Of a stretch of DNA of 64,000 bases, positions 1-64,000 are shown in pieces; within the stretch, counting starts at the first letter, position 1; every line of letters begins with the position of its first letter. The DNA lies in the IMG/VR virus record IMGVR_UViG_3300045825_000202, positions 31,793 to 95,792 of that record. The stretch is one strand, 5' to 3'. A program made the position numbers and the translations under genes. This stretch comes from a virus. The notes under the pieces were generated by a model, which saw only the letters and a program-made list of their open reading frames with translations, was not told the origin of the DNA and searched no databases.

Positions 1-2
1 GA

Positions 3-3000
3 AAGCTACCTATTTGGACGGGTAGTGCCTGGACAGTACCTACAGTTACTAGAAATCCGGTATGGGCATTTGTATACCAGTGTAAAGCAGTAGGTCTAAC
101 TGACTCGCAGTTAGACCTACCCTCCCTTAAAACTCTAGCAGATACCTTAGATGCTAGAGGGGATTACTTTGACGGAAGATTCGATAATTTTGTAAGTTTC
201 TGGGAGGCAATCTCTAAGACCTTATCAATTGTTAGAGCTAAACCCTTTATGCAGGGGGGTATACTACGTGTAATTCGTGATGCACCTCAAGCTATACCTG
301 TTGCTATGTTTAGTACTCGTAATATAGTTAAAGGCTCTGTATCCGTAGACTATATCATGCCTAGCCAGGATACTGCTGACAATATTGATATTAAGTATTT
401 TGACGAAACTGTTTGGTCTCCTCAGACTATTAGTACCTTTATAGCAGGCTCTGCTATGGCAACTAAAGCAAAGGTAGAGTTATTTGGTGTAACTAATAGA
501 AATCAAGCGTATAGAGAAGGTACGTATCAATGTGCTGCTAATAGATATCGTAGGAAGATGATTAAGTTTCAAACTGAAATGGAAGGCTTTATACCTTCAT
601 TCGGAGATTTAATCAATATTCAACATGATATGCCAGGATGGGGGCAAGCAGGAGAAGTAATATCAGTATCAGGTAATACACTTACTTTATCTGAATCGTT
701 AACTTGGGTTACTGGAACTCATTACCTAAGTCTACGTAGAAAAGACGGTAGTGTTAGCGGACCCTACGTAGCAACTGTAGGTACTGATAACACTAAAGTT
801 GTACTAACTGGTACTATTGATTTCACTATTAATACTACTTTAGATAGTGAAAGAACTTTCTACTCCTTTGGTGCAAATACTACGTATACACAACCTGCAT
901 TAGTACTATCAATTAAACCTATTTCAAATACTACAGTTGAAATTACTGCTATTAATGAAGATCCTGCTGTACATACTGCAGACCAAACTACTTCTCCAGT
1001 TGCTTTAGTTACTAGTAGTCTTACTAACTATACTAATGCACCTGAAGTAGCGTCTATAGTCGTAACTCCTGTAATATTTAGTTCTAACCTATCTATTAGT
1101 TGGAGTCCTGCACCTTGGGCGACCTCTTATATTGTACAACAAAGTAATGATAATGGAGTTACTTGGTTTACTATTGATAATACTACAACTACTAATAGTA
1201 TTAGTAGTAATAAGTACTTTTCCACTACACTTATACGTGTAGCAGCTATCAGTATTAGTAGAGGACCCTGGAAAGTATCAGGAGCAATACTTAGTAATGC
1301 TACTCCTGCCCCTATACCAGTTACGGCTATGGCTACAGGTACAGAATTAGCCATTCATATTCAATGGATATTTAATGAATTAAGAACTGATATTAACTAT
1401 ACCGAGATCTGGGTATCTAATAGTAATGATAGAACTTTAGCTACATTACTTGATAAAGTATCTTTTCCAGGACAAGTATACGACTATATTAGGTTAGCTA
1501 GTTCTACCTCAGGGTACTTCTGGATTAGAAGTATGGATAAGTATGGGTCTTACTCTACGTTCTATCCTGCTAGTGCGACAGCGGGTATGTACGCAGTAGC
1601 ATTAGGCTATATTGTAGATACTACTCCACCTCCTACTCCTACTGGTGTAGTTATTACCCCCGGATTTACTAATATAAGTATTAGTACTGATGTTCCTACG
1701 TATATAGTAGGACATGGGCCAGGTAAAACTAGAATTTATGGTGCTGAGTGGACAACTGGAGCCTTACCCGTATTTAGTGGAGCTACTAAACTAGGAGAGT
1801 TTACTGGAAGTAACTATACATATGCTGCAAAAGCCGGTACTACCTACTACTTATGGTTAAAATGGGTTAGTATTGATGGAGCAGAGTCTACTACTGGGTC
1901 AGGCGGTACTAATGGTACTGTTGCCGTAACTGGAATGGATATACCTAAAGTATTATCTAGCCTAAATGGGGCAATTACTGGAACACAGTTAGATAATACA
2001 CTTTCTACTACTATATCTCTTATTAGTGCCCCTTTAACAACAGTAGGTTCCGTTGCGTATCAAGTAGCTGCAGAAGCCGCTATTAGAACAGATAAAGATA
2101 TACTTACTTCTATATATAGAGTTGAAGATACCCAACAAAATGCGTATAACTTACTTAAATCAATTGTAACAACAGATTTAAATAGAGTAAATGCAGCTAA
2201 TGAAGTAGCACTAGCTAGATCAGACCTAACAACTGCTATTGTATCTGGTATATCTGCTGAAGCTACACAGAGAACTACGCTAGCAACTAGACTAGATACT
2301 GCTATTAATACTACAATAGCATCAGTATCTAGTGAAGCTACTGCTAGATCTAACGCAGATATCGCAGAAGCTACTCAGAGAGGAATACTTGCTGCTCAAC
2401 TACTTGGTAGTGATGGTACCGCAACTACATCAGGTGTCATTTATAACGAAGCTACTGTACGCGCAGCAGGAGATAATGCATTATCACAGCAAATTACTCT
2501 ATTATCTGCAGGTGCAGGGGAACAATTTGACTGGCAGTCTATATGGTACTTTGATACTGGAGTAGATGGATGGGCAGGTAATGGTACGCCTACTACTGCT
2601 GCAGGTTGGCTTCGTGCAGCCAACCAGGCATCAGGGGCATACGTAGAGTCTCCTGCTAGTATTGCTACAGCTTCTGCTAAGTATAACCAAATTCGGTTAC
2701 GCCTAAGAAAAACGGGTACTCCTACCTTTGCTGGTTGGGTATACTGGCAGTCTACAACAGATACTACATGGGATGTAGCTAGACGTATTGCTTTAGTAGA
2801 ACCTACGTATGATACTAATAATATTGGATTATGTACAGTATCTCCTACATGGACGGGTACTATTAATAAAATCCGTGTAGATCTATCAAGTGCTCAATCT
2901 GTTAGTAACTACTTTGAGTTAGACTGGGTTGCAGTTGGTAGACCTTCTCCTGGGGCTTCATCTGCACAATTATTAGTTGAACAAACAGCTCGTATTGATG

Positions 3001-4640
3001 CAGATAATATTATAACAATTAGTGTATCAACGCTATCTTCTCAAGTAAATAATATAACTAATGGGTTACCGGCTACTTACGCGTTACTAGCAACGGAACA
3101 AACTACACGAGCTAATGCAGATACTGCAGAAACAAATGCTAGAACTACATTAGCTGCTCGAGTTACTAATGCAGAAGGATCAATAGTAACTAATGCTAGT
3201 GCTATTAGTACTGAGGCTTCTACTAGATCAACAGCAGATTCAACAAATGCTTCTAGTATAAGTACTCTTAGCTCTCAAGTTAATGACGCTAGTACTGGAC
3301 TACCTAAAACTAGATCAGATATTATAGCAGTACAAACTACGTTTAGTAACTCTATTGAAAGTAACGTACGAGATATACGAACTCTAAAGTCTCAAAGTAA
3401 TCAACTAGATGAGGCAGTATTAAGAGCAGTACTAAATGGTGAAGACGCTACTGTTACGTATAAAGGTGAAATAGCTCTAGCTAGTCAAGAGTTAACTACA
3501 TATATTAATACAGGCGTATCTGCAGAAGCTAATGCAAGACTAAGCTTAGCTGCTATAGTTAATAATGCTACAACAGATTTAGCAACTAAGGCTAGTGTAA
3601 CTCAAGTAGCTACTGCTAAAGCAGAGGCTATTGCAGCATCTGCTTCTGTAACTGATACTATATCTGCTCGTTTAAATACGGGAGATTACGCTGCTGTACA
3701 AGTACAGTCTGTTGCTAGTGCTACTTCAGTAACAGGGTTACTAGCACAATATACTGTTAAGTTAGATGTAAATGGTAAAGTATCTGGATATGGGCTAGCG
3801 TCTACTGGACCTACGGGTACTGGGTCTACTTTTGAGGTAAGGGCTGATAAGTTCTCTATAACCGCACCTACTGGGGCAGCTGCAGGGTACTCTCCGTTTA
3901 CCGTACTAGCAGTACCTACCTTAATTGGAGATATTACACTACCCGCTGGAGTTTACGCACAAAATGCATTTATTCAGGATGGTCAAATAACTAAAGCTAA
4001 GATTCAAGATCTAGCTGTAACAACAGCTAAGATTCAAGATCTAGCTGTAACAACAGCTAAAATTGATAATCTAACTATAACAGGTGCTAAGATAGCATTA
4101 GCTACAATTGGAACTGCACAGGTAGGTACTTTAGATGCAAGTGTTATTACTGCTAGAACTATTACTACAGATAGAATTCGAGTAGGTGCTGCTACTGCCT
4201 TACAAACTGCAGGCTCTGGGTTACTTAAAGTATACCCGTTAGCTACAGACTACTATTCAGTTAATACTACTAGTACTGTTACTACTATTACTTCTACAGG
4301 GTCACCTCTATGGTTATTTACGGATATATACATATATGCACTTGCGGGCAATTCTACTACACCATTTTTTAATATTTTAGCTACTGTAGAAGTATCTAAA
4401 GATGGGGGGGCTTACACCTCTACAATAGTTAATTCTAACGTTAATATGGCTTCTGTAAGTATAGCGCCTGCATGTACTGTTGCTGTAAGACTATACCCCC
4501 ACGGTCTATTGACAACACTTGTAGCAGGGTCTACATACGCATTTAGAGTAACTTCTCAAGTATCAATTGGTGCTACTTTTGGGAATAATTCAGAAGTATG
4601 GTTAACCACTACAATTTCCGTCTTGGAGAATAAAGTATGA
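3..4640 (+). CDS. Tail tip / central tail fibre (host-specificity J-like) protein, 5' partial
   Basis: Frame is open from nt 3 (KLPIWTGSAW..TRNPVW..FDGRFD) into the 249 ORF. FN3-like segments, long Ala-rich coiled coil, C-terminal YTVKLDVNGKVSGYGL and ITTAKI repeats typical of J-like proteins. Confidence 0.9.
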   Translation, partial: KLPIWTGSAWTVPTVTRNPVWAFVYQCKAVGLTDSQLDLPSLKTLADTLDARGDYFDGRFDNFVSFWEAISKTLSIVRAKPFMQGGILRVIRDAPQAIPVAMFSTRNIVKGSVSVDYIMPSQDTADNIDIKYFDETVWSPQTISTFIAGSAMATKAKVELFGVTNRNQAYREGTYQCAANRYRRKMIKFQTEMEGFIPSFGDLINIQHDMPGWGQAGEVISVSGNTLTLSESLTWVTGTHYLSLRRKDGSVSGPYVATVGTDNTKVVLTGTIDFTINTTLDSERTFYSFGANTTYTQPALVLSIKPISNTTVEITAINEDPAVHTADQTTSPVALVTSSLTNYTNAPEVASIVVTPVIFSSNLSISWSPAPWATSYIVQQSNDNGVTWFTIDNTTTTNSISSNKYFSTTLIRVAAISISRGPWKVSGAILSNATPAPIPVTAMATGTELAIHIQWIFNELRTDINYTEIWVSNSNDRTLATLLDKVSFPGQVYDYIRLASSTSGYFWIRSMDKYGSYSTFYPASATAGMYAVALGYIVDTTPPPTPTGVVITPGFTNISISTDVPTYIVGHGPGKTRIYGAEWTTGALPVFSGATKLGEFTGSNYTYAAKAGTTYYLWLKWVSIDGAESTTGSGGTNGTVAVTGMDIPKVLSSLNGAITGTQLDNTLSTTISLISAPLTTVGSVAYQVAAEAAIRTDKDILTSIYRVEDTQQNAYNLLKSIVTTDLNRVNAANEVALARSDLTTAIVSGISAEATQRTTLATRLDTAINTTIASVSSEATARSNADIAEATQRGILAAQLLGSDGTATTSGVIYNEATVRAAGDNALSQQITLLSAGAGEQFDWQSIWYFDTGVDGWAGNGTPTTAAGWLRAANQASGAYVESPASIATASAKYNQIRLRLRKTGTPTFAGWVYWQSTTDTTWDVARRIALVEPTYDTNNIGLCTVSPTWTGTINKIRVDLSSAQSVSNYFELDWVAVGRPSPGASSAQLLVEQTARIDADNIITISVSTLSSQVNNITNGLPATYALLATEQTTRANADTAETNARTTLAARVTNAEGSIVTNASAISTEASTRSTADSTNASSISTLSSQVNDASTGLPKTRSDIIAVQTTFSNSIESNVRDIRTLKSQSNQLDEAVLRAVLNGEDATVTYKGEIALASQELTTYINTGVSAEANARLSLAAIVNNATTDLATKASVTQVATAKAEAIAASASVTDTISARLNTGDYAAVQVQSVASATSVTGLLAQYTVKLDVNGKVSGYGLASTGPTGTGSTFEVRADKFSITAPTGAAAGYSPFTVLAVPTLIGDITLPAGVYAQNAFIQDGQITKAKIQDLAVTTAKIQDLAVTTAKIDNLTITGAKIALATIGTAQVGTLDASVITARTITTDRIRVGAATALQTAGSGLLKVYPLATDYYSVNTTSTVTTITSTGSPLWLFTDIYIYALAGNSTTPFFNILATVEVSKDGGAYTSTIVNSNVNMASVSIAPACTVAVRLYPHGLLTTLVAGSTYAFRVTSQVSIGATFGNNSEVWLTTTISVLENKV
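3995..4060 (+). repeat. 30-bp perfect tandem repeat (about 2.2 copies) encoding AKIQDLAVTT
   Basis: agctaagattcaagatctagctgtaacaac x2 + agctaa. Confidence 0.9.
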
Positions 4641-5200
4641 TTTGTTTTATATACTATAATAATGCTACAGGTAGAATTCATAGCTCTTCAGAAAAGCAAA
4701 GTGAACCACCTGCTGGTTGTACAGAATTATATACTAATATAAATATATCAGATGCTAATAAGTACTACGTTACTAATAGTACTCTAGTACTTGTACCTAT
4801 ACAGTCTTCCCCAGTTCATGAGTTTAACTATGTAACTAAACAATGGGAAGACCCTAGAACATTACAGGATATTAAACTTGCTAAATGGAATCAAATAAAA
4901 CAGGCTAGAACTCAAGTAGAATATACTGGATTCATATGGAATAATCTAGTATTTGATTCTGATACAGTAAGTCAAAATAGAATTAGTGGAGCAGTTACGC
5001 TTGCTTCACTAAACCCTAGTTTTTCTATTGGATGGACCCTAGCGGATAATACTACTAGAACCTTAAATCAAGGGGAAATGATCCAAGTAGGTGCTGCCCT
5101 AGCTACTCACGTAACTACTCAGTTTGCAAAAGGTGTAGTATTACGCGCGCAAATAGAAGCAGCAATTACTATAGCAGAAGTAGAAAATATAGTTTGGTAG
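4637..5200 (+). CDS. Tail fibre assembly-associated protein (DUF4376-like)
   Basis: C-terminal FDSD..SQ.RI / WTLADN / I.AA.T..EV..I.W pattern; ATGA overlap with the tail tip gene. Confidence 0.75.
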   Translation: MICFIYYNNATGRIHSSSEKQSEPPAGCTELYTNINISDANKYYVTNSTLVLVPIQSSPVHEFNYVTKQWEDPRTLQDIKLAKWNQIKQARTQVEYTGFIWNNLVFDSDTVSQNRISGAVTLASLNPSFSIGWTLADNTTRTLNQGEMIQVGAALATHVTTQFAKGVVLRAQIEAAITIAEVENIVW

Positions 5201-5224
5201 TAAATAGGCGTACTATATTTACAC

Positions 5225-5253
5225 TTGTAGACCGCTAGCTTAAATGTTATAAT
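5225..5253 (+). promoter_or_regulatory. Sigma70-type promoter for the tail fibre gene
   Basis: TTGTAG-N17-TATAAT; shares AGCTTAAATGTTATAATA with the promoter at 6865. Confidence 0.7.
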
Positions 5254-5294
5254 AACCCAATACAAAATATTGGGTTATTTTTAAAAGGATAAAT

Positions 5295-6827
5295 ATGAGT
5301 TTTTATAGAACAGGCACTATTGCCTTAACTAATGGTTCCGCTTCTATTGTAGGTACAGGTACTGACTTTATTGTTGGAGCGAATGTAGGTGAGTGTATAA
5401 GTGCCCCAGACGGTAAATTGTACGAAATTTTATCTATACAGTCTTCAACCGCGCTAACCCTAGGAACTGTATACCTAGGGTCCACCGCTTCAGGACAAGC
5501 ATATAGTATTGTTCCTACACAAAGCTATATTAGAGATCTAGCTTCTCAAGCTGCTGCACTTGTAAATAGTTATAGTAATAGTACTGCTACACAGACCCAT
5601 GCAGCTACTACTAAAGCTACTCCAGTAGATGCAGATGAAATAAGTTTAGTAGATAGTACTGCACCTACAGTACTGCGTAAACTTACATGGGCCAATCTGA
5701 AAGCGACGTTGGCGGCATGGATCAATGGCGGGACGATACCGGGGGCATTTACGACGCTGAGTACAAATAGTGTAGTTACGTCTCTAGGTGCAAACGACTT
5801 AGTAGTTGAATCACGTACTGCAGGTGCAGGGGTATTATTCTTACAAGGTGCTAATACTATTATCCGACAAGGTTCTTCAGGTAGTTATGCACAACAAGCT
5901 ACATTCTCTACTGCAGGTCTAGCAGTTACTGGTGCGCTGAGTGCCACAGGAAAACTTAGTACCTCAGCCGCCGCAACTACTTCTCCAACTGCTACTAAAG
6001 TATCTGACTGGACTAATCCGTTATATATGGGTGCCCTACTAAATAATGGAGATTCAAATATATTTAGTTTTAGTTCAGCCGGAGTTGTTTCCTCATGTAT
6101 AGCAGGATTACGGGAAGCTACGGGCTGGAATACTGCATTAGCTTTTTATACAAATAATCTAATAGGGGGAGCTAACCCAGTAGATTCTATTCAGGAGAAA
6201 ATGAGGCTTGATTCTAGCGGTAACCTTTTGATAGGGCAGCAAAGCCTAGGAAGCGGGGGCTTATCAAATAGTTATTCAGTGGCAATAAGTAGTACCAATG
6301 CCGGAGGGTACATAACCATTAATCATCAGAATGGGGCTGTGTCTGGGTTTATATACTCAAATTTCGGGTACAACGGAGCCGCAATTGGTTCTATTACTCA
6401 AAACGGTACTACAGCAGTTGCCTATAATACTACATCAGACTACCGACTAAAAACCAATATCAGACCAGCCAACGCACTGCGATTCATGGACATTGAGTTC
6501 CATGACTTCGAGTGGACTGATGGCCGCCATGACTGTGGGCCTATTGCTCATGAACTGCAAGCAATCTACCCAGACCTAGTAACAGGCACCAAGGACGGTA
6601 CTGAAGTACGAGAAGTTGAAATTACTGCCGCAGTTCCTGCCGTACTTGATATAGATGGAGTTGAAGTTACTCCTGCTATCCCTGCTATTACGGAAGAGCA
6701 AACTTTCCCAGTATACCAACAAGTTAACTATATGGGTCTAATTGGAAGAATGGGTACTGTGATTCAGCAACAACAGAAACTAATTCAAAGTATGGAGGCC
6801 AGAATATCTGCAATAGAACTAAAGTAA
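5295..6827 (+). CDS. Tail fibre / receptor-binding protein with C-terminal intramolecular chaperone (peptidase S74-like)
   Basis: N-terminal YRTGTI.LTNGS..I.GTGTDF anchor; TTSDYRLKTNI autocleavage motif, IAHELQ.IYPDLV and terminal coiled coil. Confidence 0.88.
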   Translation: MSFYRTGTIALTNGSASIVGTGTDFIVGANVGECISAPDGKLYEILSIQSSTALTLGTVYLGSTASGQAYSIVPTQSYIRDLASQAAALVNSYSNSTATQTHAATTKATPVDADEISLVDSTAPTVLRKLTWANLKATLAAWINGGTIPGAFTTLSTNSVVTSLGANDLVVESRTAGAGVLFLQGANTIIRQGSSGSYAQQATFSTAGLAVTGALSATGKLSTSAAATTSPTATKVSDWTNPLYMGALLNNGDSNIFSFSSAGVVSSCIAGLREATGWNTALAFYTNNLIGGANPVDSIQEKMRLDSSGNLLIGQQSLGSGGLSNSYSVAISSTNAGGYITINHQNGAVSGFIYSNFGYNGAAIGSITQNGTTAVAYNTTSDYRLKTNIRPANALRFMDIEFHDFEWTDGRHDCGPIAHELQAIYPDLVTGTKDGTEVREVEITAAVPAVLDIDGVEVTPAIPAITEEQTFPVYQQVNYMGLIGRMGTVIQQQQKLIQSMEARISAIELK

Positions 6828-6830
6828 TCT

Positions 6831-6861
6831 AAAATAGCGACCCTAGGGTCGCTATTTTTTT
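6831..6861 (+). terminator. Rho-independent terminator
   Basis: aaaatagcgaccctagggtcgctatttttt perfect palindrome plus T run after the stop. Confidence 0.85.
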
Positions 6862-6864
6862 GAC

Positions 6865-6893
6865 TTGCAGATCCTGAGCTTAAATGTTATAAT
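6865..6893 (+). promoter_or_regulatory. Sigma70-type promoter
   Basis: TTGCAG-N17-TATAAT. Confidence 0.7.
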
Positions 6894-6932
6894 AGTACAA
6901 AATTATAGAGATATCAAAATTTTGGAGAATAA

Positions 6933-7364
6933 ATGATTAATAGGTATTTACTATCATTATCTAGAGCTCTATGGGATAGCGAGCTAATAGCTACAAGAAT
7001 AAGTCTTTTTCTAGCAGAACTACTATGGGCAGTTATGCTTATTTGGCCGGGAGATACTGTTGATGGAGATGATTATGCGTTAATGCATATTATTGCACAA
7101 GAAGGGTTTTGGGCAGTAATATTTACTACTACTGCTATGTTACAATTACTAATAGTACTAACAGATAATCTACATAGTAAGTTTGCACGCTATTTTGCTG
7201 CATGGAATGCATTTTTATGGCTATACGTAAGTTTTAGTATGCTATTTACAGTATACCCATTACCAGCTGCTATTGCAGGTAATATAGCACTAGCATTCGC
7301 AGCGTGTTGGATATGTATTCGACCCTATATTTTAGCAGAAGGGTATAAACATGCCGGATATTAA
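6933..7364 (+). CDS. Multi-pass membrane protein (about 4 TM, holin-like)
   Basis: Four hydrophobic stretches; GGAG RBS. Confidence 0.6.
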   Translation: MINRYLLSLSRALWDSELIATRISLFLAELLWAVMLIWPGDTVDGDDYALMHIIAQEGFWAVIFTTTAMLQLLIVLTDNLHSKFARYFAAWNAFLWLYVSFSMLFTVYPLPAAIAGNIALAFAACWICIRPYILAEGYKHAGY

Positions 7365-7683
7365 TGATAATAAACATAGTCTAAGTTTAGCAGAATGTAA
7401 TGCTATTCATAGAAAGTTAGAGATAATTCAAGAAGAATTAGAAGATATAAAGAGAAAAATAGTACAGATTGATACTGCTTTTCTACGTGATGATATAGAA
7501 GGTATCGATTACCCTGGACATAGAAAAGATCACTTAGATAGACGTGCAGCAGATACTATCATATCAGGGTATAAGGTCTCTGCTACCAAAGTAGTTATAT
7601 CTATTGTAACAACATTTTTAGTAGGGTTATTAGCCTCAGGCTTTATAGTTAAATTGACTGCTATATTTACAGGAGCGCCATAA
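7351..7683 (+). CDS. Coiled-coil protein with C-terminal TM helix
   Basis: N-terminal heptads, hydrophobic C-terminus; coupled to neighbouring genes. Confidence 0.6.
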   Translation: MPDINDNKHSLSLAECNAIHRKLEIIQEELEDIKRKIVQIDTAFLRDDIEGIDYPGHRKDHLDRRAADTIISGYKVSATKVVISIVTTFLVGLLASGFIVKLTAIFTGAP

Positions 7684-8267
7684 TGGTACCTACTAAACTT
7701 AATTTTAAGATATACCAAGGCAGTACCTTTAAAGAAGTATTACGCTGGGAATCCTCAGATAAAGGTTACGCTACTATTACAGGTATTACTAGTGCAGCTC
7801 CTGTAATAGTTACTTCGGTAGGGCACGGAATTCCAGTAGGGTGGAGAACTAAAATTACTAATGTAGTAGGTATGAAGGAAATTAACTCTTCTGATACTTA
7901 TTATAATATCTCCGCTACTACAGAGAATAGTATAACTATTAACTCTGTAAATAGTATTGCGTATACTGCGTATACTAGTGGAGGTATACTAGAGTTTAAT
8001 ATACCTAATAGCTTATTAAATCTAACTGCTAAAATGCAGATCAGAAGTAAGATTGATTCAATTGATATTATTAAGGAACTTACTACTGAAAACGGCGGTA
8101 TTGCTATTGATAATACTGCTAAAATAATAACTATAACTATTAGTGCTGCTGATACAGCATTATTGACTATTACTAGCGCAGTATATAGTTTAGAACTTAT
8201 ATCGGGTATAGAAATATATCCATTTATTGAGGGTAGTATAACCGTCAATAAAGAAGTAACAAGATGA
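7683..8267 (+). CDS. Putative virion structural protein
   Basis: LNFKIYQGSTF..TAKMQIR..VYSLEL..EG.ITVNKEVTR pattern common in phage tail/baseplate accessory proteins. Confidence 0.65.
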   Translation: MVPTKLNFKIYQGSTFKEVLRWESSDKGYATITGITSAAPVIVTSVGHGIPVGWRTKITNVVGMKEINSSDTYYNISATTENSITINSVNSIAYTAYTSGGILEFNIPNSLLNLTAKMQIRSKIDSIDIIKELTTENGGIAIDNTAKIITITISAADTALLTITSAVYSLELISGIEIYPFIEGSITVNKEVTR

Positions 8268-8332
8268 TTCTAGTAGGATCATAATTAAGTAGTTATATAC
8301 TACTAGTAACTCATTTTTAAAAGGATCTTATT

Positions 8333-8743
8333 ATGGCATCAAAACTAAATTATTCAATTGCGGCTGAACAAGCCCAATTAGCAGGAACTACTTCTACAGT
8401 AGGTGCTGCAGGACTACTATATCTATACTCTGGTGTACAACCTTCCAGCACAGCAGGCGCTGATGGTACCCTAGTTGCTGGTCCATTTACCCTAGGTACA
8501 CCTTTTGCAGGTGCTTCTACTGCTGCATTACCTTCCGTCCTTAGTCCTACCTTACCTGCTAATGTTAATGCTAGTGCATCGGTACAGCCAACTTGGTATC
8601 GTGTTAAGACCTCGGGTGGTACAGCAGTTTTTGATGGTTCTGCTGGAGTAGCTGGTTGTGATATGACTATTGGATTACCTACTTCAGGTCAACCAGTTGC
8701 AATCACTGCCTGGACTATTACTAGTGGTAACTCAGGTCACTAA
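8333..8743 (+). CDS. Putative virion structural protein
   Basis: LYLYSG.QP / WYRVKTSGGTAVFDG / ITAWTIT beta-rich pattern; AAGGA RBS. Confidence 0.65.
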   Translation: MASKLNYSIAAEQAQLAGTTSTVGAAGLLYLYSGVQPSSTAGADGTLVAGPFTLGTPFAGASTAALPSVLSPTLPANVNASASVQPTWYRVKTSGGTAVFDGSAGVAGCDMTIGLPTSGQPVAITAWTITSGNSGH

Positions 8744-8746
8744 AAT

Positions 8747-9157
8747 ATGTTAACCTTAGCAGAACTTAAGGCTAAAGTACCGACTACGGTACTTAGTACC
8801 GGAGATACCATAGCGATTGCTACTGTTGTTTCTGTAGGTAGAGTTAAGACTATTAGTTATCAGGGTGGAATTGGAACTATTATGCAAGCACTAGGCCCTA
8901 CGCTAGGTGCTGCACTTTTAGACCAATTAGATGCTCTTACTACTACAGTACCTGCAGTTAAATGGGGTATGAAATTAATAAATGCTGGAACCTTCGACTT
9001 TGGGTTACCTAGTTCGCAAGGTATGATTGACCAATTAGTACTAGATCCTACTATGAATGCTGCTTTAAAAGCTGTAGCTACTATACCTGATCCAGTTACT
9101 GAGTATGAGGTGCGTTGTGCACTATATGACCCAATCGATGGTCACTTTTTGGGGTAA
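8747..9157 (+). CDS. Hypothetical protein (structural module)
   Basis: Tightly packed ORF in the operon. Confidence 0.7.
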   Translation: MLTLAELKAKVPTTVLSTGDTIAIATVVSVGRVKTISYQGGIGTIMQALGPTLGAALLDQLDALTTTVPAVKWGMKLINAGTFDFGLPSSQGMIDQLVLDPTMNAALKAVATIPDPVTEYEVRCALYDPIDGHFLG

Positions 9158-9160
9158 AAT

Positions 9161-9517
9161 ATGGCATCAACAAAAACAGCAAAGACACTATTAACTAGTC
9201 AATCTTTAGCAGCAGCAACTGCGGTTAGTGTAACTGAGTGGAGTATGGGTACTTGTTATGGAGGTTTAGCATGTGTTAAACTTACTAATGGGGCTGCCGC
9301 TCCTACTACAGTTCCTATAATTAAATTTTATGTAGGAGAAACTACAGGTACTAAACGGATACTTTATCAAATATCAGGCGATACTGTTAATAGTTCAGTA
9401 AATGACTATGTGTGTGAAGTACCTGCTAGTGCTATGTTCTGTAATATTACAGTTACTAATGGTGCTACTAATGCTATTACAGTTGAGGCGTACGGGCAAG
9501 AACTCACTACGATTTAA
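9161..9517 (+). CDS. Hypothetical beta-rich virion protein
   Basis: Tightly packed ORF, Thr/Ser-rich. Confidence 0.7.
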   Translation: MASTKTAKTLLTSQSLAAATAVSVTEWSMGTCYGGLACVKLTNGAAAPTTVPIIKFYVGETTGTKRILYQISGDTVNSSVNDYVCEVPASAMFCNITVTNGATNAITVEAYGQELTTI

Positions 9518-9519
9518 TT

Positions 9520-12036
9520 ATGGCTAAGAGATATTCTCAGCCACAGGGAGGGGCGCAGATTGATTGGAGAAATCCGATCACTCGTGGTCTAGTGCTTGCG
9601 TCAAATCATGATACGGATATTGTAAACATTGCTGGGAGCACTGGTGCGCCGACCCTGATTGGTTCTCCAACAGGCGTGGTTTTCTCCGAAGGAACGGCGG
9701 TAAATTTCGTAGCAACATCTAGCCAAGGTATCGACTACGGAAATTCAGCGACTCTAAACCCCACTAGTTTCACGCTGTTCTCGCTGTTCCAGATCAATTC
9801 GGTTATCAGTACGGTTATAGGTAGCGGAAATGAGTACGTACTTATCTCCCGCGATGATGCATCACTCGGTAGAGCTTACTGCCTGACACTCAATGGTGGC
9901 AATAACTGGGGTATCCGAGCTTTTATCAATGGTGGTGTCGCAGGGGGCGTTATTTTTGAAGGTGTTCAGCCTTCAGTGGGTGTGCCCCACACTGCCGCAT
10001 TTTCATATTCTGGCGGTGTTGAAAATCTCTATAGAGATGGCATCAGATTAACTGGCGCAACTGGGTTGCCTGCCGTTGCCAGCACAACTGGGCCGACTCA
10101 AGTAGGTATCCGATCATATTCCGGATCGAGAAGCCCGATGAATGGGTACATCTCACTGTCGCTGATCTACAACCGCGCTTTATCTGACGCAGAGGTCAAG
10201 TCCCTCTCAAACAATCCCTGGCAAATCTTCACTCCTATATCTTCACCTATATGGGTAACGAGTACGAGTGGGGCTACAGGTGCAAGTATCTCTACAGTAG
10301 ATAGTGCAGATATACAAAATACTACTGCAATAGTACCAGTAATTACCTCTATTACAACAGTAGATAGTGCAGATATAAGTAGTACTTCTTCCTCTTTTGG
10401 TAGTACTACAATAATACCTATTATAAATAGTGCTAATAAGTTTACACAGCCACAAGGTAGGGTTACATTAAATAAGTTACATCCTTTATATAAGTATCTT
10501 ATTTCTGCGTACGTTGGTAATTCTTTAAAAGACTTAGTTAGTGGGCAAAGTCTAGTACTACAATCAGGGGCTAAACTAGCTGCTAGTACTAAAGGTATAG
10601 GTTTAAATGGATCAACAATAACTTCTGGGGCTTATTGTACCCAGAAGTTATTACCTACAAATGAAGCAGCTATTTTCTGGAATGGATTTATACCTCCAAC
10701 ATCTACTGGAGATGCTACTCTAGCAGGTATAACTTATAATAGTACTAATTCAAATCCTTATGTTTGCGTTGAACTTAAGCGTTTTGGTACAAATAAGGTT
10801 ACATTAACTTTTGGGGCAGGAGCCTCTTCCTATTATACGACATCCGCTGGAACTCCTAGTGGAAATATGAGTATTTCTGGGTCTGTTTTATCAGGGTATC
10901 AAACTCTTTACTTAGACGGGATCCCTAGTACTGTTACTAGCACTACGTTCGCTTCTTTAGCTTCGACTGGTACCTCACGTTTCGAGATTAATGATTCTCT
11001 TAATTCTAGGCAGTCTGGTGCTGTATGTAATGTATGTTATATATTTAGTAAAGCAATATCTAGTGAGTGGCATAGTTCACTAAGTAGTAATCCTTGGCAG
11101 TTATTTTCTTCTACAACTACACCCTTAAGTTTACTAGTTAGCTCTCAACCACTAGTTGCTACTATTAGTACTATAGATGCTATAGATATACAGGTTGTAG
11201 TATTAGATAATTGGACTATAGGACAGTTAGTATCTTCAGATACAGTAGATATAACTCAGGTATCCGTATCTGCCGGAAGTATTACTCTAAGTTCTATAAG
11301 TACATTAGATAGTATAGATATTCAGCAAGTTGCTGGGACTAATTGGACTCTATCTCAGGTAGTTGCGTTAGATACTAAAGATCTTACTAATATACAAGGG
11401 GCTATAGGAAGTATTGCTCTTGGTTCCATATCTCAATTAGATACCTCAGACTCTAATATTTCTACCTTAGCAAATTGGACAGTATCTCAAATATTAGGTA
11501 CGGATAGTCAAGATTTAAGTAGTATGTTAACTACTGCTGGAAGTATTACTCTAGGCTCTGTTTATAATATTGATAGTGTAGATATTAGTTCTTCAATATT
11601 AGCTAACTGGACAATAGGTCAAGTTAATACTTCAGATATTAAAGATACTTCATCAGTACTAGGGTATATTATAGGTGCCCTTAGTGTAAGTATCGCTTCA
11701 CTCGATACATCTGACCAGACTATAGTATACTCTGTAGTAACTATAGGTGGATCTATTAGTACTACGGATACATTAGATCTTTCTAGTATTAATACAGCGA
11801 ACTGGACAACTTCGGCTTTAACAAGCATAGATGGTCAAGATAAGGTATTCTTTATAGGTGGTGCACCTATGCAGGATACTCCTATTACAGTTGTAGGTAT
11901 TATAGTAGTTATTAGTAGTAAAGATAATGCTTCTAATATTATTACTGATACTAGAACGGGTAATTTAGTAACGGAGCTAGTAAGTAATGGTACTATAATA
12001 AGTTCTATCAATAGTACTTATTTTATACAAGGATAA
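9520..12036 (+). CDS. Virion protein with two LamG/concanavalin-A-like domains and a D-x-x-D/NWT repeat stalk
   Basis: LYRDG..IYNRALSDAEV..NPWQ and a second LYLDG..NPWQ domain; about 22-aa repeats in the C-terminal half. Confidence 0.75.
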   Translation: MAKRYSQPQGGAQIDWRNPITRGLVLASNHDTDIVNIAGSTGAPTLIGSPTGVVFSEGTAVNFVATSSQGIDYGNSATLNPTSFTLFSLFQINSVISTVIGSGNEYVLISRDDASLGRAYCLTLNGGNNWGIRAFINGGVAGGVIFEGVQPSVGVPHTAAFSYSGGVENLYRDGIRLTGATGLPAVASTTGPTQVGIRSYSGSRSPMNGYISLSLIYNRALSDAEVKSLSNNPWQIFTPISSPIWVTSTSGATGASISTVDSADIQNTTAIVPVITSITTVDSADISSTSSSFGSTTIIPIINSANKFTQPQGRVTLNKLHPLYKYLISAYVGNSLKDLVSGQSLVLQSGAKLAASTKGIGLNGSTITSGAYCTQKLLPTNEAAIFWNGFIPPTSTGDATLAGITYNSTNSNPYVCVELKRFGTNKVTLTFGAGASSYYTTSAGTPSGNMSISGSVLSGYQTLYLDGIPSTVTSTTFASLASTGTSRFEINDSLNSRQSGAVCNVCYIFSKAISSEWHSSLSSNPWQLFSSTTTPLSLLVSSQPLVATISTIDAIDIQVVVLDNWTIGQLVSSDTVDITQVSVSAGSITLSSISTLDSIDIQQVAGTNWTLSQVVALDTKDLTNIQGAIGSIALGSISQLDTSDSNISTLANWTVSQILGTDSQDLSSMLTTAGSITLGSVYNIDSVDISSSILANWTIGQVNTSDIKDTSSVLGYIIGALSVSIASLDTSDQTIVYSVVTIGGSISTTDTLDLSSINTANWTTSALTSIDGQDKVFFIGGAPMQDTPITVVGIIVVISSKDNASNIITDTRTGNLVTELVSNGTIISSINSTYFIQG

Positions 12037-12038
12037 TA

Positions 12039-12410
12039 ATGGCTTTAATTCTATTAAAATACTGGAAGCAACTATTTCTATTAATAGTTATAGTTGCTTC
12101 ACTATATAGCGGGTACTCCTACGTAAAAGGTACAGGGGTACAAGAGGCTACGATTAAGTACACTGCTGTTATTGCACAATACGAGAAAGATATTACTGAT
12201 AAAGCTAAAACAATTGAAGTAATGTCTAACGTATTAGCAACTCAACAAAAAGCTTCTACTGATCTATTAAATAAGAATATTAACTCTATTTTAGTTAGTA
12301 TTAAAAATAAGCCCTTAGTAGTTATAAAAAATCAAGAATGTACTCCAAGCACTACATTTTCAGATAGCTTTTTACAGATAAATAAACAGGTTAATGAGAA
12401 TATAAAATGA
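12039..12410 (+). CDS. Rz-like inner-membrane spanin
   Basis: N-terminal TM helix followed by coiled coil; overlaps the lipoprotein gene. Confidence 0.7.
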   Translation: MALILLKYWKQLFLLIVIVASLYSGYSYVKGTGVQEATIKYTAVIAQYEKDITDKAKTIEVMSNVLATQQKASTDLLNKNINSILVSIKNKPLVVIKNQECTPSTTFSDSFLQINKQVNENIK

Positions 12411-12676
12411 ATAGACTGTTAGTAACTATCCTATTAATTTTCTCTCTTTCTGGATGTGCATTTTTAAATAAACCAGTATCGATTCCTACAGGTACTCCAG
12501 TTAATATTAACCCTGACTTACTAAAAGAGTGCCCGCTACTAGATGAAGGTTTACAGGTAGCAACATTCGAGGATGTTGTTATAGTTTATAGTAATTTAGC
12601 TAAGACATATGGTTATTGCGCTATGCAGCAAAAGAATAGTGTTAAACTAATTAAAGAATTAGGAAATATAAAATGA
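12407..12676 (+). CDS. Rz1-like outer-membrane lipoprotein spanin
   Basis: Signal peptide with LSGC lipobox; P.LL..CP.L motif. Confidence 0.75.
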   Translation: MNRLLVTILLIFSLSGCAFLNKPVSIPTGTPVNINPDLLKECPLLDEGLQVATFEDVVIVYSNLAKTYGYCAMQQKNSVKLIKELGNIK

Positions 12677-13071
12677 GCGATAACTGTCCAACTTGCACTA
12701 TTTACCCTGAGGTAAACTTGGCAAACCATATGATGGCAATTAAACTTGCTAATCTTGGTCCTGCGGACCCTAGGCAGCCTAACACCTTATTCTGGGGGGA
12801 TAAGATGTCACTATGGCATGTACCAGAAGGTATCGCACGCTCTAGACTTTGTATGACCTGCGAAGAATATGATGATACACCTGAAAATACTGAGTGTATT
12901 CGTACAGGCCCGGGAGCCCAGTTGAAACCTTCTCAACTACCTATTACTCCTAAATGGGCAGATATTGATGGTATGCCCGCCGCAGTATGCGATCGCTGGA
13001 ATATTCCTTGTTCTGCTATTCGTACTTGTGATGATTGGGAACCTGAAGTAGAAGATGATATGGAAGATTAA
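12673..13071 (+). CDS. Cys-rich hypothetical protein
   Basis: CxxC and further Cys/Trp motifs; acidic tail. Confidence 0.7.
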   Translation: MSDNCPTCTIYPEVNLANHMMAIKLANLGPADPRQPNTLFWGDKMSLWHVPEGIARSRLCMTCEEYDDTPENTECIRTGPGAQLKPSQLPITPKWADIDGMPAAVCDRWNIPCSAIRTCDDWEPEVEDDMED

Positions 13072-13082
13072 TAAAGGATAAA

Positions 13083-13529
13083 ATGGCAATATATTTATAC
13101 AAAAGTACAACAGGAAGAACTTTCAACGTTAGTACCTACTCTGTAACTGTGGGGGGTCTGCATACTGATTCATCAATTAAAGCATTAGATGCTTTAATTG
13201 GTATTAGCTTACAAAGATATACTAATAATATACTAGATATTAAAGACGGTACAAGTGCTGCTACACTAACAACAGGTACTAGAACATTATCTATTGCAGA
13301 TGACGATACGCTAATTAAGTGTACTGGTGGGGCAGTTCTTACTATCCCTACAGATGCTGTAGGTGGATTTACCGATAACCATATTATTAGATCCTATCAA
13401 GGTTCTGCTACTGCAGTAACATATGCTGTAGCAGGTACTACCCTTGTAGGGTCTCCTAAAACTGCAGCTCAGTATATAGTACAAACTATTCAACGACTTG
13501 GCCCTAATGCATGGGTATACATATCCTAA
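13083..13529 (+). CDS. Putative virion decoration protein (YLYKS N-terminal family)
   Basis: N-terminus shared with the 16178 and 16405 ORFs; AAGGA RBS. Confidence 0.7.
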   Translation: MAIYLYKSTTGRTFNVSTYSVTVGGLHTDSSIKALDALIGISLQRYTNNILDIKDGTSAATLTTGTRTLSIADDDTLIKCTGGAVLTIPTDAVGGFTDNHIIRSYQGSATAVTYAVAGTTLVGSPKTAAQYIVQTIQRLGPNAWVYIS

Positions 13530-13651
13530 ACTAGATGTCTAAAGAATACTACTCCTAATGTTTATTTTATGCACTTGATAAATGGCATAAAGAAGGAGGT
13601 TACTTACTTCTAGCTAAGTCTACTCCTTGGGGTATTCCTCATGTACTACAT

Positions 13652-13876
13652 ATGGGAGTAAGAAGTAAAATTACTCACTTTGCTCCTCCTAGTGATTTAC
13701 GATATCCCTGGTACTCATTATTTGGGTTTAAGGGCAGTATACTTCACAGAGACTCGGACGTTAGAGAACCAATGAGTAAGATATACATATTTATCGGAAC
13801 TCTAGCATTACTTATATTTGGAGGTGTCTGGGCTATAACTAGATACCTTAAAGAACTAAAGGATAAAATATCATGA
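13652..13876 (+). CDS. Small membrane protein; probably the 3' part of a gene starting at 13535 with an in-frame TAA
   Basis: ATG 13535 is in frame: MSKEYYS*CLFYALDKWHKEGGY..PH..M. Confidence 0.45.
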   Translation: MGVRSKITHFAPPSDLRYPWYSLFGFKGSILHRDSDVREPMSKIYIFIGTLALLIFGGVWAITRYLKELKDKIS

Positions 13877-14088
13877 CATTAGTAGAAGATGTAAAACAAA
13901 GCTGGAAATGGTTCTCGATGCAAGCAATGGCATTAGCAGGTACACTTCAGACAGTCTGGTTAACAATCCCAGATGATTTAAAAACACAAGTTCCGCATAA
14001 CCTAGTTAACTATCTTACCTTAGTACTAGTAGTTGCTGGTATGGTAGGTAGAACAGTTAAACAAGGAGCTACAGTACCTGTAGTATAA
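13873..14088 (+). CDS. Holin
   Basis: 71 aa, two TM segments (WKWFSMQAMALA..), immediately before the endolysin. Confidence 0.75.
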   Translation: MTLVEDVKQSWKWFSMQAMALAGTLQTVWLTIPDDLKTQVPHNLVNYLTLVLVVAGMVGRTVKQGATVPVV

Positions 14089-14090
14089 CT

Positions 14091-14597
14091 ATGGATATTA
14101 GTATACTAAGACAATGCACCGGGGCAAGCCTAGTCGATGCGACAAAGTTTGCCACTATTATTGAAACTGTATTTACTGAATTCAATATTAAAAATAAGGC
14201 AATGTTCTTAGCTCAGGTAGGTCATGAATCTGGCGGACTACACTGGCTTAAAGAGATTTGGGGGCCAACACCTACTCAAACTAGATATGAAGGACGTAAA
14301 GATCTTGGTAATACAAGTACGGGTGACGGTAAGAAGTTTATGGGTAGAGGACTTATTCAGACTACAGGTAAAAGCAACTACGCTATAGCAGCACTTGCTT
14401 TAGACCTTGATTTACTAGAGCACCCAGAGTTACTAGAACTACCTATAAATGCTGCCAGAAGTGCAGGATTCTTCTGGCAAAATAATAAACTAGATAGTTT
14501 TAGTGACATTAAGGTAGTTACTAAAAAAATTAATGGTGGATATAATGGTTTAGCAGAGCGTACTGCTTTATACAATAAGGCAGTTACATTATTATAA
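14091..14597 (+). CDS. Endolysin, glycoside hydrolase family 19
   Basis: FLAQVGHESGG, GRGLIQTTG..NY, INGGYNGLAER motifs. Confidence 0.93.
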   Translation: MDISILRQCTGASLVDATKFATIIETVFTEFNIKNKAMFLAQVGHESGGLHWLKEIWGPTPTQTRYEGRKDLGNTSTGDGKKFMGRGLIQTTGKSNYAIAALALDLDLLEHPELLELPINAARSAGFFWQNNKLDSFSDIKVVTKKINGGYNGLAERTALYNKAVTLL

Positions 14598-14658
14598 TTT
14601 AGGTAGGTCCTAGTAACCTAGTAGTTACTAGATTTATTAACTTAATTAAGGAAACTTA

Positions 14659-15396
14659 ATGGCATCAACCACTGGTAAGAAATCTCGTCGTCAAATGTAT
14701 GCTGATATGGGGCAGTCTGATACCCCACAGGAACGTAGTTATATACAGAAGTTTCCCAAGTTAGAACCAAAGACTTACGCCCAAGAGGACTATATAGAGG
14801 CTATCCAGTCTAAATCTATTGTATTCGCACTCGGAAGTGCTGGGTCTGGTAAAAGTTACGTTGCCACCCACTATGCAGCTGAACAACTATACTATAAGAA
14901 GATTGATAAGATTATCCTTACTCGCCCCGCTGTGGAAGCTTGTGGAGAAGAACTAGGATTTTTACCGGGCGAGTTAGTAGAAGGTAAACTATTACCCTAC
15001 CTAATCCCTTATATGGAGACTCTTAACCAATTACTTGGTAAAAGCTTTGTAGAATATTGTTTAAAAACTGGAACTATAGAACCTGTTCCCTTAGCGTTTA
15101 TGCGTGGTAGAAGTTTTGGTAGTTCTAGCAATGGTTGCTTAATTCTCGCTGATGAAATGCAAAGTGCTACTCCTATGCAGATGAAACTACTACTTACTAG
15201 AATAGGCGAGAATACTAGACTTCTAGTAAATGGGGATATTGACCAACGAGATAAATTAGACGCTACTGGGTTAGAAGATGCTATTGGACGACTTAGTCAC
15301 TTAGATGAAGTAGAGGTAATTAAGTTTACCGATGATGACTGTGTTAGATCGGGTATTACGAAAAAAGTTCTGAAAGCTTATTCAGGTTACCGTTAA
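14659..15396 (+). CDS. phoH: PhoH-like ATPase
   Basis: GSAGSGKS Walker A, LTRPAVE, LGFLPG, MRGRSF, DEMQ, TRIGE, GDIDQ. Confidence 0.95.
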   Translation: MASTTGKKSRRQMYADMGQSDTPQERSYIQKFPKLEPKTYAQEDYIEAIQSKSIVFALGSAGSGKSYVATHYAAEQLYYKKIDKIILTRPAVEACGEELGFLPGELVEGKLLPYLIPYMETLNQLLGKSFVEYCLKTGTIEPVPLAFMRGRSFGSSSNGCLILADEMQSATPMQMKLLLTRIGENTRLLVNGDIDQRDKLDATGLEDAIGRLSHLDEVEVIKFTDDDCVRSGITKKVLKAYSGYR

Positions 15397-15401
15397 ATAG
15401 G

Positions 15402-15435
15402 AAAGGCAATATAACTCTTAGGTTATATTGCCTTT
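15402..15435 (+). terminator. Hairpin / probable terminator
   Basis: aaggcaatataac-tcttag-gttatattgcctt. Confidence 0.6.
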
Positions 15436-15600
15436 AGTTAGGCTATAGTCCAGCCTTTATGTGACTTAGCTTTACCTCTTAATAGTTCACCAAAGTGCCC
15501 CTGATGTAGGTTATGATCTATAGCAAACTGTTTTACATTAGTAATACCAGTATACAGAGTACCTAAAATTTAGTATTTATATTACAGATAGGACCTTAAA

Positions 15601-16101
15601 ATGAAATACAGCGAACTAAGAGAAACTATACAAACCGGAGACCTACTAGCTTGGTCTGAGGGAGGTAAGTGGAACTCATGGAGAAATATACAACTTAACT
15701 TAGTTCGTATGGGTACTATGAGTGACTATAACCACGTAGGGGTTGCCTACGTAGTATCTGGAAGAGTATTCGTAGTAGAGGCAGTAGTACCTTATGTAAG
15801 AATTTACCCCTTGTCTAAACTACTGCCCTTCTACTATATTAGAACTAACTTTAGAACTACAGATGCTACTGAAGAGAAGCTCCTACAATATATAGGTACC
15901 CCATACTCTAAGTGGGAGGCTATTAAAGCAGCATTTACTAAAGATACTAATAATACTAAAGTTATGCAGTGTGCCAAACTAGTAAACGACCTATTTACCG
16001 AGTTTGATATAGGATATAAGGGTATCAACGATACTCCTGAAGCTGTCGTAAATTATACTTTAGATAATAGTAATAGTCCTATAAACTATATCAAAGAGTA
16101 A
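15601..16101 (+). CDS. Permuted papain-like (NlpC/P60, YiiX-like) protein
   Basis: IQTGDLL, YNHVGV, VVEA, IGTPY, CAKLV, TP motifs. Confidence 0.75.
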   Translation: MKYSELRETIQTGDLLAWSEGGKWNSWRNIQLNLVRMGTMSDYNHVGVAYVVSGRVFVVEAVVPYVRIYPLSKLLPFYYIRTNFRTTDATEEKLLQYIGTPYSKWEAIKAAFTKDTNNTKVMQCAKLVNDLFTEFDIGYKGINDTPEAVVNYTLDNSNSPINYIKE

Positions 16102-16177
16102 CTGTACTACTGGTCTATTTTAGACTACTTAATAATCTAAGTAACCTCCAGTAGGGGTTAACTTACTGGAGAATAAA

Positions 16178-16390
16178 ATGGACTATTTATATAAAAGTCT
16201 TGATGGTAGAACTGTTACTATTAGTAACTATATGATTCGTGCTACAGGTACTAGTTTTACTAAAGTTATTGATTTACTAACCCCTGAGGTTGGAGTTACT
16301 ATTAGTCTAGAAACTATTGCTGATGAAGTACCTGCAGTAGAAGCACTACCAGAATTAGCGCCTATAGTTGCTGAAGTACCTGTAGTTTAA
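16178..16390 (+). CDS. Small protein, YLYKS N-terminal family
   Basis: GGAG RBS; MDYLYKSLDGRTV resembles the 13083 ORF. Confidence 0.65.
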   Translation: MDYLYKSLDGRTVTISNYMIRATGTSFTKVIDLLTPEVGVTISLETIADEVPAVEALPELAPIVAEVPVV

Positions 16391-16404
16391 AAGAAGGAAT
16401 ATTT

Positions 16405-18027
16405 ATTGGATATGTTTATAAATCTACTACAGGTCATCCTGTAAATATAGATAACTTTGTTATTACACCTGAACCTGGGCTAGAGTTAAAATATGCTAAT
16501 GACGCTCTTGATGCATATATGGGTATTAATCTAGCTAGATATACAGATGGAGTGCTAGATACTGCTGATAATAGTACACCTATACAAGCTACCCGTAATA
16601 GTTCTGGAACAGTTACGGGAATAACTGCCGCTACTAGAGATGTTGTTGCGGATCTTGGATTAGGTTCTAGTGGGGCTTCTACAGCGACAACGGTTTCTAC
16701 TTTAGTAGCCCTTAGGAAAGCAGGTACTCTAGTCTCTGGAACAATTTATGCTACTGAAAATGGTTGGACGTATAAAGCAACATCGTCAACTCACTTTTTG
16801 GCGCTGAACGGGGCACCATTACTCGCATACGGCCTATATACCGGTATTGGTGATTCAATCATGGCTAACCAGAATATTGGTGGAGTAAGCAATACAATGA
16901 GTATCATTAATTGGTACTCATCACAGATCGATAGTCCTCTAGATATGGTAGCTAATCGTGGAGTTGGTGGATATGCGCTTGCTACTATTAATTCGACTCA
17001 GGTGGCTGCTACAGTTGCAGATGCTTCAGAGATTGTCTGGCTACATGGTGGTGTAAATAATCTACGTTATGGGTATGCTACCGCTACTAGTATTGAACAG
17101 GCAGCTATAGACCTAAAAGTAATTCTTGATGCCCTTTCCCCAGTAAAACAAGCAATCGTAGTGGACTCTGTCACCCCGTGGTTATGGGGTCCGAACGCTA
17201 CTGACGGTTACCGATCTCTGGAGATTCCAGCGCTCAATAACCTAATGAAAGGGCTGTGCGCTAGGTATCCAAATGTAATTTGGAACGACATATACCCTGC
17301 TATTTTGAATACTGCATCAAGTCTGAGTGACCCAGACACAACATGCCTACTTGATTCGCTGATACATCCAAATTCAAAAGGTGCAGCATTGCTAGGATTT
17401 CAGTCAGCTTTAAATCTTGCAGGTAAATTATATATTGTCCCTGCATACTCTATAACTAGCACTGTATCGCTTCCTACTTTTACAGGTACAACTGGAACTG
17501 CAACCCCAGGTACCGGTACAATAACTGGTAGCGCCCCTGATAGTGTAGCTGTAGCTGTATCGTCAGGTCCAGCAGCAGTGACGCTAGCAGCCAAGACATA
17601 TACATCAACACTTACTGGGCTAAATGTAATTGCTACTAATGCTGGAGCTGCCTCGTTTATTGGGATAAGTCTTAATGCAGCAGGTCTTGCTACTGCCCTA
17701 GCCGTATTTGTAGCTGGTGATAAGGTTCGATTTACCGCAACAATTCGTGTTAAGTCTGGAGTACTATTAGCTCGGGTATTTTCATACTTGCTAATCAATG
17801 GCTCAATTGTCATCGCAAACTTTACTGTAGTCCCAGCAATAGAAACTCCGAACCTTATGGCACTAGGATCAAAGTCATGGACGGCAAAAACACGAACACC
17901 TGTTTATACGATTCCGGCAGGTATGACAGCAATTAACCCTACTGTTGGTGTACAAATTGGGGCAAGTACTGGTGCTGTCGATTTTGATCTGATCGACTGG
18001 AAGATTGAAAAATTAATAGCCTTGTAA
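16405..18027 (+). CDS. SGNH/GDSL hydrolase-domain virion protein; probable ATT start at 16405 (ATG at 16519 is internal)
   Basis: GDSI, GVGG, GGVNN, DSLIHPN catalytic blocks; the upstream in-frame extension GYVYKSTTG.. matches its paralogs and follows an AAGGA RBS. Confidence 0.75.
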   Translation: MGYVYKSTTGHPVNIDNFVITPEPGLELKYANDALDAYMGINLARYTDGVLDTADNSTPIQATRNSSGTVTGITAATRDVVADLGLGSSGASTATTVSTLVALRKAGTLVSGTIYATENGWTYKATSSTHFLALNGAPLLAYGLYTGIGDSIMANQNIGGVSNTMSIINWYSSQIDSPLDMVANRGVGGYALATINSTQVAATVADASEIVWLHGGVNNLRYGYATATSIEQAAIDLKVILDALSPVKQAIVVDSVTPWLWGPNATDGYRSLEIPALNNLMKGLCARYPNVIWNDIYPAILNTASSLSDPDTTCLLDSLIHPNSKGAALLGFQSALNLAGKLYIVPAYSITSTVSLPTFTGTTGTATPGTGTITGSAPDSVAVAVSSGPAAVTLAAKTYTSTLTGLNVIATNAGAASFIGISLNAAGLATALAVFVAGDKVRFTATIRVKSGVLLARVFSYLLINGSIVIANFTVVPAIETPNLMALGSKSWTAKTRTPVYTIPAGMTAINPTVGVQIGASTGAVDFDLIDWKIEKLIAL

Positions 18028-18035
18028 ATATAATA

Positions 18036-18072
18036 AAAGCCTACTTAACTCTAAAAGTTAAGTAGGCGTTTT
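18036..18072 (+). terminator. Rho-independent terminator
   Basis: gcctacttaac-tctaaaa-gttaagtaggc plus gtttt. Confidence 0.75.
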
Positions 18073-18229
18073 CACGTCCAAATATCCTAACCAAACTATC
18101 TGTCAAGACTTAAATTTTTGATGTTGTATTTTCCATGAACAAAAAACCTACTTCTATTCTTTTCGTCACTAAGCATGTATAATATAACCTGTAGCAAAAA
18201 TAATTCTGCTACAGAAAATAGGAGAAGTA

Positions 18230-19432
18230 ATGTGGACACTAGATAATAGTGGCGTTACTAACCTTGTAACTATACCAGCAGATGGCATAGTTACTGTTAC
18301 TATGCCACACGGTGTAGACCTATGTGCCTATATTAATAACATGGATGTACCTATACATCATATGCATGTTAAAGCAGGTGATAAGGTTCACTTCGATATA
18401 CGAAATAAAAAGGAAGCTGCTACGGAAGTATCAGTAGGATATGCTGATACTCTCAGCAAGTTAATGATAGCAGGAAAACCTGCTAAAATCAAGGAGAAGA
18501 AAATGACAGAAGCAGTAAATTTATTTGCTAACCCAAACGCTGGAATGGGTTCAGCTATTGGCGGGGGCTTGGGTGCAGGTCTATTGGGCGGAGTATTGGG
18601 CGGAGCCTTACTAGGAGGCAACAAGGGTGGCCTTTTCGGAGGTAATAATGGTGGAGACACTCAATCCGGTATTAATGCTATTAATCTGAATACAGATAGT
18701 AAAATCGCAGCTAGTACTGCACTAAATGAAGCACGTTTTAATGCAGAAGCACAACGTGAACTTCAGGCAGCTATTGAACGCACCGCCGCAGCTACGCAAA
18801 TGGCCTACGCAGTAGGAAACTCGGCGTTAGGTGTGGAAATTGCTAAAGGCCAAGGTGAAACTAATGTTCAAGTAGCTTTGACTACTGGCAACTTAGGTAC
18901 ACAGAATGCTCTAAATGCATCTGCTACTCAAGTTTTAGTACAAAAGAATGCAGGTGATCTGTCTACACAAATTGCACTTGGGCAAGCTCAACTAGGTGTA
19001 CAAGTAGCTACAAATGGTACAGCAACTGCTCTAGCATTTAAGGATGCAGCAATTGATAACCTACGTACTAGTGCACTTCTGCAAACTACTATTGTTAATG
19101 ACGGTGAAAAGACTCGTAGTCTGATTACCTCTCAGTATGAAGCAACCCTGAATCGTCAGTTAGCTACAGCTCAGAATGAAATCATTGAGATGCGTGGCGA
19201 CCGTAGACTACAAGAAGCAACTGGTAATATTACTATTAGTAATGTTAACACTGCTACAGCTGTTGCTCAGCAACAACAGCAACAACAACAGCAACAACAA
19301 ATCGCTACTCTGTTAGCTAATGTTAATGCTTTGTACGCTCAAAATCAACACATCCAACAAGGTGTATTGAATATTGGTAGCGGTACAGTATCTGGCAACT
19401 CACAAACTGCTGCCAATACTAGAGTAGCTTAA
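18230..19432 (+). CDS. Gly-rich, helical, poly-Q hypothetical protein with a second in-frame start at 18503
   Basis: Both ATG 18230 (GGAG) and ATG 18503 (AAGGAG) have strong SD sequences; GxxxG hydrophobic tract; Q11 tract. Confidence 0.8.
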   Translation: MWTLDNSGVTNLVTIPADGIVTVTMPHGVDLCAYINNMDVPIHHMHVKAGDKVHFDIRNKKEAATEVSVGYADTLSKLMIAGKPAKIKEKKMTEAVNLFANPNAGMGSAIGGGLGAGLLGGVLGGALLGGNKGGLFGGNNGGDTQSGINAINLNTDSKIAASTALNEARFNAEAQRELQAAIERTAAATQMAYAVGNSALGVEIAKGQGETNVQVALTTGNLGTQNALNASATQVLVQKNAGDLSTQIALGQAQLGVQVATNGTATALAFKDAAIDNLRTSALLQTTIVNDGEKTRSLITSQYEATLNRQLATAQNEIIEMRGDRRLQEATGNITISNVNTATAVAQQQQQQQQQQQIATLLANVNALYAQNQHIQQGVLNIGSGTVSGNSQTAANTRVA

Positions 19433-19574
19433 TAATGCTAAGTACGCTCAAAGTAATCTGGGCGTACTTAGGTAAATTAAACTGTTGGGATATATACATT
19501 CAATATGCTACCAAGGATCGTCGGTCTCAAAAGGACCGACGATTTAATGTTGATAGAAGAATTAAAGGTAAGTA

Positions 19575-20036
19575 ATGTTTCAATCTCAGATACCTTTTAT
19601 AATCCCATCTAATCCATATTTAGGCCCTAGTTTATTACCTAATGTACCCTGCGATGGACTTGATATAAACTTTACAGAGATAACCCAAGTTGGCCCAGCC
19701 GGACCACCGGGACCCGAGGGTCCAATAGGTCCACAGGGCCCGCCCGGTTCTTTAGCCGATGTACCTGTAACTCTAATAAGTACATCTACATATACTCCAA
19801 CTCTTAGTGAGTACTTTATAGGAGTAGTTAGTACTACTCCAACTACTATTACTTTACCAGTAGGAACTATAGGTAAAGTATTTGTAATTAAAGATAGCCT
19901 AGGTACTTCTAGTATTAACCCAATTACTATTAGTACTACTGGTTCAAATATAGACGGTAATACTGGTACTATAATTAATAATAATTGGGCTAGTATTACT
20001 CTAATATACGATGGGTCCGAATGGGGCATTGTATAG
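19575..20036 (+). CDS. Short collagen-repeat protein with fibre-like C-terminal beta domain
   Basis: GPAGPPGPEGPIGPQGPPG; TITLP..GKVFVIKD..IDG..SITLIYDGSEW. Confidence 0.75.
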   Translation: MFQSQIPFIIPSNPYLGPSLLPNVPCDGLDINFTEITQVGPAGPPGPEGPIGPQGPPGSLADVPVTLISTSTYTPTLSEYFIGVVSTTPTTITLPVGTIGKVFVIKDSLGTSSINPITISTTGSNIDGNTGTIINNNWASITLIYDGSEWGIV

Positions 20037-20054
20037 TTTTTAAAGGAATTCAAT

Positions 20055-20600
20055 ATGTCATATAATTCACCCCTAGGGTCAAAAACAGCCTTTGGTGTTT
20101 TAGAAGTGGGAACAAATCTTACAGTAACTGCTGGAGTAATAGATATTCCACAAAGTGTAGCAACTACTGCAGATCCTACTTTTGCTACAGTAACTAGTAC
20201 TGGAGCAGTAACCGATACGGGTAATCGGGTCCTTACAGGACTAACTGCTGGTACTAATGTTGCTATTACAGGTACAGCACCTAATCTAACTATTGATGTT
20301 ACTCCAGTTACTACTGTAGCTACTAGACTAGTTGTATTAACAGGTCCAGTACTTAATACAGACTATTATGTAGGTGTAGTTGCTGTAGTCCCAGTTACTT
20401 TAACTTTACCAGTAGGTGTTGCCGGTACTGAGGTTATAATTAAATCTGAAGTAGGTAATGCTGGTAATATTACCGTTGTAGGTAATATTGTAGGAGAAAC
20501 AGTTGAAGGATTTATTAGTCCTTTAGGCTACTCACTACCTTTTGCTAGTAATGCAAGTGTAACTTTAGTATATAGAGGCACTAACTGGAACGCAGTATAA
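20055..20600 (+). CDS. Fibre-like protein, paralog of the 19575 C-terminal domain
   Basis: YYVGV..TLTLP.G..G.EVIIK..SVTLVY.GTNW aligns with the previous ORF. Confidence 0.75.
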   Translation: MSYNSPLGSKTAFGVLEVGTNLTVTAGVIDIPQSVATTADPTFATVTSTGAVTDTGNRVLTGLTAGTNVAITGTAPNLTIDVTPVTTVATRLVVLTGPVLNTDYYVGVVAVVPVTLTLPVGVAGTEVIIKSEVGNAGNITVVGNIVGETVEGFISPLGYSLPFASNASVTLVYRGTNWNAV

Positions 20601-20601
20601 T

Positions 20602-20961
20602 ATGTTAACACAACTCCTTAATATAGTTACTCCAGAAGCACTTGCTTCTGCTGTAAGATCTAATCCTAAAGTAGTACAGGCCTCTTTACGTAAGTTTAGT
20701 ACCTATGTAGCTTTTGGAGACGCACTTAGTAGTAACCAACAAATAGTTGTATCTAATAATTTAGATAAACTAGAATCCTTTTTCAAAGATGATGTAGGTA
20801 AAAGAGCTGCGGTAACTTTTGTAGGGGAATTTTGTACTTTTGTATCTCAACTAGACCCACCTAAAGCTATTAAAGCACCTTTAATTGAAGCAACGGATAG
20901 AGCTGCTTTACGTGCTCAGATTGAGGAAGAAGTTAGAGCAGAGATGCTCTTAAAGAAATAA
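20602..20961 (+). CDS. Hypothetical protein
   Basis: Last gene of the operon before the convergent terminator. Confidence 0.7.
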   Translation: MLTQLLNIVTPEALASAVRSNPKVVQASLRKFSTYVAFGDALSSNQQIVVSNNLDKLESFFKDDVGKRAAVTFVGEFCTFVSQLDPPKAIKAPLIEATDRAALRAQIEEEVRAEMLLKK

Positions 20962-20994
20962 AAAACCCGCTTAGAGTAATCTAAGCGGGTTTTT
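20961..20994. terminator. Bidirectional rho-independent terminator
   Basis: aaaaacccgcttaga-gtaa-tctaagcgggttttt between convergent genes. Confidence 0.9.
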
Positions 20995-21000
20995 GCTATG

Positions 21001-23025
21001 CTAACGGATTGGGCAAGATCCAGTGGAACATTCATTACCACTAATTTCAGCGTCACTATTTACACTATCTAGATCAATTTCTAGTAACTGTAAAACATAT
21101 TTATCATACGTTTCTTTAGTAACAATCTGTTGAGGTAGATAGGCATACCCTAGATCTTCAGCGGTCTTAGTATGATCATTTCTAAATAAGAAACTAACTG
21201 CTACATAGTTATCCCAATTATGGAATAACCAGTCTACAATTTCTTCTGTCTCATCAATAGAGTATGAAATAGTACAGCTAACATTCTGATGGCAGTAACT
21301 ACTCATCAGCATCTTATACCTCTCTAGTTGAGTAATAGCAGACTCTAGGTTTAGTTCAACTCCATTTACTTCTGTAAACTCTACTCCATCATATTTAACT
21401 GGTAGTGCAATAATTACAGCACCTGGATCTGTAGGATGAGTTGTTACTTTATAGTTAGCACTACGAAGTATTGGGATTAAAGGATCATGAATACCAAAAC
21501 TAACATTATTAAATAAGTATCTACCTAGTGGAGTATGTACCCCCTCTGTAGAGTCAAAGCACTTACTAATCGTACCTTCCGGTTTTAATGCACTAACATT
21601 CTTCGGCAAAGGTGTACCTAATTCTTTAGCCATAGTATACGTAGCAAAAGTAGCTATACGCTCAATTCTAGTATACTCATACGCTAGCATATCTGGACGC
21701 ATAGCAATACCCATTAAACTTACACCACAAAGATGTAAATGAGCGTTACTTAGATTCCATTTCTCTTGAAGAATACCATCATTGAAATCTACAATAGTCT
21801 GCCTATAATTAGCTCTAGCAACTACCTCAGTTGCACGTAGAAGTCCTTGCATATTAGATTTAAACTTAGATACGTCGATTGTTACAAGGTTACATGTTCC
21901 ACCGTCTGGGAGCAAAATTTCATAACAGGGATTAAGTCCCTTTGCCCATGGAGCTCTTGCAAGCATATGCTGAGCATTAACAAAACCGGGCTCCCCATTA
22001 CCACCTTTATTAAGCATACCAAAAATACTAGTTAGTTCTTCATGCGAGGGCTTATTAAAGAAAAGTAACGAGTTATTGCTTTGATGTCGATGATATTTCC
22101 CATTAGATTTAATGTCTGCCTTTAGATTCACAAACTCTTTCCAGCGAGGATTTTCTCTAGACATTAGTAAAGATTCTGCAGCACGTCTAGTAGATAGCAC
22201 TGTACCTAATAGATTAATGATATCCCCGATATCAATCTCGGTTAATAGTGAATCAGCTTTAGCATTTAGTATATTAAAGATTTCTAGATATGCAGTAGCT
22301 AGTCCAGTATCAGATTGACTTAACCACCCATAGTTACGTAGTCTAGCTCCTGCGCCTCTAATCTGTGTAAAATCTAGTACTAGTGTTTTAGCAGGGTATT
22401 TACATGCTAATAGTTTACCAATAGATTTAGCCCATGCTCTAGCAGAATCCCCTACTTTAATAGTCCATGTATTACTATCTGGGTCCCATGACTCTAAATT
22501 ATTTTCTGGACCCTTATCTGTAGGTGCTCTAGTAGTACGGATAATTCTAATATTAGGGATATGCTCTCTAAAACCTGTTAGGGTACCTACTTCAGGTAGA
22601 CCTGTAACTCCTGCTCCATTTAGTAATCCCCAAAATAGATCTACTATATCGTGTACAGTAGTTACTTTAATAAAAGCACAGTTAAACTGACTTAACTCTA
22701 CACTCTTTCCAATAGGTGTACCACCCAACCACAGAGTTCTTCCCGCTACACAAACCTTACGTTCTAGCATAAGATCTCGTAGTTCCATTAATTCAGTAAC
22801 CTGTTCATTACTTAAAGATACCCACTCTTGCATATCTTCAGTAATATCATGTAGAGGCATTTCTGGAATATTTGAGTGGGTAAGCGCACGTTCCCACAGC
22901 CACTGTTGATGGTTAGTTACACGATTAATTGTATCTTCCCATGTTTCAAAGATAGTACCTTCTTCATTAAGTGGTCTATTATAGGTTCTTCGCGTAATTA
23001 TCTGTGCTCGTGTACTTACCATCAA
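21001..23025 (-). CDS. nrdJ: Class II (B12-dependent) ribonucleotide reductase
   Basis: RTYNRP, FNC, GEPG, NPCYEI, KPEGTISK and C-terminal CxxGxCP; no beta-subunit gene nearby. Confidence 0.9.
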   Translation of the reverse strand: MMVSTRAQIITRRTYNRPLNEEGTIFETWEDTINRVTNHQQWLWERALTHSNIPEMPLHDITEDMQEWVSLSNEQVTELMELRDLMLERKVCVAGRTLWLGGTPIGKSVELSQFNCAFIKVTTVHDIVDLFWGLLNGAGVTGLPEVGTLTGFREHIPNIRIIRTTRAPTDKGPENNLESWDPDSNTWTIKVGDSARAWAKSIGKLLACKYPAKTLVLDFTQIRGAGARLRNYGWLSQSDTGLATAYLEIFNILNAKADSLLTEIDIGDIINLLGTVLSTRRAAESLLMSRENPRWKEFVNLKADIKSNGKYHRHQSNNSLLFFNKPSHEELTSIFGMLNKGGNGEPGFVNAQHMLARAPWAKGLNPCYEILLPDGGTCNLVTIDVSKFKSNMQGLLRATEVVARANYRQTIVDFNDGILQEKWNLSNAHLHLCGVSLMGIAMRPDMLAYEYTRIERIATFATYTMAKELGTPLPKNVSALKPEGTISKCFDSTEGVHTPLGRYLFNNVSFGIHDPLIPILRSANYKVTTHPTDPGAVIIALPVKYDGVEFTEVNGVELNLESAITQLERYKMLMSSYCHQNVSCTISYSIDETEEIVDWLFHNWDNYVAVSFLFRNDHTKTAEDLGYAYLPQQIVTKETYDKYVLQLLEIDLDSVNSDAEISGNECSTGSCPIR

Positions 23026-23193
23026 TTATTTCCCTTTATAACTCTACGCCCAACTGCTGAAATAAAACTACTTCTTAAATGGTCTAATACGTTCTCAATT
23101 GTATGTTTCTCTTCCTGGTCATATGCCATAGGTAGTAATATCCTATCTAAAGTCTTAATTGCCTCAGCAATTTTAGTTTCTGCTTCATTCATT

Positions 23194-23631
23194 TTATACT
23201 CCAGTTGAACCAAATCCACCAGTTCCACGCTCCGTATCATTCCATTCTTCTTCAGTACCTTCAAATTCTACAAACTTTGCTAGTATAATAGGGCTGATGA
23301 CTAACTGCGCAATTCTAGTAGAATAAGGATAGATAAAGTAAGGCTCTTCTCCATTATTTTTTAGTAGGACTTTAACGGTGGCAGTGTAGCCTGAATCAAT
23401 AATTCCGGTTCCGTTAGCAATTTGAACTCCAATCTTACCTTGCGAACTCCTATTGAAAACAAAGCCTACGTATCCTACTGGAATTTTAATTGCTACTCCT
23501 GTATCAATCATTTCTTGTTCGCCTGGGTAGATATGAACTTCTGTGTTAGAGAATAGGTCCGCACCTGCATCTGTTTCATGTGCCCTATATGGATTTAACC
23601 CATAGTTATCTAGTTTAGTTACGATATTCAA
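23194..23631 (-). CDS. dut: dUTPase (trimeric)
   Basis: AGADL, RSS, GIIDSGY, RIAQLV, RGTGGFGSTG. Confidence 0.96.
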   Translation of the reverse strand: MNIVTKLDNYGLNPYRAHETDAGADLFSNTEVHIYPGEQEMIDTGVAIKIPVGYVGFVFNRSSQGKIGVQIANGTGIIDSGYTATVKVLLKNNGEEPYFIYPYSTRIAQLVISPIILAKFVEFEGTEEEWNDTERGTGGFGSTGV

Positions 23632-24464
23632 AGATAGTCCTTTAGTTGTTGATCTAGTTTTTTAATATTTTCTTCTCCAATAGCTTCTTCACAGTATGTT
23701 ACTAAGTCCATAAGTTGATAGTTAAGCTGTAGATTATCTACCCCAAATCTATTTAAAGATTCAATGTACTTATACTTGCCCTGTAAGGGCATAGCCGCCA
23801 TGATATCATATACTGATCCGTACTCTTGTACCAATGAGTGCGCGCGTTTAGGACCAATACCTGCTACACCGTTTACATTGTCGCCCGCATCACCCTGCAA
23901 AATTTTAATACTAATATAGTCTTCCGGTTCCCAATCGTAGTGTTCGTGCCAGTTCTCTACTGTAAATTCTTTTCTAGTAACATAGCTAAACTGAGATACT
24001 CTATCTCCAACTAGAAGATTCAGATCCCGATCTGAACTTACGATCCAGATATGGTCTTTACCTAAGCGTTTAACTTTAGAGCAGATGAAAGCAATAGTAT
24101 CATCTGCTTCTACTCCTTGATAGCGAATGATAGGGTAATCTGAGTTTTCTGCTACATATACTAAAGACGCTTCAAAACTCTGGAAGAAAGCTTCAAACTC
24201 CTCTCGTTCTCGATCAGTCTGAGCGTCCTGCTTTTGTTTACGGTTATACTTATACTCAGGATATATACCTTTTCTATAGGAAGAGCCGCCTTTATCTACA
24301 CATACTATAACCTTATCAGCCTTATAGGATCGCTTTAGACTATTAATCATTTCTAGATACTTCTTATAGTAATCTACTGTACCTCTAAAGGAGAAACTCA
24401 TATTAAGCCCGTCTACTAGAAGTAGGTTATTACCTGATTCGGTCATTGATTTAAATGTTTTCAT
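23628..24464 (-). CDS. D15: Flap endonuclease / 5'-3' exonuclease (T5 D15-like)
   Basis: LLVDG.N, YPEYK.NR, EADD, SSDRD, GD.GDN..GV.GIGPKRA. Confidence 0.92.
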   Translation of the reverse strand: MKTFKSMTESGNNLLLVDGLNMSFSFRGTVDYYKKYLEMINSLKRSYKADKVIVCVDKGGSSYRKGIYPEYKYNRKQKQDAQTDREREEFEAFFQSFEASLVYVAENSDYPIIRYQGVEADDTIAFICSKVKRLGKDHIWIVSSDRDLNLLVGDRVSQFSYVTRKEFTVENWHEHYDWEPEDYISIKILQGDAGDNVNGVAGIGPKRAHSLVQEYGSVYDIMAAMPLQGKYKYIESLNRFGVDNLQLNYQLMDLVTYCEEAIGEENIKKLDQQLKDYL

Positions 24465-24907
24465 GTAAATTTAGGATTCTCTTGTTTTATCCATTGCTCA
24501 AGTAGGGATATATAGAAACTATGTTCTCCAATACTAATAAATACATGATCTACAGTATTAGGAATATCCGCATAAGCAGCAAAGATTTTACTTCTATCGA
24601 ATTTAAATAAAAGAAGGGGCTTACGGTTAGTCTGTACCCCTTGTCTTACTGCTTGCTGCCAGAATTGAATTAATTGTGGATTTTTTGAACTTAGGATCTT
24701 TGAATCAAATTGCTCGTCGGTGTAGTTCTTACATTCAATGCAGAATATATTATTGATACCTACTAGATAAATATCGCCCTTTAATTGATGCTTAGGGTCA
24801 AGTGCTCCACTACCAGGTACACGTTCGAATGGTAGTCCTGTCAACTCACGCAACTTATCCCTAATCACGGTCTCACCACGAGCACCTTTCTGATTACTAG
24901 TAACCAT
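24461..24907 (-). CDS. D14: Holliday-junction resolvase-like endonuclease (T5 D14-like)
   Basis: KGARGE, RVPGSGA, GDI, IECK, WQQA (PD-(D/E)xK); T5 gene order. Confidence 0.85.
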   Translation of the reverse strand: MVTSNQKGARGETVIRDKLRELTGLPFERVPGSGALDPKHQLKGDIYLVGINNIFCIECKNYTDEQFDSKILSSKNPQLIQFWQQAVRQGVQTNRKPLLLFKFDRSKIFAAYADIPNTVDHVFISIGEHSFYISLLEQWIKQENPKFT

Positions 24908-25083
24908 TAAGGGGCTAGTCCAAAGTGAGTAATAAACATTTCTAGTGGTAGTGAGTGCTCTTGCGATTTAAGAACTCTAGTAAATACTACTGTTTTTACA
25001 CCGTCCTGATAGTCTACACTTACTACGTTTACTATATCCTTATGTATAGACTTATTATAGTATAGTTTGTTTACTTCAATCAT
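24907..25083 (-). CDS. Small hypothetical protein (58 aa, not in the ORF track)
   Basis: MIEVNKLYYNK..HFGLAP*; fills the gap exactly, GGAG RBS. Confidence 0.6.
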   Translation of the reverse strand: MIEVNKLYYNKSIHKDIVNVVSVDYQDGVKTVVFTRVLKSQEHSLPLEMFITHFGLAP

Positions 25084-25084
25084 A

Positions 25085-26881
25085 TTACTCCAATTTGCTA
25101 ATATTATTTTCTTTTAATACTTCTAATTTCTCAATAAGTGGGTGGCTAAACGAATGACTAATTAATAGTACATTTAGTGATTCCTCATTTAAAAGCACTT
25201 CTACTAGCCTTTCCTTACCCTCGCTATCGAGTACCTCAATAGTTTCATCTAAAATAAGTAAATTAGTTCGGCTATTAGAAATTGATTGCATAAGCTTACG
25301 GATAGCAAGTAGCGTAGATATTAAAACTCTTGCGCGCTCGCCAGAAGATAGAGCGGCAATATCAATATCTTTAGAATTATCTGTAATAACCACATTTAGT
25401 TTGTCCGATACTACAACGAAAGATAATTGAAATCTGCCATCAGACATTACTGCTAGATACTCGTTAGTAAGGGCTTCTAGATCTTTAACCATACATTCAA
25501 TTTTTAGTGCAACTAAGCCAGTGTTACTAAATGTCTTGACCAGAATCTGTAAATTACTTAGTTCGGCTACGCGTAGCTTAAGTTCTTCACTAAGTACTAG
25601 ACGCTCGGCAGTCATTTCTACTAGCTGCTCAGATACTACCTTAGCCTTTGAATTATGTTCAGTAATAGTCTTATTTCGTAATCTAGTAGCTGCTATTGCT
25701 GATTCAGAAACTTTTATAGACGCAGTATAAGAAGCAATTTCTTTATCTAGTACGTCTTTATCAAGTAACTCAGAAGGCATACTAGGGTCAATAAGCATGT
25801 GATACTTTTCCCACTCTTGAACCTTTTTATCGTACTCTTGATAAACTTTATTGGCTCGTTCAGCGTCCTTAATATTAGATTCTAGCTTATCTAACTCTGC
25901 CTGTAGTATAGGTTTTTTACTAATAAAATTAGTAACTCTAGTAAACATAACTAAGTTGTCCATATCCTGAGAACAGGTAGGACACTTAATTATCTTAGTT
26001 GAAGGTTTCTTAGATAGAGCTAATCCATCTTTTAGTTCTTGCTGAATACTGCCTACTCGTAGTACCCATTCCTTTAATAGAGGATGGTCAGGTTTAGTAT
26101 AAGGACTATCAATATTAATACTAGCTAATACAGTCTTATAAGTATTATTCTGCGAAATCTTCTTATTAGTAGTACTAATATTAGTTAGTTCTTTATTTAA
26201 TAAAACTACTTGCTCTCGCATTCCTACTGGTTCAGGAATTTCTTCTTCTAGTTCTTTAATAGTCAGGTCTGTTTTAGAGTACTTAGTTAACCAGTTATTA
26301 ATAGTCTCTATCTTAGCAGAAATAGTATCTACCTGTTTAGACATACCACTAGCTAGTTCTTTAAATACATCTAGTGCTTTAGTATACTTACCTAGATTAA
26401 GTAGATCAATTAGAAACTTCTTTCTAGTTGAATCAGTAGCAGTTAAGAACTCAAGTGAAGATACACTGCTTTGGTAGACGATCTGACTGAAAGTCTTATG
26501 GTCAAATCCTAGGATATATTCTATTTGCTTATATGTTCCAGTTGCTGTCTTAAGACTGATGTCTTCTTCATTACGAAATAGCTTAACTGTGCTAGTAGAG
26601 ATAGTTCTAACAGTATTAACAGTAAACGGTACACCATCTTTTTCAAACCTTACTTCAATTGAATAGTTCTTTGACTTAACGTAGCGATTAAGAATATCTG
26701 CTTTCTTAATCTTTTTAGAGTTAGTATTAAATAGGCACTCTTCAATAATAAGTGCAATAGAACTCTTACCATTACCGTTCTTACCTACTAGTTGAGTAAG
26801 AATATTCTCGTCTAATCGTATTTTATTGCTCTCACCATATGAGAAGCAGTTAGACCAGCTAACTTCAGTAAATTTAATCAT
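25085..26881 (-). CDS. D13: SbcC/Rad50-like recombination ATPase (T5 D13-like)
   Basis: GKNGNGKSS Walker A, CPTC zinc hook, LSSGE, LILDE. Confidence 0.93.
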   Translation of the reverse strand: MIKFTEVSWSNCFSYGESNKIRLDENILTQLVGKNGNGKSSIALIIEECLFNTNSKKIKKADILNRYVKSKNYSIEVRFEKDGVPFTVNTVRTISTSTVKLFRNEEDISLKTATGTYKQIEYILGFDHKTFSQIVYQSSVSSLEFLTATDSTRKKFLIDLLNLGKYTKALDVFKELASGMSKQVDTISAKIETINNWLTKYSKTDLTIKELEEEIPEPVGMREQVVLLNKELTNISTTNKKISQNNTYKTVLASINIDSPYTKPDHPLLKEWVLRVGSIQQELKDGLALSKKPSTKIIKCPTCSQDMDNLVMFTRVTNFISKKPILQAELDKLESNIKDAERANKVYQEYDKKVQEWEKYHMLIDPSMPSELLDKDVLDKEIASYTASIKVSESAIAATRLRNKTITEHNSKAKVVSEQLVEMTAERLVLSEELKLRVAELSNLQILVKTFSNTGLVALKIECMVKDLEALTNEYLAVMSDGRFQLSFVVVSDKLNVVITDNSKDIDIAALSSGERARVLISTLLAIRKLMQSISNSRTNLLILDETIEVLDSEGKERLVEVLLNEESLNVLLISHSFSHPLIEKLEVLKENNISKLE

Positions 26882-27830
26882 CTATCTTATTCATATTATT
26901 ATTTAGTAGATCAATTGCTGCATCTACAGTTTTCTGATCTAGTTCAAGAACATAAAGTAGGTATTCCTGAACTTCCTCCTGCAAGCTCATATTAGGGTCT
27001 AGTATGAGAGTAGTATCAGTACTTCTAGTAACTAACTTCTTATCTATTAAATCATTATCAGCAATAGTACCTAGTTCTGACATATCGCCTTCTAGTTCAT
27101 ATATTGTATGATCGTAGTCAGTCGCTACCATAGGATCGCCTGCTCTAATAGTTTTTCTGATAAGTTGAGGTACAGTAATTTTTATCCATTCAATATTGTG
27201 ATCCTCAGTATTGAATATAATTACTCCAGTATCTACTTTAGTTCTGTGAAAACTAGTTGTTAATGGCGAACCCGGGTAGTTTAGGTTCCTTTGGGAATTT
27301 TCCCTAGAGTGTAAGTCACCAAGAAGTACTATCTTAAATCGGTCAAATATACTAAGATCAACTTCAGGCTTTACATATGGAGGAATTGCTCCTCTACAAT
27401 GCGTAAACAACACATCAGACTGTAACGAGTCATTACCATTCTTTTCAAAGTCTTTTAAGCAGTTATACGGAATAAAATCTAATCCTTGATACGTATAGTA
27501 GTTATCAATAATTCTTACTAAAGGATTAATAGCGTTAGTGACTTCTTTAAGATGAGTAAGAAACGTAGTACTTTTACCTACTGCACAGTGGTTACCGGGG
27601 ATAATAATAGTTTCTACGGTAGACTTCTTAATAAACTCAAAGTAAAGAGATAACTCCTCCATCGAAGGTAACTTATCGAACAAATCCCCTGCTATTACGT
27701 GTAACGTAACTTTACTCTCTAACTTATGAATTTCTTCAAATAGAATTCGGTATCTATTTATTGCCCAGTCTTTGGGCACGCTCTTTTGAGAGAGTTTCAG
27801 GTGATAATCACAGCTTACTAATATGTTCAT
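26874..27830 (-). CDS. D12: SbcD/Mre11-like nuclease (T5 D12-like)
   Basis: DYH, GDLFD, GNH, GDLH, YPGSP phosphoesterase motifs. Confidence 0.92.
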   Translation of the reverse strand: MNILVSCDYHLKLSQKSVPKDWAINRYRILFEEIHKLESKVTLHVIAGDLFDKLPSMEELSLYFEFIKKSTVETIIIPGNHCAVGKSTTFLTHLKEVTNAINPLVRIIDNYYTYQGLDFIPYNCLKDFEKNGNDSLQSDVLFTHCRGAIPPYVKPEVDLSIFDRFKIVLLGDLHSRENSQRNLNYPGSPLTTSFHRTKVDTGVIIFNTEDHNIEWIKITVPQLIRKTIRAGDPMVATDYDHTIYELEGDMSELGTIADNDLIDKKLVTRSTDTTLILDPNMSLQEEVQEYLLYVLELDQKTVDAAIDLLNNNMNKIDD

Positions 27831-28507
27831 ATATTGTGTTCTACCTTAAACTTCTCATACGCTTCCGATGCTAATTCAGGAGTAGTAAAATAACCTAAAA
27901 AGAATTTCTCTCCTCTATTAGTTATAGAGGATTTCCATCCATCAGGAGTATAACATACTCCTGTATACCCAGAAATATTTCTACTACTAATAGTAGTATT
28001 ACGCTTATTAGTACTTCGATCTACATCCCTAAGATTACTAATACTATTATTGGTAGGATTCCTATCTATATGATCTATAAATTCTGTTGGCCATACCTTA
28101 TATGTGTATAACCATGCTAACCTATGTGCATAATACTGGTGTTTACCTAGAGTAATTACTACATATCCATCATCTTTAGTACATCCTGCAATACTACCAA
28201 TTTTAGCAGTAAACTTTCTATTTTCTTTCCATTTAAATATACCTGTTAAAGAATTATACTCTAGAACATCCACTAATTCTTCATAGGTTATAGTACTAGA
28301 TATTTCAGTATACTGTTTGTACACACCAGTTAAAAATAGAGATTTAAGTAATAGTGTTGTATACTTTATAGTATCAATACGGGTCCGTCTAACTGACATA
28401 TCTACTACGTCGCCTTTAATCCTTTTCCTGTCCGTATACTTCCAAGTAATCTGGTCAGTTTCGGGGTTATAGTCCCATAGTTCTTGTAATCGTTGTTGTG
28501 TTGCCAT
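27827..28507 (-). CDS. HNH homing endonuclease with AP2 domain
   Basis: YAHRLAW, IDHIDRNPTNNSISNLR, SGYTGV, LGYF..PELA. Confidence 0.9.
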   Translation of the reverse strand: MATQQRLQELWDYNPETDQITWKYTDRKRIKGDVVDMSVRRTRIDTIKYTTLLLKSLFLTGVYKQYTEISSTITYEELVDVLEYNSLTGIFKWKENRKFTAKIGSIAGCTKDDGYVVITLGKHQYYAHRLAWLYTYKVWPTEFIDHIDRNPTNNSISNLRDVDRSTNKRNTTISSRNISGYTGVCYTPDGWKSSITNRGEKFFLGYFTTPELASEAYEKFKVEHNI

Positions 28508-28556
28508 AGTAGTATAAATAGCCGCTATAGATTAACTCCATAGCGGCTTATTTAGT

Positions 28557-29210
28557 TTAGGTCAAATCACTCACCGCTTCTGCATCAATACCAGTTTCAG
28601 TAGGTACATCATCTTCCTCACTAAGACCCTTCTTTACTTTCTCAAGTAACTTAAGAATCTCATCACTAGTAGGAAGTGGGAACTTTTCATCAATAGTAAG
28701 GGCTGCTGCAACTACTGTGCGTTCAGCTTCAGTAAGAGGACGTTTCTTAAGTTTAAGAACAGATAAGGTATATTCAACATTAAAAGCGGCACTTCCCGTT
28801 TTAACCTTTTTGAATACAATGTCAAAACCTTCATCAGGATCAGTAGGGTCAAGACCTAGATCTTCTGCAGCAGAAAGAATCTGAGCAAATAACTTCTTTT
28901 TCAAGTTAAATACCTTAACCTTACCATCAGTAGGGTCAATACAATTGACTGAGTATGCCCACGAGCATTTTTGCTCAGGGAAGAAGTCTTGAACATGATC
29001 CACTTGATTATTATTAAACTTCTCTTCTTCACGAGAGAAGGATAAACATTCCGCTGGAATCTGTTTACCATTACCTGTAGTTAACCAATATAAATACCTG
29101 GGTAGTAGTCCACCTACCATACGTAGTACATTCTCATTGTCTTTAATCTTGTAAGATTCATGACTATTCTTAATTGCAGAGCCATTTGTTGTTTTAAAGC
29201 TAATCGCCAT
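28557..29210 (-). CDS. D11: ssDNA-binding protein (T5 D11-like)
   Basis: LPRY.YW, LKKKLF.QI, DPTD..GFD, VEY.L and acidic tail; start taken at MAISFK (29210) rather than 29261. Confidence 0.8.
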   Translation of the reverse strand: MAISFKTTNGSAIKNSHESYKIKDNENVLRMVGGLLPRYLYWLTTGNGKQIPAECLSFSREEEKFNNNQVDHVQDFFPEQKCSWAYSVNCIDPTDGKVKVFNLKKKLFAQILSAAEDLGLDPTDPDEGFDIVFKKVKTGSAAFNVEYTLSVLKLKKRPLTEAERTVVAAALTIDEKFPLPTSDEILKLLEKVKKGLSEEDDVPTETGIDAEAVSDLT

Positions 29211-29264
29211 ATTATTTCTTTCTAGTTTGTTTTGGTTTATTTGACTTATATTAAGGTACAATAC

Positions 29265-29663
29265 TTAGTCAGAGTATTGTACTGGTAATTCCTCATACTT
29301 AAATTTAATCTCGGTAGGACTAATAATAAGTAAAGGATTATGACTAATTGCACTATGATTCAAGTCCGGGTAGAACGAAGTTTCTAGTGCTTTATACTTG
29401 TACTGCTTATAGAGTAAGTAATCTCGCATAGCCGCAAGTTTTAGATACTGTAGTTTGTACAGTATATCCGTAGTTTTGTCATCTAAGAAAGGCTTAGGGT
29501 TGACTAAAAACGAGTGGCCGTGTATCGGAACACGCGAAGGAGGAAACTTATCCCTTTTTGAGGGGATAGTCTTTTTATTATAGTGGTGAGTTAGAAGAGT
29601 AAATAGTTTTAAGGTATTACCTGCTGCCTGCTCTTCTAGTAGTTTCTGATTGAAAAATATCAT
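29265..29663 (-). CDS. Conserved T5-like hypothetical protein
   Basis: HSFLVNP..QYLKLAAMRDY..NPLL..FKYE; position between D10 and D11. Confidence 0.7.
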   Translation of the reverse strand: MIFFNQKLLEEQAAGNTLKLFTLLTHHYNKKTIPSKRDKFPPSRVPIHGHSFLVNPKPFLDDKTTDILYKLQYLKLAAMRDYLLYKQYKYKALETSFYPDLNHSAISHNPLLIISPTEIKFKYEELPVQYSD

Positions 29664-30202
29664 TGGTATAGGCTTTCCTTATATATAAGGGCCTCTTCCC
29701 ACGCTTTATCCTTACCTAACTTCAAATAACTAAATTTTTTCTGGTATTTGATTCCATGTACTACTAAATAGACTGACGCGTACTTATAACCTGTGGCAGT
29801 AGTAAGTTCATTAATACCATTTATACCACTAGTATTAGTTATACGTAACCCAACTCTGGTTTGCATCTTAGTTTTATTTAAATTAGTCATCCTAGAGCAT
29901 AATTCTAGATTAGATATATTATTGTTACTTGGATTAATATCTATATGATTAATTACTAGATGTGAAGCTACTTCATCATCAGCATGTAATGCCCATACTA
30001 TTCTATGTACTAGGTATAAAATAGAATTTATGTGTATTACCCAGTACCCGTCCTTACGCATACATCCAGCTACACCGTCTTTAGGGGCCCTAGAACCTTT
30101 ATATATCTTCCATCTTAAAAAGCTTGGACTAGTATCATCGTAGTAAATAATTTGCTCTAGTATGTTTTTATCTAGTTTAGATGCACTCATTGTATTTGCC
30201 AT
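29660..30202 (-). CDS. HNH homing endonuclease
   Basis: LVHRIVW, INHIDINPSNNNISNLE, NTSGI.G. Confidence 0.88.
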   Translation of the reverse strand: MANTMSASKLDKNILEQIIYYDDTSPSFLRWKIYKGSRAPKDGVAGCMRKDGYWVIHINSILYLVHRIVWALHADDEVASHLVINHIDINPSNNNISNLELCSRMTNLNKTKMQTRVGLRITNTSGINGINELTTATGYKYASVYLVVHGIKYQKKFSYLKLGKDKAWEEALIYKESLYQ

Positions 30203-30270
30203 TACATACTATCCTCCTGCCTTAATAAAGTATTGATGCTTACTGGGTATAATATCCTTAGTAATCATCA

Positions 30271-30299
30271 ATTATACCATCTTTACACCCTAGGGTCAA
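30271..30299 (-). promoter_or_regulatory. Sigma70-type promoter
   Basis: TTGACC-N17-TATAAT on the minus strand. Confidence 0.7.
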
Positions 30300-30336
30300 G
30301 TGTAAAATTAATGATGTAGTTAGGTCATTGCTTAGG

Positions 30337-31626
30337 CTATTCAACTTCCCACCCCTTTCTCTGGTAGAACCCCATGCGCATCTTATTCTGACGCTTATCA
30401 CTAGGACTACTAAAGTTCATATCAATTACTAAAGGATTTAGTTTATCAGGATGCATACGTTGTACACGACCTATGATCTGCTCTAGTAACGAATCATTTG
30501 CAACTGGAGAAGCTAGAATGGCGCAGCTAAGAATATTTACCGACCATCCTTCTGAGACGATTTGACGGCTTCCAGCCACGCAATCTTTTTCGCCGGACTC
30601 GATTTGCTTTGTGACGGCAAGTCTTTGTTCGAGTGTTGATTCACCAGTAATGAGCAAGCATTTTTCACCAATTAATTCCTTTACGTTCTGTAAAAATTCA
30701 ACTCGGTCAGCAACAATTAGAACCTTATGTCCTACTGATATTTCTTTAGCTGCAATTACTGCAATTAGTTCCTGATAGTCTGGGTCGTATAGTAGAGTAT
30801 TAATCTTATTAGCCCAGGCTTCACCTTCTGGTAAGCTAAAGCCTGTCTTATGGATTCTAATAGTAGGTATCAGTGTATTTTCTTGTGGTGGTTGGTATAG
30901 TTTTAGTCCAAAGAAATCCTTAAATAGAATATGCTTTCCATCTTTACGATTAATTGTACCAGATAAGCCAATCTTATACCTAGCGTACATTCCGTCTAGA
31001 AAAGTAGAAAAGGTAACACAACTGATATGGTGAGACTCGTCTACCACGACTGTACCAAACTCCTTACATATATTGGGTAATTCCTTAATCAAAGTCTGAA
31101 TGTTACCAACTACAATACTATGGTCAATATCAAACTGTCCACTACCAATAATACCGCACTCCATACCATATAACTTCTTTACTTCCTCAACCCACTGATC
31201 ACGTAGCATAGTATTATGACATACTATAAGAGTTTTCTTACCTAATTTCCTAGCAATATGTAATGCTAGGAAGGTTTTACCGAAACCCACCATAGCATTA
31301 ATAAAGCAGTTATCTTCTACATCATTATAGATATCAATCTGACTATCTCTCAAAGGTAGTCGTGGTTCTGGAAATGGGTAGTCCTCAACAATACGCTTAT
31401 CTATGATCTCATACCCTTTAGGAATAAGATCAATTCTACCAATAGGGATAGCAATCGCACCCCTAGGTAGAAGTTTATAGTTTTTAACTATCTCGAACTG
31501 AGAAAAGTGCGTAAGTCCAGGTCGTGGAGGTTTCTTGATTTTATAGGTTAAAGTTTTCTTTAGTGATTCTAGTATTTCAGCTGTAGCGTCTAGGTAAATT
31601 CTATTACTTAGAATTGCTTTAGGCAT
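30337..31626 (-). CDS. D10: SF2 DNA helicase (T5 D10-like)
   Basis: GFGKT, DESHH, GLSGT, QIIGRVQR. Confidence 0.92.
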   Translation of the reverse strand: MPKAILSNRIYLDATAEILESLKKTLTYKIKKPPRPGLTHFSQFEIVKNYKLLPRGAIAIPIGRIDLIPKGYEIIDKRIVEDYPFPEPRLPLRDSQIDIYNDVEDNCFINAMVGFGKTFLALHIARKLGKKTLIVCHNTMLRDQWVEEVKKLYGMECGIIGSGQFDIDHSIVVGNIQTLIKELPNICKEFGTVVVDESHHISCVTFSTFLDGMYARYKIGLSGTINRKDGKHILFKDFFGLKLYQPPQENTLIPTIRIHKTGFSLPEGEAWANKINTLLYDPDYQELIAVIAAKEISVGHKVLIVADRVEFLQNVKELIGEKCLLITGESTLEQRLAVTKQIESGEKDCVAGSRQIVSEGWSVNILSCAILASPVANDSLLEQIIGRVQRMHPDKLNPLVIDMNFSSPSDKRQNKMRMGFYQRKGWEVE

Positions 31627-31639
31627 TTATTTCCTTTAT

Positions 31640-31813
31640 TTATTGTTTGCTATATGTTTCTTCTGTTTCTACTGCTTCTTCGTAAGTTAGAGGCTCAAAA
31701 TTACCCTCTAACTCTACGTACCAGCAGGTTGGCCCCATTCGTAGGAACCATTCCTCATTCATCTTTACACGGTTAATACTCTGCTCAACATTAACAAAAT
31801 TTTTGGTATTTAT
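31640..31813 (-). CDS. Small hypothetical protein, possible ATA start
   Basis: AGGAG-N6-ATA overlapping the upstream TAA; 57-codon open frame fills the gap. Confidence 0.4.
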   Translation of the reverse strand: MNTKNFVNVEQSINRVKMNEEWFLRMGPTCWYVELEGNFEPLTYEEAVETEETYSKQ

Positions 31814-32343
31814 ACCATTCTCCTAGTAGTTTCGGGTATGCTTGAGTATAATCCATATAAGACTGTTGCCAGTCCCATATGTAAAATCCCAGCACATTTT
31901 TCTGCTGCTATGGGTGTGTGTAGAACCTTAAATCTATTAGGTATCCCATCAACTTCGATAATTGCTCCTCCCGTTTGTATGGGGATTATCTTAGTTATCT
32001 TGTGGAAGTCTAACTTAACACTTGTTGTTTTCTTATAGTTAAATAACTTACCATTAGAGTCTATAAACCAAGTTTTAGGGTTTGCAATCTTTATTAGATC
32101 CCCTAGGAAGAATAGCGCATTCTTCAACTTGAATAGCGGTACACCGTCCGCTAGTAGACGAAGGCGGCGTTTTGCCAAGGAGTCGCCTTCTATACTTATA
32201 TCGTCTATTAGGCATAATTTACCTTGAGTTATGTCTTCTTTTTCTATCTCGGAGTAGTAATACATTACTCCATCATCTATATTAGGCTTGTCAGGTAGTT
32301 TGTAGATAGGGTAGGATAAACTCTGTAGAGTTAGGCTATCCAT
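31810..32343 (-). CDS. Conserved T5-like hypothetical protein
   Basis: YPIYKL, IDD..I.GDSL..RRL, FIDSNGKLF.YKK. Confidence 0.72.
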   Translation of the reverse strand: MDSLTLQSLSYPIYKLPDKPNIDDGVMYYYSEIEKEDITQGKLCLIDDISIEGDSLAKRRLRLLADGVPLFKLKNALFFLGDLIKIANPKTWFIDSNGKLFNYKKTTSVKLDFHKITKIIPIQTGGAIIEVDGIPNRFKVLHTPIAAEKCAGILHMGLATVLYGLYSSIPETTRRMV

Positions 32344-33217
32344 TATACCTAGTCCAGCCTAGATGTACTCTTCTTTTTCCACTTAGTACTTGACTTACGT
32401 GTGAAGGACTTAATTTATACTTATCACATATATCTTTAGCCCATATAACTTCTATAATTTCACCACTTGGTGAAACTAATTTAGGATATATTTTATAGGT
32501 TCTAGTGCCTATTTTTGCCATTACTATACTATAAAGTTCTGGATATTCGTTACCTAAATGCTGGTGTCTATTACCCCAGGCAATGCCTTCTACCACTTTA
32601 ACTGTTACAGATAATTCTTCTGCTATAGTTTCAAAACTATCAGTAGTACTAGCTAGTTTCTCTAGTATACGTAAATATACTAGAGTCTCATACTTACGTA
32701 CCCTTGTACCATTTTTTTCTAGTAGTATAGCATAGGTTATAGGATCTACTTCTTCTAAAAATCGGCAAGAGCTACCACAGGATATATTACGTACTACATT
32801 TAATGTTACAGATAGTGTATCTGCAATAATTTGCATTTTATCGTCAGTGTACGCAAGTTTATTCATTATAGCTATATACTGTTCATTAGTATATAATGAT
32901 GTACTACTATACTGACCATACCCATTACTACTACCACCTAAAGTATTATTGAATCCCTCAATATATGAGTTATACTCAGAAATCCAGTATATTTCTCTGC
33001 TATCTAATTCTGAGAAACTAGAAACTTTTTCTATTAAAGAAAAACTAGGTAAAGTATTAGTTCTAGTGTATTCATTGATTAGAGATTTATTTCTATGATC
33101 TCCTCTGATTATACCTCTACAATGAGCCTTATACCTTTTTTCTACATCTATAGACTGGCCTATATAGTACTGAAAATCATCTGTTTCGAAGTATAAGCAG
33201 TATATACCACAAGTCAT
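32336..33217 (-). CDS. GIY-YIG homing endonuclease
   Basis: GIYCL..YYIGQS..R..H, E..WI..N.T.GG; repeated HTH-like units. Confidence 0.9.
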   Translation of the reverse strand: MTCGIYCLYFETDDFQYYIGQSIDVEKRYKAHCRGIIRGDHRNKSLINEYTRTNTLPSFSLIEKVSSFSELDSREIYWISEYNSYIEGFNNTLGGSSNGYGQYSSTSLYTNEQYIAIMNKLAYTDDKMQIIADTLSVTLNVVRNISCGSSCRFLEEVDPITYAILLEKNGTRVRKYETLVYLRILEKLASTTDSFETIAEELSVTVKVVEGIAWGNRHQHLGNEYPELYSIVMAKIGTRTYKIYPKLVSPSGEIIEVIWAKDICDKYKLSPSHVSQVLSGKRRVHLGWTRYNG

Positions 33218-33468
33218 GCTAGTAACTCTTTTACGTAGTTATTGTATCGAACTGACTTACCCTTTCCTGGAATAAAGCGCCCTAAAAACTTAGAGCACGA
33301 TGTAGTATCATTATACCCAAAATAGGTGTATAATTCCGGACCTTCTAGTGATAGAAGTGCCTGAATCATTACTTCGCTATTTAACCATACTGGAAAGGTA
33401 CAGCCTTTTTGAATAAGTTTTTCTGTATTAGTCATATAATATCTTTCTAATTTCATGAATAATTTCAT
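33214..33468 (-). CDS. Hypothetical protein
   Basis: ORF directly behind a consensus promoter. Confidence 0.55.
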   Translation of the reverse strand: MKLFMKLERYYMTNTEKLIQKGCTFPVWLNSEVMIQALLSLEGPELYTYFGYNDTTSCSKFLGRFIPGKGKSVRYNNYVKELLA

Positions 33469-33480
33469 GGTTTAGATAAT

Positions 33481-33509
33481 ATTATATATCAAAATTATAC
33501 CGATGTCAA
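33481..33509 (-). promoter_or_regulatory. Consensus sigma70 promoter
   Basis: TTGACA-N17-TATAAT exact. Confidence 0.85.
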
Positions 33510-33511
33510 TA

Positions 33512-35794
33512 CTAATTTTTAGTAAGTACCCCATTTTCCATACTATAGTACTTCTCAAATTTAGTAAAGGAGTAGTCTTGACCAATTTCTTGGTCTACTC
33601 CAATAGGAGATCCCGTAATACTACACCCTCTATCTTTTTGAGTATTACGTTTAAGAATTTTACAGTACTCTTCTACATCCTCATCTCTAACTAGTGATAC
33701 AATAGAGTCATGTACTAACATAAATATCTTTGCGTCAAGTTCTTTAACTTTAATTTCATTAGCAGTATCTACTGCTGCTAATAGGTTAATATCGCTACAG
33801 ATTGACTGTACTTCAGCATTAATACCTGATCGTACCTCATGAGCAGCTATTCCCCGATCAGTACTAAATACATTTACTAAACGACGCTTTCTACCAAAGA
33901 AAGAGTATGTGTACCCATTTGTACGAATAAAATCTTCTCTACTCTTTAACCATGACTTTAACTTACTAAATTTAGTAAAATATGCTTTAATATCTTCTTT
34001 AGCTCTATCAAGCCCATAGTATTCCCCTGTAGCCTTACTAACAGTATCTGATACCTTTTGTGGACCCGAACCATACAAAATCCCGAAGCTGATTGCTTTT
34101 GCCGATTGACGACTTGATCCAAACAGCTTTTTTACGTCTTCTACCTCGCAGACTAAATCAAACACCATTTTTGCAATAGTAGAGTGAAAGTCTCCTTTAT
34201 CAATAAAAACCTTTTGAAGATTCTTATCGCCACTTAGTACAGCGGCAAAATACATTTCACCAGTTTGTAAGTCTTGGGATACTATCTTATATCCTTCAGG
34301 GGCAACTATACATCCTTTGATAATTGGATCATCACGAATAATCTGTTGCGCATTAAATCGACCTGAACTAGATAATCTACCACTAGTGGTAAAAATAAGA
34401 TTAAAGTTAGTACGAATTCTACTATCCTTATCTAACTCTGGTAGAATCTTACTAATGTAAGTATTCTTTACTTTGGTTAATTGTCGTACCTTGAGAATAG
34501 CGGCTGGAAGCGGATGCTCTTCGGATAACTGTTCCAATACTTCTGCGTCTGTGGAAATAGCTCCTGTTGCTGTCTTCTTTCCAGTAGGGGGTAGTTTAAG
34601 ATAGTCGAATAGAACTTTTCGTAATTGCTGTACTGAGCCTGGGTTGAAAATAATTTCTGCATCGTTTTGAAAATCCTTAATAGCCTGATACTCATATAAC
34701 TCTACCTTAGCTGCTTCAATTTCTTTGTCTAAGTAGGATTCTGCCATAGCCATTCGCTCTTTTGAAATTGGAATTCCTACCTCTTCCATGTCCATCAAAA
34801 ATAGTGTACCCTCAACCATTAGATTCTTATAAACCCAAAGTAGCTTAGGATTCTTTTGTACTAGCGGCCAGAATTTAAAAAATAATGTAAGGGTTGCGGT
34901 AGGGTCAATTGCAGCATATCTACTAATAATATCGAACGGGATTAAGTCATATGTAAAGTCGTCCTGTAAGATACCGTGCTTTGTACAGTATGCTTTCTTA
35001 AAATCATCTAACTCAGTATCGTAGTCTCCATAATCTGTATACTTAAGCACTAGTGACTTCAGTCCGTGCATTTCATTCTCATCTAGTACATAATGCATTA
35101 GCATTGTATCGTGAACTCTTGTTCTATCGAAACGAAGTTCAGTATGATACTCGATCATTTTAATATCGAACTTCATGTTGTGAAATACAATAGTATACTT
35201 AGTAATAATTGCTCGTAGTATATTCATACATTCATCATCTAAACAATCTGTACTTATGTACGCGCCATGCTTAGGTTTATACGAGAGGGAAATTCCTAGA
35301 ACATATCCATCTCGTGGGTATAATGCGGTAGTTTCCGTATCCATTGCTACGAAACCTTCTGCATTATCGTATACTTCTTGCAGAAAACTAACTGCCTCCG
35401 CAGTATTGATGATACCTAAGTAAGTACCCTCTAGTTTAGGTGATTTTAGTTCACCTTTAATATACTTATGTATCTTTGCTACGGCTGCTTCAAATGCAGG
35501 CTTTGACTCGGGCTTAAAGTGGAGCATCGCCGGATTACTGATACAAATGAATTTATCATCAATTAAATGCCCTGCCATGTTAGTAATACTAGTAACCTTA
35601 GCATATTCTTTAGCTGCTTCACTTCCTACTAGAATAACATAATCGAATTCTGTTGAGTCAAACTCTAAATCTACGTCCCGCTTCAGTAACTTAGTAATAG
35701 GTACTGAGCTCATATGAAACTCTTCGTATTCGAATTCAAAGTACTTTGAATAGTCGTTTCTACTTGGATTCTTATCTATAATAGCTATCTTCAT
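33512..35794 (-). CDS. pol: Family A DNA polymerase with 3'-5' exonuclease
   Basis: DTET, HNMKFD, YAAID exonuclease motifs; SGRLSS, QDL, RQSAKAISFGILYG, VHDS. Confidence 0.96.
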   Translation of the reverse strand: MKIAIIDKNPSRNDYSKYFEFEYEEFHMSSVPITKLLKRDVDLEFDSTEFDYVILVGSEAAKEYAKVTSITNMAGHLIDDKFICISNPAMLHFKPESKPAFEAAVAKIHKYIKGELKSPKLEGTYLGIINTAEAVSFLQEVYDNAEGFVAMDTETTALYPRDGYVLGISLSYKPKHGAYISTDCLDDECMNILRAIITKYTIVFHNMKFDIKMIEYHTELRFDRTRVHDTMLMHYVLDENEMHGLKSLVLKYTDYGDYDTELDDFKKAYCTKHGILQDDFTYDLIPFDIISRYAAIDPTATLTLFFKFWPLVQKNPKLLWVYKNLMVEGTLFLMDMEEVGIPISKERMAMAESYLDKEIEAAKVELYEYQAIKDFQNDAEIIFNPGSVQQLRKVLFDYLKLPPTGKKTATGAISTDAEVLEQLSEEHPLPAAILKVRQLTKVKNTYISKILPELDKDSRIRTNFNLIFTTSGRLSSSGRFNAQQIIRDDPIIKGCIVAPEGYKIVSQDLQTGEMYFAAVLSGDKNLQKVFIDKGDFHSTIAKMVFDLVCEVEDVKKLFGSSRQSAKAISFGILYGSGPQKVSDTVSKATGEYYGLDRAKEDIKAYFTKFSKLKSWLKSREDFIRTNGYTYSFFGRKRRLVNVFSTDRGIAAHEVRSGINAEVQSICSDINLLAAVDTANEIKVKELDAKIFMLVHDSIVSLVRDEDVEEYCKILKRNTQKDRGCSITGSPIGVDQEIGQDYSFTKFEKYYSMENGVLTKN

Positions 35795-35825
35795 TAATTC
35801 CTTTATTTATTAAGGCTAGGTTAGC

Positions 35826-36686
35826 CTATTGTGTATACGTAATCATTGAATTTACATCATCCTGTACCATATTACCTGGGTCAGTACCCTCTTCCATAGG
35901 TACAATCTCAACTATAAATCCTGCTTCTTCAATTATAGGCGAAAGTTTAGCAGCAGCCTCTCTACCAGCATTGTCTCCATCATACATAATAAATATTTTA
36001 GATACTCCCATAGCCTTAAAAGGTAGTAGTTTCTCTGCTGTATGGTTTGTTAGTCCGTCTACTCCAAAAGTACATACAACGTTCTTTAAGCCTTTATCAT
36101 ATACATTTAAGAGATCGAAAAGGCCTTCAACTAGAACAATGGAGTAATGCTTACCTTCTAACTTAGTAGGGTATAAAGGTATTTGAGCACCAGTAGGATG
36201 AATCTGATATCTAGGGTTTCCATCAGATTTAGTATGTCGACCTACATATGCAGTAACTTTTCCCCTAACATCTTTAATAGGGAATATGATACGATCTTCC
36301 ATACCGTATACTTTATCAGTTTTAAATGCCCCGAACTGCTTCAAAGTTTGTGAACTAATATCCCTATGCGTTCCATTAAAAGGAACAGACCCTTCCAATT
36401 CTTTTAGTCCATTAGTACTAACATTTAAAACACGTAATTTCTCTTTAAGTTTAGCTGTTCTTACAGACGCATTATTAGAAGGTTGTCCGTATAGTGTAAA
36501 TATATTTAGACGGTGACCACAAGAGAAGCAATGTGCAACACCTGTAATCCTGTCAATTCTAAAGCTAGGATTAGTATCGGTATGTGAAGTATTGAAACAA
36601 TTTGTTACAAAGTCTCTGCCAGAAATTCTAAAAGGTACCCCATGCTGCTCTAGAAGTTTCTCTACTGTTTTATCCGTCATACCCAC
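35826..36686 (-). CDS. DNA primase (Zn finger + TOPRIM)
   Basis: C..H.D..PS / HCFSCG, RIIFPI, VEGLFD, YDGD.AG, DPG. Confidence 0.93.
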   Translation of the reverse strand: MGMTDKTVEKLLEQHGVPFRISGRDFVTNCFNTSHTDTNPSFRIDRITGVAHCFSCGHRLNIFTLYGQPSNNASVRTAKLKEKLRVLNVSTNGLKELEGSVPFNGTHRDISSQTLKQFGAFKTDKVYGMEDRIIFPIKDVRGKVTAYVGRHTKSDGNPRYQIHPTGAQIPLYPTKLEGKHYSIVLVEGLFDLLNVYDKGLKNVVCTFGVDGLTNHTAEKLLPFKAMGVSKIFIMYDGDNAGREAAAKLSPIIEEAGFIVEIVPMEEGTDPGNMVQDDVNSMITYTQ

Positions 36687-36849
36687 TCTAGCCTAACTAG
36701 TCCTTTAAATCTATTCTTAGCTTCAAAGAACTTCCATAAAGCTATAAAGAAACTATCTCCTTCCCAATACATATTAGATGGTCTATTAGACATACCTCGC
36801 CATACTCTAAAAGTAGGGTTTTGTGTCATACTATTATTAAACGTTGTTG

Positions 36850-38232
36850 CTACCATAATCCTTCACCCGCAGATTCACCTGTGGCTTCTTTCTTTCCTTT
36901 TTTATGCTTAGTAGAGTCTTTATCGTTCTCTACTTTAGCGGGTTTTTCAATTGATTGTGGGCTAATACGTAACGTATCCCAGTTCATTCCACTAGTAAAC
37001 TTCATCTCTTTTGCACCTCGAATCTTAGTAGTTTCCATACTAATAGCATTATCTTCTTTAGTATGTGCTTCAAGAATAAGTGCAATATCTGGAGCATCTA
37101 AAATACCTTTAGCAAACCTAGTCTGACCATCATCACTAATCTGATAAGGACTCACGATAAGAATATCGTGTTTACGTGCTAATTCTTTTAGTGCCTTTGA
37201 TACTTCAACTTGTGCTTGCCAATCAAACTGATTACCATTAGTAACTACAATCTGATTTAAGTAATCTACTACTGCTACTGTAAAATTATCCCCAAATTGA
37301 GCTTTTACTTTACCTAAGTGTAGATCAAGTTTAGGGATTGTTAAAGCCCTATCGTCTACAATAATCATCTGTCCTTTAGGACGTAATGAGCACTGCTTTA
37401 CTAAGGTCTCTTCAAACTTATATTGATCTCTAGTCTTAACAAATTCATCAACTAAATACTGTGACTCTTCATACATACCCGCACGTGATTTAACTACACT
37501 TAGTAGTTCAGCATCTGTTAGTGTGCCATTCTTTACATTTTGATGGTTAACATTAGCTAAGATACTGATATTACGTTGTAAGGTCTCAATTGCAACCATT
37601 TCAATTGTAAAGTATACACTCGTAAACCCTGCTTCATACTGGTTAGTCTGCATATTACTACAAACAAGGGATTTACCCGCCCCGCGTCTGCCGCCAATAA
37701 GAATTAATTCCTGTCTAGCCGCTCTAATTGTAGCATCAAAGGTATTATTAAGACCTAGATAGATAGTATTTTTGTTGATATCGTCTGGCCTAATAAAGAC
37801 CATAATATCATTCATCGAAAAAACGCCTTCGGTAGTAAGAGTTCTCTTATCCAACTCTAAGACGATATTGGATAAGGATTCTTTTACTTCTGCTGTAGAG
37901 TATAGTGGCAGATTATCAACAAACTTATCTAATAGGCCTATAGTTTCATTTTGAGTGTATAGATCAATTAACGCATCTAATGCTACTTCTGCGTCAATAT
38001 CTTCATTGTCTGCTAGTCTAACAGACGCAATTATTGATGCCGCCGCAGTATCTCTGGATGTTATTTCTAATTCATCGAAAGTAGGTAAAGTACTATACTT
38101 GTCATAGTGCCTACTTAGTAAGGTATATACTGAAGTGTACGTAGCATCTAGGAAACTAAGTCGTAGCTTACTCCATATATTTAAATTAGATTCATTTATT
38201 AGTTTATTAAGTAGGGTTGCACTGATATCTAT
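36850..38232 (-). CDS. DnaB-like replicative helicase; apparent ATA start at 38232
   Basis: GRRGAGKS, FTIEM, VVDYLNQ, PYQ; frame open 126 codons upstream of the track's TTG, to AGGAG-N7-ATA (MDISATLLNKL). Confidence 0.88.
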   Translation of the reverse strand: MDISATLLNKLINESNLNIWSKLRLSFLDATYTSVYTLLSRHYDKYSTLPTFDELEITSRDTAAASIIASVRLADNEDIDAEVALDALIDLYTQNETIGLLDKFVDNLPLYSTAEVKESLSNIVLELDKRTLTTEGVFSMNDIMVFIRPDDINKNTIYLGLNNTFDATIRAARQELILIGGRRGAGKSLVCSNMQTNQYEAGFTSVYFTIEMVAIETLQRNISILANVNHQNVKNGTLTDAELLSVVKSRAGMYEESQYLVDEFVKTRDQYKFEETLVKQCSLRPKGQMIIVDDRALTIPKLDLHLGKVKAQFGDNFTVAVVDYLNQIVVTNGNQFDWQAQVEVSKALKELARKHDILIVSPYQISDDGQTRFAKGILDAPDIALILEAHTKEDNAISMETTKIRGAKEMKFTSGMNWDTLRISPQSIEKPAKVENDKDSTKHKKGKKEATGESAGEGLW

Positions 38233-38243
38233 GCTAGTTCTCC

Positions 38244-38543
38244 TTATGCAATTTTAGACTCATTGTCTATAATTACTTGATCTAAAATCTCTCCCAGTTT
38301 ATAAATCGTATCACTACGTAATACTTGTAGTTCTTTTTGGTATGTAAATTTATCATCATACAATAAACTAAGTTGCTTATGTGTTAGCATGGCCTGAAGA
38401 GCAAAGTATATTAGATCATGAGGGTTACTACTATCGGGCATAACTTTAACTTGTGTATGCTTACCGTAGTTTAGGGTCGCTTGCTTTACTATCTCTTCCA
38501 CTGTAAATGCAGTATCGTCATTATATGTTATTGTTACTTGCAT
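38244..38543 (-). CDS. Hypothetical protein
   Basis: 99-aa ORF co-oriented within the operon. Confidence 0.65.
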   Translation of the reverse strand: MQVTITYNDDTAFTVEEIVKQATLNYGKHTQVKVMPDSSNPHDLIYFALQAMLTHKQLSLLYDDKFTYQKELQVLRSDTIYKLGEILDQVIIDNESKIA

Positions 38544-38657
38544 TTACTATTCCACCAATCTATTATCCTAGCTTTTTGAAAGTTATACTTATACTTCCAT
38601 TGACGAATAAGTAGGTACTCCCAACTATATTGTTTATTCATTTGTCTTATCCAATGG

Positions 38658-38693
38658 AAAAAGGCTAGTAGTTACCTTCTAACTACTAGCCTT
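38658..38693 (-). terminator. Rho-independent terminator after D5
   Basis: aaggctagtagtta / taactactagcctt stem with a T run on the minus strand. Confidence 0.8.
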
Positions 38694-38725
38694 AATTCTA
38701 TTTTATTATTTTAATTCTTATAGAA

Positions 38726-39469
38726 TTAAGCTGCTTTAGCTTCTGCCTTAGCACGCTTTTGGACCCCATCATAATCTGCAGCTTTAACGCCACGGCGAGT
38801 TAAGAGTGTACGGATTCCTCGCTCAGTCTTGTCCACAGCCTTAGCGATTTCAGCAACCGTCATAGTAGCAATGGCATCACCCAACTCTTCAACTGGATCG
38901 ACTGAATTCTTAGCATGACTTTCCTTTTGTGCAGGGATCTTAGTAATAAGTTCCTTACGCGACAGGCTAAGAGCCTTACCACGAACACTAGCTATTGTCT
39001 TACCTAGGGTCACTGCAATTTCTTCAATGAACTTACCTGCTTGAGCCATCTTGACGAAAACAACTTCTTCATCAGCAGTGTACTTTGTAGCGACTTCCAA
39101 TTTATCAGCAGGACGAACCTTACTGTTAAGTTCAAGAGCTAAAAGCTTACCTTGGATTTGCTTAGCACTGAATTCACCAGGAAATTGTTCAGCAATTTGT
39201 TTGTATGTATATACACCTTCATTAGCAACTACAAACTCTGTAAGAGCCGTAGTTTGTTCTGCTGTAAAAGTAGGTGCCTTAACAGCAGCCATACTCGCAA
39301 CTTCTTTATCAAGTTGACGCAGTTTAGAAGCAATAGAACGAGTAGTTGCACCTAGAGCGGTAGCTGCTGCTTCAACAAGATCAACAGTTACGGGAGATGC
39401 TGTACCTACGACGGCCAATAGTTGTGCTACTGATTCGTCTGTCCATTTTACTTTTTTAGTTTCTGACAT
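38726..39469 (-). CDS. D5: DNA-binding transcription regulator (T5 D5-like)
   Basis: Repeated HTH units: RSIASKLR, KQIQGKLLALEL, SVRGKALSL, LTRRG...DYDG. Confidence 0.85.
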   Translation of the reverse strand: MSETKKVKWTDESVAQLLAVVGTASPVTVDLVEAAATALGATTRSIASKLRQLDKEVASMAAVKAPTFTAEQTTALTEFVVANEGVYTYKQIAEQFPGEFSAKQIQGKLLALELNSKVRPADKLEVATKYTADEEVVFVKMAQAGKFIEEIAVTLGKTIASVRGKALSLSRKELITKIPAQKESHAKNSVDPVEELGDAIATMTVAEIAKAVDKTERGIRTLLTRRGVKAADYDGVQKRAKAEAKAA

Positions 39470-39471
39470 GT

Positions 39472-40221
39472 TTAAATTTCTTTCAAAAGATCGTTTAGAT
39501 CGGTTATTATTGGAATGCCGTATTGTACGGCTTTATCGCGCTTACTAGAACCTTTGCCCTCTTCGTCTACTAGATAATCAGTAGTTTTAGTTACTGAGTC
39601 TACTAGAGTAAATCCTGCGGCTGAAAGCGCACCTTCAGCGTCGGACTTCTTTTTGTAATTGGACAATTTTCCTGTTATACAAACACGTTTAGCATTTGTA
39701 TTAACTTCTTTTATTTTACCCTCAAACTTAAAAGGTAAGAATTCTTTGATATCTTGGTAATCTGTACTAACCCAGTTTAATAAGTTATCAGTTACCTTAG
39801 CACCTAAGCCAGCCTTCTGGCAGGCTTCTTGTGTGATCTGGTTTAGAGCTGTAATTACAGAAGCAAGTTTCTTTCCTGCTGTAATACCAACTAGGGGTAT
39901 ACTCATAGCCGAAAGTACTGTAGCTAGATCTGCTTTCTTAGAACGCTCAATTTCATTAAGTAATTTGTCAGTAAGCTTCTCTCCTATAGCGTCTACTACT
40001 TCACCTCTATCCATACAGTAGATTTCAGTAATATCATTAAGGGCTAGTTTCTCAATAGTCTTTTCGCCTAATCCTTTGATCGAAAGGATTTTAGCAAAAT
40101 GCTCTATCTGTTTACCAATTCTAGCACCACATGAATTATTCTCACAGTACAGCAAATCATTTTTCCACACTAGGATTGACGAGCAGGTGGGGCAGGTAGT
40201 CGGTATGTTAATATCTTGCAT
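39472..40221 (-). CDS. ligB: NAD-dependent DNA ligase subunit B (Zn finger, HhH, BRCT)
   Basis: PTTCPTC..LYCEN..C, IKGLGEKT, VCITGKL..SVTKTTDYLV BRCT. Confidence 0.9.
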   Translation of the reverse strand: MQDINIPTTCPTCSSILVWKNDLLYCENNSCGARIGKQIEHFAKILSIKGLGEKTIEKLALNDITEIYCMDRGEVVDAIGEKLTDKLLNEIERSKKADLATVLSAMSIPLVGITAGKKLASVITALNQITQEACQKAGLGAKVTDNLLNWVSTDYQDIKEFLPFKFEGKIKEVNTNAKRVCITGKLSNYKKKSDAEGALSAAGFTLVDSVTKTTDYLVDEEGKGSSKRDKAVQYGIPIITDLNDLLKEI

Positions 40222-40300
40222 GATTTTGTTTCTTTATGTATCTATTATAGCTCATTAAGTAAGGTAATGCAAGTTCATTTTTCTGATGCTTAGGTTGATT

Positions 40301-41257
40301 CTAGTCAACTCTATGAGTCAGTCTAGGAATCACCTCACCACCCATTATAAGTGCTACAGTACATCCAATTTTTAAATCGAGCATTTCTATATACTTTGGA
40401 TTATTCAATGTCGCACGGGATACTAATTTATCACCAATATAGATTGGTTTAAGTATAGCGGTTGGTGTTACCTTGCCGCTGCGGCCTGTGGACCATTCAA
40501 CCCCTAGTAGTTCAGTCTCTACTGCTTCTTGCCGCGTCTTAAGAGCGTATGCTCCCCGAGGCGACTTAGCAGTATAACCTAACCTAGTAAAGGTAGTATT
40601 ATCATTAATACGAAAGACTGTACCATCACATTCAAAGGTACCATCCAAGCAAGGAACAAAGATAGTATTAAACCCTAATAGTTCTAGAACTAGCATATCA
40701 TCTACATATGTATTAGACTGATATGGAAATACCCCGTAAGCAAAGAAACTAATGTCACGTGTACAAAACTCACTAGAATCTTTTAGATTCAGTGCTCCAG
40801 ATGCGTAGTTGCGACTATTTTCAATATGCTTAGGGGCTACAATCTCGCCAGTAACCTGAACTGTTCCGAACTTTTTAATTTCTAAAGGTACTAGGTTTTT
40901 TCTAGCAATAAAGTGTGCAGTAATATCGCGACCTTCAATACCGTCGCCACGAGTAAGAACCTGAGTAAGTTTCCCATCTAGATAAAGGATAGAAATAGCT
41001 GCACCGTCTAGCTTTAGACTTTTAACTAAGGCATACTCTTGTATAGGTTCGTTACTTTCCCCGACGTAGTACTTCGAGAGAGAATACATCGGATATATGT
41101 GTTTACAAACATTTTCGTGTTGTTTGGCTCCGACTGAGGAATAGTTAATAGACTCAGCCAGATGATCAAACTCTTCATCGCTGATAGTAGGGCTTCCGTT
41201 ATAGTATTGAGTACTTTTTCCATCTAGGTATTCTCTAATATTCATTGTAAAAACCAT
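40301..41257 (-). CDS. ligA: NAD-dependent DNA ligase subunit A (adenylation + OB)
   Basis: YY.G.P.ISDEEFD, KLDG, TRGDG..G.DIT, RNYASG, SRATL.N. Confidence 0.93.
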   Translation of the reverse strand: MVFTMNIREYLDGKSTQYYNGSPTISDEEFDHLAESINYSSVGAKQHENVCKHIYPMYSLSKYYVGESNEPIQEYALVKSLKLDGAAISILYLDGKLTQVLTRGDGIEGRDITAHFIARKNLVPLEIKKFGTVQVTGEIVAPKHIENSRNYASGALNLKDSSEFCTRDISFFAYGVFPYQSNTYVDDMLVLELLGFNTIFVPCLDGTFECDGTVFRINDNTTFTRLGYTAKSPRGAYALKTRQEAVETELLGVEWSTGRSGKVTPTAILKPIYIGDKLVSRATLNNPKYIEMLDLKIGCTVALIMGGEVIPRLTHRVD

Positions 41258-42222
41258 TGTTTAATTGCTGTAGCCAGCGGACTACTACACTCTTTACTTG
41301 TAAAACCATTAGCAATCATAGTATCTGATTCTTCTTTATAGATATCAGACATAACCCATTTTAGAAAATCTCCAGTGTATTTTGGTTCACGAGCAGTAAC
41401 ATGTTCCAAACCTTGTTCTAGTCTAGATGTAGTTACTACAGACGCTACAAATTCACGAATACTCTCAATCTTTTCTACATCTACTGGAGCTAACGTCTTT
41501 ACTTTAGATGACGAGTGCTTTTCACCTTTAACTTTAAAGCGAAGCGTATTACTGTTATATACAGTAGTCCAGACAATACCTTCACCTACTAGTGGATGTG
41601 GAAAGTCTTTACCTAGGATCTGTCGTGAAACTGGGCAATCTTGTTCTACTTCAGCGGTTTTAGCGATTAGAGCGGATTGTGCGACCTCGGGTCGGGCAAA
41701 GTCAATATCTAGTGTAAATGTAGGGAAGTCATATATCGTTGGAATAATACCATCACATACGTCGTATACGTCTAGATGGCTAAAGAATACTGTAGACTCA
41801 GCATTTTCACTGACACGAATAGCAAAAACAATAAACTGCTTAGGAATAAAGTTTAACCCTACACCTTTTTGAATATTGCCACCACACCATTCACCAAAGA
41901 TTTGAATAGTATCTCTAATTCCTACTTTATAGTGAAAGCAGATCCTATCAAATACTTGTTGAAATAGACCCGCATTTTGTATTGTCCAAACATGAGAACC
42001 TGCGTTATCTGATTCAAATGTAGTAATACGTTCACGGCTTTGCGTATAAATTTCCCCGCTAGGAGCACGGCAAATTCCATGATTAGTACCATGAAGTTTT
42101 ACTGTTCCAGTAAAGGTAAGAGTAGGTAGCGGTACACCATGATACGAACAATTATACTTAATGTGCTTAATAACACTTCTGAATTGTTCAATTGAAGGAA
42201 ATGCGATATGTTGTTTGTTCAT
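41242..42222 (-). CDS. RNA ligase, Rnl2 family
   Basis: KLHGTN motif I, FGEWCG..IQKGV, GEGIVW, FKVKGEKH. Confidence 0.85.
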   Translation of the reverse strand: MNKQHIAFPSIEQFRSVIKHIKYNCSYHGVPLPTLTFTGTVKLHGTNHGICRAPSGEIYTQSRERITTFESDNAGSHVWTIQNAGLFQQVFDRICFHYKVGIRDTIQIFGEWCGGNIQKGVGLNFIPKQFIVFAIRVSENAESTVFFSHLDVYDVCDGIIPTIYDFPTFTLDIDFARPEVAQSALIAKTAEVEQDCPVSRQILGKDFPHPLVGEGIVWTTVYNSNTLRFKVKGEKHSSSKVKTLAPVDVEKIESIREFVASVVTTSRLEQGLEHVTAREPKYTGDFLKWVMSDIYKEESDTMIANGFTSKECSSPLATAIKQWFLQ

Positions 42223-42229
42223 AGTGTAT

Positions 42230-42258
42230 ATTATACTCTAAACTAGAGGCTTTTGCAA
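42230..42258 (-). promoter_or_regulatory. Promoter giving a probably leaderless RNA ligase mRNA
   Basis: TTGCAA-N17-TATAAT, 7 nt before the ATG, no SD. Confidence 0.65.
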
Positions 42259-42540
42259 GTCTATGATTCTGGTACTGAAATGCGTGCTAAAGGCTTCAAT
42301 AGCTTCTTCCTTAGATACAATTTCTAGAAGGCCATCTAAAAGTGCATAAATATTGTCTATGCCTACTTCCATACTGATACCCTCGCGAGAGGCTTGATAC
42401 GTACCTTCGTAGTCTAGGAAGTACTTTCTAATATGTAGGTAGTTAATTCCGCGAAATTCGTTTACTACTAGTCGTAACTGATACGCTTTAGCTTCGTGAG
42501 TAAATATAACCTTCTCATAAAGTTCAGATTCTTCAGTCAT
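42238..42540 (-). CDS. PC4/p15-like ssDNA-binding protein
   Basis: LVVNEFRG..YLHIRKYF.D..G.Y...REGISM. Confidence 0.78.
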   Translation of the reverse strand: MTEESELYEKVIFTHEAKAYQLRLVVNEFRGINYLHIRKYFLDYEGTYQASREGISMEVGIDNIYALLDGLLEIVSKEEAIEAFSTHFSTRIIDLQKPLV

Positions 42541-42651
42541 TTGTATACATCTTATGGTAAAAGTTATTTAATAGACCCAATGCTTTTTCAGAATTACGAT
42601 TATATCGTTCTTGTTTAATTAGAATAAAGTCTAACTCGTCAAGCTCATTAA

Positions 42652-42903
42652 TCACCATAAATCCTCTGAAAATAGTTCGGGTACTTGGAAGTACCGACGG
42701 CCTACCCTACTCTTTAATGTTCCAGTATTTATAGCTATCTGCATTGCCTCAGTACGACTGTAGAATTTACCATTAATATCTGTAAATCCTTCTTCATATG
42801 GAAAAGTAATAGCATTGAACCTATGTAGTATACTATCGTGCCTATTAGGTTTAGGCATAGAGTATATGTAACCATTACATTTTATAGCTACATGCGTAAT
42901 CAT
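42652..42903 (-). CDS. Hypothetical protein
   Basis: RH..GF.D..G.FY.R.EA..IA..LFSEDLW pattern recurrent in phages. Confidence 0.7.
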   Translation of the reverse strand: MITHVAIKCNGYIYSMPKPNRHDSILHRFNAITFPYEEGFTDINGKFYSRTEAMQIAINTGTLKSRVGRRYFQVPELFSEDLW

Positions 42904-43520
42904 ACCCTAACCCCCAGTTTACGTAAATGTTCAAGAGAAGCAAGCTCATATGCTTCCTGGTACGCTGACTGCGACCAGCGCTCTGCTAATAGGTAAATTC
43001 TATAAATCCACCCATACTTTTCAGTTTCCTGTTCGCTATCAATTCTAGCGAGACTATCATATCGTGCGGAATAGACAAGTTCCCCAACTGTGAAGCGATC
43101 ACGCGTAGCTCCATCAGGTATAAGTTCGGGTCTGAAATAGTCGTGGCTAGATTGCCGAATTGGGACAGCATTGTCTTCAAGGACTCTTTTGATGAATCCA
43201 CTTGGTCTAAATGTAGAGTTACTGATTGAGTCAATTGTTGCTCCTTCAAGATATTCTCCAATTATATAAATTGTTTCATCTGGAGTTACAGGTTTACCAC
43301 GAAGCTCAGTACGACGCTTAACTTCATAAACCTGACGTTCTTTATACTTTTCAATAAGAGCAGCAAGTCTTGTAACATTGTAGGAGATACCTAGTACTTG
43401 GCAGCAGTCTTTTTTGCTGCTCGCTTTAGTACCTTCGGCTGGTTCAAGCATAGCAATAACGCGCTCTATATGAGCATCGTCAAGCCGTTCGTTCTCATTT
43501 TTTACGCGTTTAGTTGCCAT
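42900..43520 (-). CDS. T5 D2-like DNA-binding protein
   Basis: KK.CC..LGISYN.TRL, YLEG..I..IS...FR, GE.VYSARY; T5 gene order. Confidence 0.65.
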   Translation of the reverse strand: MATKRVKNENERLDDAHIERVIAMLEPAEGTKASSKKDCCQVLGISYNVTRLAALIEKYKERQVYEVKRRTELRGKPVTPDETIYIIGEYLEGATIDSISNSTFRPSGFIKRVLEDNAVPIRQSSHDYFRPELIPDGATRDRFTVGELVYSARYDSLARIDSEQETEKYGWIYRIYLLAERWSQSAYQEAYELASLEHLRKLGVRV

Positions 43521-43524
43521 TTAG

Positions 43525-43758
43525 TTAACCCGCATTAAAAGAAGCTAAAATAATACCTGCTTCTGTTCCTAGAACTGCTTCACCAATGTATTCTACTTTA
43601 ACGGCATCAGGAGTACTTGCCCAACTTGTCCACCTACGACCCCATTCACCGTTTGGATTAATAAGTTGTGCTTCTTCCTCAGTTTTTGCAGCAACAACTA
43701 CTGAATCATGTGTATCATACCCGCAATGTTCTACTTGGGTTAATAGCCAAAGTCTCAT
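43525..43758 (-). CDS. Hypothetical protein
   Basis: GYDT.DS.VVAA..EEEA..ILASFNAG pattern; AAGGA RBS. Confidence 0.7.
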   Translation of the reverse strand: MRLWLLTQVEHCGYDTHDSVVVAAKTEEEAQLINPNGEWGRRWTSWASTPDAVKVEYIGEAVLGTEAGIILASFNAG

Positions 43759-43813
43759 ATTATTTCCTTTAAAGATATATTATATCCTATAAATAGACGG
43801 AAAACAAGTCTAT

Positions 43814-44068
43814 TTAATCATATCTAAGAAAGGTTTTCAACTGATCAAATCCACCAATAATAGTATTACCTTCTACAATTAAAGGTACTGACTTAACTTT
43901 AGGAAACTTAGTCTTAAATTGAGTAAGTGGTATGTATGTTTTACCCTCTTCTTGCTTCTGCCCTACATTAAGAGTTACTTCCTGATAGGTATGTCCTTTA
44001 GACTTAATAAGGGACTTTGCCTGTTCGCAAAAAGTGCAACTAGGCTGTGTGTAAACTGTGAATAGCAT
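43814..44068 (-). CDS. Glutaredoxin
   Basis: CTFC, SVP.I, IGGFDQL. Confidence 0.9.
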   Translation of the reverse strand: MLFTVYTQPSCTFCEQAKSLIKSKGHTYQEVTLNVGQKQEEGKTYIPLTQFKTKFPKVKSVPLIVEGNTIIGGFDQLKTFLRYD

Positions 44069-44082
44069 ATGAAATTATTGGG

Positions 44083-44307
44083 TTAGACGCGGGGAGAAAT
44101 TGGGTCGTAGTACTGGGCGTTAGGACCACATGAAGTAGTATCTGTAGATTCACGCATTGCTTTACAACTATACCAAACAATATATCCAAATACTATATTA
44201 GTGGTAGTAGCTGAGGTTGGATGAGAACATTTAGCAACACTAAGTGCAGCAATAGGGGCTCTAAAGTAATTACAGTCTTTACAAAGTTTCATTTTTGTTC
44301 CATGCAA
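44083..44307 (-). CDS. Small Cys-rich hypothetical protein
   Basis: CKDC..C..C..MR..CGP motif. Confidence 0.6.
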   Translation of the reverse strand: MHGTKMKLCKDCNYFRAPIAALSVAKCSHPTSATTTNIVFGYIVWYSCKAMRESTDTTSCGPNAQYYDPISPRV

Positions 44308-44331
44308 AAAGGCAGCCTAGGCTGCCTTTGT

Positions 44332-44691
44332 TTAAGAAAATACGCTAACCAGGTAGCTTGCAAGCTTTCCAGTTAATTTCGATAGAATCTCATCGTCGGC
44401 TTCTTTACCCTTAGACTCAATAAGTTCCTTAAGTTCAGCGATCTGAGATTCCTTAGAAACTCGTGGAGCCTTATCACCAGTACCCTTAGCACCCGACTTT
44501 GTAGTCGTAGTTGCTGCGCCTTTCTTGACGTAAACCTTAGCCTGACTAAGTACTTGACGTACTCCATTAGCAGACATTTCAAGATCATCAGCAATTTCTT
44601 TTACCAATTCAACAGAATTCTCTTCTGTAGGTCCGCCCGCCATATACGTATCAATTGCTTGCTTCTTCAATTCTTCGGTCCAAGTTGCCAT
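44332..44691 (-). CDS. T5 D3-like DNA-binding protein
   Basis: W..E.K..AI..Y..ENS.E.VKEIA..NGVR.VLS.A.VYVKK..RVSK..ILSKLTGK. Confidence 0.7.
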   Translation of the reverse strand: MATWTEELKKQAIDTYMAGGPTEENSVELVKEIADDLEMSANGVRQVLSQAKVYVKKGAATTTTKSGAKGTGDKAPRVSKESQIAELKELIESKGKEADDEILSKLTGKLASYLVSVFS

Positions 44692-44760
44692 TTAATTTCC
44701 TATTTGTTGTTTAAAGATTAATTATACAATATTTTCATTGATAATTCAAGTATATATTCT

Positions 44761-44836
44761 TGGTGCTCCAGTCCGGTACTGCCCCGACTTCGCCTGCTTA
44801 CAAGACAGGACATCATCTATTAAATGTTTCAAGAGC
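44761..44836 (-). tRNA. tRNA-Thr(UGU)
   Basis: Cloverleaf, anticodon loop CUUGUAA, encoded CCA; non-canonical T loop. Confidence 0.8.
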
Positions 44837-44928
44837 AAAGACTAGGTTTTTATGCAGAACCCTGTCATAAACTGTGTATATGCGTAAACTATCAGTTTAC
44901 CTAAGTAGATCACTATCCACAAACAATA

Positions 44929-45201
44929 CTAAACCATCTCCATAATCACTTCAGACATTTTATCTGCATTAAAGCAGCGATAGTGGTTTTCAACATCAAA
45001 GTCAAAGTTAAGTTGGTTAACTTTAGCTAGGTATTCATCACGAAGTTTGCCCAGTGCTTGAACGTACATAACCTGATCTTCAGCGCCAAGTTCAGTAATA
45101 TCTGTACCTTCGTAATTAGTAGAGGGCTTGACTACTGGTGAAAGCACCCGTTCAGATACGGAACCATTAGCCTTAGTATATTTGAATGTAATGATGTTCA
45201 T
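44929..45201 (-). CDS. Hypothetical protein (WYL-like N-terminus)
   Basis: ITFKYTK.NG.VSER..YR.F; own promoter cassette. Confidence 0.7.
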   Translation of the reverse strand: MNIITFKYTKANGSVSERVLSPVVKPSTNYEGTDITELGAEDQVMYVQALGKLRDEYLAKVNQLNFDFDVENHYRCFNADKMSEVIMEMV

Positions 45202-45254
45202 GATATTTTCTCTGTTTAAGCGTTAATTATACAGGGATTTATCAAACTAATCAA
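45202..45254 (-). promoter_or_regulatory. Repeated early promoter + leader cassette (variant copy)
   Basis: TTGATT-N17-TATAAT-TAACGCTTAAACAGAGAA. Confidence 0.75.
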
Positions 45255-45264
45255 GTCTAAAATT

Positions 45265-45516
45265 TTATTCCTTAGGGTATAGCCCGTTATATAGTGCAAC
45301 ACGGAAACGTTCACCAAAAGAGGGTACAATACAGCTAAGAAATACTAATGGGGCAATAATAGTATTGAGTACTACAAATACTGGGTATAGAATATATAGC
45401 TGTAGAGTAGGTAAGTTCTCAGTTTTACGAAGTGAAATAACTGGTATCACTAACTCATAGATAGAAGTTAGTGATGTAGTTACCGCAAATAGTACGTATA
45501 ATAGAAATACTTCCAT
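45265..45516 (-). CDS. Small two-TM membrane protein
   Basis: Two hydrophobic stretches. Confidence 0.6.
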   Translation of the reverse strand: MEVFLLYVLFAVTTSLTSIYELVIPVISLRKTENLPTLQLYILYPVFVVLNTIIAPLVFLSCIVPSFGERFRVALYNGLYPKE

Positions 45517-45908
45517 TAACTATGGAAACTATTAATATTAGCACGATTTAAGATAGAAAACATGCTCTTATCACGACCTACTGGCATAACAAAGGTGTTT
45601 TCTTTCCTAGACGTATGCATAACTTCTTGAGCGGTTTTATCGTTTGAACTCATAATCTGACGGTCAAACTTACCACAGAATAACTTAAATAGTTTTGCTG
45701 TATGAATCCAGGTATGTGACCATTCATTAGTCTTTGGAGTCTTACGCCGATAAACCATACTTTTCATAGCCGATTTAATCTGTTCGTTATTTGGCTGTTC
45801 TTTTAGAACGCGCTCAAGTTTACGTTTACGATTAGTTTCCCAGCGTTTTGAACTCTTATATTGTGCAGAGTTATTTTCTGCAGTCTTGCTACGACCCTTG
45901 CTTGCCAT
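45516..45908 (-). CDS. Basic hypothetical protein
   Basis: Lys/Arg-rich, coupled ORF. Confidence 0.65.
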   Translation of the reverse strand: MASKGRSKTAENNSAQYKSSKRWETNRKRKLERVLKEQPNNEQIKSAMKSMVYRRKTPKTNEWSHTWIHTAKLFKLFCGKFDRQIMSSNDKTAQEVMHTSRKENTFVMPVGRDKSMFSILNRANINSFHS

Positions 45909-46135
45909 CGATATTCCTTTGAATTAAAAGTGCTTTCCCTAAAATAGAGGGGAAGGTTACTTCTTGCAGTTTAATTAATTTTACCTTAGCTAAGTCTAGT
46001 AATAGTATAACTACTAGACTATTACTTACTGATTTATACCCACACTTTAACATTACCATAGTTAAATCGTCTAGTAGAGCAACGTCTAAAAGAGATTCAG
46101 AGTATGGAATTAGTTCTAGTAATCCAGGTATTGGA

Positions 46136-46414
46136 TTAGAAAGGTTCTGAGCCTTCAATAAGGCGATTGTAGAGGAAGGCATTTGCACTTTCAGTATTTT
46201 TGTAGAAACTATTAATACGAGATAGCATCTGAATAAGCGTATCTAGTTCAGTTACATCAAATGGAACCATACGTCCAATTGTGTCAGTAAGCCGGACGGT
46301 TTCACCGTCAAATTCTACTTCATAGTTATAGAGGCTCCCTTCAGATGATTCAAATAGATCAAGGTCTCCACTTTCAAGTTGGTCTTCGCTGGCTCGTGCA
46401 ATGTAAAATTTCAT
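46136..46414 (-). CDS. Acidic hypothetical protein
   Basis: 92-aa ORF downstream of a tRNA. Confidence 0.65.
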   Translation of the reverse strand: MKFYIARASEDQLESGDLDLFESSEGSLYNYEVEFDGETVRLTDTIGRMVPFDVTELDTLIQMLSRINSFYKNTESANAFLYNRLIEGSEPF

Positions 46415-46435
46415 TTATAGTCTTTCTTGGTTAGT

Positions 46436-46512
46436 TGGTGGGTTCAGTTGGATTCTAACCAACGATCAAGGCATTATGAGTACCCTGCTTTAGGACACTA
46501 AGCTATGAACCC
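46436..46512 (-). tRNA. tRNA-CAU (Ile2-like or Met)
   Basis: Anticodon loop CUCAUAA, CCA; body resembles bacterial Ile2. Confidence 0.8.
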
Positions 46513-46566
46513 TAATTGGTTACTACTTATTTCCAGATTTAATTATAGCAAATTTAAGAAGCGGAT

Positions 46567-47115
46567 TCAAGTCTGAATTTTTACTAGTGTACTTACTTCT
46601 TCTAGGGATACTGGAGTATAATCTATTAAGCACTCTACGCTAACATTAGTATACCTAGTATCTGGTACTAGGGTATCGCCTAATGTTACTACGTTACTAT
46701 GTAAATGGCCGTGTATGCATCCTTTCCATCTAGATAAACTATTTGGGTGGATAGGAATATGACTAAGAATAAATCCGTTTAGCTGATGGACTGCTCTAAT
46801 ATCCTTAAAATACTTTAGATATTCACTTGCCTTATCTAGATCATGGTTACCTTTGATAAGAATCTTTTCCCCGTTCATTCTACTAAGAATAGGTAAAAAC
46901 TTCTTATTCATGGCAATATCGCCTAAACAGTACCACTTATCTGATGGTTGTACTACACGATTATGTTGCATAATAATATATTCGTTCATATGCGTAACGT
47001 CTTCAAAGACGCGTAAGGAAGTAACCCCGTCACTACGCTTAAAATTAAGGATTGCTGCGTGACCTAAATGTAAGTCACTTGATAGAAATATATTAGACAT
47101 AATAAAAATAGCCAC
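46567..47115 (-). CDS. Calcineurin-like metallophosphoesterase
   Basis: SDLHLGH, LGD, GNHD, SHIP, HGHLH. Confidence 0.9.
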   Translation of the reverse strand: MAIFIMSNIFLSSDLHLGHAAILNFKRSDGVTSLRVFEDVTHMNEYIIMQHNRVVQPSDKWYCLGDIAMNKKFLPILSRMNGEKILIKGNHDLDKASEYLKYFKDIRAVHQLNGFILSHIPIHPNSLSRWKGCIHGHLHSNVVTLGDTLVPDTRYTNVSVECLIDYTPVSLEEVSTLVKIQT

Positions 47116-47217
47116 TCAAGGTGGCTTATATAAGTTGTAGGCCGGTGAGGTATCCACAGTATCTCAAGTACTGTTTCCCATTCTCCGTTTACTTTCCTTA
47201 CCTACGTGCTAGCAATA

Positions 47218-47292
47218 TGGCAATGCATTGAGGGACTAGAACTCTAGTAAGTGGATAGACAATCGCAGTAATAACCTCTATACGAACGCACT
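47218..47292 (-). tRNA. Degenerate tRNA-Asp(GUC)
   Basis: Loop UUGUCUA, GCCA end; mismatched anticodon and T stems. Confidence 0.5.
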
Positions 47293-47359
47293 ATTGGTTT
47301 AGTACTTATTTATACCTGCTATACGTATTCACAGGTATAAATAAGTACTAAACCAATAG
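47291..47359. repeat. 28-bp perfect inverted repeat, 13-nt loop
   Basis: ctattggtttagtacttatttatacctg / caggtataaataagtactaaaccaatag. Confidence 0.92.
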
Positions 47360-47529
47360 CCCTAGTTGCAACTAGGTATCTATTTCGACGATGGTGATGT
47401 GGCACCCACAATACATATTCGTCCAGGGGTTTCGATATGTGTTCTTTTAACTAAAGTGTTTTACTGGGATAAACTAAACGGTGATATAACCGCTATGAGA
47501 ATTGAACTCATGTTTATTTAGTTAAAATA

Positions 47530-47636
47530 TGAAGCAGGTTGATAGATTCGAACTACCGATTAGGATACTACTAAGTGGACGCCTCACTACTGTAGTTTGC
47601 GAAACTTTTCCTCAGTCGCTCTCGCCTTAAACCTGC
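47530..47636 (-). ncRNA. tRNA-like RNA with acceptor stem and T arm but a branched core
   Basis: GCAGGUU/AACCUGC; GGUAG-UUCGAAU-CUAUC; no canonical anticodon arm. Confidence 0.6.
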
Positions 47637-47643
47637 GTAATTT

Positions 47644-47720
47644 TGGTGGACCCTAACCGACTTGAACGGTTGACATACGCCACGTAAAGACGTCGCTCTA
47701 ACCAACTGAGCTAAGGGTCT
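47644..47720 (-). tRNA. tRNA-Val(UAC)
   Basis: Cloverleaf, loop UUUACGU, CCA. Confidence 0.85.
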
Positions 47721-47727
47721 ATTTATT

Positions 47728-47801
47728 TGGAGCATCTTATCAGAATCGGACTGATGATACCTACTTGGAAGGAAGGTGTTTTACCATTAAACTAAAGATG
47801 C
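47728..47801 (-). tRNA. tRNA-Gly(UCC)
   Basis: Loop CUUCCAA, U73, CCA. Confidence 0.85.
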
Positions 47802-47802
47802 A

Positions 47803-48415
47803 TTACTCTACTATATACCTATTACCTTTGCATATATTATCATAAGCAGATAGGTACTGTAAATTACTTATAACATGAAGCCCTGATACTTTTATACCTC
47901 TTAATGGTATAATATGATCTACGTGGTAGCCTTTAGGGCATAAGTTATAAAAATTGGATATAGCTAAGGACTCCGACCATTTAGGGGTTCTTTTTGCTAT
48001 ATGTATCTTATCTTGTGTATTGCGTAAGTTCTTACATACTGCACATTCACTCTCTAATCCATCTACTATACATTTATTATTATGAAATTCTGAGAAAGCT
48101 TTTATAGTCTTACAAGTATTACAGTACTTGTATTGTATTGTAGATAATAAGGTTAATCTCCAAGATGGGTGACTAGAAGTACTGTTAGCGAATGTGCAGC
48201 TCCTATCAGGAAAAATCGGTATTAGTATTTGTTTTATAGACTGTTTTATAGGATTGTCTGTATATTCTAGTTTAGTAGCAGCCTCAGTTATTGAGCTAGT
48301 TGATATTAAAGCTCTTATTAAATCTAGTACTGTATACCCAGACAGTCCTCTAATTTTCTTTTTTTAAGATTTGAGAAGGGCTTAGTCCTAATTTATGACT
48401 TATTAATAATTCCAT
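47803..48415 (-). pseudogene. HNH endonuclease frameshifted at an A7 run (not in the ORF track)
   Basis: C-terminal RTPKW..YHVDHIIPLRG..VSGLHV..NLQYL...N..KGN; span is 613 nt (3n+1); removing one A at 48359-48365 joins the ATG (GGAG RBS) to this frame. Confidence 0.78.
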
Positions 48416-48513
48416 TATTACTCCTATTATTGTATACGTATAATTATACACTAATAGACTCGAAACTACAAGTACAAAATTCTAGATCTAAAAATACCAA
48501 TCCCGCATTATTC

Positions 48514-48738
48514 TTACCGCCTCATCTGGGCAGTTTCTGTAGCCGCTGCAACTGAAAATACTGGTTGCAAGCAACTTTTGTGGATGATAGCAATACCAAC
48601 CATTTCTATTCCTGTATATTGCATTACTTCTTTCAAAGCTGTAGAACCGCCAGGGGTTGATAGACTAGGAGGTCTAGTAGTAACTCGTGAGGTTCCCATC
48701 TTTGGGTTAACATTACCAATATTAAAGACTTTTTTCAT
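48514..48738 (-). CDS. Hypothetical protein
   Basis: YTG....GIA..HKS.L.PVF..A.MRR pattern recurrent in phages. Confidence 0.7.
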   Translation of the reverse strand: MKKVFNIGNVNPKMGTSRVTTRPPSLSTPGGSTALKEVMQYTGIEMVGIAIIHKSCLQPVFSVAAATETAQMRR

Positions 48739-48892
48739 ATGTATCTAGTACGCTTTTAAAGTGGTCTTCGAACTTCTTACGATTAACTTTAGCCTCTTTA
48801 TCGTCTTTAGAAGATTTCCAGATAAGGAATAATTCTAAAGCCTTAGAGCCTTTAACTAACCTATGTTGCTTATATATGGTTTCTGTTTTCAT
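48722..48892 (-). CDS. Small basic protein (56 aa), probably leaderless
   Basis: MKTETIYKQHRLVKGSKALEL..; ATG 6 nt after TATAAT of TTGATT-N17-TATAAT. Confidence 0.55.
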   Translation of the reverse strand: MKTETIYKQHRLVKGSKALELFLIWKSSKDDKEAKVNRKKFEDHFKSVLDTYEKSL

Positions 48893-48939
48893 AGAATAAT
48901 TATAACAAGTTTAAGCGAGATAATCAAGTGCGAATTTAG

Positions 48940-49013
48940 TGGTGTGACAACGGGTTTCTATCCCTATCTGTCGCTTTCACAGAGCGAAGTGCTAACATTA
49001 CACTATTGTCACC
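48940..49013 (-). tRNA. tRNA-His(GUG), atypical T arm
   Basis: Loop CUGUGAA, G-1 present, CCA. Confidence 0.7.
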
Positions 49014-49016
49014 ATA

Positions 49017-49304
49017 TCAAAAGGGCACGTCATCCGTCCAACTATCGTCAAATGTATAACTAATAGGTTTATATGATTCTACGGGTTTTTCTGGAGGTTC
49101 CCAGTTCTTATACCCAGCTATCTCTTTAATAGTTTCTAAAACTATATCCTGATATTTTACGATACCCTGCTTATCTAGGAAGATTAGGTATTCATAATGC
49201 TCTTCTATAATGTCGCAAACTCGACAACCCTTTAGCTTGCCAAAGCTCAATATGTCGGTTAGCGCAAGTTTAGGGTCTTTTAGTTGTTTAAAGTTAATTG
49301 CCAT
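49017..49304 (-). CDS. Hypothetical protein (ExoX C-terminal/DUF3820-like FGK domain)
   Basis: L.FGKLKG..V.DI.....EYL; acidic tail ending DDVPF. Confidence 0.65.
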   Translation of the reverse strand: MAINFKQLKDPKLALTDILSFGKLKGCRVCDIIEEHYEYLIFLDKQGIVKYQDIVLETIKEIAGYKNWEPPEKPVESYKPISYTFDDSWTDDVPF

Positions 49305-49378
49305 ATATAAACGTAGTGCTCTCCAGTAACCCTAGCGAAGTCGCGACTATCTATCCTCTTACTACGTTTATATATGGC
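49300..49378 (-). ncRNA. Stem-closed element A (18-bp perfect closing stem)
   Basis: gccatatataaacgtagt / actacgtttatatatggc. Confidence 0.6.
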
Positions 49379-49451
49379 CTATCCCAAAGGGCTCAAACCT
49401 TCAGTCTCTTCGTTCGTAGCGAAGTGCATTATTCAGTTATGCTAAAGAGAG
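49375..49451 (-). tRNA. tRNA-Arg(ACG)
   Basis: cttcg-CUACGAA-cgaag, GCCA end; weak acceptor stem. Confidence 0.72.
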
Positions 49452-49760
49452 AAATTGTTTATGTTAGGCTCCCAGTATACCCATGGATTAACCACTATAT
49501 ACCGCCGTGTACTCTTCGGTATAAACAAAACCGGAGCTAGTAGGGATTTAGTCTGATAATCCCAAAAGAGTTGTGCTGATCGCGCTCAGCTTTAGACTAT
49601 ACGCTACCGTATAGTACAGGGGCCTTCACATTGCCCTTACGTCTTTTTATGCTATGAGCATAACGACTATATAATTAGCAACCAGCTGGTTTCTTTGGTT
49701 TCTTACCAGGTGTGGGTGTATCCATTGGCATAGGGGATTTCTTTGGTTTACAGGCCATAA

Positions 49761-50381
49761 TTATTCACTTTCAGGTTTAGGTTTAGTTGCTTCTTCTAAG
49801 TCAGCTTCTTGTTGAAGCAGGACTGTTCGTTGTTCCATTCTGGAAACTAGTTCCTCTACATCCATCCATAAGTCTTTTCCATCTAGAACAGATATAATCT
49901 CTGCTTCTGTTAGAAAGTGCTTATACACTTCACGTAGAAGATTCTCTGACCATTTACGTTCGTACTGCGCTTGTCCATATATTTCATGCCCCTTACCCCC
50001 AACTCCACCGGAGTAGTTATGAACCATGAAACTTGAGAAAGGACTAATCTCAAACCTATCAGCAGATAGGAAGATCATAGTAGCTGCACTCATGCAGTCT
50101 CCTTCGACCGATACGGTAACATGTGCAGCTGTTTCTGCTAGTACACGCATCCATTGAATAGCTGTTGCAAGAACTCCGCCACATGAATTTAGATAAATCT
50201 TTACTTCATCCTCTTCAGTTAGATGACGAATAGTATCAAAGTCTTCCACATAGTCTTCTGGTCCGGTAATAGGTCCTGAAACATAGAACTCATGCATCTT
50301 TGCTAGAATTTTAGGAGGAATCTTACCTGGTTTACCTAGAATAATATTCTCTAGATAATCATCATCACTATTTTTGCTCAT
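49761..50381 (-). CDS. ClpP-like protease
   Basis: IYLNS.GG, CMSAATMIFL, FMVHNYSG, DLWM...E. Confidence 0.85.
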   Translation of the reverse strand: MSKNSDDDYLENIILGKPGKIPPKILAKMHEFYVSGPITGPEDYVEDFDTIRHLTEEDEVKIYLNSCGGVLATAIQWMRVLAETAAHVTVSVEGDCMSAATMIFLSADRFEISPFSSFMVHNYSGGVGGKGHEIYGQAQYERKWSENLLREVYKHFLTEAEIISVLDGKDLWMDVEELVSRMEQRTVLLQQEADLEEATKPKPESE

Positions 50382-50389
50382 GAAGTCCT

Positions 50390-51157
50390 TTAGTTTTTAA
50401 TACTGCGAAGAATATTGGGACGTATACTACGCATTACTTTACATTGTTCCGGATAAGAATTGTGTACCCAAGTATGTCTATCTCCACATTTAATGTGGCT
50501 TACTAATTTTTCATTAGTATTAGTTATTTCGCCTATACGTTTCATGGATAGGTTGGTTCTATACAGTAAAGAAAATATTCTTAATATTGTTATTTTTGAA
50601 TGCTTAAAAGAATTTCTATGAAATTGCCCTATATTAGAGGAATTAACTCTATTTTGCATTAAGAGGTATTGCTTAGGATAAGAATCTTTTAACCATAAAT
50701 GTGAGAAACCACTTTTTATATGCCCTGCTAAATGTATATTTGTATTAGTAATAGTAATACTAGCTATTACTCCTAGGGCTAACTCCGTTTTATATAAAAG
50801 AGAAAACACTCTTAATACTGTAATTCTTGAGTATTTTGAACTACCATGATTAGTACCTGTACCACTTCCGACTACACCAGGTTCTGCTATATTAAGGCCT
50901 ACTGATGGACTTAAGGCATTAAATTCTTTACACCAACATAGTTCTAATGGTAGTAACCTATCTATACTACATTCCTCTAAAACATAAGAGGTAGGGGTTC
51001 CGTAGTTATTATAAGATTTTTGTAGTTTATAATTATAGTGTGAACCTCTTTTAAGAGAGTTAATATGTTGTCTAAGTCGTTCCTCAATATTCTGTGATTG
51101 ACCTATATACACTAAATCTTGCTCCCACCAATAAAGTGAGTAAATTCCTATTGTCAT
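50390..51157 (-). CDS. GIY-YIG homing endonuclease
   Basis: GIYSL..VYIGQS.NIE.R..H; duplicated SK.S.IT.LR.FSLLY unit. Confidence 0.9.
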   Translation of the reverse strand: MTIGIYSLYWWEQDLVYIGQSQNIEERLRQHINSLKRGSHYNYKLQKSYNNYGTPTSYVLEECSIDRLLPLELCWCKEFNALSPSVGLNIAEPGVVGSGTGTNHGSSKYSRITVLRVFSLLYKTELALGVIASITITNTNIHLAGHIKSGFSHLWLKDSYPKQYLLMQNRVNSSNIGQFHRNSFKHSKITILRIFSLLYRTNLSMKRIGEITNTNEKLVSHIKCGDRHTWVHNSYPEQCKVMRSIRPNILRSIKN

Positions 51158-51243
51158 TTTATATTATATTCTCCGTGAAAGAAAAAGACTATCTAGTATT
51201 CACGGTACTAGCAGGGCCGCTAAGCCTTTTCGTCTATAAGTAA

Positions 51244-51315
51244 AAGTAGGTATTAGATTTTAACTAACCTTGTAAGGATTGAAGTCCAGACGCCTAAACA
51301 CTCGGCCAACCTACT
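51244..51315 (-). tRNA. Degenerate Cys-like tRNA with CU-UCA-A anticodon loop
   Basis: AGUAGGU/ACCUACU acceptor, U73, GCCGAGUGUUUAGGC D arm; weak anticodon stem, no CCA. Confidence 0.45.
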
Positions 51316-51326
51316 ATAAATTGAAA

Positions 51327-51439
51327 TGGTAATACCTGGAATCGAACCAGGAAACTAACCCCTTCTTCCGGGCCTATCTGTCATCAACACTAGTACAGGA
51401 GCCAGATTATCGGGGTTCCCGTGTAGTTAGTATATTACC
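51327..51439 (-). ncRNA. tRNA-like RNA with an extended helix replacing the anticodon arm
   Basis: GGUAAUA/UAUUACC; CCUGG-UUCGAUU-CCAGG; AACCCC/GGGGUU closing a ~50-nt insert. Confidence 0.62.
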
Positions 51440-51531
51440 ATAATTAAGTAACCTAGTACGGATATAGGTGTTTCACTTACGTAGGCTAAGTCGGCCGCCT
51501 GCTTACTAACCAGAGTGCACTTAATTATGGT
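51437..51531 (-). ncRNA. Stem-closed element B (13-bp closing stem)
   Basis: accataattaagt / acttaattatggt. Confidence 0.55.
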
Positions 51532-51619
51532 GGAAAGCAGAGGAGTCGAACCCCATCCTATTTCTAAGAACCTGGTTTTCAAGGCCAGTCGCAGGACCAA
51601 CCCCGCTGCATTACTTTCC
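51528..51619 (-). tRNA. tRNA-Ser(UGA), 8/4-type fold
   Basis: GGAAAGUA/UGCUUUCC 8-bp acceptor, 4-bp T stem, long variable arm, loop CUUGAAA, CCA. Confidence 0.75.
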
Positions 51620-51623
51620 TAAT

Positions 51624-51694
51624 TGGATACGGGAGACGCACTCGAAGCGTCTAGGCGGAATTTATGAGACTTGCCTATACCCTGAATTCCCGCA
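51624..51694 (-). tRNA. Short tRNA-Met(CAU)-like gene with reduced D arm
   Basis: UGCGGGA/UCCCGUA, loop CUCAUAA, GACGC-UUCGAGU-GCGUC, CCA; 71 nt. Confidence 0.6.
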
Positions 51695-51704
51695 TTTAAC
51701 TATC

Positions 51705-51778
51705 TGGTTGCCCCTACTGGTTACAATCCAATGTCTTTCCTTTATCAGAGGAAGGCTCTACCATTGAGCTAAGGTGCA
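51705..51778 (-). tRNA. tRNA-Ile(GAU)
   Basis: ttcct-CUGAUAA-aggaa, CCA. Confidence 0.78.
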
Positions 51779-51787
51779 GTATTTAAC

Positions 51788-51880
51788 TGGAAGACGGTCT
51801 GAGGTTCGAACTCAGGAAGCTACTTTAGGTAACTTGGTTCTTTAGCAAAGAACTGCAATCGGCCACTCTGCCAACCGTCC
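51788..51880 (-). tRNA. tRNA-Ser(GCU)
   Basis: gttct-UUGCUAA-agaac, long variable arm, CCA. Confidence 0.88.
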
Positions 51881-52242
51881 AAAATAATAACTTGAATTAG
51901 TATACCCTAAATATATTAATTCAAGTTCTATTAAGATACTTGAAGCTTCGAGTTTGGACAAGGGCTGGCTACCTTTAGAGCTTGAATTAATGCTATGTTA
52001 TTTATGTTCGGACTTACTACCGATTCCTGCTAGAGAAGTCATATTATTTTTGCTGGGGTCTACTGATAAAGTATACTGGACTGACTACCAGTTTAAGCAC
52101 TTACCCATGTTTAGTGCTATCAACACTAGATTACCATACTTTCGAGGCTGGATACTCCTAGCTTATAGTTAGTAGGTCAGATCATTAACCAATTCTAAAG
52201 TCTAGCGTATGTAAGCATCTACAAACTTGTAAATGCTAATTC

Positions 52243-52545
52243 TTAAATATCTCCATAGTCCCATACACGTGGGCCATGCTTTTCTATAAAATCTGCTAAA
52301 CCTTCTTCTGAGGTAGCAGTTACCTCATACTCAAAGTCCCCTGCTACTGTACCATAGTCTATGTGGTATGCTGTAAAATCATTCACCCACATATAGTAGT
52401 TTTCATGAATAAGGCCAGTAATAGTCCAACCATCTGAATGGGTAAATGAACGTACCCCCGTCTCATGAATATGAGACGGGCCATATACCTCTGTAGTTTC
52501 TAAAGTATGGGCCATTCCATCGTCTGCATATGTTTTGATTATCAT
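52243..52545 (-). CDS. Hypothetical protein
   Basis: AAGGA RBS; Y.WVNDF.A.H..YG.V.GDFE..WDYGDI. Confidence 0.7.
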   Translation of the reverse strand: MIIKTYADDGMAHTLETTEVYGPSHIHETGVRSFTHSDGWTITGLIHENYYMWVNDFTAYHIDYGTVAGDFEYEVTATSEEGLADFIEKHGPRVWDYGDI

Positions 52546-52556
52546 AGGTTTCCTTA

Positions 52557-52715
52557 ATTAAAGATTAGACTCTGTGCATATTCTAATGGGTTTAACAAGG
52601 TATTACCTTAATACACCGTTCAGCATCAATAGTCCATACGGGTAATTAGTCGGTATGATACTATATCGTAGCTGTTTCATATTACTTCTGCAGAAGCCAG
52701 AGTTTAATCTTTAAT
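52557..52715 (-). ncRNA. Stem-closed element C (17/18-bp closing stem) directly behind a promoter
   Basis: attaaagattagactctg / cagagtttaatctttaat; TTGAAT-N17-TATAAT at 52733-52761. Confidence 0.62.
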
Positions 52716-52777
52716 GAACTTTCTAAGTAATAATTATATCAAATTTAATTGATAGATTCAAGTTTAAATTCGCTTTG

Positions 52778-52852
52778 CTCCGGCAATTGGAGTTGAACCA
52801 ATTTAATCAGAGAGTAACAGTCTCGCCTATGTCCATACTTAGGTCTACCGGA
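52778..52852 (-). tRNA. tRNA-Asn(GUU), no encoded CCA, leader paired to trailer
   Basis: gaga-CUGUUAC-tctc; ctttgc/gcaaag extends the acceptor helix. Confidence 0.7.
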
Positions 52853-52870
52853 GCAAAGAAAATTTAAGGG

Positions 52871-52942
52871 CAGAGGTGTCAGGATTCAAACCTGAGACGA
52901 CAGAGTCAAAGTCTGTTGTGTTTTCTGCTACACCACACCTCA
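52871..52942 (-). tRNA. tRNA-Gln(UUG)
   Basis: acaga-CUUUGAC-tctgt; 3' end reads GCCC rather than GCCA. Confidence 0.75.
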
Positions 52943-53386
52943 GTAATTAATAAGTCTTAGTCGATAGAAACTGTTCGTAAGTTCGTTCTAGATGTTCAAC
53001 TTCTGTAATTGAAGTAGGTTCGTGAGCATTAACCCATTCATCTAGAGATGGTTTCTCTTTAAACCAAGATCGTAAAATATTGAACAATTCTTTCATTTGA
53101 CTTCCATTACTTGTTTAGTAAATTTACTAAAAGCATCTTCATATAGTTGCTTATTAGCTTTAGCTTCTGTACTAAGCGTAGATAAATAGTTGGCAGGGTA
53201 GGCTACCATACTTTTATAAAACTCGGTAAAATAATCTACTAAAAGTAGGTTACTTGCGAGCACGGTTATACTCAGCGTTTTTCTTCAAACGAGCAGATGC
53301 AGCAGCTTTTTCTGCTTTATCATGATCGCGTTTAGCTTGAGTATCTGAGTCAGGGTTCTTATACATTTAGTTCCTTGTTAAAAATC

Positions 53387-53522
53387 ATATTTAAGAATAC
53401 TACTATCTTTCAACCTTACTATATACTTAGATGCTATGCATATATCAAGCGGTATATAGGTTTTAGGAGTCTTACTTCATAGGGCCCTAGGTAGTAAGCC
53501 AGTCCTTAGTATTCTTAAATAT
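53387..53522 (-). ncRNA. Stem-closed element D (16-bp perfect closing stem)
   Basis: atatttaagaatacta / tagtattcttaaatat. Confidence 0.58.
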
Positions 53523-53524
53523 AG

Positions 53525-53604
53525 TGAACTCATGTGACAGGATTCGAACCTGTATTAGCTCCGAAAAGGGGTGCTTTATTATCCAATTATAAGACTATGA
53601 GTTC
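53525..53604 (-). ncRNA. tRNA-like element with perfect T arm and unassignable anticodon
   Basis: GAACUCAU/AUGAGUUC; ACAGG-UUCGAAU-CCUGU. Confidence 0.5.
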
Positions 53605-53653
53605 TTCAGGTCATGACTCCTGAATATGGCTACTTTTAAGCCTACCCACCTAT

Positions 53654-53765
53654 CATATTTAACAGTACTAAAGCCCGCACTAACGACGTTCAACGATACT
53701 AGAATTACTTCTGCGCGAGGGTTTGTTCTCGTGGGTTTCAATAACTAATAATACTGTTAAATATG
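53654..53765 (-). ncRNA. Stem-closed element E (14-bp closing stem)
   Basis: catatttaacagta / tactgttaaatatg. Confidence 0.58.
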
Positions 53766-53825
53766 GTATAATATACTCACGGTTTATCAATCCGTTCCAG
53801 ACTACACTGACAAGTATATTATACC
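53765..53825 (-). ncRNA. Stem-closed element F (13-bp closing stem), abutting E
   Basis: ggtataatatact / agtatattatacc. Confidence 0.5.
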
Positions 53826-54018
53826 GTAAACTTAATGTACTAGCTTACTACAAGTAATATCGTTCTTGTAAACTAGAGGGTTTCTATCAACCCATTGATC
53901 TCGTCCAAGTACCCAGTTATGCTGAGATAACTGAGGCCAGATATTAGTTTTAGCTTTACGTCCAATAGTAAGAGTTACCTCATGACTAGGGTCTAATGAT
54001 TCTAATAGAGTAATCGCT

Positions 54019-54171
54019 TCATGGGCTTGCATTATCTTTAATCCTATATTGTTCTTCAATAAGACGCTTTAATAGCGCTACCTTACGGTAAGCAGACCCA
54101 CTAAGTGGATGCTCGTCTTGTTCGGCAATTGCCTTTTTTAGTGCTTTTTCTAAACCTTTAATATACTTCAT
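54019..54171 (-). CDS. Small basic protein (50 aa) behind the repeated promoter cassette
   Basis: MKYIKGLEKALKKAIAEQ..; GGAG RBS. Confidence 0.6.
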   Translation of the reverse strand: MKYIKGLEKALKKAIAEQDEHPLSGSAYRKVALLKRLIEEQYRIKDNASP

Positions 54172-54221
54172 ATATTCTCCGTTTAAGCATTAATTATACA
54201 ATGTTTTTATTAGAGATTCAA
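54172..54221 (-). promoter_or_regulatory. Repeated early promoter + leader + RBS cassette
   Basis: TTGAAT-N17-TATAAT-TAATGCTTAAACGGAGAAT. Confidence 0.85.
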
Positions 54222-54797
54222 GTTTAGATTTTTCTAGGTACTTGATACATTTCGTCCGAGTTAGCGGCTTCAACCCACTGACTGAGAAATACTTTAATAG
54301 GAATACCTATATTAGGTATATTTGTAGTAAATAACCACATATTAGGCGTAACTATAAAATAGTTCTTTAAACCATTCTAGCATAGACGCTAAACGTTTAC
54401 GCTCCCACGTAGCTATATAGGAACGGTATGCCCTAAGTTTCTTTTCTTTAATAGATTTTTTCATTATATTCCTAGCGTATATGTCAATGCTCACTTCTCC
54501 CATCACAGGAATATTAACTTGGACCACCTAGTATGTAGACTCAAATAGTACCAAGGATACTAGCTCTTGGTGAAGCATTGACATATACGTTCTAGCAAAA
54601 GAAAAGGGAACCGAAGCTCCCTGTTCTAAATAGAATAAGGGTATCTTATGTATTTATTGTACTTTGTGTATTATGATTAAGCATAGGAACCCTTATATTA
54701 GTACAGGTTACTTATCCTGTGTCTAGAACTTAATTAGACAGGTTTTACAATCTACGACACGACGGCTTTAATTGCCTAATGTGGTGGCTTTGTTGTT

Positions 54798-54876
54798 TGG
54801 TGGACCTTGTGTGAATCGAACACACCTGAAATCCTGCTTGCAAAGCAGGCGACCACGCCATGCAGTCCCAAAGCCC
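54798..54876 (-). tRNA. tRNA-Ala(UGC)
   Basis: G3:U70 pair, cctgc-UUUGCAA-gcagg, CCA. Confidence 0.85.
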
Positions 54877-54917
54877 ATTAATCTTAGTGTTTACTACTAA
54901 ATAAGCACTAAGATTAA

Positions 54918-54991
54918 TGGTCAAGGATGGAAGAATCAAACTTCCGCTTTAGCGTCCCAAACGCAATGTGATATCATTTCACTAATCCCTG
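54918..54991 (-). tRNA. tRNA-Pro(UGG)
   Basis: C1:G72, loop UUUGGGA, CCA. Confidence 0.8.
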
Positions 54992-55289
54992 ATTAGTCTT
55001 TTATTAACCCAGAGCGACGAATCTGGGGATGTATTGTTGTATGTCAGAGTATCATCTATCTCTGTGTCTAAGTAATAATTATAACACTTTGGAAGTCGCG
55101 AAGCAAGTGTAAATTTTTATTGCTATACTTGACTATACAGATACGTAAATACTTCTCTAATATCAACTTCCACAGGTTTCTTATTACCTAATGCTTTATT
55201 AGGACTATTCCACCACTTTTCTGCTAGAAGTCTTGGGCCTAGTAAGTTTGCTAAAATAATGTCACAGTGTTCTTTATAGTTAACCATAT

Positions 55290-55520
55290 TTATTTAACTA
55301 AGGTTTGATTACGTAGAGCAGCAACTGCGTGACAAATATTTTCCCATTCATCAAAGCAAATACGTACTTCGTTAACTTTATCATCTGAACCATCTTGTTC
55401 AAATACTAGAAATGCTCCACCACACTCATCTTCTAGTTTAATATGAATAACTTCTCCATATACTGGATTATCAGATACTTGACCTACGCTAATTGCTGTG
55501 ATTGTGTTAAAGTATTTCAT
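55290..55520 (-). CDS. Hypothetical protein
   Basis: 76-aa ORF downstream of tRNA-Leu. Confidence 0.6.
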   Translation of the reverse strand: MKYFNTITAISVGQVSDNPVYGEVIHIKLEDECGGAFLVFEQDGSDDKVNEVRICFDEWENICHAVAALRNQTLVK

Positions 55521-55534
55521 GGTTTAGTGTAGGT

Positions 55535-55621
55535 TGGTTCCGGGTATCAGAATCGAACTGATACGTCCTTTCGGACATTTGAGTTTAAATCAAATGCGGC
55601 TGCCAGTTACGCCAACCCGGA
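55535..55621 (-). tRNA. tRNA-Leu(UAA)
   Basis: tttga-UUUAAAC-tcaaa, GUCC-GAAA-GGAC variable arm, CCA. Confidence 0.88.
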
Positions 55622-55652
55622 ATTATTAAGTTAATTTTAAGAAAGAACTAAG

Positions 55653-55735
55653 TGCGGGCGACTGGGGTCGAACCAGCACGCCACAAGGACCGGTGCTTCT
55701 AAGGCACCGAAGGCTACCAATTACATCACGCCCGC
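55653..55735 (-). tRNA. tRNA-Leu(UAG), no encoded CCA, leader paired to trailer
   Basis: ggtgc-CUUAGAA-gcacc; agaactaagt/acttagttct extends the acceptor helix by 10 bp. Confidence 0.85.
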
Positions 55736-55750
55736 ACTTAGTTCTCTACC

Positions 55751-55854
55751 CATAATTAAGTAATCAATTAAACTTTACTGCGATTAACTAGCGAGTAGCA
55801 GATTATCATTCTACAAATACGGCACAAGTGCTAAAGTTTGATTACTTAATTATG
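55751..55854 (-). ncRNA. Stem-closed element G (17-bp perfect closing stem)
   Basis: cataattaagtaatcaa / ttgattacttaattatg; inner aacttta/taaagtt helix. Confidence 0.6.
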
Positions 55855-55949
55855 ATGTCTAGCTAAATCCACGCTAGACTATCAGTTGTTAAGCACCGCA
55901 GTAGAATAGTCTCTACTATTGGTCTGATCTTAATCTCTTAGTGATATTT

Positions 55950-56024
55950 TGGAGTCACATAGCAGAATTGAACTGCTATTATTCGGATGAAAACCGAATG
56001 TTCTAACCATTAAACTAATGTGAC
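55950..56024 (-). tRNA. tRNA-Glu(UUC)
   Basis: ttcgg-UUUUCAU-ccgaa, CCA. Confidence 0.85.
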
Positions 56025-56032
56025 AAATTATC

Positions 56033-56124
56033 TGGTAATAGCGATAGGAATCGAACCTATATGAACCAATTATCTGTTGCTTACGGGATATAAATCCGCC
56101 GTTTTACCGTTAAACTACGCTATT
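56033..56124 (-). tRNA. tRNA-Ile(UAU) with long variable arm
   Basis: Loop UUUAUAU, ~22-nt variable region, canonical D and T arms, CCA. Confidence 0.72.
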
Positions 56125-56556
56125 ATATTCTGCCGGTTTCAACCACTCACCCAAGACTCCATAAAAACTATTAGTAAAACGCCAAACGATATGCGATAAA
56201 CTCAGTTATAGAATTAATTTACCGGATTAGGGTTAACTTTGGTAGAATTGCTGTACTACTACTCGTGGTGCCTACACATAGGTAAACTAATGCAAACCAT
56301 AATCTATGGAATATCTAGCCAACAGCAATTAGCCTTGGCACTTTACTAATCTTTCTAAGCAATAATTATATCAAATTTCAAAAGACTTTTCAAGTAAGAA
56401 AAATCAGCGGTCTGCGGTGCGCCCTTTTAATAATGTTTCGACAATTTATATTGCCTTAGGCCTAGGTGGTACGCTTTGCAGGATTATCCGCTGAGTTTAA
56501 ACTTATTATTTCTTTTGATACACTAATTATACATCATTTACTTGCTCTGCGCAAGT

Positions 56557-56754
56557 CTATTTTTTATTTGCCCTATATACCTTAATAGCATCAGCATCTA
56601 GTGATGCGTATACACGAAATTTGTCCTTACCTTTAGAATCGTATAGATCACTAGCCATTTTAGCTAGTGAATCTTGTTTATCTGGTGTAAGTACTGCTGA
56701 ATAGCGGCTCATAAAGGCATCAACTAAGAACTGTTTTGAATATGCTAAAGCCAT
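56557..56754 (-). CDS. Hypothetical early protein
   Basis: Directly behind the repeated promoter/RBS cassette. Confidence 0.72.
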   Translation of the reverse strand: MALAYSKQFLVDAFMSRYSAVLTPDKQDSLAKMASDLYDSKGKDKFRVYASLDADAIKVYRANKK

Positions 56755-56805
56755 TATATTCTCCGTTTAAGCATTAATTATACAGCGTTTTAGCGAGACA
56801 TTCAA
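56755..56805 (-). promoter_or_regulatory. Repeated early promoter + leader + RBS cassette
   Basis: TTGAAT-N17-TATAAT-TAATGCTTAAACGGAGAAT. Confidence 0.85.
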
Positions 56806-56813
56806 GTCTAAAT

Positions 56814-56885
56814 TTACTGTGCTAAACTATCTTTATAATCAAGGAAGTCTTGAAAGTCATCATAATCTTGTTCGTTTGGTAACAT
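56814..56885 (-). CDS. 23-aa acidic micropeptide
   Basis: MLPNEQDYDDFQDFLDYKDSLAQ; sole ORF between two cassette copies. Confidence 0.6.
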   Translation of the reverse strand: MLPNEQDYDDFQDFLDYKDSLAQ

Positions 56886-56937
56886 ATTAATTCTCCGTTT
56901 AAGCATTAATTATACAATGTTTTAGATGAACAATCAA
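56886..56937 (-). promoter_or_regulatory. Repeated early promoter + leader + RBS cassette
   Basis: TTGATT-N17-TATAAT-TAATGCTTAAACGGAGAAT. Confidence 0.85.
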
Positions 56938-56940
56938 GTC

Positions 56941-57138
56941 TCAATTTTGTTTACTGTAAAGATTAACATGATTACCACATTTAGGGCAGATAACATAATA
57001 TTGTTCAGTAGCAATGTTAGCATAGTTTATATGATTAAACTGCTGAATCTCTGAAGAATAGTACTCTATACTAGAGTCACAGATTCTACAAGAGTTATAC
57101 GCTACTGAACTTCTATCAATGCCCTTAATAATTGGCAT
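56941..57138 (-). CDS. Zn-ribbon small protein
   Basis: CRIC...CPKCG. Confidence 0.65.
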   Translation of the reverse strand: MPIIKGIDRSSVAYNSCRICDSSIEYYSSEIQQFNHINYANIATEQYYVICPKCGNHVNLYSKQN

Positions 57139-57436
57139 ACTTAATAAGATTAATCGAGGCCCCTTCAGGAAGGTTCTTGCGCCAATATGCTAGCTGACTA
57201 GCTGTTATGTTAGATAGCCGTTCACTATTTATGTGACAGCAGTAGACTGAGCCTGATTCTTGAGGAAATATGATATAACCATCTTCAATATGTTCCGGTA
57301 AGTTGCCTGAACTAAGTTTCCAAGAATCTCCGCTAAGATATCCACCGAACCATCCAGCTAGAATCTTCCTACATTTTCCGTGTTCAACTGAGTTGATTTC
57401 TAGTATAACCCATGCGTCTGGTGTGTATGTGCTCAT
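57125..57436 (-). CDS. Conserved phage hypothetical protein
   Basis: YTPD.WV..KILAGW.GGYL.GDSWKLSSG..SGSVY.C. Confidence 0.75.
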   Translation of the reverse strand: MSTYTPDAWVILEINSVEHGKCRKILAGWFGGYLSGDSWKLSSGNLPEHIEDGYIIFPQESGSVYCCHINSERLSNITASQLAYWRKNLPEGASINLIKYANY

Positions 57437-57615
57437 GATAAGTGTTTATATTGGTTAAAGTATATTGTCTGATCTTCTACATAGAAGGATAGTGCTTCAC
57501 GTAAATTCTTAATCTGTTCGCGAAGATTTTTGATAACTCCCTCATTAAAATGAATACTACCAATTGCTACTTCTAAGTTATGCTTATTTGAGAATAAAGG
57601 TGAATCGTAAATCAT
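57433..57615 (-). CDS. Hypothetical protein
   Basis: Coupled ORF. Confidence 0.5.
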   Translation of the reverse strand: MIYDSPLFSNKHNLEVAIGSIHFNEGVIKNLREQIKNLREALSFYVEDQTIYFNQYKHLS

Positions 57616-57629
57616 GATATTTAATTAGT

Positions 57630-57704
57630 TGGTCCGGCGTAACAGAATTGAACTGCTATCAAAAGGGTAGAAACCTAATGTCTTATCCATTAGACGAACG
57701 CCAG
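57630..57704 (-). tRNA. tRNA-Arg(UCU)
   Basis: Loop UUUCUAC, canonical D and T arms, CCA. Confidence 0.78.
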
Positions 57705-57710
57705 AAGTAA

Positions 57711-57923
57711 TTAGGGCCTCTTACCTGATGGAAATAGTGAACGCCATACATATCCTAGAGGTTGGAGTTTAGGCTCATTAGCTAGGAATTTTTTCAAACG
57801 ATAGACTGAGATCCCATACGATTCCGATAAATCACTAATATGGGAACCTGTCCTATAAAATTCTAGGATGTCTTCTTCGTCTTGGCAAGAGAAATTAGTA
57901 GTATACTTATACTCTGAATCCAT
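57711..57923 (-). CDS. Small HTH-like protein
   Basis: I..FY..G..I.DLS..YGIS...LKK.L; behind the repeated cassette. Confidence 0.65.
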   Translation of the reverse strand: MDSEYKYTTNFSCQDEEDILEFYRTGSHISDLSESYGISVYRLKKFLANEPKLQPLGYVWRSLFPSGKRP

Positions 57924-57974
57924 TATATTCTCCGTTTAAGTATTAATTATAATGCTTTTCAGGATACAATTCAA
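57924..57974 (-). promoter_or_regulatory. Repeated early promoter + leader + RBS cassette
   Basis: TTGAAT-N17-TATAAT-TAATACTTAAACGGAGAAT. Confidence 0.85.
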
Positions 57975-57976
57975 CT

Positions 57977-58198
57977 CTAAAATCTTGCATCTTCTAGAAA
58001 GTCACATGCTTTACAGAATACTGTACCATCTTGCTTAGTATATGCACTATTTCTATTTTCCCACATTCCGCAATTATCGCACATTACTACACCTAGTAGA
58101 CTTATATCGGCCCACTCAGGATCTATCCTGAGTTGATTGCATACTGTGGCAAAGTCTTCTCTTGTGTGCAGTAATGCATCGTTCAATTTATTATACAT
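57977..58198 (-). CDS. Zn-finger small protein
   Basis: CDNCG.W...CKAC. Confidence 0.65.
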   Translation of the reverse strand: MYNKLNDALLHTREDFATVCNQLRIDPEWADISLLGVVMCDNCGMWENRNSAYTKQDGTVFCKACDFLEDARF

Positions 58199-58511
58199 TC
58201 TTAGTCTCTAGTTCAATCAGTAACTCAATACAATGTTTAGCTTTTTCTAGGTCAGGAATTCCTGCTTTATCTTTCCATCTAGTAACATACTTAATAACGT
58301 TTCCCTCTAAGAAAGGTATGTTATTAGCATGTATATACTCTACTGGCTGTATCTTTAGTTTCTTATAGTGATCACCACTAACTTGCTTATCAAGTGCGGT
58401 ATTACTAAGTTCTTGAATATCAGAACATCGTTCTCTACTAAAGGCTCTACGGTCTAGAATAGGTACCATACCATCATCTGTACTAATATAAATTGTTTTG
58501 GGATTACTCAT
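58191..58511 (-). CDS. DUF3310-family protein
   Basis: QV.GDHY..IQP.EYI..F.EGNVIKYV.R...K.G..DLEKA. Confidence 0.85.
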   Translation of the reverse strand: MSNPKTIYISTDDGMVPILDRRAFSRERCSDIQELSNTALDKQVSGDHYKKLKIQPVEYIHANNIPFLEGNVIKYVTRWKDKAGIPDLEKAKHCIELLIELETKNV

Positions 58512-58514
58512 GAG

Positions 58515-58694
58515 TTAAGGTTTGAGAAGGGAAGGTAATTCACGTTTTAGGCGAATTTGTGAAAGAAGGTTAGGGTGGATGTCTTTTAAAGGATTAGTAT
58601 TTCCCAAACTCTTTTGATACTTAATATAACTTGGAAGTAGTGTATCTAGAACTAGTGTCTCTAGTTCTTTAAGGTAGGTATGGGTAATAGACAT
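58515..58694 (-). CDS. Small hypothetical protein (59 aa, not in the ORF track)
   Basis: MSITHTYLKELE..; AGGA RBS; first gene of the leftward unit. Confidence 0.55.
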   Translation of the reverse strand: MSITHTYLKELETLVLDTLLPSYIKYQKSLGNTNPLKDIHPNLLSQIRLKRELPSLLKP

Positions 58695-58718
58695 AGGTAT
58701 CCTAAAAATGATGAAACT

Positions 58719-58872
58719 ATTATACCACTTAAGTACTTAGTTGTCGAGTCTAAAATTTTATTGCCTAATATTGCGTTTGGCGCAGCATCTATAAATTTGT
58801 TAGTTATTTACCACATAACTAACAAATACAAAGAAATTTAGGCTTGAAATTTCATATTAAAACGTGTATAAT
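58719..58872. promoter_or_regulatory. Divergent promoter pair at the strand switch
   Basis: Minus TCGACA-N17-TATAAT (58719-58747); plus TTGAAA-N17-TATAAT (58844-58872); hairpin atttgttagttat/ataactaacaaat between them. Confidence 0.75.
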
Positions 58873-58894
58873 AAAGCATTAAGAGAGGAATTAC

Positions 58895-59263
58895 GTGAAT
58901 AATCTAATAAACGAATTAAATGCACCAATCATAGAGTATAATGATAAAGGTGAACAGATTCAGCGAGCACCTACATCATTAATGATTAGAGCATCAAAAG
59001 CACTAAAACAGATGCTAGATATTAATCAGGCTAATAATATTGTGGTACAACAAAATCAGGCACATGTATCACATCTATTTGAACAGCTAAACCTTAAAGA
59101 TATTGAAATTAATCAACTAAAGAAAGAAGTAAATGAAGCTATATACAATGCTAAACAAGAAACTAGCGTGCTGGGAACTCCCGAACAACTTAACATATTC
59201 GGAAGCGATTCAGATAGTAAAGATGGAGGCCAAACCGAAGGGTGCGGTACTGGCACTTGTTGA
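58895..59263 (+). CDS. Hypothetical coiled-coil protein
   Basis: GTG start with GAGG RBS behind the promoter. Confidence 0.65.
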   Translation: MNNLINELNAPIIEYNDKGEQIQRAPTSLMIRASKALKQMLDINQANNIVVQQNQAHVSHLFEQLNLKDIEINQLKKEVNEAIYNAKQETSVLGTPEQLNIFGSDSDSKDGGQTEGCGTGTC

Positions 59264-59682
59264 AGCGGTGGATACTAGCGTTGAGCCTATGCTTGCCTAG
59301 GCATTTAGTAGATTTTAGTATACCAAGACTTCCATCATATAAAGAATTAATTTGTATGGCTACTAATGTATATCGCGAAGCGCGGGGTGAGTCAGTTGAT
59401 GGTCAAGTAGCAGTAACTAGAGTAGTTATGAATAGAATGAGTATAAAAGAATATCCTAATACAGCGTGTGGTGTAATTTACGCTAAGAATCAGTTTAGTT
59501 GGACTTCAAAGTATAAAAGTATTGTATATGACCAACAGTCTATTGACTCAGTAATCTTAGCGTATAATAGTAATGAGGAATTTACTGCTACTCACTATCA
59601 TAATACGTCTGTTAAGCCTAGTTGGAGAAAGCAACTTAAACAGGGTGTTACTATTGGTAACCATACTTTCTACGCACCATAA
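59242..59682 (+). CDS. SleB-like cell wall hydrolase (Hydrolase_2)
   Basis: C.A.NVY.EARGE..GQ.AV..V.MNR, QFSW, ATHYH...V.P.W, IGNH.FY. Confidence 0.9.
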   Translation: MRYWHLLKRWILALSLCLPRHLVDFSIPRLPSYKELICMATNVYREARGESVDGQVAVTRVVMNRMSIKEYPNTACGVIYAKNQFSWTSKYKSIVYDQQSIDSVILAYNSNEEFTATHYHNTSVKPSWRKQLKQGVTIGNHTFYAP

Positions 59683-59827
59683 TGTCATATACGTATATTC
59701 TAGAAACAATGAAGCTAACTGATTACTACCAGCATTCTGACGGGTACTGGGTAGAGCAATATGGAAATATTAAATGCATTTTCTTTCAATCTAATATAGG
59801 TTATTGTTGCAACACAATATTAACTAA

Positions 59828-60052
59828 ATGAAAGACTCATGGATTAGAGCTTCAACCGGTATTCTGCCAGAACTAGAACCTATCACTGTAGGGTGGAAAT
59901 CTAGTGAAGCAGTACTAGTACTTACTAGATTTAAGGTACCTGAGATTGGTATTCTTCAAACGTATGATGGTAAAACCACTTGGATAGTGCGAGACTATCT
60001 ATACCCCCTAGACTATGTTATTGAATGGCAACCAATTGTACTACATGAATAA
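59828..60052 (+). CDS. DUF551-like small protein
   Basis: WI.....LPE..VLV..V..WQP. Confidence 0.6.
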   Translation: MKDSWIRASTGILPELEPITVGWKSSEAVLVLTRFKVPEIGILQTYDGKTTWIVRDYLYPLDYVIEWQPIVLHE

Positions 60053-60145
60053 GTTACTAACCTTTATACGTAGTGACGCCTCCTACATTCTGTATGCCCT
60101 TTCCGCGGCTATGGCAGTCGCTTGTACTTATATTATCGCAACTAA

Positions 60146-61027
60146 ATGACAATTTCAGCAACTATCCTTCAAGACTCTATTGCTAATGGGGTACGTATTA
60201 CCACCTTTGAACTTATCTATAATAGATTCATCCATTCCGAACTGATGACACATAGAGTCTTTTCACGTAATGCGGCGTCTAGTAGGGCTATCCCTATTAA
60301 GACAATGAATAATAATATTCAAAGTAACCCTGCTATGCCTATTCATTGGGGTAAGAATCAGGCAGGAATGCAAGCGGGACAAGAACTAGAACAAGATGAC
60401 GCTAATGAGTGTCACTTTATCTGGTTAGAGGCTATGCATTCAGCAGTTAAGTTCTCTAATATTTTAGCAGAATTAGGTCTAGCAAAGCAAGCAGCAAATC
60501 GTATTACTGAGCCATTTAGTCATATGAAAACTATTGTCACTTCAACTGAATGGAGTAATTGGTACGAGTTGAGGGCCCACCCAGACGCTCAACCTGAGAT
60601 TCAAGAACTTGCTAAAGCTATGTGGGTTGAGCATATTGGGTCCGAACCACTTGAGCTAAAAGAGGGTGAATGGCACTTACCTTATATTCACCTAGAACGA
60701 GTAGGTGATAAGCTGACGTATAGCGTGGGTGACGTTCTATACACACTAGATGAAGCTAAACGACTTAGTGTATCTTGTTGTGCCCAAGTTAGTTACCGTA
60801 AGAATGATCTTAGTCTAGAAAAGGCAGATGCTATTTACGATAGGCTTGTTAATATGAAACCATTCCATGCTAGCCCATTCGAGCATCAGGCTAGTCCGCT
60901 AGTATATGATAGAGATAATTGGGATCTATATGATGAATGGCCTATAGGGAGTACTCATATAGATAAGTATGGAAATTTCTGGTCGAATAACTTTAGAGAG
61001 TGGCTACAAAATCGTAGTCTAATGTAA
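60146..61027 (+). CDS. thyX: Flavin-dependent thymidylate synthase
   Basis: HSELMTHR.FSRN..SSRAIP, KQ.ANR..EPF, LR.H.DAQPEI, HASPFEH. Confidence 0.88.
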   Translation: MTISATILQDSIANGVRITTFELIYNRFIHSELMTHRVFSRNAASSRAIPIKTMNNNIQSNPAMPIHWGKNQAGMQAGQELEQDDANECHFIWLEAMHSAVKFSNILAELGLAKQAANRITEPFSHMKTIVTSTEWSNWYELRAHPDAQPEIQELAKAMWVEHIGSEPLELKEGEWHLPYIHLERVGDKLTYSVGDVLYTLDEAKRLSVSCCAQVSYRKNDLSLEKADAIYDRLVNMKPFHASPFEHQASPLVYDRDNWDLYDEWPIGSTHIDKYGNFWSNNFREWLQNRSLM

Positions 61028-61109
61028 CCTAGGGGCTCGAAGATAAAAGTATTTTTACTTGAATCTTCGAGCCTTTTGTTTTATAATAGACTATTGAAAA
61101 GGAAATAAT

Positions 61110-61451
61110 ATGATCACTTGCACAGCCTTGGCAATAGGGCTACATATTGCTACGTACCACTTTAACCGAGACGCACACTATAACGAAACTAATCCCGGTA
61201 TCTACGCTAACTGCAATAACTATATAGTAGGAACGTACTATAATAGTTACAGTAATAGGTCTAGTTACGTGGCCTATAACTTTAAGCATATAGTAGGTCC
61301 AGTTGACGTTATGGTAGGAGTTGTTAATGGTTATGCTACTGGTAATCAATTAATGATCATTCCTTCTGTTAAGTTTGAGCACTTTCGTGTTAGTCTAATT
61401 CCAGCCGCTGCTAGTAAGGGTGGTGGGATCCATTTTACTTATGAATTTTAA
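61110..61451 (+). CDS. Small PagP-like beta-barrel protein
   Basis: YHF.R...YNE.NPG, YYNSY...S.Y, alternating beta strands, C-terminal Phe. Confidence 0.5.
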   Translation: MITCTALAIGLHIATYHFNRDAHYNETNPGIYANCNNYIVGTYYNSYSNRSSYVAYNFKHIVGPVDVMVGVVNGYATGNQLMIIPSVKFEHFRVSLIPAAASKGGGIHFTYEF

Positions 61452-61659
61452 TATGAAGAATAACTGGATTAAAGTAGAAGATAGTCTTCCAGAACTATAT
61501 AAAGTTAGTGATGAATGGAGTACTAGTACAGAAGTATTATGTACTGATGGAGAAAATTTATATATCGCACACTATACTGTACTACTAGGTGAAGAACGGT
61601 GGGATGGTTTTAGTAACTATAAAAATATTACTCATTGGCAATATGTGGAGCTACCATGA
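61420..61659 (+). CDS. DUF551-like small protein
   Basis: WIKVEDSLPE..VLCTDG..ITHWQ...LP. Confidence 0.7.
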   Translation: MVGSILLMNFNMKNNWIKVEDSLPELYKVSDEWSTSTEVLCTDGENLYIAHYTVLLGEERWDGFSNYKNITHWQYVELP

Positions 61660-61789
61660 TTAAATCAATTAAAACACTTATAGTTTTAGTAGTCTACGTA
61701 GCTCTAGGGAGTGCTGCTATAGGTTTTACACTTGGTATAGTATTTGGAATTATTAAAGTAACATTTAAGTTGGTAGCTGGAGTATTTCT

Positions 61790-62605
61790 ATGATATTGCG
61801 TCTGTTGAGTGACCTTCATTTTGAAGGGGGGGTACACAAAGAACTTTATAAGACTCAAGGTGAAGATATCTTAGTTATTGCAGGGGATCTTAATGTAGCT
61901 GCTAGTGCAGTTTGGGGTGACCTAAAACGATTTGCTGAAGAACAGCCAAATATTGTGTATACAATGGGTAACCATGAGTTCTATAGGCAGAACTATCATG
62001 ATACCTGTAGAAAGCTAGAAGATTGGTCTAGATATACTAGTATCAAGATTCTAAATCCCGGAGTTACTTACTACTCTCCAATTACTAAAAAGCTGGAAGA
62101 TAAACCTATCCCTAGCGAAACAGAAGAAGATAAGTCTATTGCCTTTATTGGGGCCGCATTGTGGACAAACTTCAGAAACGACCCTATTAGCGCGCTTGCA
62201 GCGGCGAGCGGTATTAATGATTTTAAACTGATTGAGTTCGATAATCGTTACTTTACTCCCGCGGATGCGGCTGATCTATATAGGCAGCACTATGGGTACA
62301 TTAAACATATGTACGAGCAGATTAAACTAAAGAAGGTTATCGTAACTCATTTCCTACCTTGCGTAGAGTCGATTGATCCACAGTATCTAGGTAAAGATGG
62401 AGTTACTAGTACACTTAATGATTATTTTGCTAATGACTTGGGGGAGTGGATTGAGGGGTTAGAAAACGTCCCTTATTTTCTGCACGGCCATACTCACTCT
62501 AACGTAGATGTTACTATTGGTAGTACTCAGGTTATTGCACAACCTTATGGATACGGTACTAATAGGAACTATAAAGAAAGGTTAATTGATGTACGACTTT
62601 CATAA
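61790..62605 (+). CDS. Calcineurin-like metallophosphoesterase
   Basis: SDLHFE, AGD, GNHEFY, LWTNF, THFLP, HGHTH. Confidence 0.9.
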   Translation: MILRLLSDLHFEGGVHKELYKTQGEDILVIAGDLNVAASAVWGDLKRFAEEQPNIVYTMGNHEFYRQNYHDTCRKLEDWSRYTSIKILNPGVTYYSPITKKLEDKPIPSETEEDKSIAFIGAALWTNFRNDPISALAAASGINDFKLIEFDNRYFTPADAADLYRQHYGYIKHMYEQIKLKKVIVTHFLPCVESIDPQYLGKDGVTSTLNDYFANDLGEWIEGLENVPYFLHGHTHSNVDVTIGSTQVIAQPYGYGTNRNYKERLIDVRLS

Positions 62606-62653
62606 GAGTCAGTTACTAAAGAACAGCGTGATGCTGGTAAGCGTAGAAACTAT

Positions 62654-63034
62654 ATGATAATGTATAGTACTCCTTCGCGTTTTAATGACTACTTTTACAG
62701 TTTGTTTACTAAGTCCGACCCTAAGTTGAGCAAACTTATGCCGAAGGCATCAACCCGCGCTAATAAGGCTAATAAGGCTAATAAGGCTAATAAGGCTAAT
62801 AAGGCTAATAAGGCTAATAAGGCTAATAAAGCTAATAAAGCTAATAAAGCTAATAAAGCTAATAAGGCTAATAAAGCTAATAAGGCTAATAAAGTTAATA
62901 AAGCTAATGACGAAGCTGAAAGGTATACTCGCACTAAAGCTAAGCCACGTGGTATGGATTACAATTTAATAATTTATGATGAACTTTTAAATTCTCAGGC
63001 ACTTGCAACTATTTTCAAAGTCCCCTCAACTTAG
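62654..63034 (+). CDS. Hypothetical protein containing an (ANK)16 tract
   Basis: ORF spans the 9-bp VNTR in frame. Confidence 0.5.
   Translation: MIMYSTPSRFNDYFYSLFTKSDPKLSKLMPKASTRANKANKANKANKANKANKANKANKANKANKANKANKANKANKANKVNKANDEAERYTRTKAKPRGMDYNLIIYDELLNSQALATIFKVPST
62759..62908 (+). repeat. 9-bp tandem repeat GCTAATAA(G/A), about 16.7 copies
   Basis: Read directly; one GTT variant unit. Confidence 0.97.
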
Positions 63035-63140
63035 GCACCTACGGACGACTAGCTATACTAAAATAATTTAAGGTATACTCGTACAAACAATTTTTTAACA
63101 ATGGAGTAACTACTCTGACCCTAGGGTCAAAATCATACAT

Positions 63141-63383
63141 ATGATTTACAAATATGAAATTAAATACGGCCAGAACCTACTCGCTCTGCCCCTAGGGTCA
63201 CGTATTATGGCTACAGGTTGGACTAATAACCAACTAGTAGTTTGGGCGGATACATCTGAAGCTGAGGTTATAGACCAGTATGTTATCTACGCAGTATTCA
63301 CGGGCTATAAAGTACCTAATAACTGTAAGTTTATTGGTACAGTAGTAGCAGATCTAGTCTACCACGTATTTGAGGAAAACTAA
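63141..63383 (+). CDS. Hypothetical protein
   Basis: IYKY.I..LP.G..I..VWA..TG...FIGTV..LVYHVFE pattern recurrent in phages. Confidence 0.7.
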   Translation: MIYKYEIKYGQNLLALPLGSRIMATGWTNNQLVVWADTSEAEVIDQYVIYAVFTGYKVPNNCKFIGTVVADLVYHVFEEN

Positions 63384-63539
63384 TGAATCTTAAAGATTTA
63401 CAAGGTACTTATCCCTACGCTGAGTTACTTAAAGAACGTAAAACTGATCTAAAAGATATAGTTATTGCTAATCTATCTAATGAGTGTGCAGACTTAAAGA
63501 ATGAGATTGTATATCTTAGAAATCAACTAAAGGATAATA

Positions 63540-63764
63540 ATGGAAAAGGTTAGTTTTAATAAAGGATTCTGTACTGAGCTACATAATAGTGATCTCCCTA
63601 TTAATGGTGGGCTAGTATCTGCTGATATCTATTCTACATCTAAAGAACCCACTCTCGCGAGTTTGTCGAGTGAGGTTGCGATGCTAAGGGCTGAAGTTAG
63701 AGGCTTGCTAGAAGATTTTGCTCTACTAAGGATTAATGATGCTAATATTGGTTTATGTGTTTGA
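63540..63764 (+). CDS. Hypothetical protein
   Basis: AAGGA RBS. Confidence 0.55.
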   Translation: MEKVSFNKGFCTELHNSDLPINGGLVSADIYSTSKEPTLASLSSEVAMLRAEVRGLLEDFALLRINDANIGLCV

Positions 63765-64000
63765 CGAGTTTGCGCGACTGGAGTAACTATGAGTACAATT
63801 GAAGCATTAGAATTAGCAGTAGATACACTAAAAAGTAACTATAGTGAAGAATACGCAGAAGTACTGAACACTCTAAATGACACAATCGAGTTTGAGAAGT
63901 GTAAGCTAGCTAAACTTCCAGTAGAGGGCTCTGTTAGGGCAACCCTAGCAATTGACGCTATGATGAAAGAATATAATTATCCTTGTAATCCTGCTAACGC

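Follow-up and report, generated by a model that had tools for sequence, protein, structure and literature searches.

Helices between the phage tRNA genes

The tRNA region of this distant T5-like phage raises the question of what the long A/U-rich stems that recur between its tRNA genes are, and whether their significance lies in the stems or in the sequence they enclose. The first-pass annotation of the window, the whole 64,000-nucleotide stretch analyzed here, had listed a series of such stems. All are present, at or within a few bases of the positions it gave, the one at 56403-56495 being weaker at about 7-8 bp. Further stems, absent from that annotation, occur at 54476-54589, at 47445-47527, and as helices extending the acceptor stems of tRNA-Asn and tRNA-Leu(UAG).

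Between 46 and 58 kb of the window, 10 inverted repeats are perfect over at least 13 bp and span at least 45 nt. Such repeats are far rarer in shuffled sequence: 200 dinucleotide shuffles gave a mean of 0.05 and never more than 1. In the part of the 95.8-kb genome beyond the tRNA region, just two comparable long-range inverted repeats occur, the remainder being compact hairpins of 25-43 nt. A tRNA region of 37% G+C, with several stems made of A and U only, might be thought to produce hairpins by chance, or the stems might be ordinary intrinsic terminators. However, a G+C-rich stem followed by a U-tract was found in none of the elements, which span 46-181 nt, and an Rfam search of the elements matched tRNA models only, with no family for the hairpins. 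We attach next to no probability to this explanation, and a chance origin of the stems is refuted by the shuffle comparison together with their conservation and covariation, described below.

Anchoring on RNA landmarks

Read on the transcribed (minus) strand, on which all of the elements described here lie, the 5' arm of a helix frequently starts at a tRNA's encoded CCA and opens with the consensus CCA-UAUUUAAGU, while the 3' arm runs as far as the opening bases of the following tRNA or the AUG of an ORF. In each helix, of about 14-28 bp, the trailer of an RNA module is thus paired to the leader of the module that follows, which may be the start of a tRNA, a tRNA-like RNA or the AUG of an ORF, and the sequence between the arms is thereby looped out. 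Most stems are 14-20 bp long, almost bulge-free and nearly pure Watson-Crick. Taken together, the window and its relatives yielded 88 long-range repeats; the start coincides with a tRNA 3' end in 15 of them, against an expectation of 0.9, and the end with a tRNA 5' end in 8, against an expectation of 0.7. That the stems open with related sequences, as annotated earlier, is borne out by position counts in 24 CCA-anchored stems from the window and relatives: the first position after CCA is U in 23 and the second A in 21, position +7 is A in 20, and position +8 is G in 16. The 'CA' previously seen at the openings is real as well, but its origin in the CCA end of the upstream tRNA had been missed. 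Structure alone does not explain the shared opening sequence.

The spacer hairpin at 54875-54920 fills the entire gap between tRNA-Pro and tRNA-Ala with a 19-21-bp stem and an 8-nt loop. Its 5' arm starts on the CCA of tRNA-Pro, and its 3' arm ends in U plus G1 and G2 of tRNA-Ala. Orthologs of this spacer in related phages measure 110 nt (L018 11415-11524), 112 nt (G002) and 185 nt (L087), with covarying stems; in L085 a 178-nt element abuts tRNA-Ala and starts 28 nt after the CCA of tRNA-Pro. Behind tRNA-Arg(ACG), an 18-bp perfect helix with a 43-nt core (49300-49378) joins GCCAU, at the end of the tRNA, to AUGGC, where ORF 49017-49304 has its start codon. This conserved minus-strand ORF of 95 aa, whose AUG lies in the 3' arm, was found to have no Shine-Dalgarno sequence at normal spacing. 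Seven positional orthologs of the element, 61-116 nt long, all keep CCAUA...UAUGG(C), with compensatory change at 10 of 13 stem positions. The tRNA-Ser(UGA) gene (51532-51619, minus strand) was missed by ARAGORN and scores 34 bits to the tRNA-Sec model, and it shares 96.6% identity with a tRNA-Ser(tga) that ARAGORN did call in L059. Anchored on the CCA of this gene is the element at 51437-51531, a 13-14-bp helix that opens with CCAUAAUUAAGU and whose 3' arm adjoins the 5' GG of a tRNA-like RNA at 51327-51443; the ortholog in G002 (R2 8859-8950) has an identical opening and a different core.

Several elements lie where a tRNA gene is, or appears to be, missing or degenerate. The element at 53651-53768 (20-bp stem, 90% paired) is the ortholog of the relatives' post-tRNA-Lys(UUU) elements and retains ACCAUAUUUAAC, though tRNA-Lys(UUU) itself is missing in this phage. 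It adjoins a 67-nt hairpin (53762-53828, 16-bp stem), whose 3' arm supplies 'ACCA' and which is partially similar to sequence downstream of the post-Thr elements of L061 and L070. The hairpin at 47291-47359 has a 28-bp perfect stem and a 13-nt loop; in its orthologs (L059 9419-9496, L061 242-347, L063 3496-3581) the stem stops at the 5' end of tRNA-Asp, a gene that this phage appears to lack or to carry in degenerate form. The 136-nt element at 53387-53522, with a 16-bp perfect A/U stem, lies after a degenerate tRNA-Lys-like gene (53525-53604) and before a small ORF.

The remaining elements occupy other positions among the RNA modules. The 104-nt element at 55751-55854, a 17-bp perfect stem opening with CAUAAUUAAGU, lies between a conserved RNA of about 95 nt (55855-55949) and the leader helix of tRNA-Leu(UAG); its ortholog (L018 8806-8894) preserves the stem through compensatory changes but not the core. 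An 83-nt element (47445-47527) has an 11-bp stem and a T-arm-like hairpin in its core, and a 114-nt one (54476-54589, 16-bp perfect stem) has a terminator-like site before it and a small ORF downstream. The pair at 51883-51991, immediately before tRNA-Ser(GCU), consists of two mutually exclusive 16-bp helices with one arm in common (51889-51927 and 51915-51991), its 5' part being 87% identical to L060 5439-5492. Upstream of tRNA-Ile(UAU) lies a promoter-proximal structured RNA of 181 nt (56170-56350) with a 16-17-bp helix (88%); in an alignment with L018 7871-8088 and L085 1375-1590, compensatory change affects 15 of its 36 pairs, and the transcribed strand shows G-U pairs. The weaker element at 56403-56495 (93 nt) lies between two promoters, with about seven G+C-rich closing pairs and, by inspection, a candidate ortholog at L018 7787-7871. 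A further 165-nt element (52554-52718; 21-bp stem, 90%) is preceded by a promoter (52761-52733) and followed by ORF 52243-52545 with its Shine-Dalgarno sequence and AUG. Some elements directly behind promoters had been described as lacking an ORF; since an ORF with a Shine-Dalgarno sequence follows this one, it is a structured 5' leader rather than an RNA gene without an ORF.

Some helices enclose real tRNAs. In this phage they extend the acceptor stems of two CCA-less tRNAs, tRNA-Asn (52764-52867; same design in L060 2965-3069) and tRNA-Leu(UAG) (55644-55745; 17 bp, perfect; 83% identical to its ortholog, L085 1694-1800).

Conservation of pairing in related phages

About ten related uncultured phages retain helices behind the same tRNAs (Pro, Lys-UUU, Arg-ACG and Thr-UGU), and across genomes with helices after the same tRNA species the phosphoesterase is just 51-68% identical. 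Each 5' arm pairs with its own 3' arm at 0.94-1.00, compared with 0.52-0.79 when arms of different orthologs are combined. Compensatory (double) changes occur at 34 of 52 stem positions, making for strong covariation. Judged from these alignments, the position and pairing of the helices are shown to be under selection, and the inserts are not.

Near-pure Watson-Crick stems would also be expected of a DNA-level palindrome, which counts against an RNA-level role. Recombination, template switching or insertion around tRNA genes rich in homing endonucleases could have produced the repeats as cruciforms or palindromes, and the GIY-YIG and HNH endonuclease genes in the region, as well as the varying insert size at a fixed site, fit such an origin. 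Mismatches bear on this in both directions. Overall, G-U exceeds A-C on the transcribed strand (18 versus 8), as expected if RNA is what pairs, but the window's own stems have 6 A-C mismatches and 1 G-U, so the strand argument rests on the relatives. Against a DNA-level origin, positions are conserved, with no presence/absence polymorphism of the helices seen among relatives, and the cores are not repeated, so the elements are not MITE-like. Moreover, the stems are anchored on CCA, tRNA position +1 and AUG, landmarks to which a process acting on DNA should be indifferent. We regard the DNA-level origin as quite improbable.

The enclosed cores

The first-pass annotation had proposed a constant clamp around a variable payload, possibly decoy or aptamer RNAs against host defenses. 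A family of helices with a common opening and unrelated, variable inserts does exist; the payload as the functional part did not hold up. Cores at orthologous sites are unrelated and unalignable, and at one site their size runs from about 150 nt down to an 8-nt loop, with the stem preserved. They fold no better than shuffled sequence (z-scores -1.4 to +1.5), no core matched an Rfam family, and no paralogous cores were found within a genome. Cores that are unalignable, variable in size and shuffle-like in folding leave a decoy or aptamer role unsupported, and there is no sign yet of a new defense system. Nor does anything tie the RNA ligase (41242-42222) or the phosphoesterase (46567-47115), suggested to heal or circularize these RNAs, to them.

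The clamp might still be a scaffold that delivers and stabilizes an active insert, be it a decoy, an aptamer or a regulator, possibly directed against defense. Its counterparts in T5 accumulate, by annotation, as stable RNAs; the helix of one ortholog, in L070, encloses a tRNA-like insert; and an arms race could underlie the fast turnover of cores. A few cores are also 72-82% conserved between relatives, including pairs among the relatives and that of 53387-53522, whose ortholog L060 2090-2208 is 73-84% identical, core included. Weighed against the properties of the other cores, these points leave the scaffold a rather unlikely explanation.

Comparison with known RNAs

As the first pass supposed, the elements correspond to stable RNAs of the T5 tRNA region. 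The T5 record (NC_005859) annotates RNA III, RNA IV and RNA 2H, as well as RNA I and tRNA-like RNAs 1, 2 and 3, as 'stable RNA with unknown functions'. These RNAs likewise lie on the tRNA strand of the early, tRNA-rich region, measure 70-170 nt and have a terminal closing helix that runs into A/U-rich flanks. T5 RNA III lies in a 20-bp helix that begins at GCCA in RNA I and reaches the 5' end of tRNA-His, just as 54875-54920 and 51437-51531 extend from a CCA to the start of the tRNA or tRNA-like RNA that follows, and the surroundings of T5 tRNA-Asn have the design seen at 52764-52867. No sequence similarity of the elements to any T5 RNA was found. T5 tRNAs are mostly trailed by single-stranded CCA-AAUU, whereas in this clade about 10% of tRNAs are followed by the helix design with its common opening, and the T5 RNAs are annotated as stable, a property that the elements here may share.

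Other RNAs offer partial parallels. Relatives carry two-piece, circularly permuted tmRNA genes (RF04321, RF01850), in which a hairpin with a variable loop occupies the stretch between an internal CCA and the 5' end of the following RNA piece and needs excision; this spacer has UAAGCAU in common with the tRNA-anchored stems. No tmRNA was found in the window's phage, and the flanks of its helices are separate tRNAs or mRNA, not two halves of one molecule. The bacterial and phage Y RNAs (YrlA, bound by Rsr/Ro60) resemble the elements in joining a terminal helix to a variable or tRNA-like module beside phage tRNAs, but there was no Rfam match to YrlA, and no TROVE-domain protein was found in the 95.8-kb genome. 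The T4 tRNA cluster encodes species 1 and 2 RNAs (rnaC, rnaD), small stable RNAs of unknown function that are co-transcribed and co-processed with tRNAs and, from their description, are comparable as small RNAs accompanying phage tRNAs. RNase III acts on the leader-trailer helices of rRNA operons and at sites between the early genes of phage T7. There too a long helix forms from the flanks of an RNA to be released, or a hairpin separates cistrons in a polycistronic phage transcript; the stems here differ in being mostly 14-20 bp and almost bulge-free, and in enclosing a variable insert rather than a conserved RNA.

Proposed processing of the early transcripts

With slightly better than even confidence, we interpret the helices as spacers or processing stalks at the RNA level, belonging to long, polycistronic early transcripts in which tRNAs, tRNA-like RNAs and small ORFs are joined. 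A nuclease specific for double strands, with host RNase III the likeliest candidate, would cut within the helix, a few pairs beyond the CCA; the short A/U duplex left over would melt, exonucleases would trim back to the CCA, and RNase P would set the downstream 5' end. The same cut would free the near-leaderless start codon of the ORF after tRNA-Arg.

The RNase III-like excision proposed earlier is plausible, given stems of 14-23 bp and the fact that T5 RNA III ends in such a helix, although cleavage itself is inferred. In GenBank coordinates, the ends of RNA III fall at helix positions 9 and 7, leaving a 2-nt 3' overhang, an RNase III signature; those of RNA IV and RNA 2H leave overhangs of 1 and 3 nt, not 2. 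The cleavage pattern of RNase III in E. coli, including the 2-nt 3' overhang, and its in vivo rules have been described (PMC6212723). Against such a cut, most stems, at 14-20 bp, are shorter than the roughly 22 bp that RNase III spans.

The helices might instead stay uncut by RNase III and serve as folding insulators or protective 3' caps that prevent tRNA misfolding, order cleavage by RNase P, RNase E or RNase Z, or gate ORF translation. The same anchoring and covariation would result, and the start codon of ORF 49017-49304, sequestered in 7/7 orthologs, and the alternative pairings at 51883-51991 would suit such roles. RNase E prefers RN/WUU, which CCAU-AUUU would fit. Yet a stable helix right on the CCA would shut out the enzymes of normal 3' maturation, which are specific for single strands, and T5 RNA III ends inside its helix with a staggered offset. 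We consider this reading unlikely.

If the helices are processing stalks, the excised hairpins, with any insert, may persist as stable by-product RNAs like T5 RNA III, RNA IV and RNA 2H. Some cores, those conserved at 72-82%, may have functions of their own.

The tRNA region and its relatives

The window comes from a virus record of 95.8 kb, of which it covers the right two thirds. The encoded DNA polymerase shares 48% identity with its counterparts in Vibrio phage phi 3 and in T5-like Salmonella and Escherichia phages, and we therefore take the phage to be a distant T5-type phage. A megablast comparison of this region with 50,697 phage records returned zero matches, and sensitive blastn against the phage collection returned matches of tRNA size only and no close relative. 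Between 46 and 58 kb every gene lies on the minus strand, the strand of all window features described here. ARAGORN identified 15 tRNAs in this interval, and Rfam added tRNA matches at 48943-49012 and 51244-51315. ARAGORN missed a tRNA-Ser(UGA) at 51532-51619, in which a C-A mismatch closes the anticodon stem; this gene shares 96.6% identity with tRNA-Ser(tga) of the related locus L059 and 88% with a stretch of Pseudomonas phage PHB09 (14398-14487) that carries no annotation. The interval also contains ClpP-like, GIY-YIG endonuclease and metallophosphoesterase genes, and small ORFs downstream of repeated sigma-70-type promoters. A promoter-leader-RBS cassette, TGTATAATTAATGCTTAAACGGAGAAT, precedes unrelated small ORFs at 54171-54200, 56750-56815, 56886-56916, 57920-57951 and 45204-45274, and an identical copy occurs in the related locus L018 (7506-7535).

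For comparison we gathered about ten related tRNA regions, comprising L018, the 18.5-kb contig G002, and eight metagenomic or viral loci found via a phosphoesterase 51-68% identical to that of the window. Searching viral contigs for the pattern ATAATTAAGT...ACTTAATTAT yielded mostly unrelated A/T-rich matches and one true relative, L040.

Long helices anchored on tRNA ends

The first-pass annotation had listed a set of long A/U-rich stems between the tRNA genes, and an inverted-repeat search recovered all of them, plus several unlisted ones. In 12 kb there are 10 perfect inverted repeats with arms of 13 bp or more and a span of 45 nt or more, far above the mean of 0.05 in 200 dinucleotide shuffles. 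Across the genome, almost all such long-range repeats fall within 47-56 kb, the inverted repeats elsewhere being compact, terminator-sized hairpins. Every element folds as predicted. The stems are 14-28 bp long, mostly 17-20. Against Rfam 15 at the gathering threshold no element matches any family, the window's matches being to tRNA only; relaxing the search to E<=5 added only meaningless microRNA matches on the perfect hairpin, and the eight related loci returned tRNA and tmRNA only. It had also been noted that most elements lack a terminator U-tract, and indeed none appears in a terminator scan as a G+C-rich stem with a U-tract: the stems are A/U-rich and the elements span 46-181 nt. We therefore rejected an identity as intrinsic terminators, and the excess over shuffled sequence likewise refutes chance hairpins. 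Nor do these resemble MITE-like mobile elements, as no two cores within any one genome are similar and the sites are conserved across genomes. A Y-RNA/Rsr system was rejected too, there being no match to the YrlA model and no TROVE (Ro60/Rsr) protein in the genome.

The related opening sequences of the stems, remarked on in the first-pass annotation, proved, on the transcribed strand, to start at the 3'-terminal CCA of the preceding tRNA, with the consensus CCA-U-A-W-W-U-W-A-G-U across the window and its relatives. The 46-nt hairpin between tRNA-Pro and tRNA-Ala (54875-54920) opens on the CCA of tRNA-Pro and ends with U plus G1 and G2 of tRNA-Ala. The element after tRNA-Ser(UGA) (51437-51531) opens on CCA and reaches, at its other end, the 5'-terminal GG of a tRNA-like RNA, the element at 51883-51932 abuts a tRNA 5' end, and the CCA-less tRNA-Asn and tRNA-Leu(UAG) lie within helices that lengthen their acceptor stems. 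Structured leaders lie downstream of promoters at 52554-52718 and 56170-56350. The former has the motif GCAGAAGUAAU in common with 53651-53768; the motif is missing from orthologs of 53651-53768, and the sharing is probably due to chance or recent.

After tRNA-Arg(ACG), GCCAU of the tRNA pairs with AUGGC at the start codon of a conserved 95-aa ORF (49017-49304) that lacks a Shine-Dalgarno sequence at normal spacing. This AUG pairs with the tRNA-Arg CCA end in 7/7 orthologs, and the mRNA translated for this ORF may be a processed, near-leaderless one. That such helices instead stay uncut, serving as insulators, caps or translational gates, strikes us as rather unlikely.

Conservation of the helices and variability of their cores

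CCA is encoded by 197 of the 208 tRNAs of the window, its relatives and T5, and a CCA-anchored helix follows 23 of the 208. These helices recur after the same tRNA species across genomes, namely Pro(UGG), Lys(UUU), Arg(ACG) and Thr(UGU), and their stems measure 14-23 bp. Fifteen of 88 long-range repeats start on a tRNA 3' end, compared with 0.9 expected from random placement, and eight of 88 end on a tRNA 5' end (0.7 expected). The relatives thus repeat the picture seen in the window.

The first-pass annotation had proposed gathering homologues and looking for covariation, which we scored by script with positions counted from the helix base, because MAFFT misaligned the 3' arms when given the post-Arg set. 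Over positions 4-16 of four positional ortholog sets, the two arms of a helix pair with each other at 94-100%, whereas 5' arms combined with the 3' arms of other orthologs pair at only 52-79%, and compensatory double changes occur at 34 of 52 positions. The helices of the promoter-proximal RNA at 56170-56350 and of the element at 55751-55854 are likewise kept through compensatory changes. The pairing, position and conservation of the helices are demonstrated.

Conserved palindromes might in principle act as DNA. Across all genomes the transcribed strand has 18 G-U against 8 A-C, yet the count is 1 to 6 in the window's stems alone, so this strand test supports an RNA-level role only weakly, and the window count would suit DNA palindromes. 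Anchoring on CCA, tRNA +1 and AUG is the stronger argument for a role at the RNA level, and it makes the DNA-level explanation very improbable.

The enclosed cores behave differently from the helices. Most cannot be aligned between orthologous sites, and lengths vary: the Pro-to-Ala spacer measures 46, 110, 112 or 185 nt in different genomes (in two further genomes, elements of 176-178 nt abut tRNA-Ala), and the post-Lys element can be as short as 41 nt or as long as 124 nt. At the post-Arg(ACG) site of the related locus L070 (6449-6564) the helix surrounds a sequence resembling a tRNA, which scores 40.8 bits with the Rfam tRNA model and which ARAGORN calls a 'tRNA-Phe(aaa)' with a long insert; the same site in other genomes holds short unrelated cores. 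Decayed tRNA is at best a minority origin, a T-arm-like motif (E<0.01) being found in only 5 of 74 cores versus 0-2 in shuffles. Since cores vary while helices persist, selection acts mainly on the helix, leaving the insert usually free to change.

The first-pass annotation had cast the cores as payloads, possibly acting as decoys or aptamers, a role that the data do not support. An insert acting as a small RNA is consistent with the minority of cores that are 72-82% conserved, roughly equal to coding sequence (53387-53522 with the related locus L060, and two pairs among relatives). Most orthologous cores are unalignable, however, and core-only folding energies are ordinary (z -1.4 to +1.5), and we consider active inserts unlikely.

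The window's phage has about 18 tRNA genes versus 24 or more in relatives. A weak tRNA-Lys-like relic (21 bits, 53525-53604) lies at the site of the second tRNA-Lys(UUU) of locus L085, and no tRNA-Asp was detected behind the 28-bp hairpin (about 47215-47290), where relatives carry one. This suggests that tRNA genes are being lost from the window's phage while the flanking helices are kept.

Other conserved RNAs lie nearby. A non-coding RNA of about 95 nt directly 3' of tRNA-Glu (55855-55949) is 86% identical over its 3' half to L018 8717-8805, with an invariant 7-bp hairpin, GUCUAGC...GCUAGAC, and its sequence is much better conserved than the adjoining hairpin cores. An ORF-free stretch 5' of tRNA-Arg(ACG) (49458-49667), conserved in locus L063 (80% over 132 nt), L059 and G002, is a candidate conserved ncRNA. 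Two long tRNA-like RNAs of 107 and about 115 nt (47530-47636 and 51327-51443) have an intact acceptor stem and T arm without a normal anticodon arm; they resemble the T5 'tRNA-like stable RNAs' RNA 1 and RNA 2, and the first is 76% identical to L070 9778-9870, between tRNA-Phe and tRNA-Asp.

Counterparts among T5 stable RNAs and look-alikes in phage tmRNA genes

In its GenBank record T5 has eight 'stable RNAs with unknown functions' marked between tRNA genes, and RNA III, RNA IV and RNA 2H have terminal helices that run on into A/U-rich flanks. Like the window's elements, they are non-coding, lie on the tRNA strand inside the tRNA cluster, and are closed by a terminal helix. The RNA III helix (15604-15723 of the reverse-complemented T5 locus, NC_005859 26000-46000) runs from GCCA of RNA I to the first bases of tRNA-His, the design seen in the window at 54875-54920 and 51437-51531. 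Blastn between RNA I, III, IV or 2H and the elements described here, in the window as in its relatives, gave no link. The earlier comparison with T5 thus holds for architecture, and the elements are counterparts of the T5 stable RNAs in a distant T5-like clade, sharing architecture without sequence homology. T5 tRNAs mostly have a single-stranded CCA-AAUU trailer, and the helix-followed tRNAs of the window's clade have CCA-UAU; these may be two different 3'-processing signals.

Permuted two-piece tmRNA genes (Rfam RF04321, RF01850) of the betaproteobacterial type lie within the tRNA clusters of five relatives: L070 5207-5581, L073 6706-7069, L059 3961-4330, L060 6786-7114 and L087 8808-9125. 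No tmRNA was found in the window's own genome; because its relatives carry this type, a betaproteobacterial host is hinted at. The segment cut out of these tmRNAs is a hairpin beginning directly after CCA, with UAAGCAU in common with the tRNA-anchored stems. Such a segment is flanked by the acceptor-piece CCA and the 5' end of the coding piece of a permuted tmRNA gene, and as the window's genome has no such gene, its elements are not of that kind. One could see in the CCA-anchored clamp a general phage 'RNA cassette holder', a conserved stem excised by itself or by RNase III, through which many uncultured water phages, with their two-piece tmRNA genes, would express and release quickly exchanged small RNAs, some of them directed at tRNA enzymes or at host defences that target tRNAs. 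In that case diversifying selection rather than neutral decay would shape the hypervariable cores. We regard this as distinctly unlikely.

A proposed role in precursor processing

We lean towards the elements being stalks for processing or spacing within polycistronic tRNA/mRNA precursors. Each helix joins a module's trailer to the leader of the module after it, and we infer that it would be cut, probably by host RNase III, which would therefore release both neighbouring modules, while the looped-out hairpin may persist as a stable by-product RNA. The phage genome has no RNase III gene. RNase III spans about 22 bp, and its double cleavage leaves 2-nt 3' overhangs (PMC6212723). A substrate would have a continuous helix of about two turns (some 20-22 bp), against the 14-28 bp, mostly 17-20, of the stems here. 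Excision by an RNase III-like activity, as the first-pass annotation had it, is plausible: by analogy, the GenBank-annotated ends of T5 RNA III (helix positions 9 in the 5' arm and 7 in the 3' arm) give a 2-nt 3' overhang, but those of RNA IV and RNA 2H give 1 and 3 nt. Our search of the open literature found no paper describing the processing of the T5 stable RNAs.

Circularisation of the hairpins by RNA ligase, also suggested earlier, gained no support, as no link between ligase and hairpins was found. The ligase (326 aa, 41242-42222; PF09414, 48.8 bits) and the metallophosphoesterase (46567-47115) may form a tRNA repair set.

What the small stable RNAs of phage tRNA clusters do (T4 species 1 and 2, T5 RNA I-IV) has been a question since the 1970s-80s. 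Our analysis offers a concrete, testable reading of one class of them, as looped-out spacers of helices that join a tRNA CCA to the start of the next gene. Should the inserts matter instead, a widespread small-RNA delivery scaffold would be exposed. If the elements are processing stalks, annotators could use the helices to locate tRNA ends and degenerate tRNAs missed by ARAGORN, the cut might free a near-leaderless start from which the post-Arg ORF is translated with no Shine-Dalgarno sequence, and such helices would punctuate polycistronic phage tRNA/mRNA precursors.
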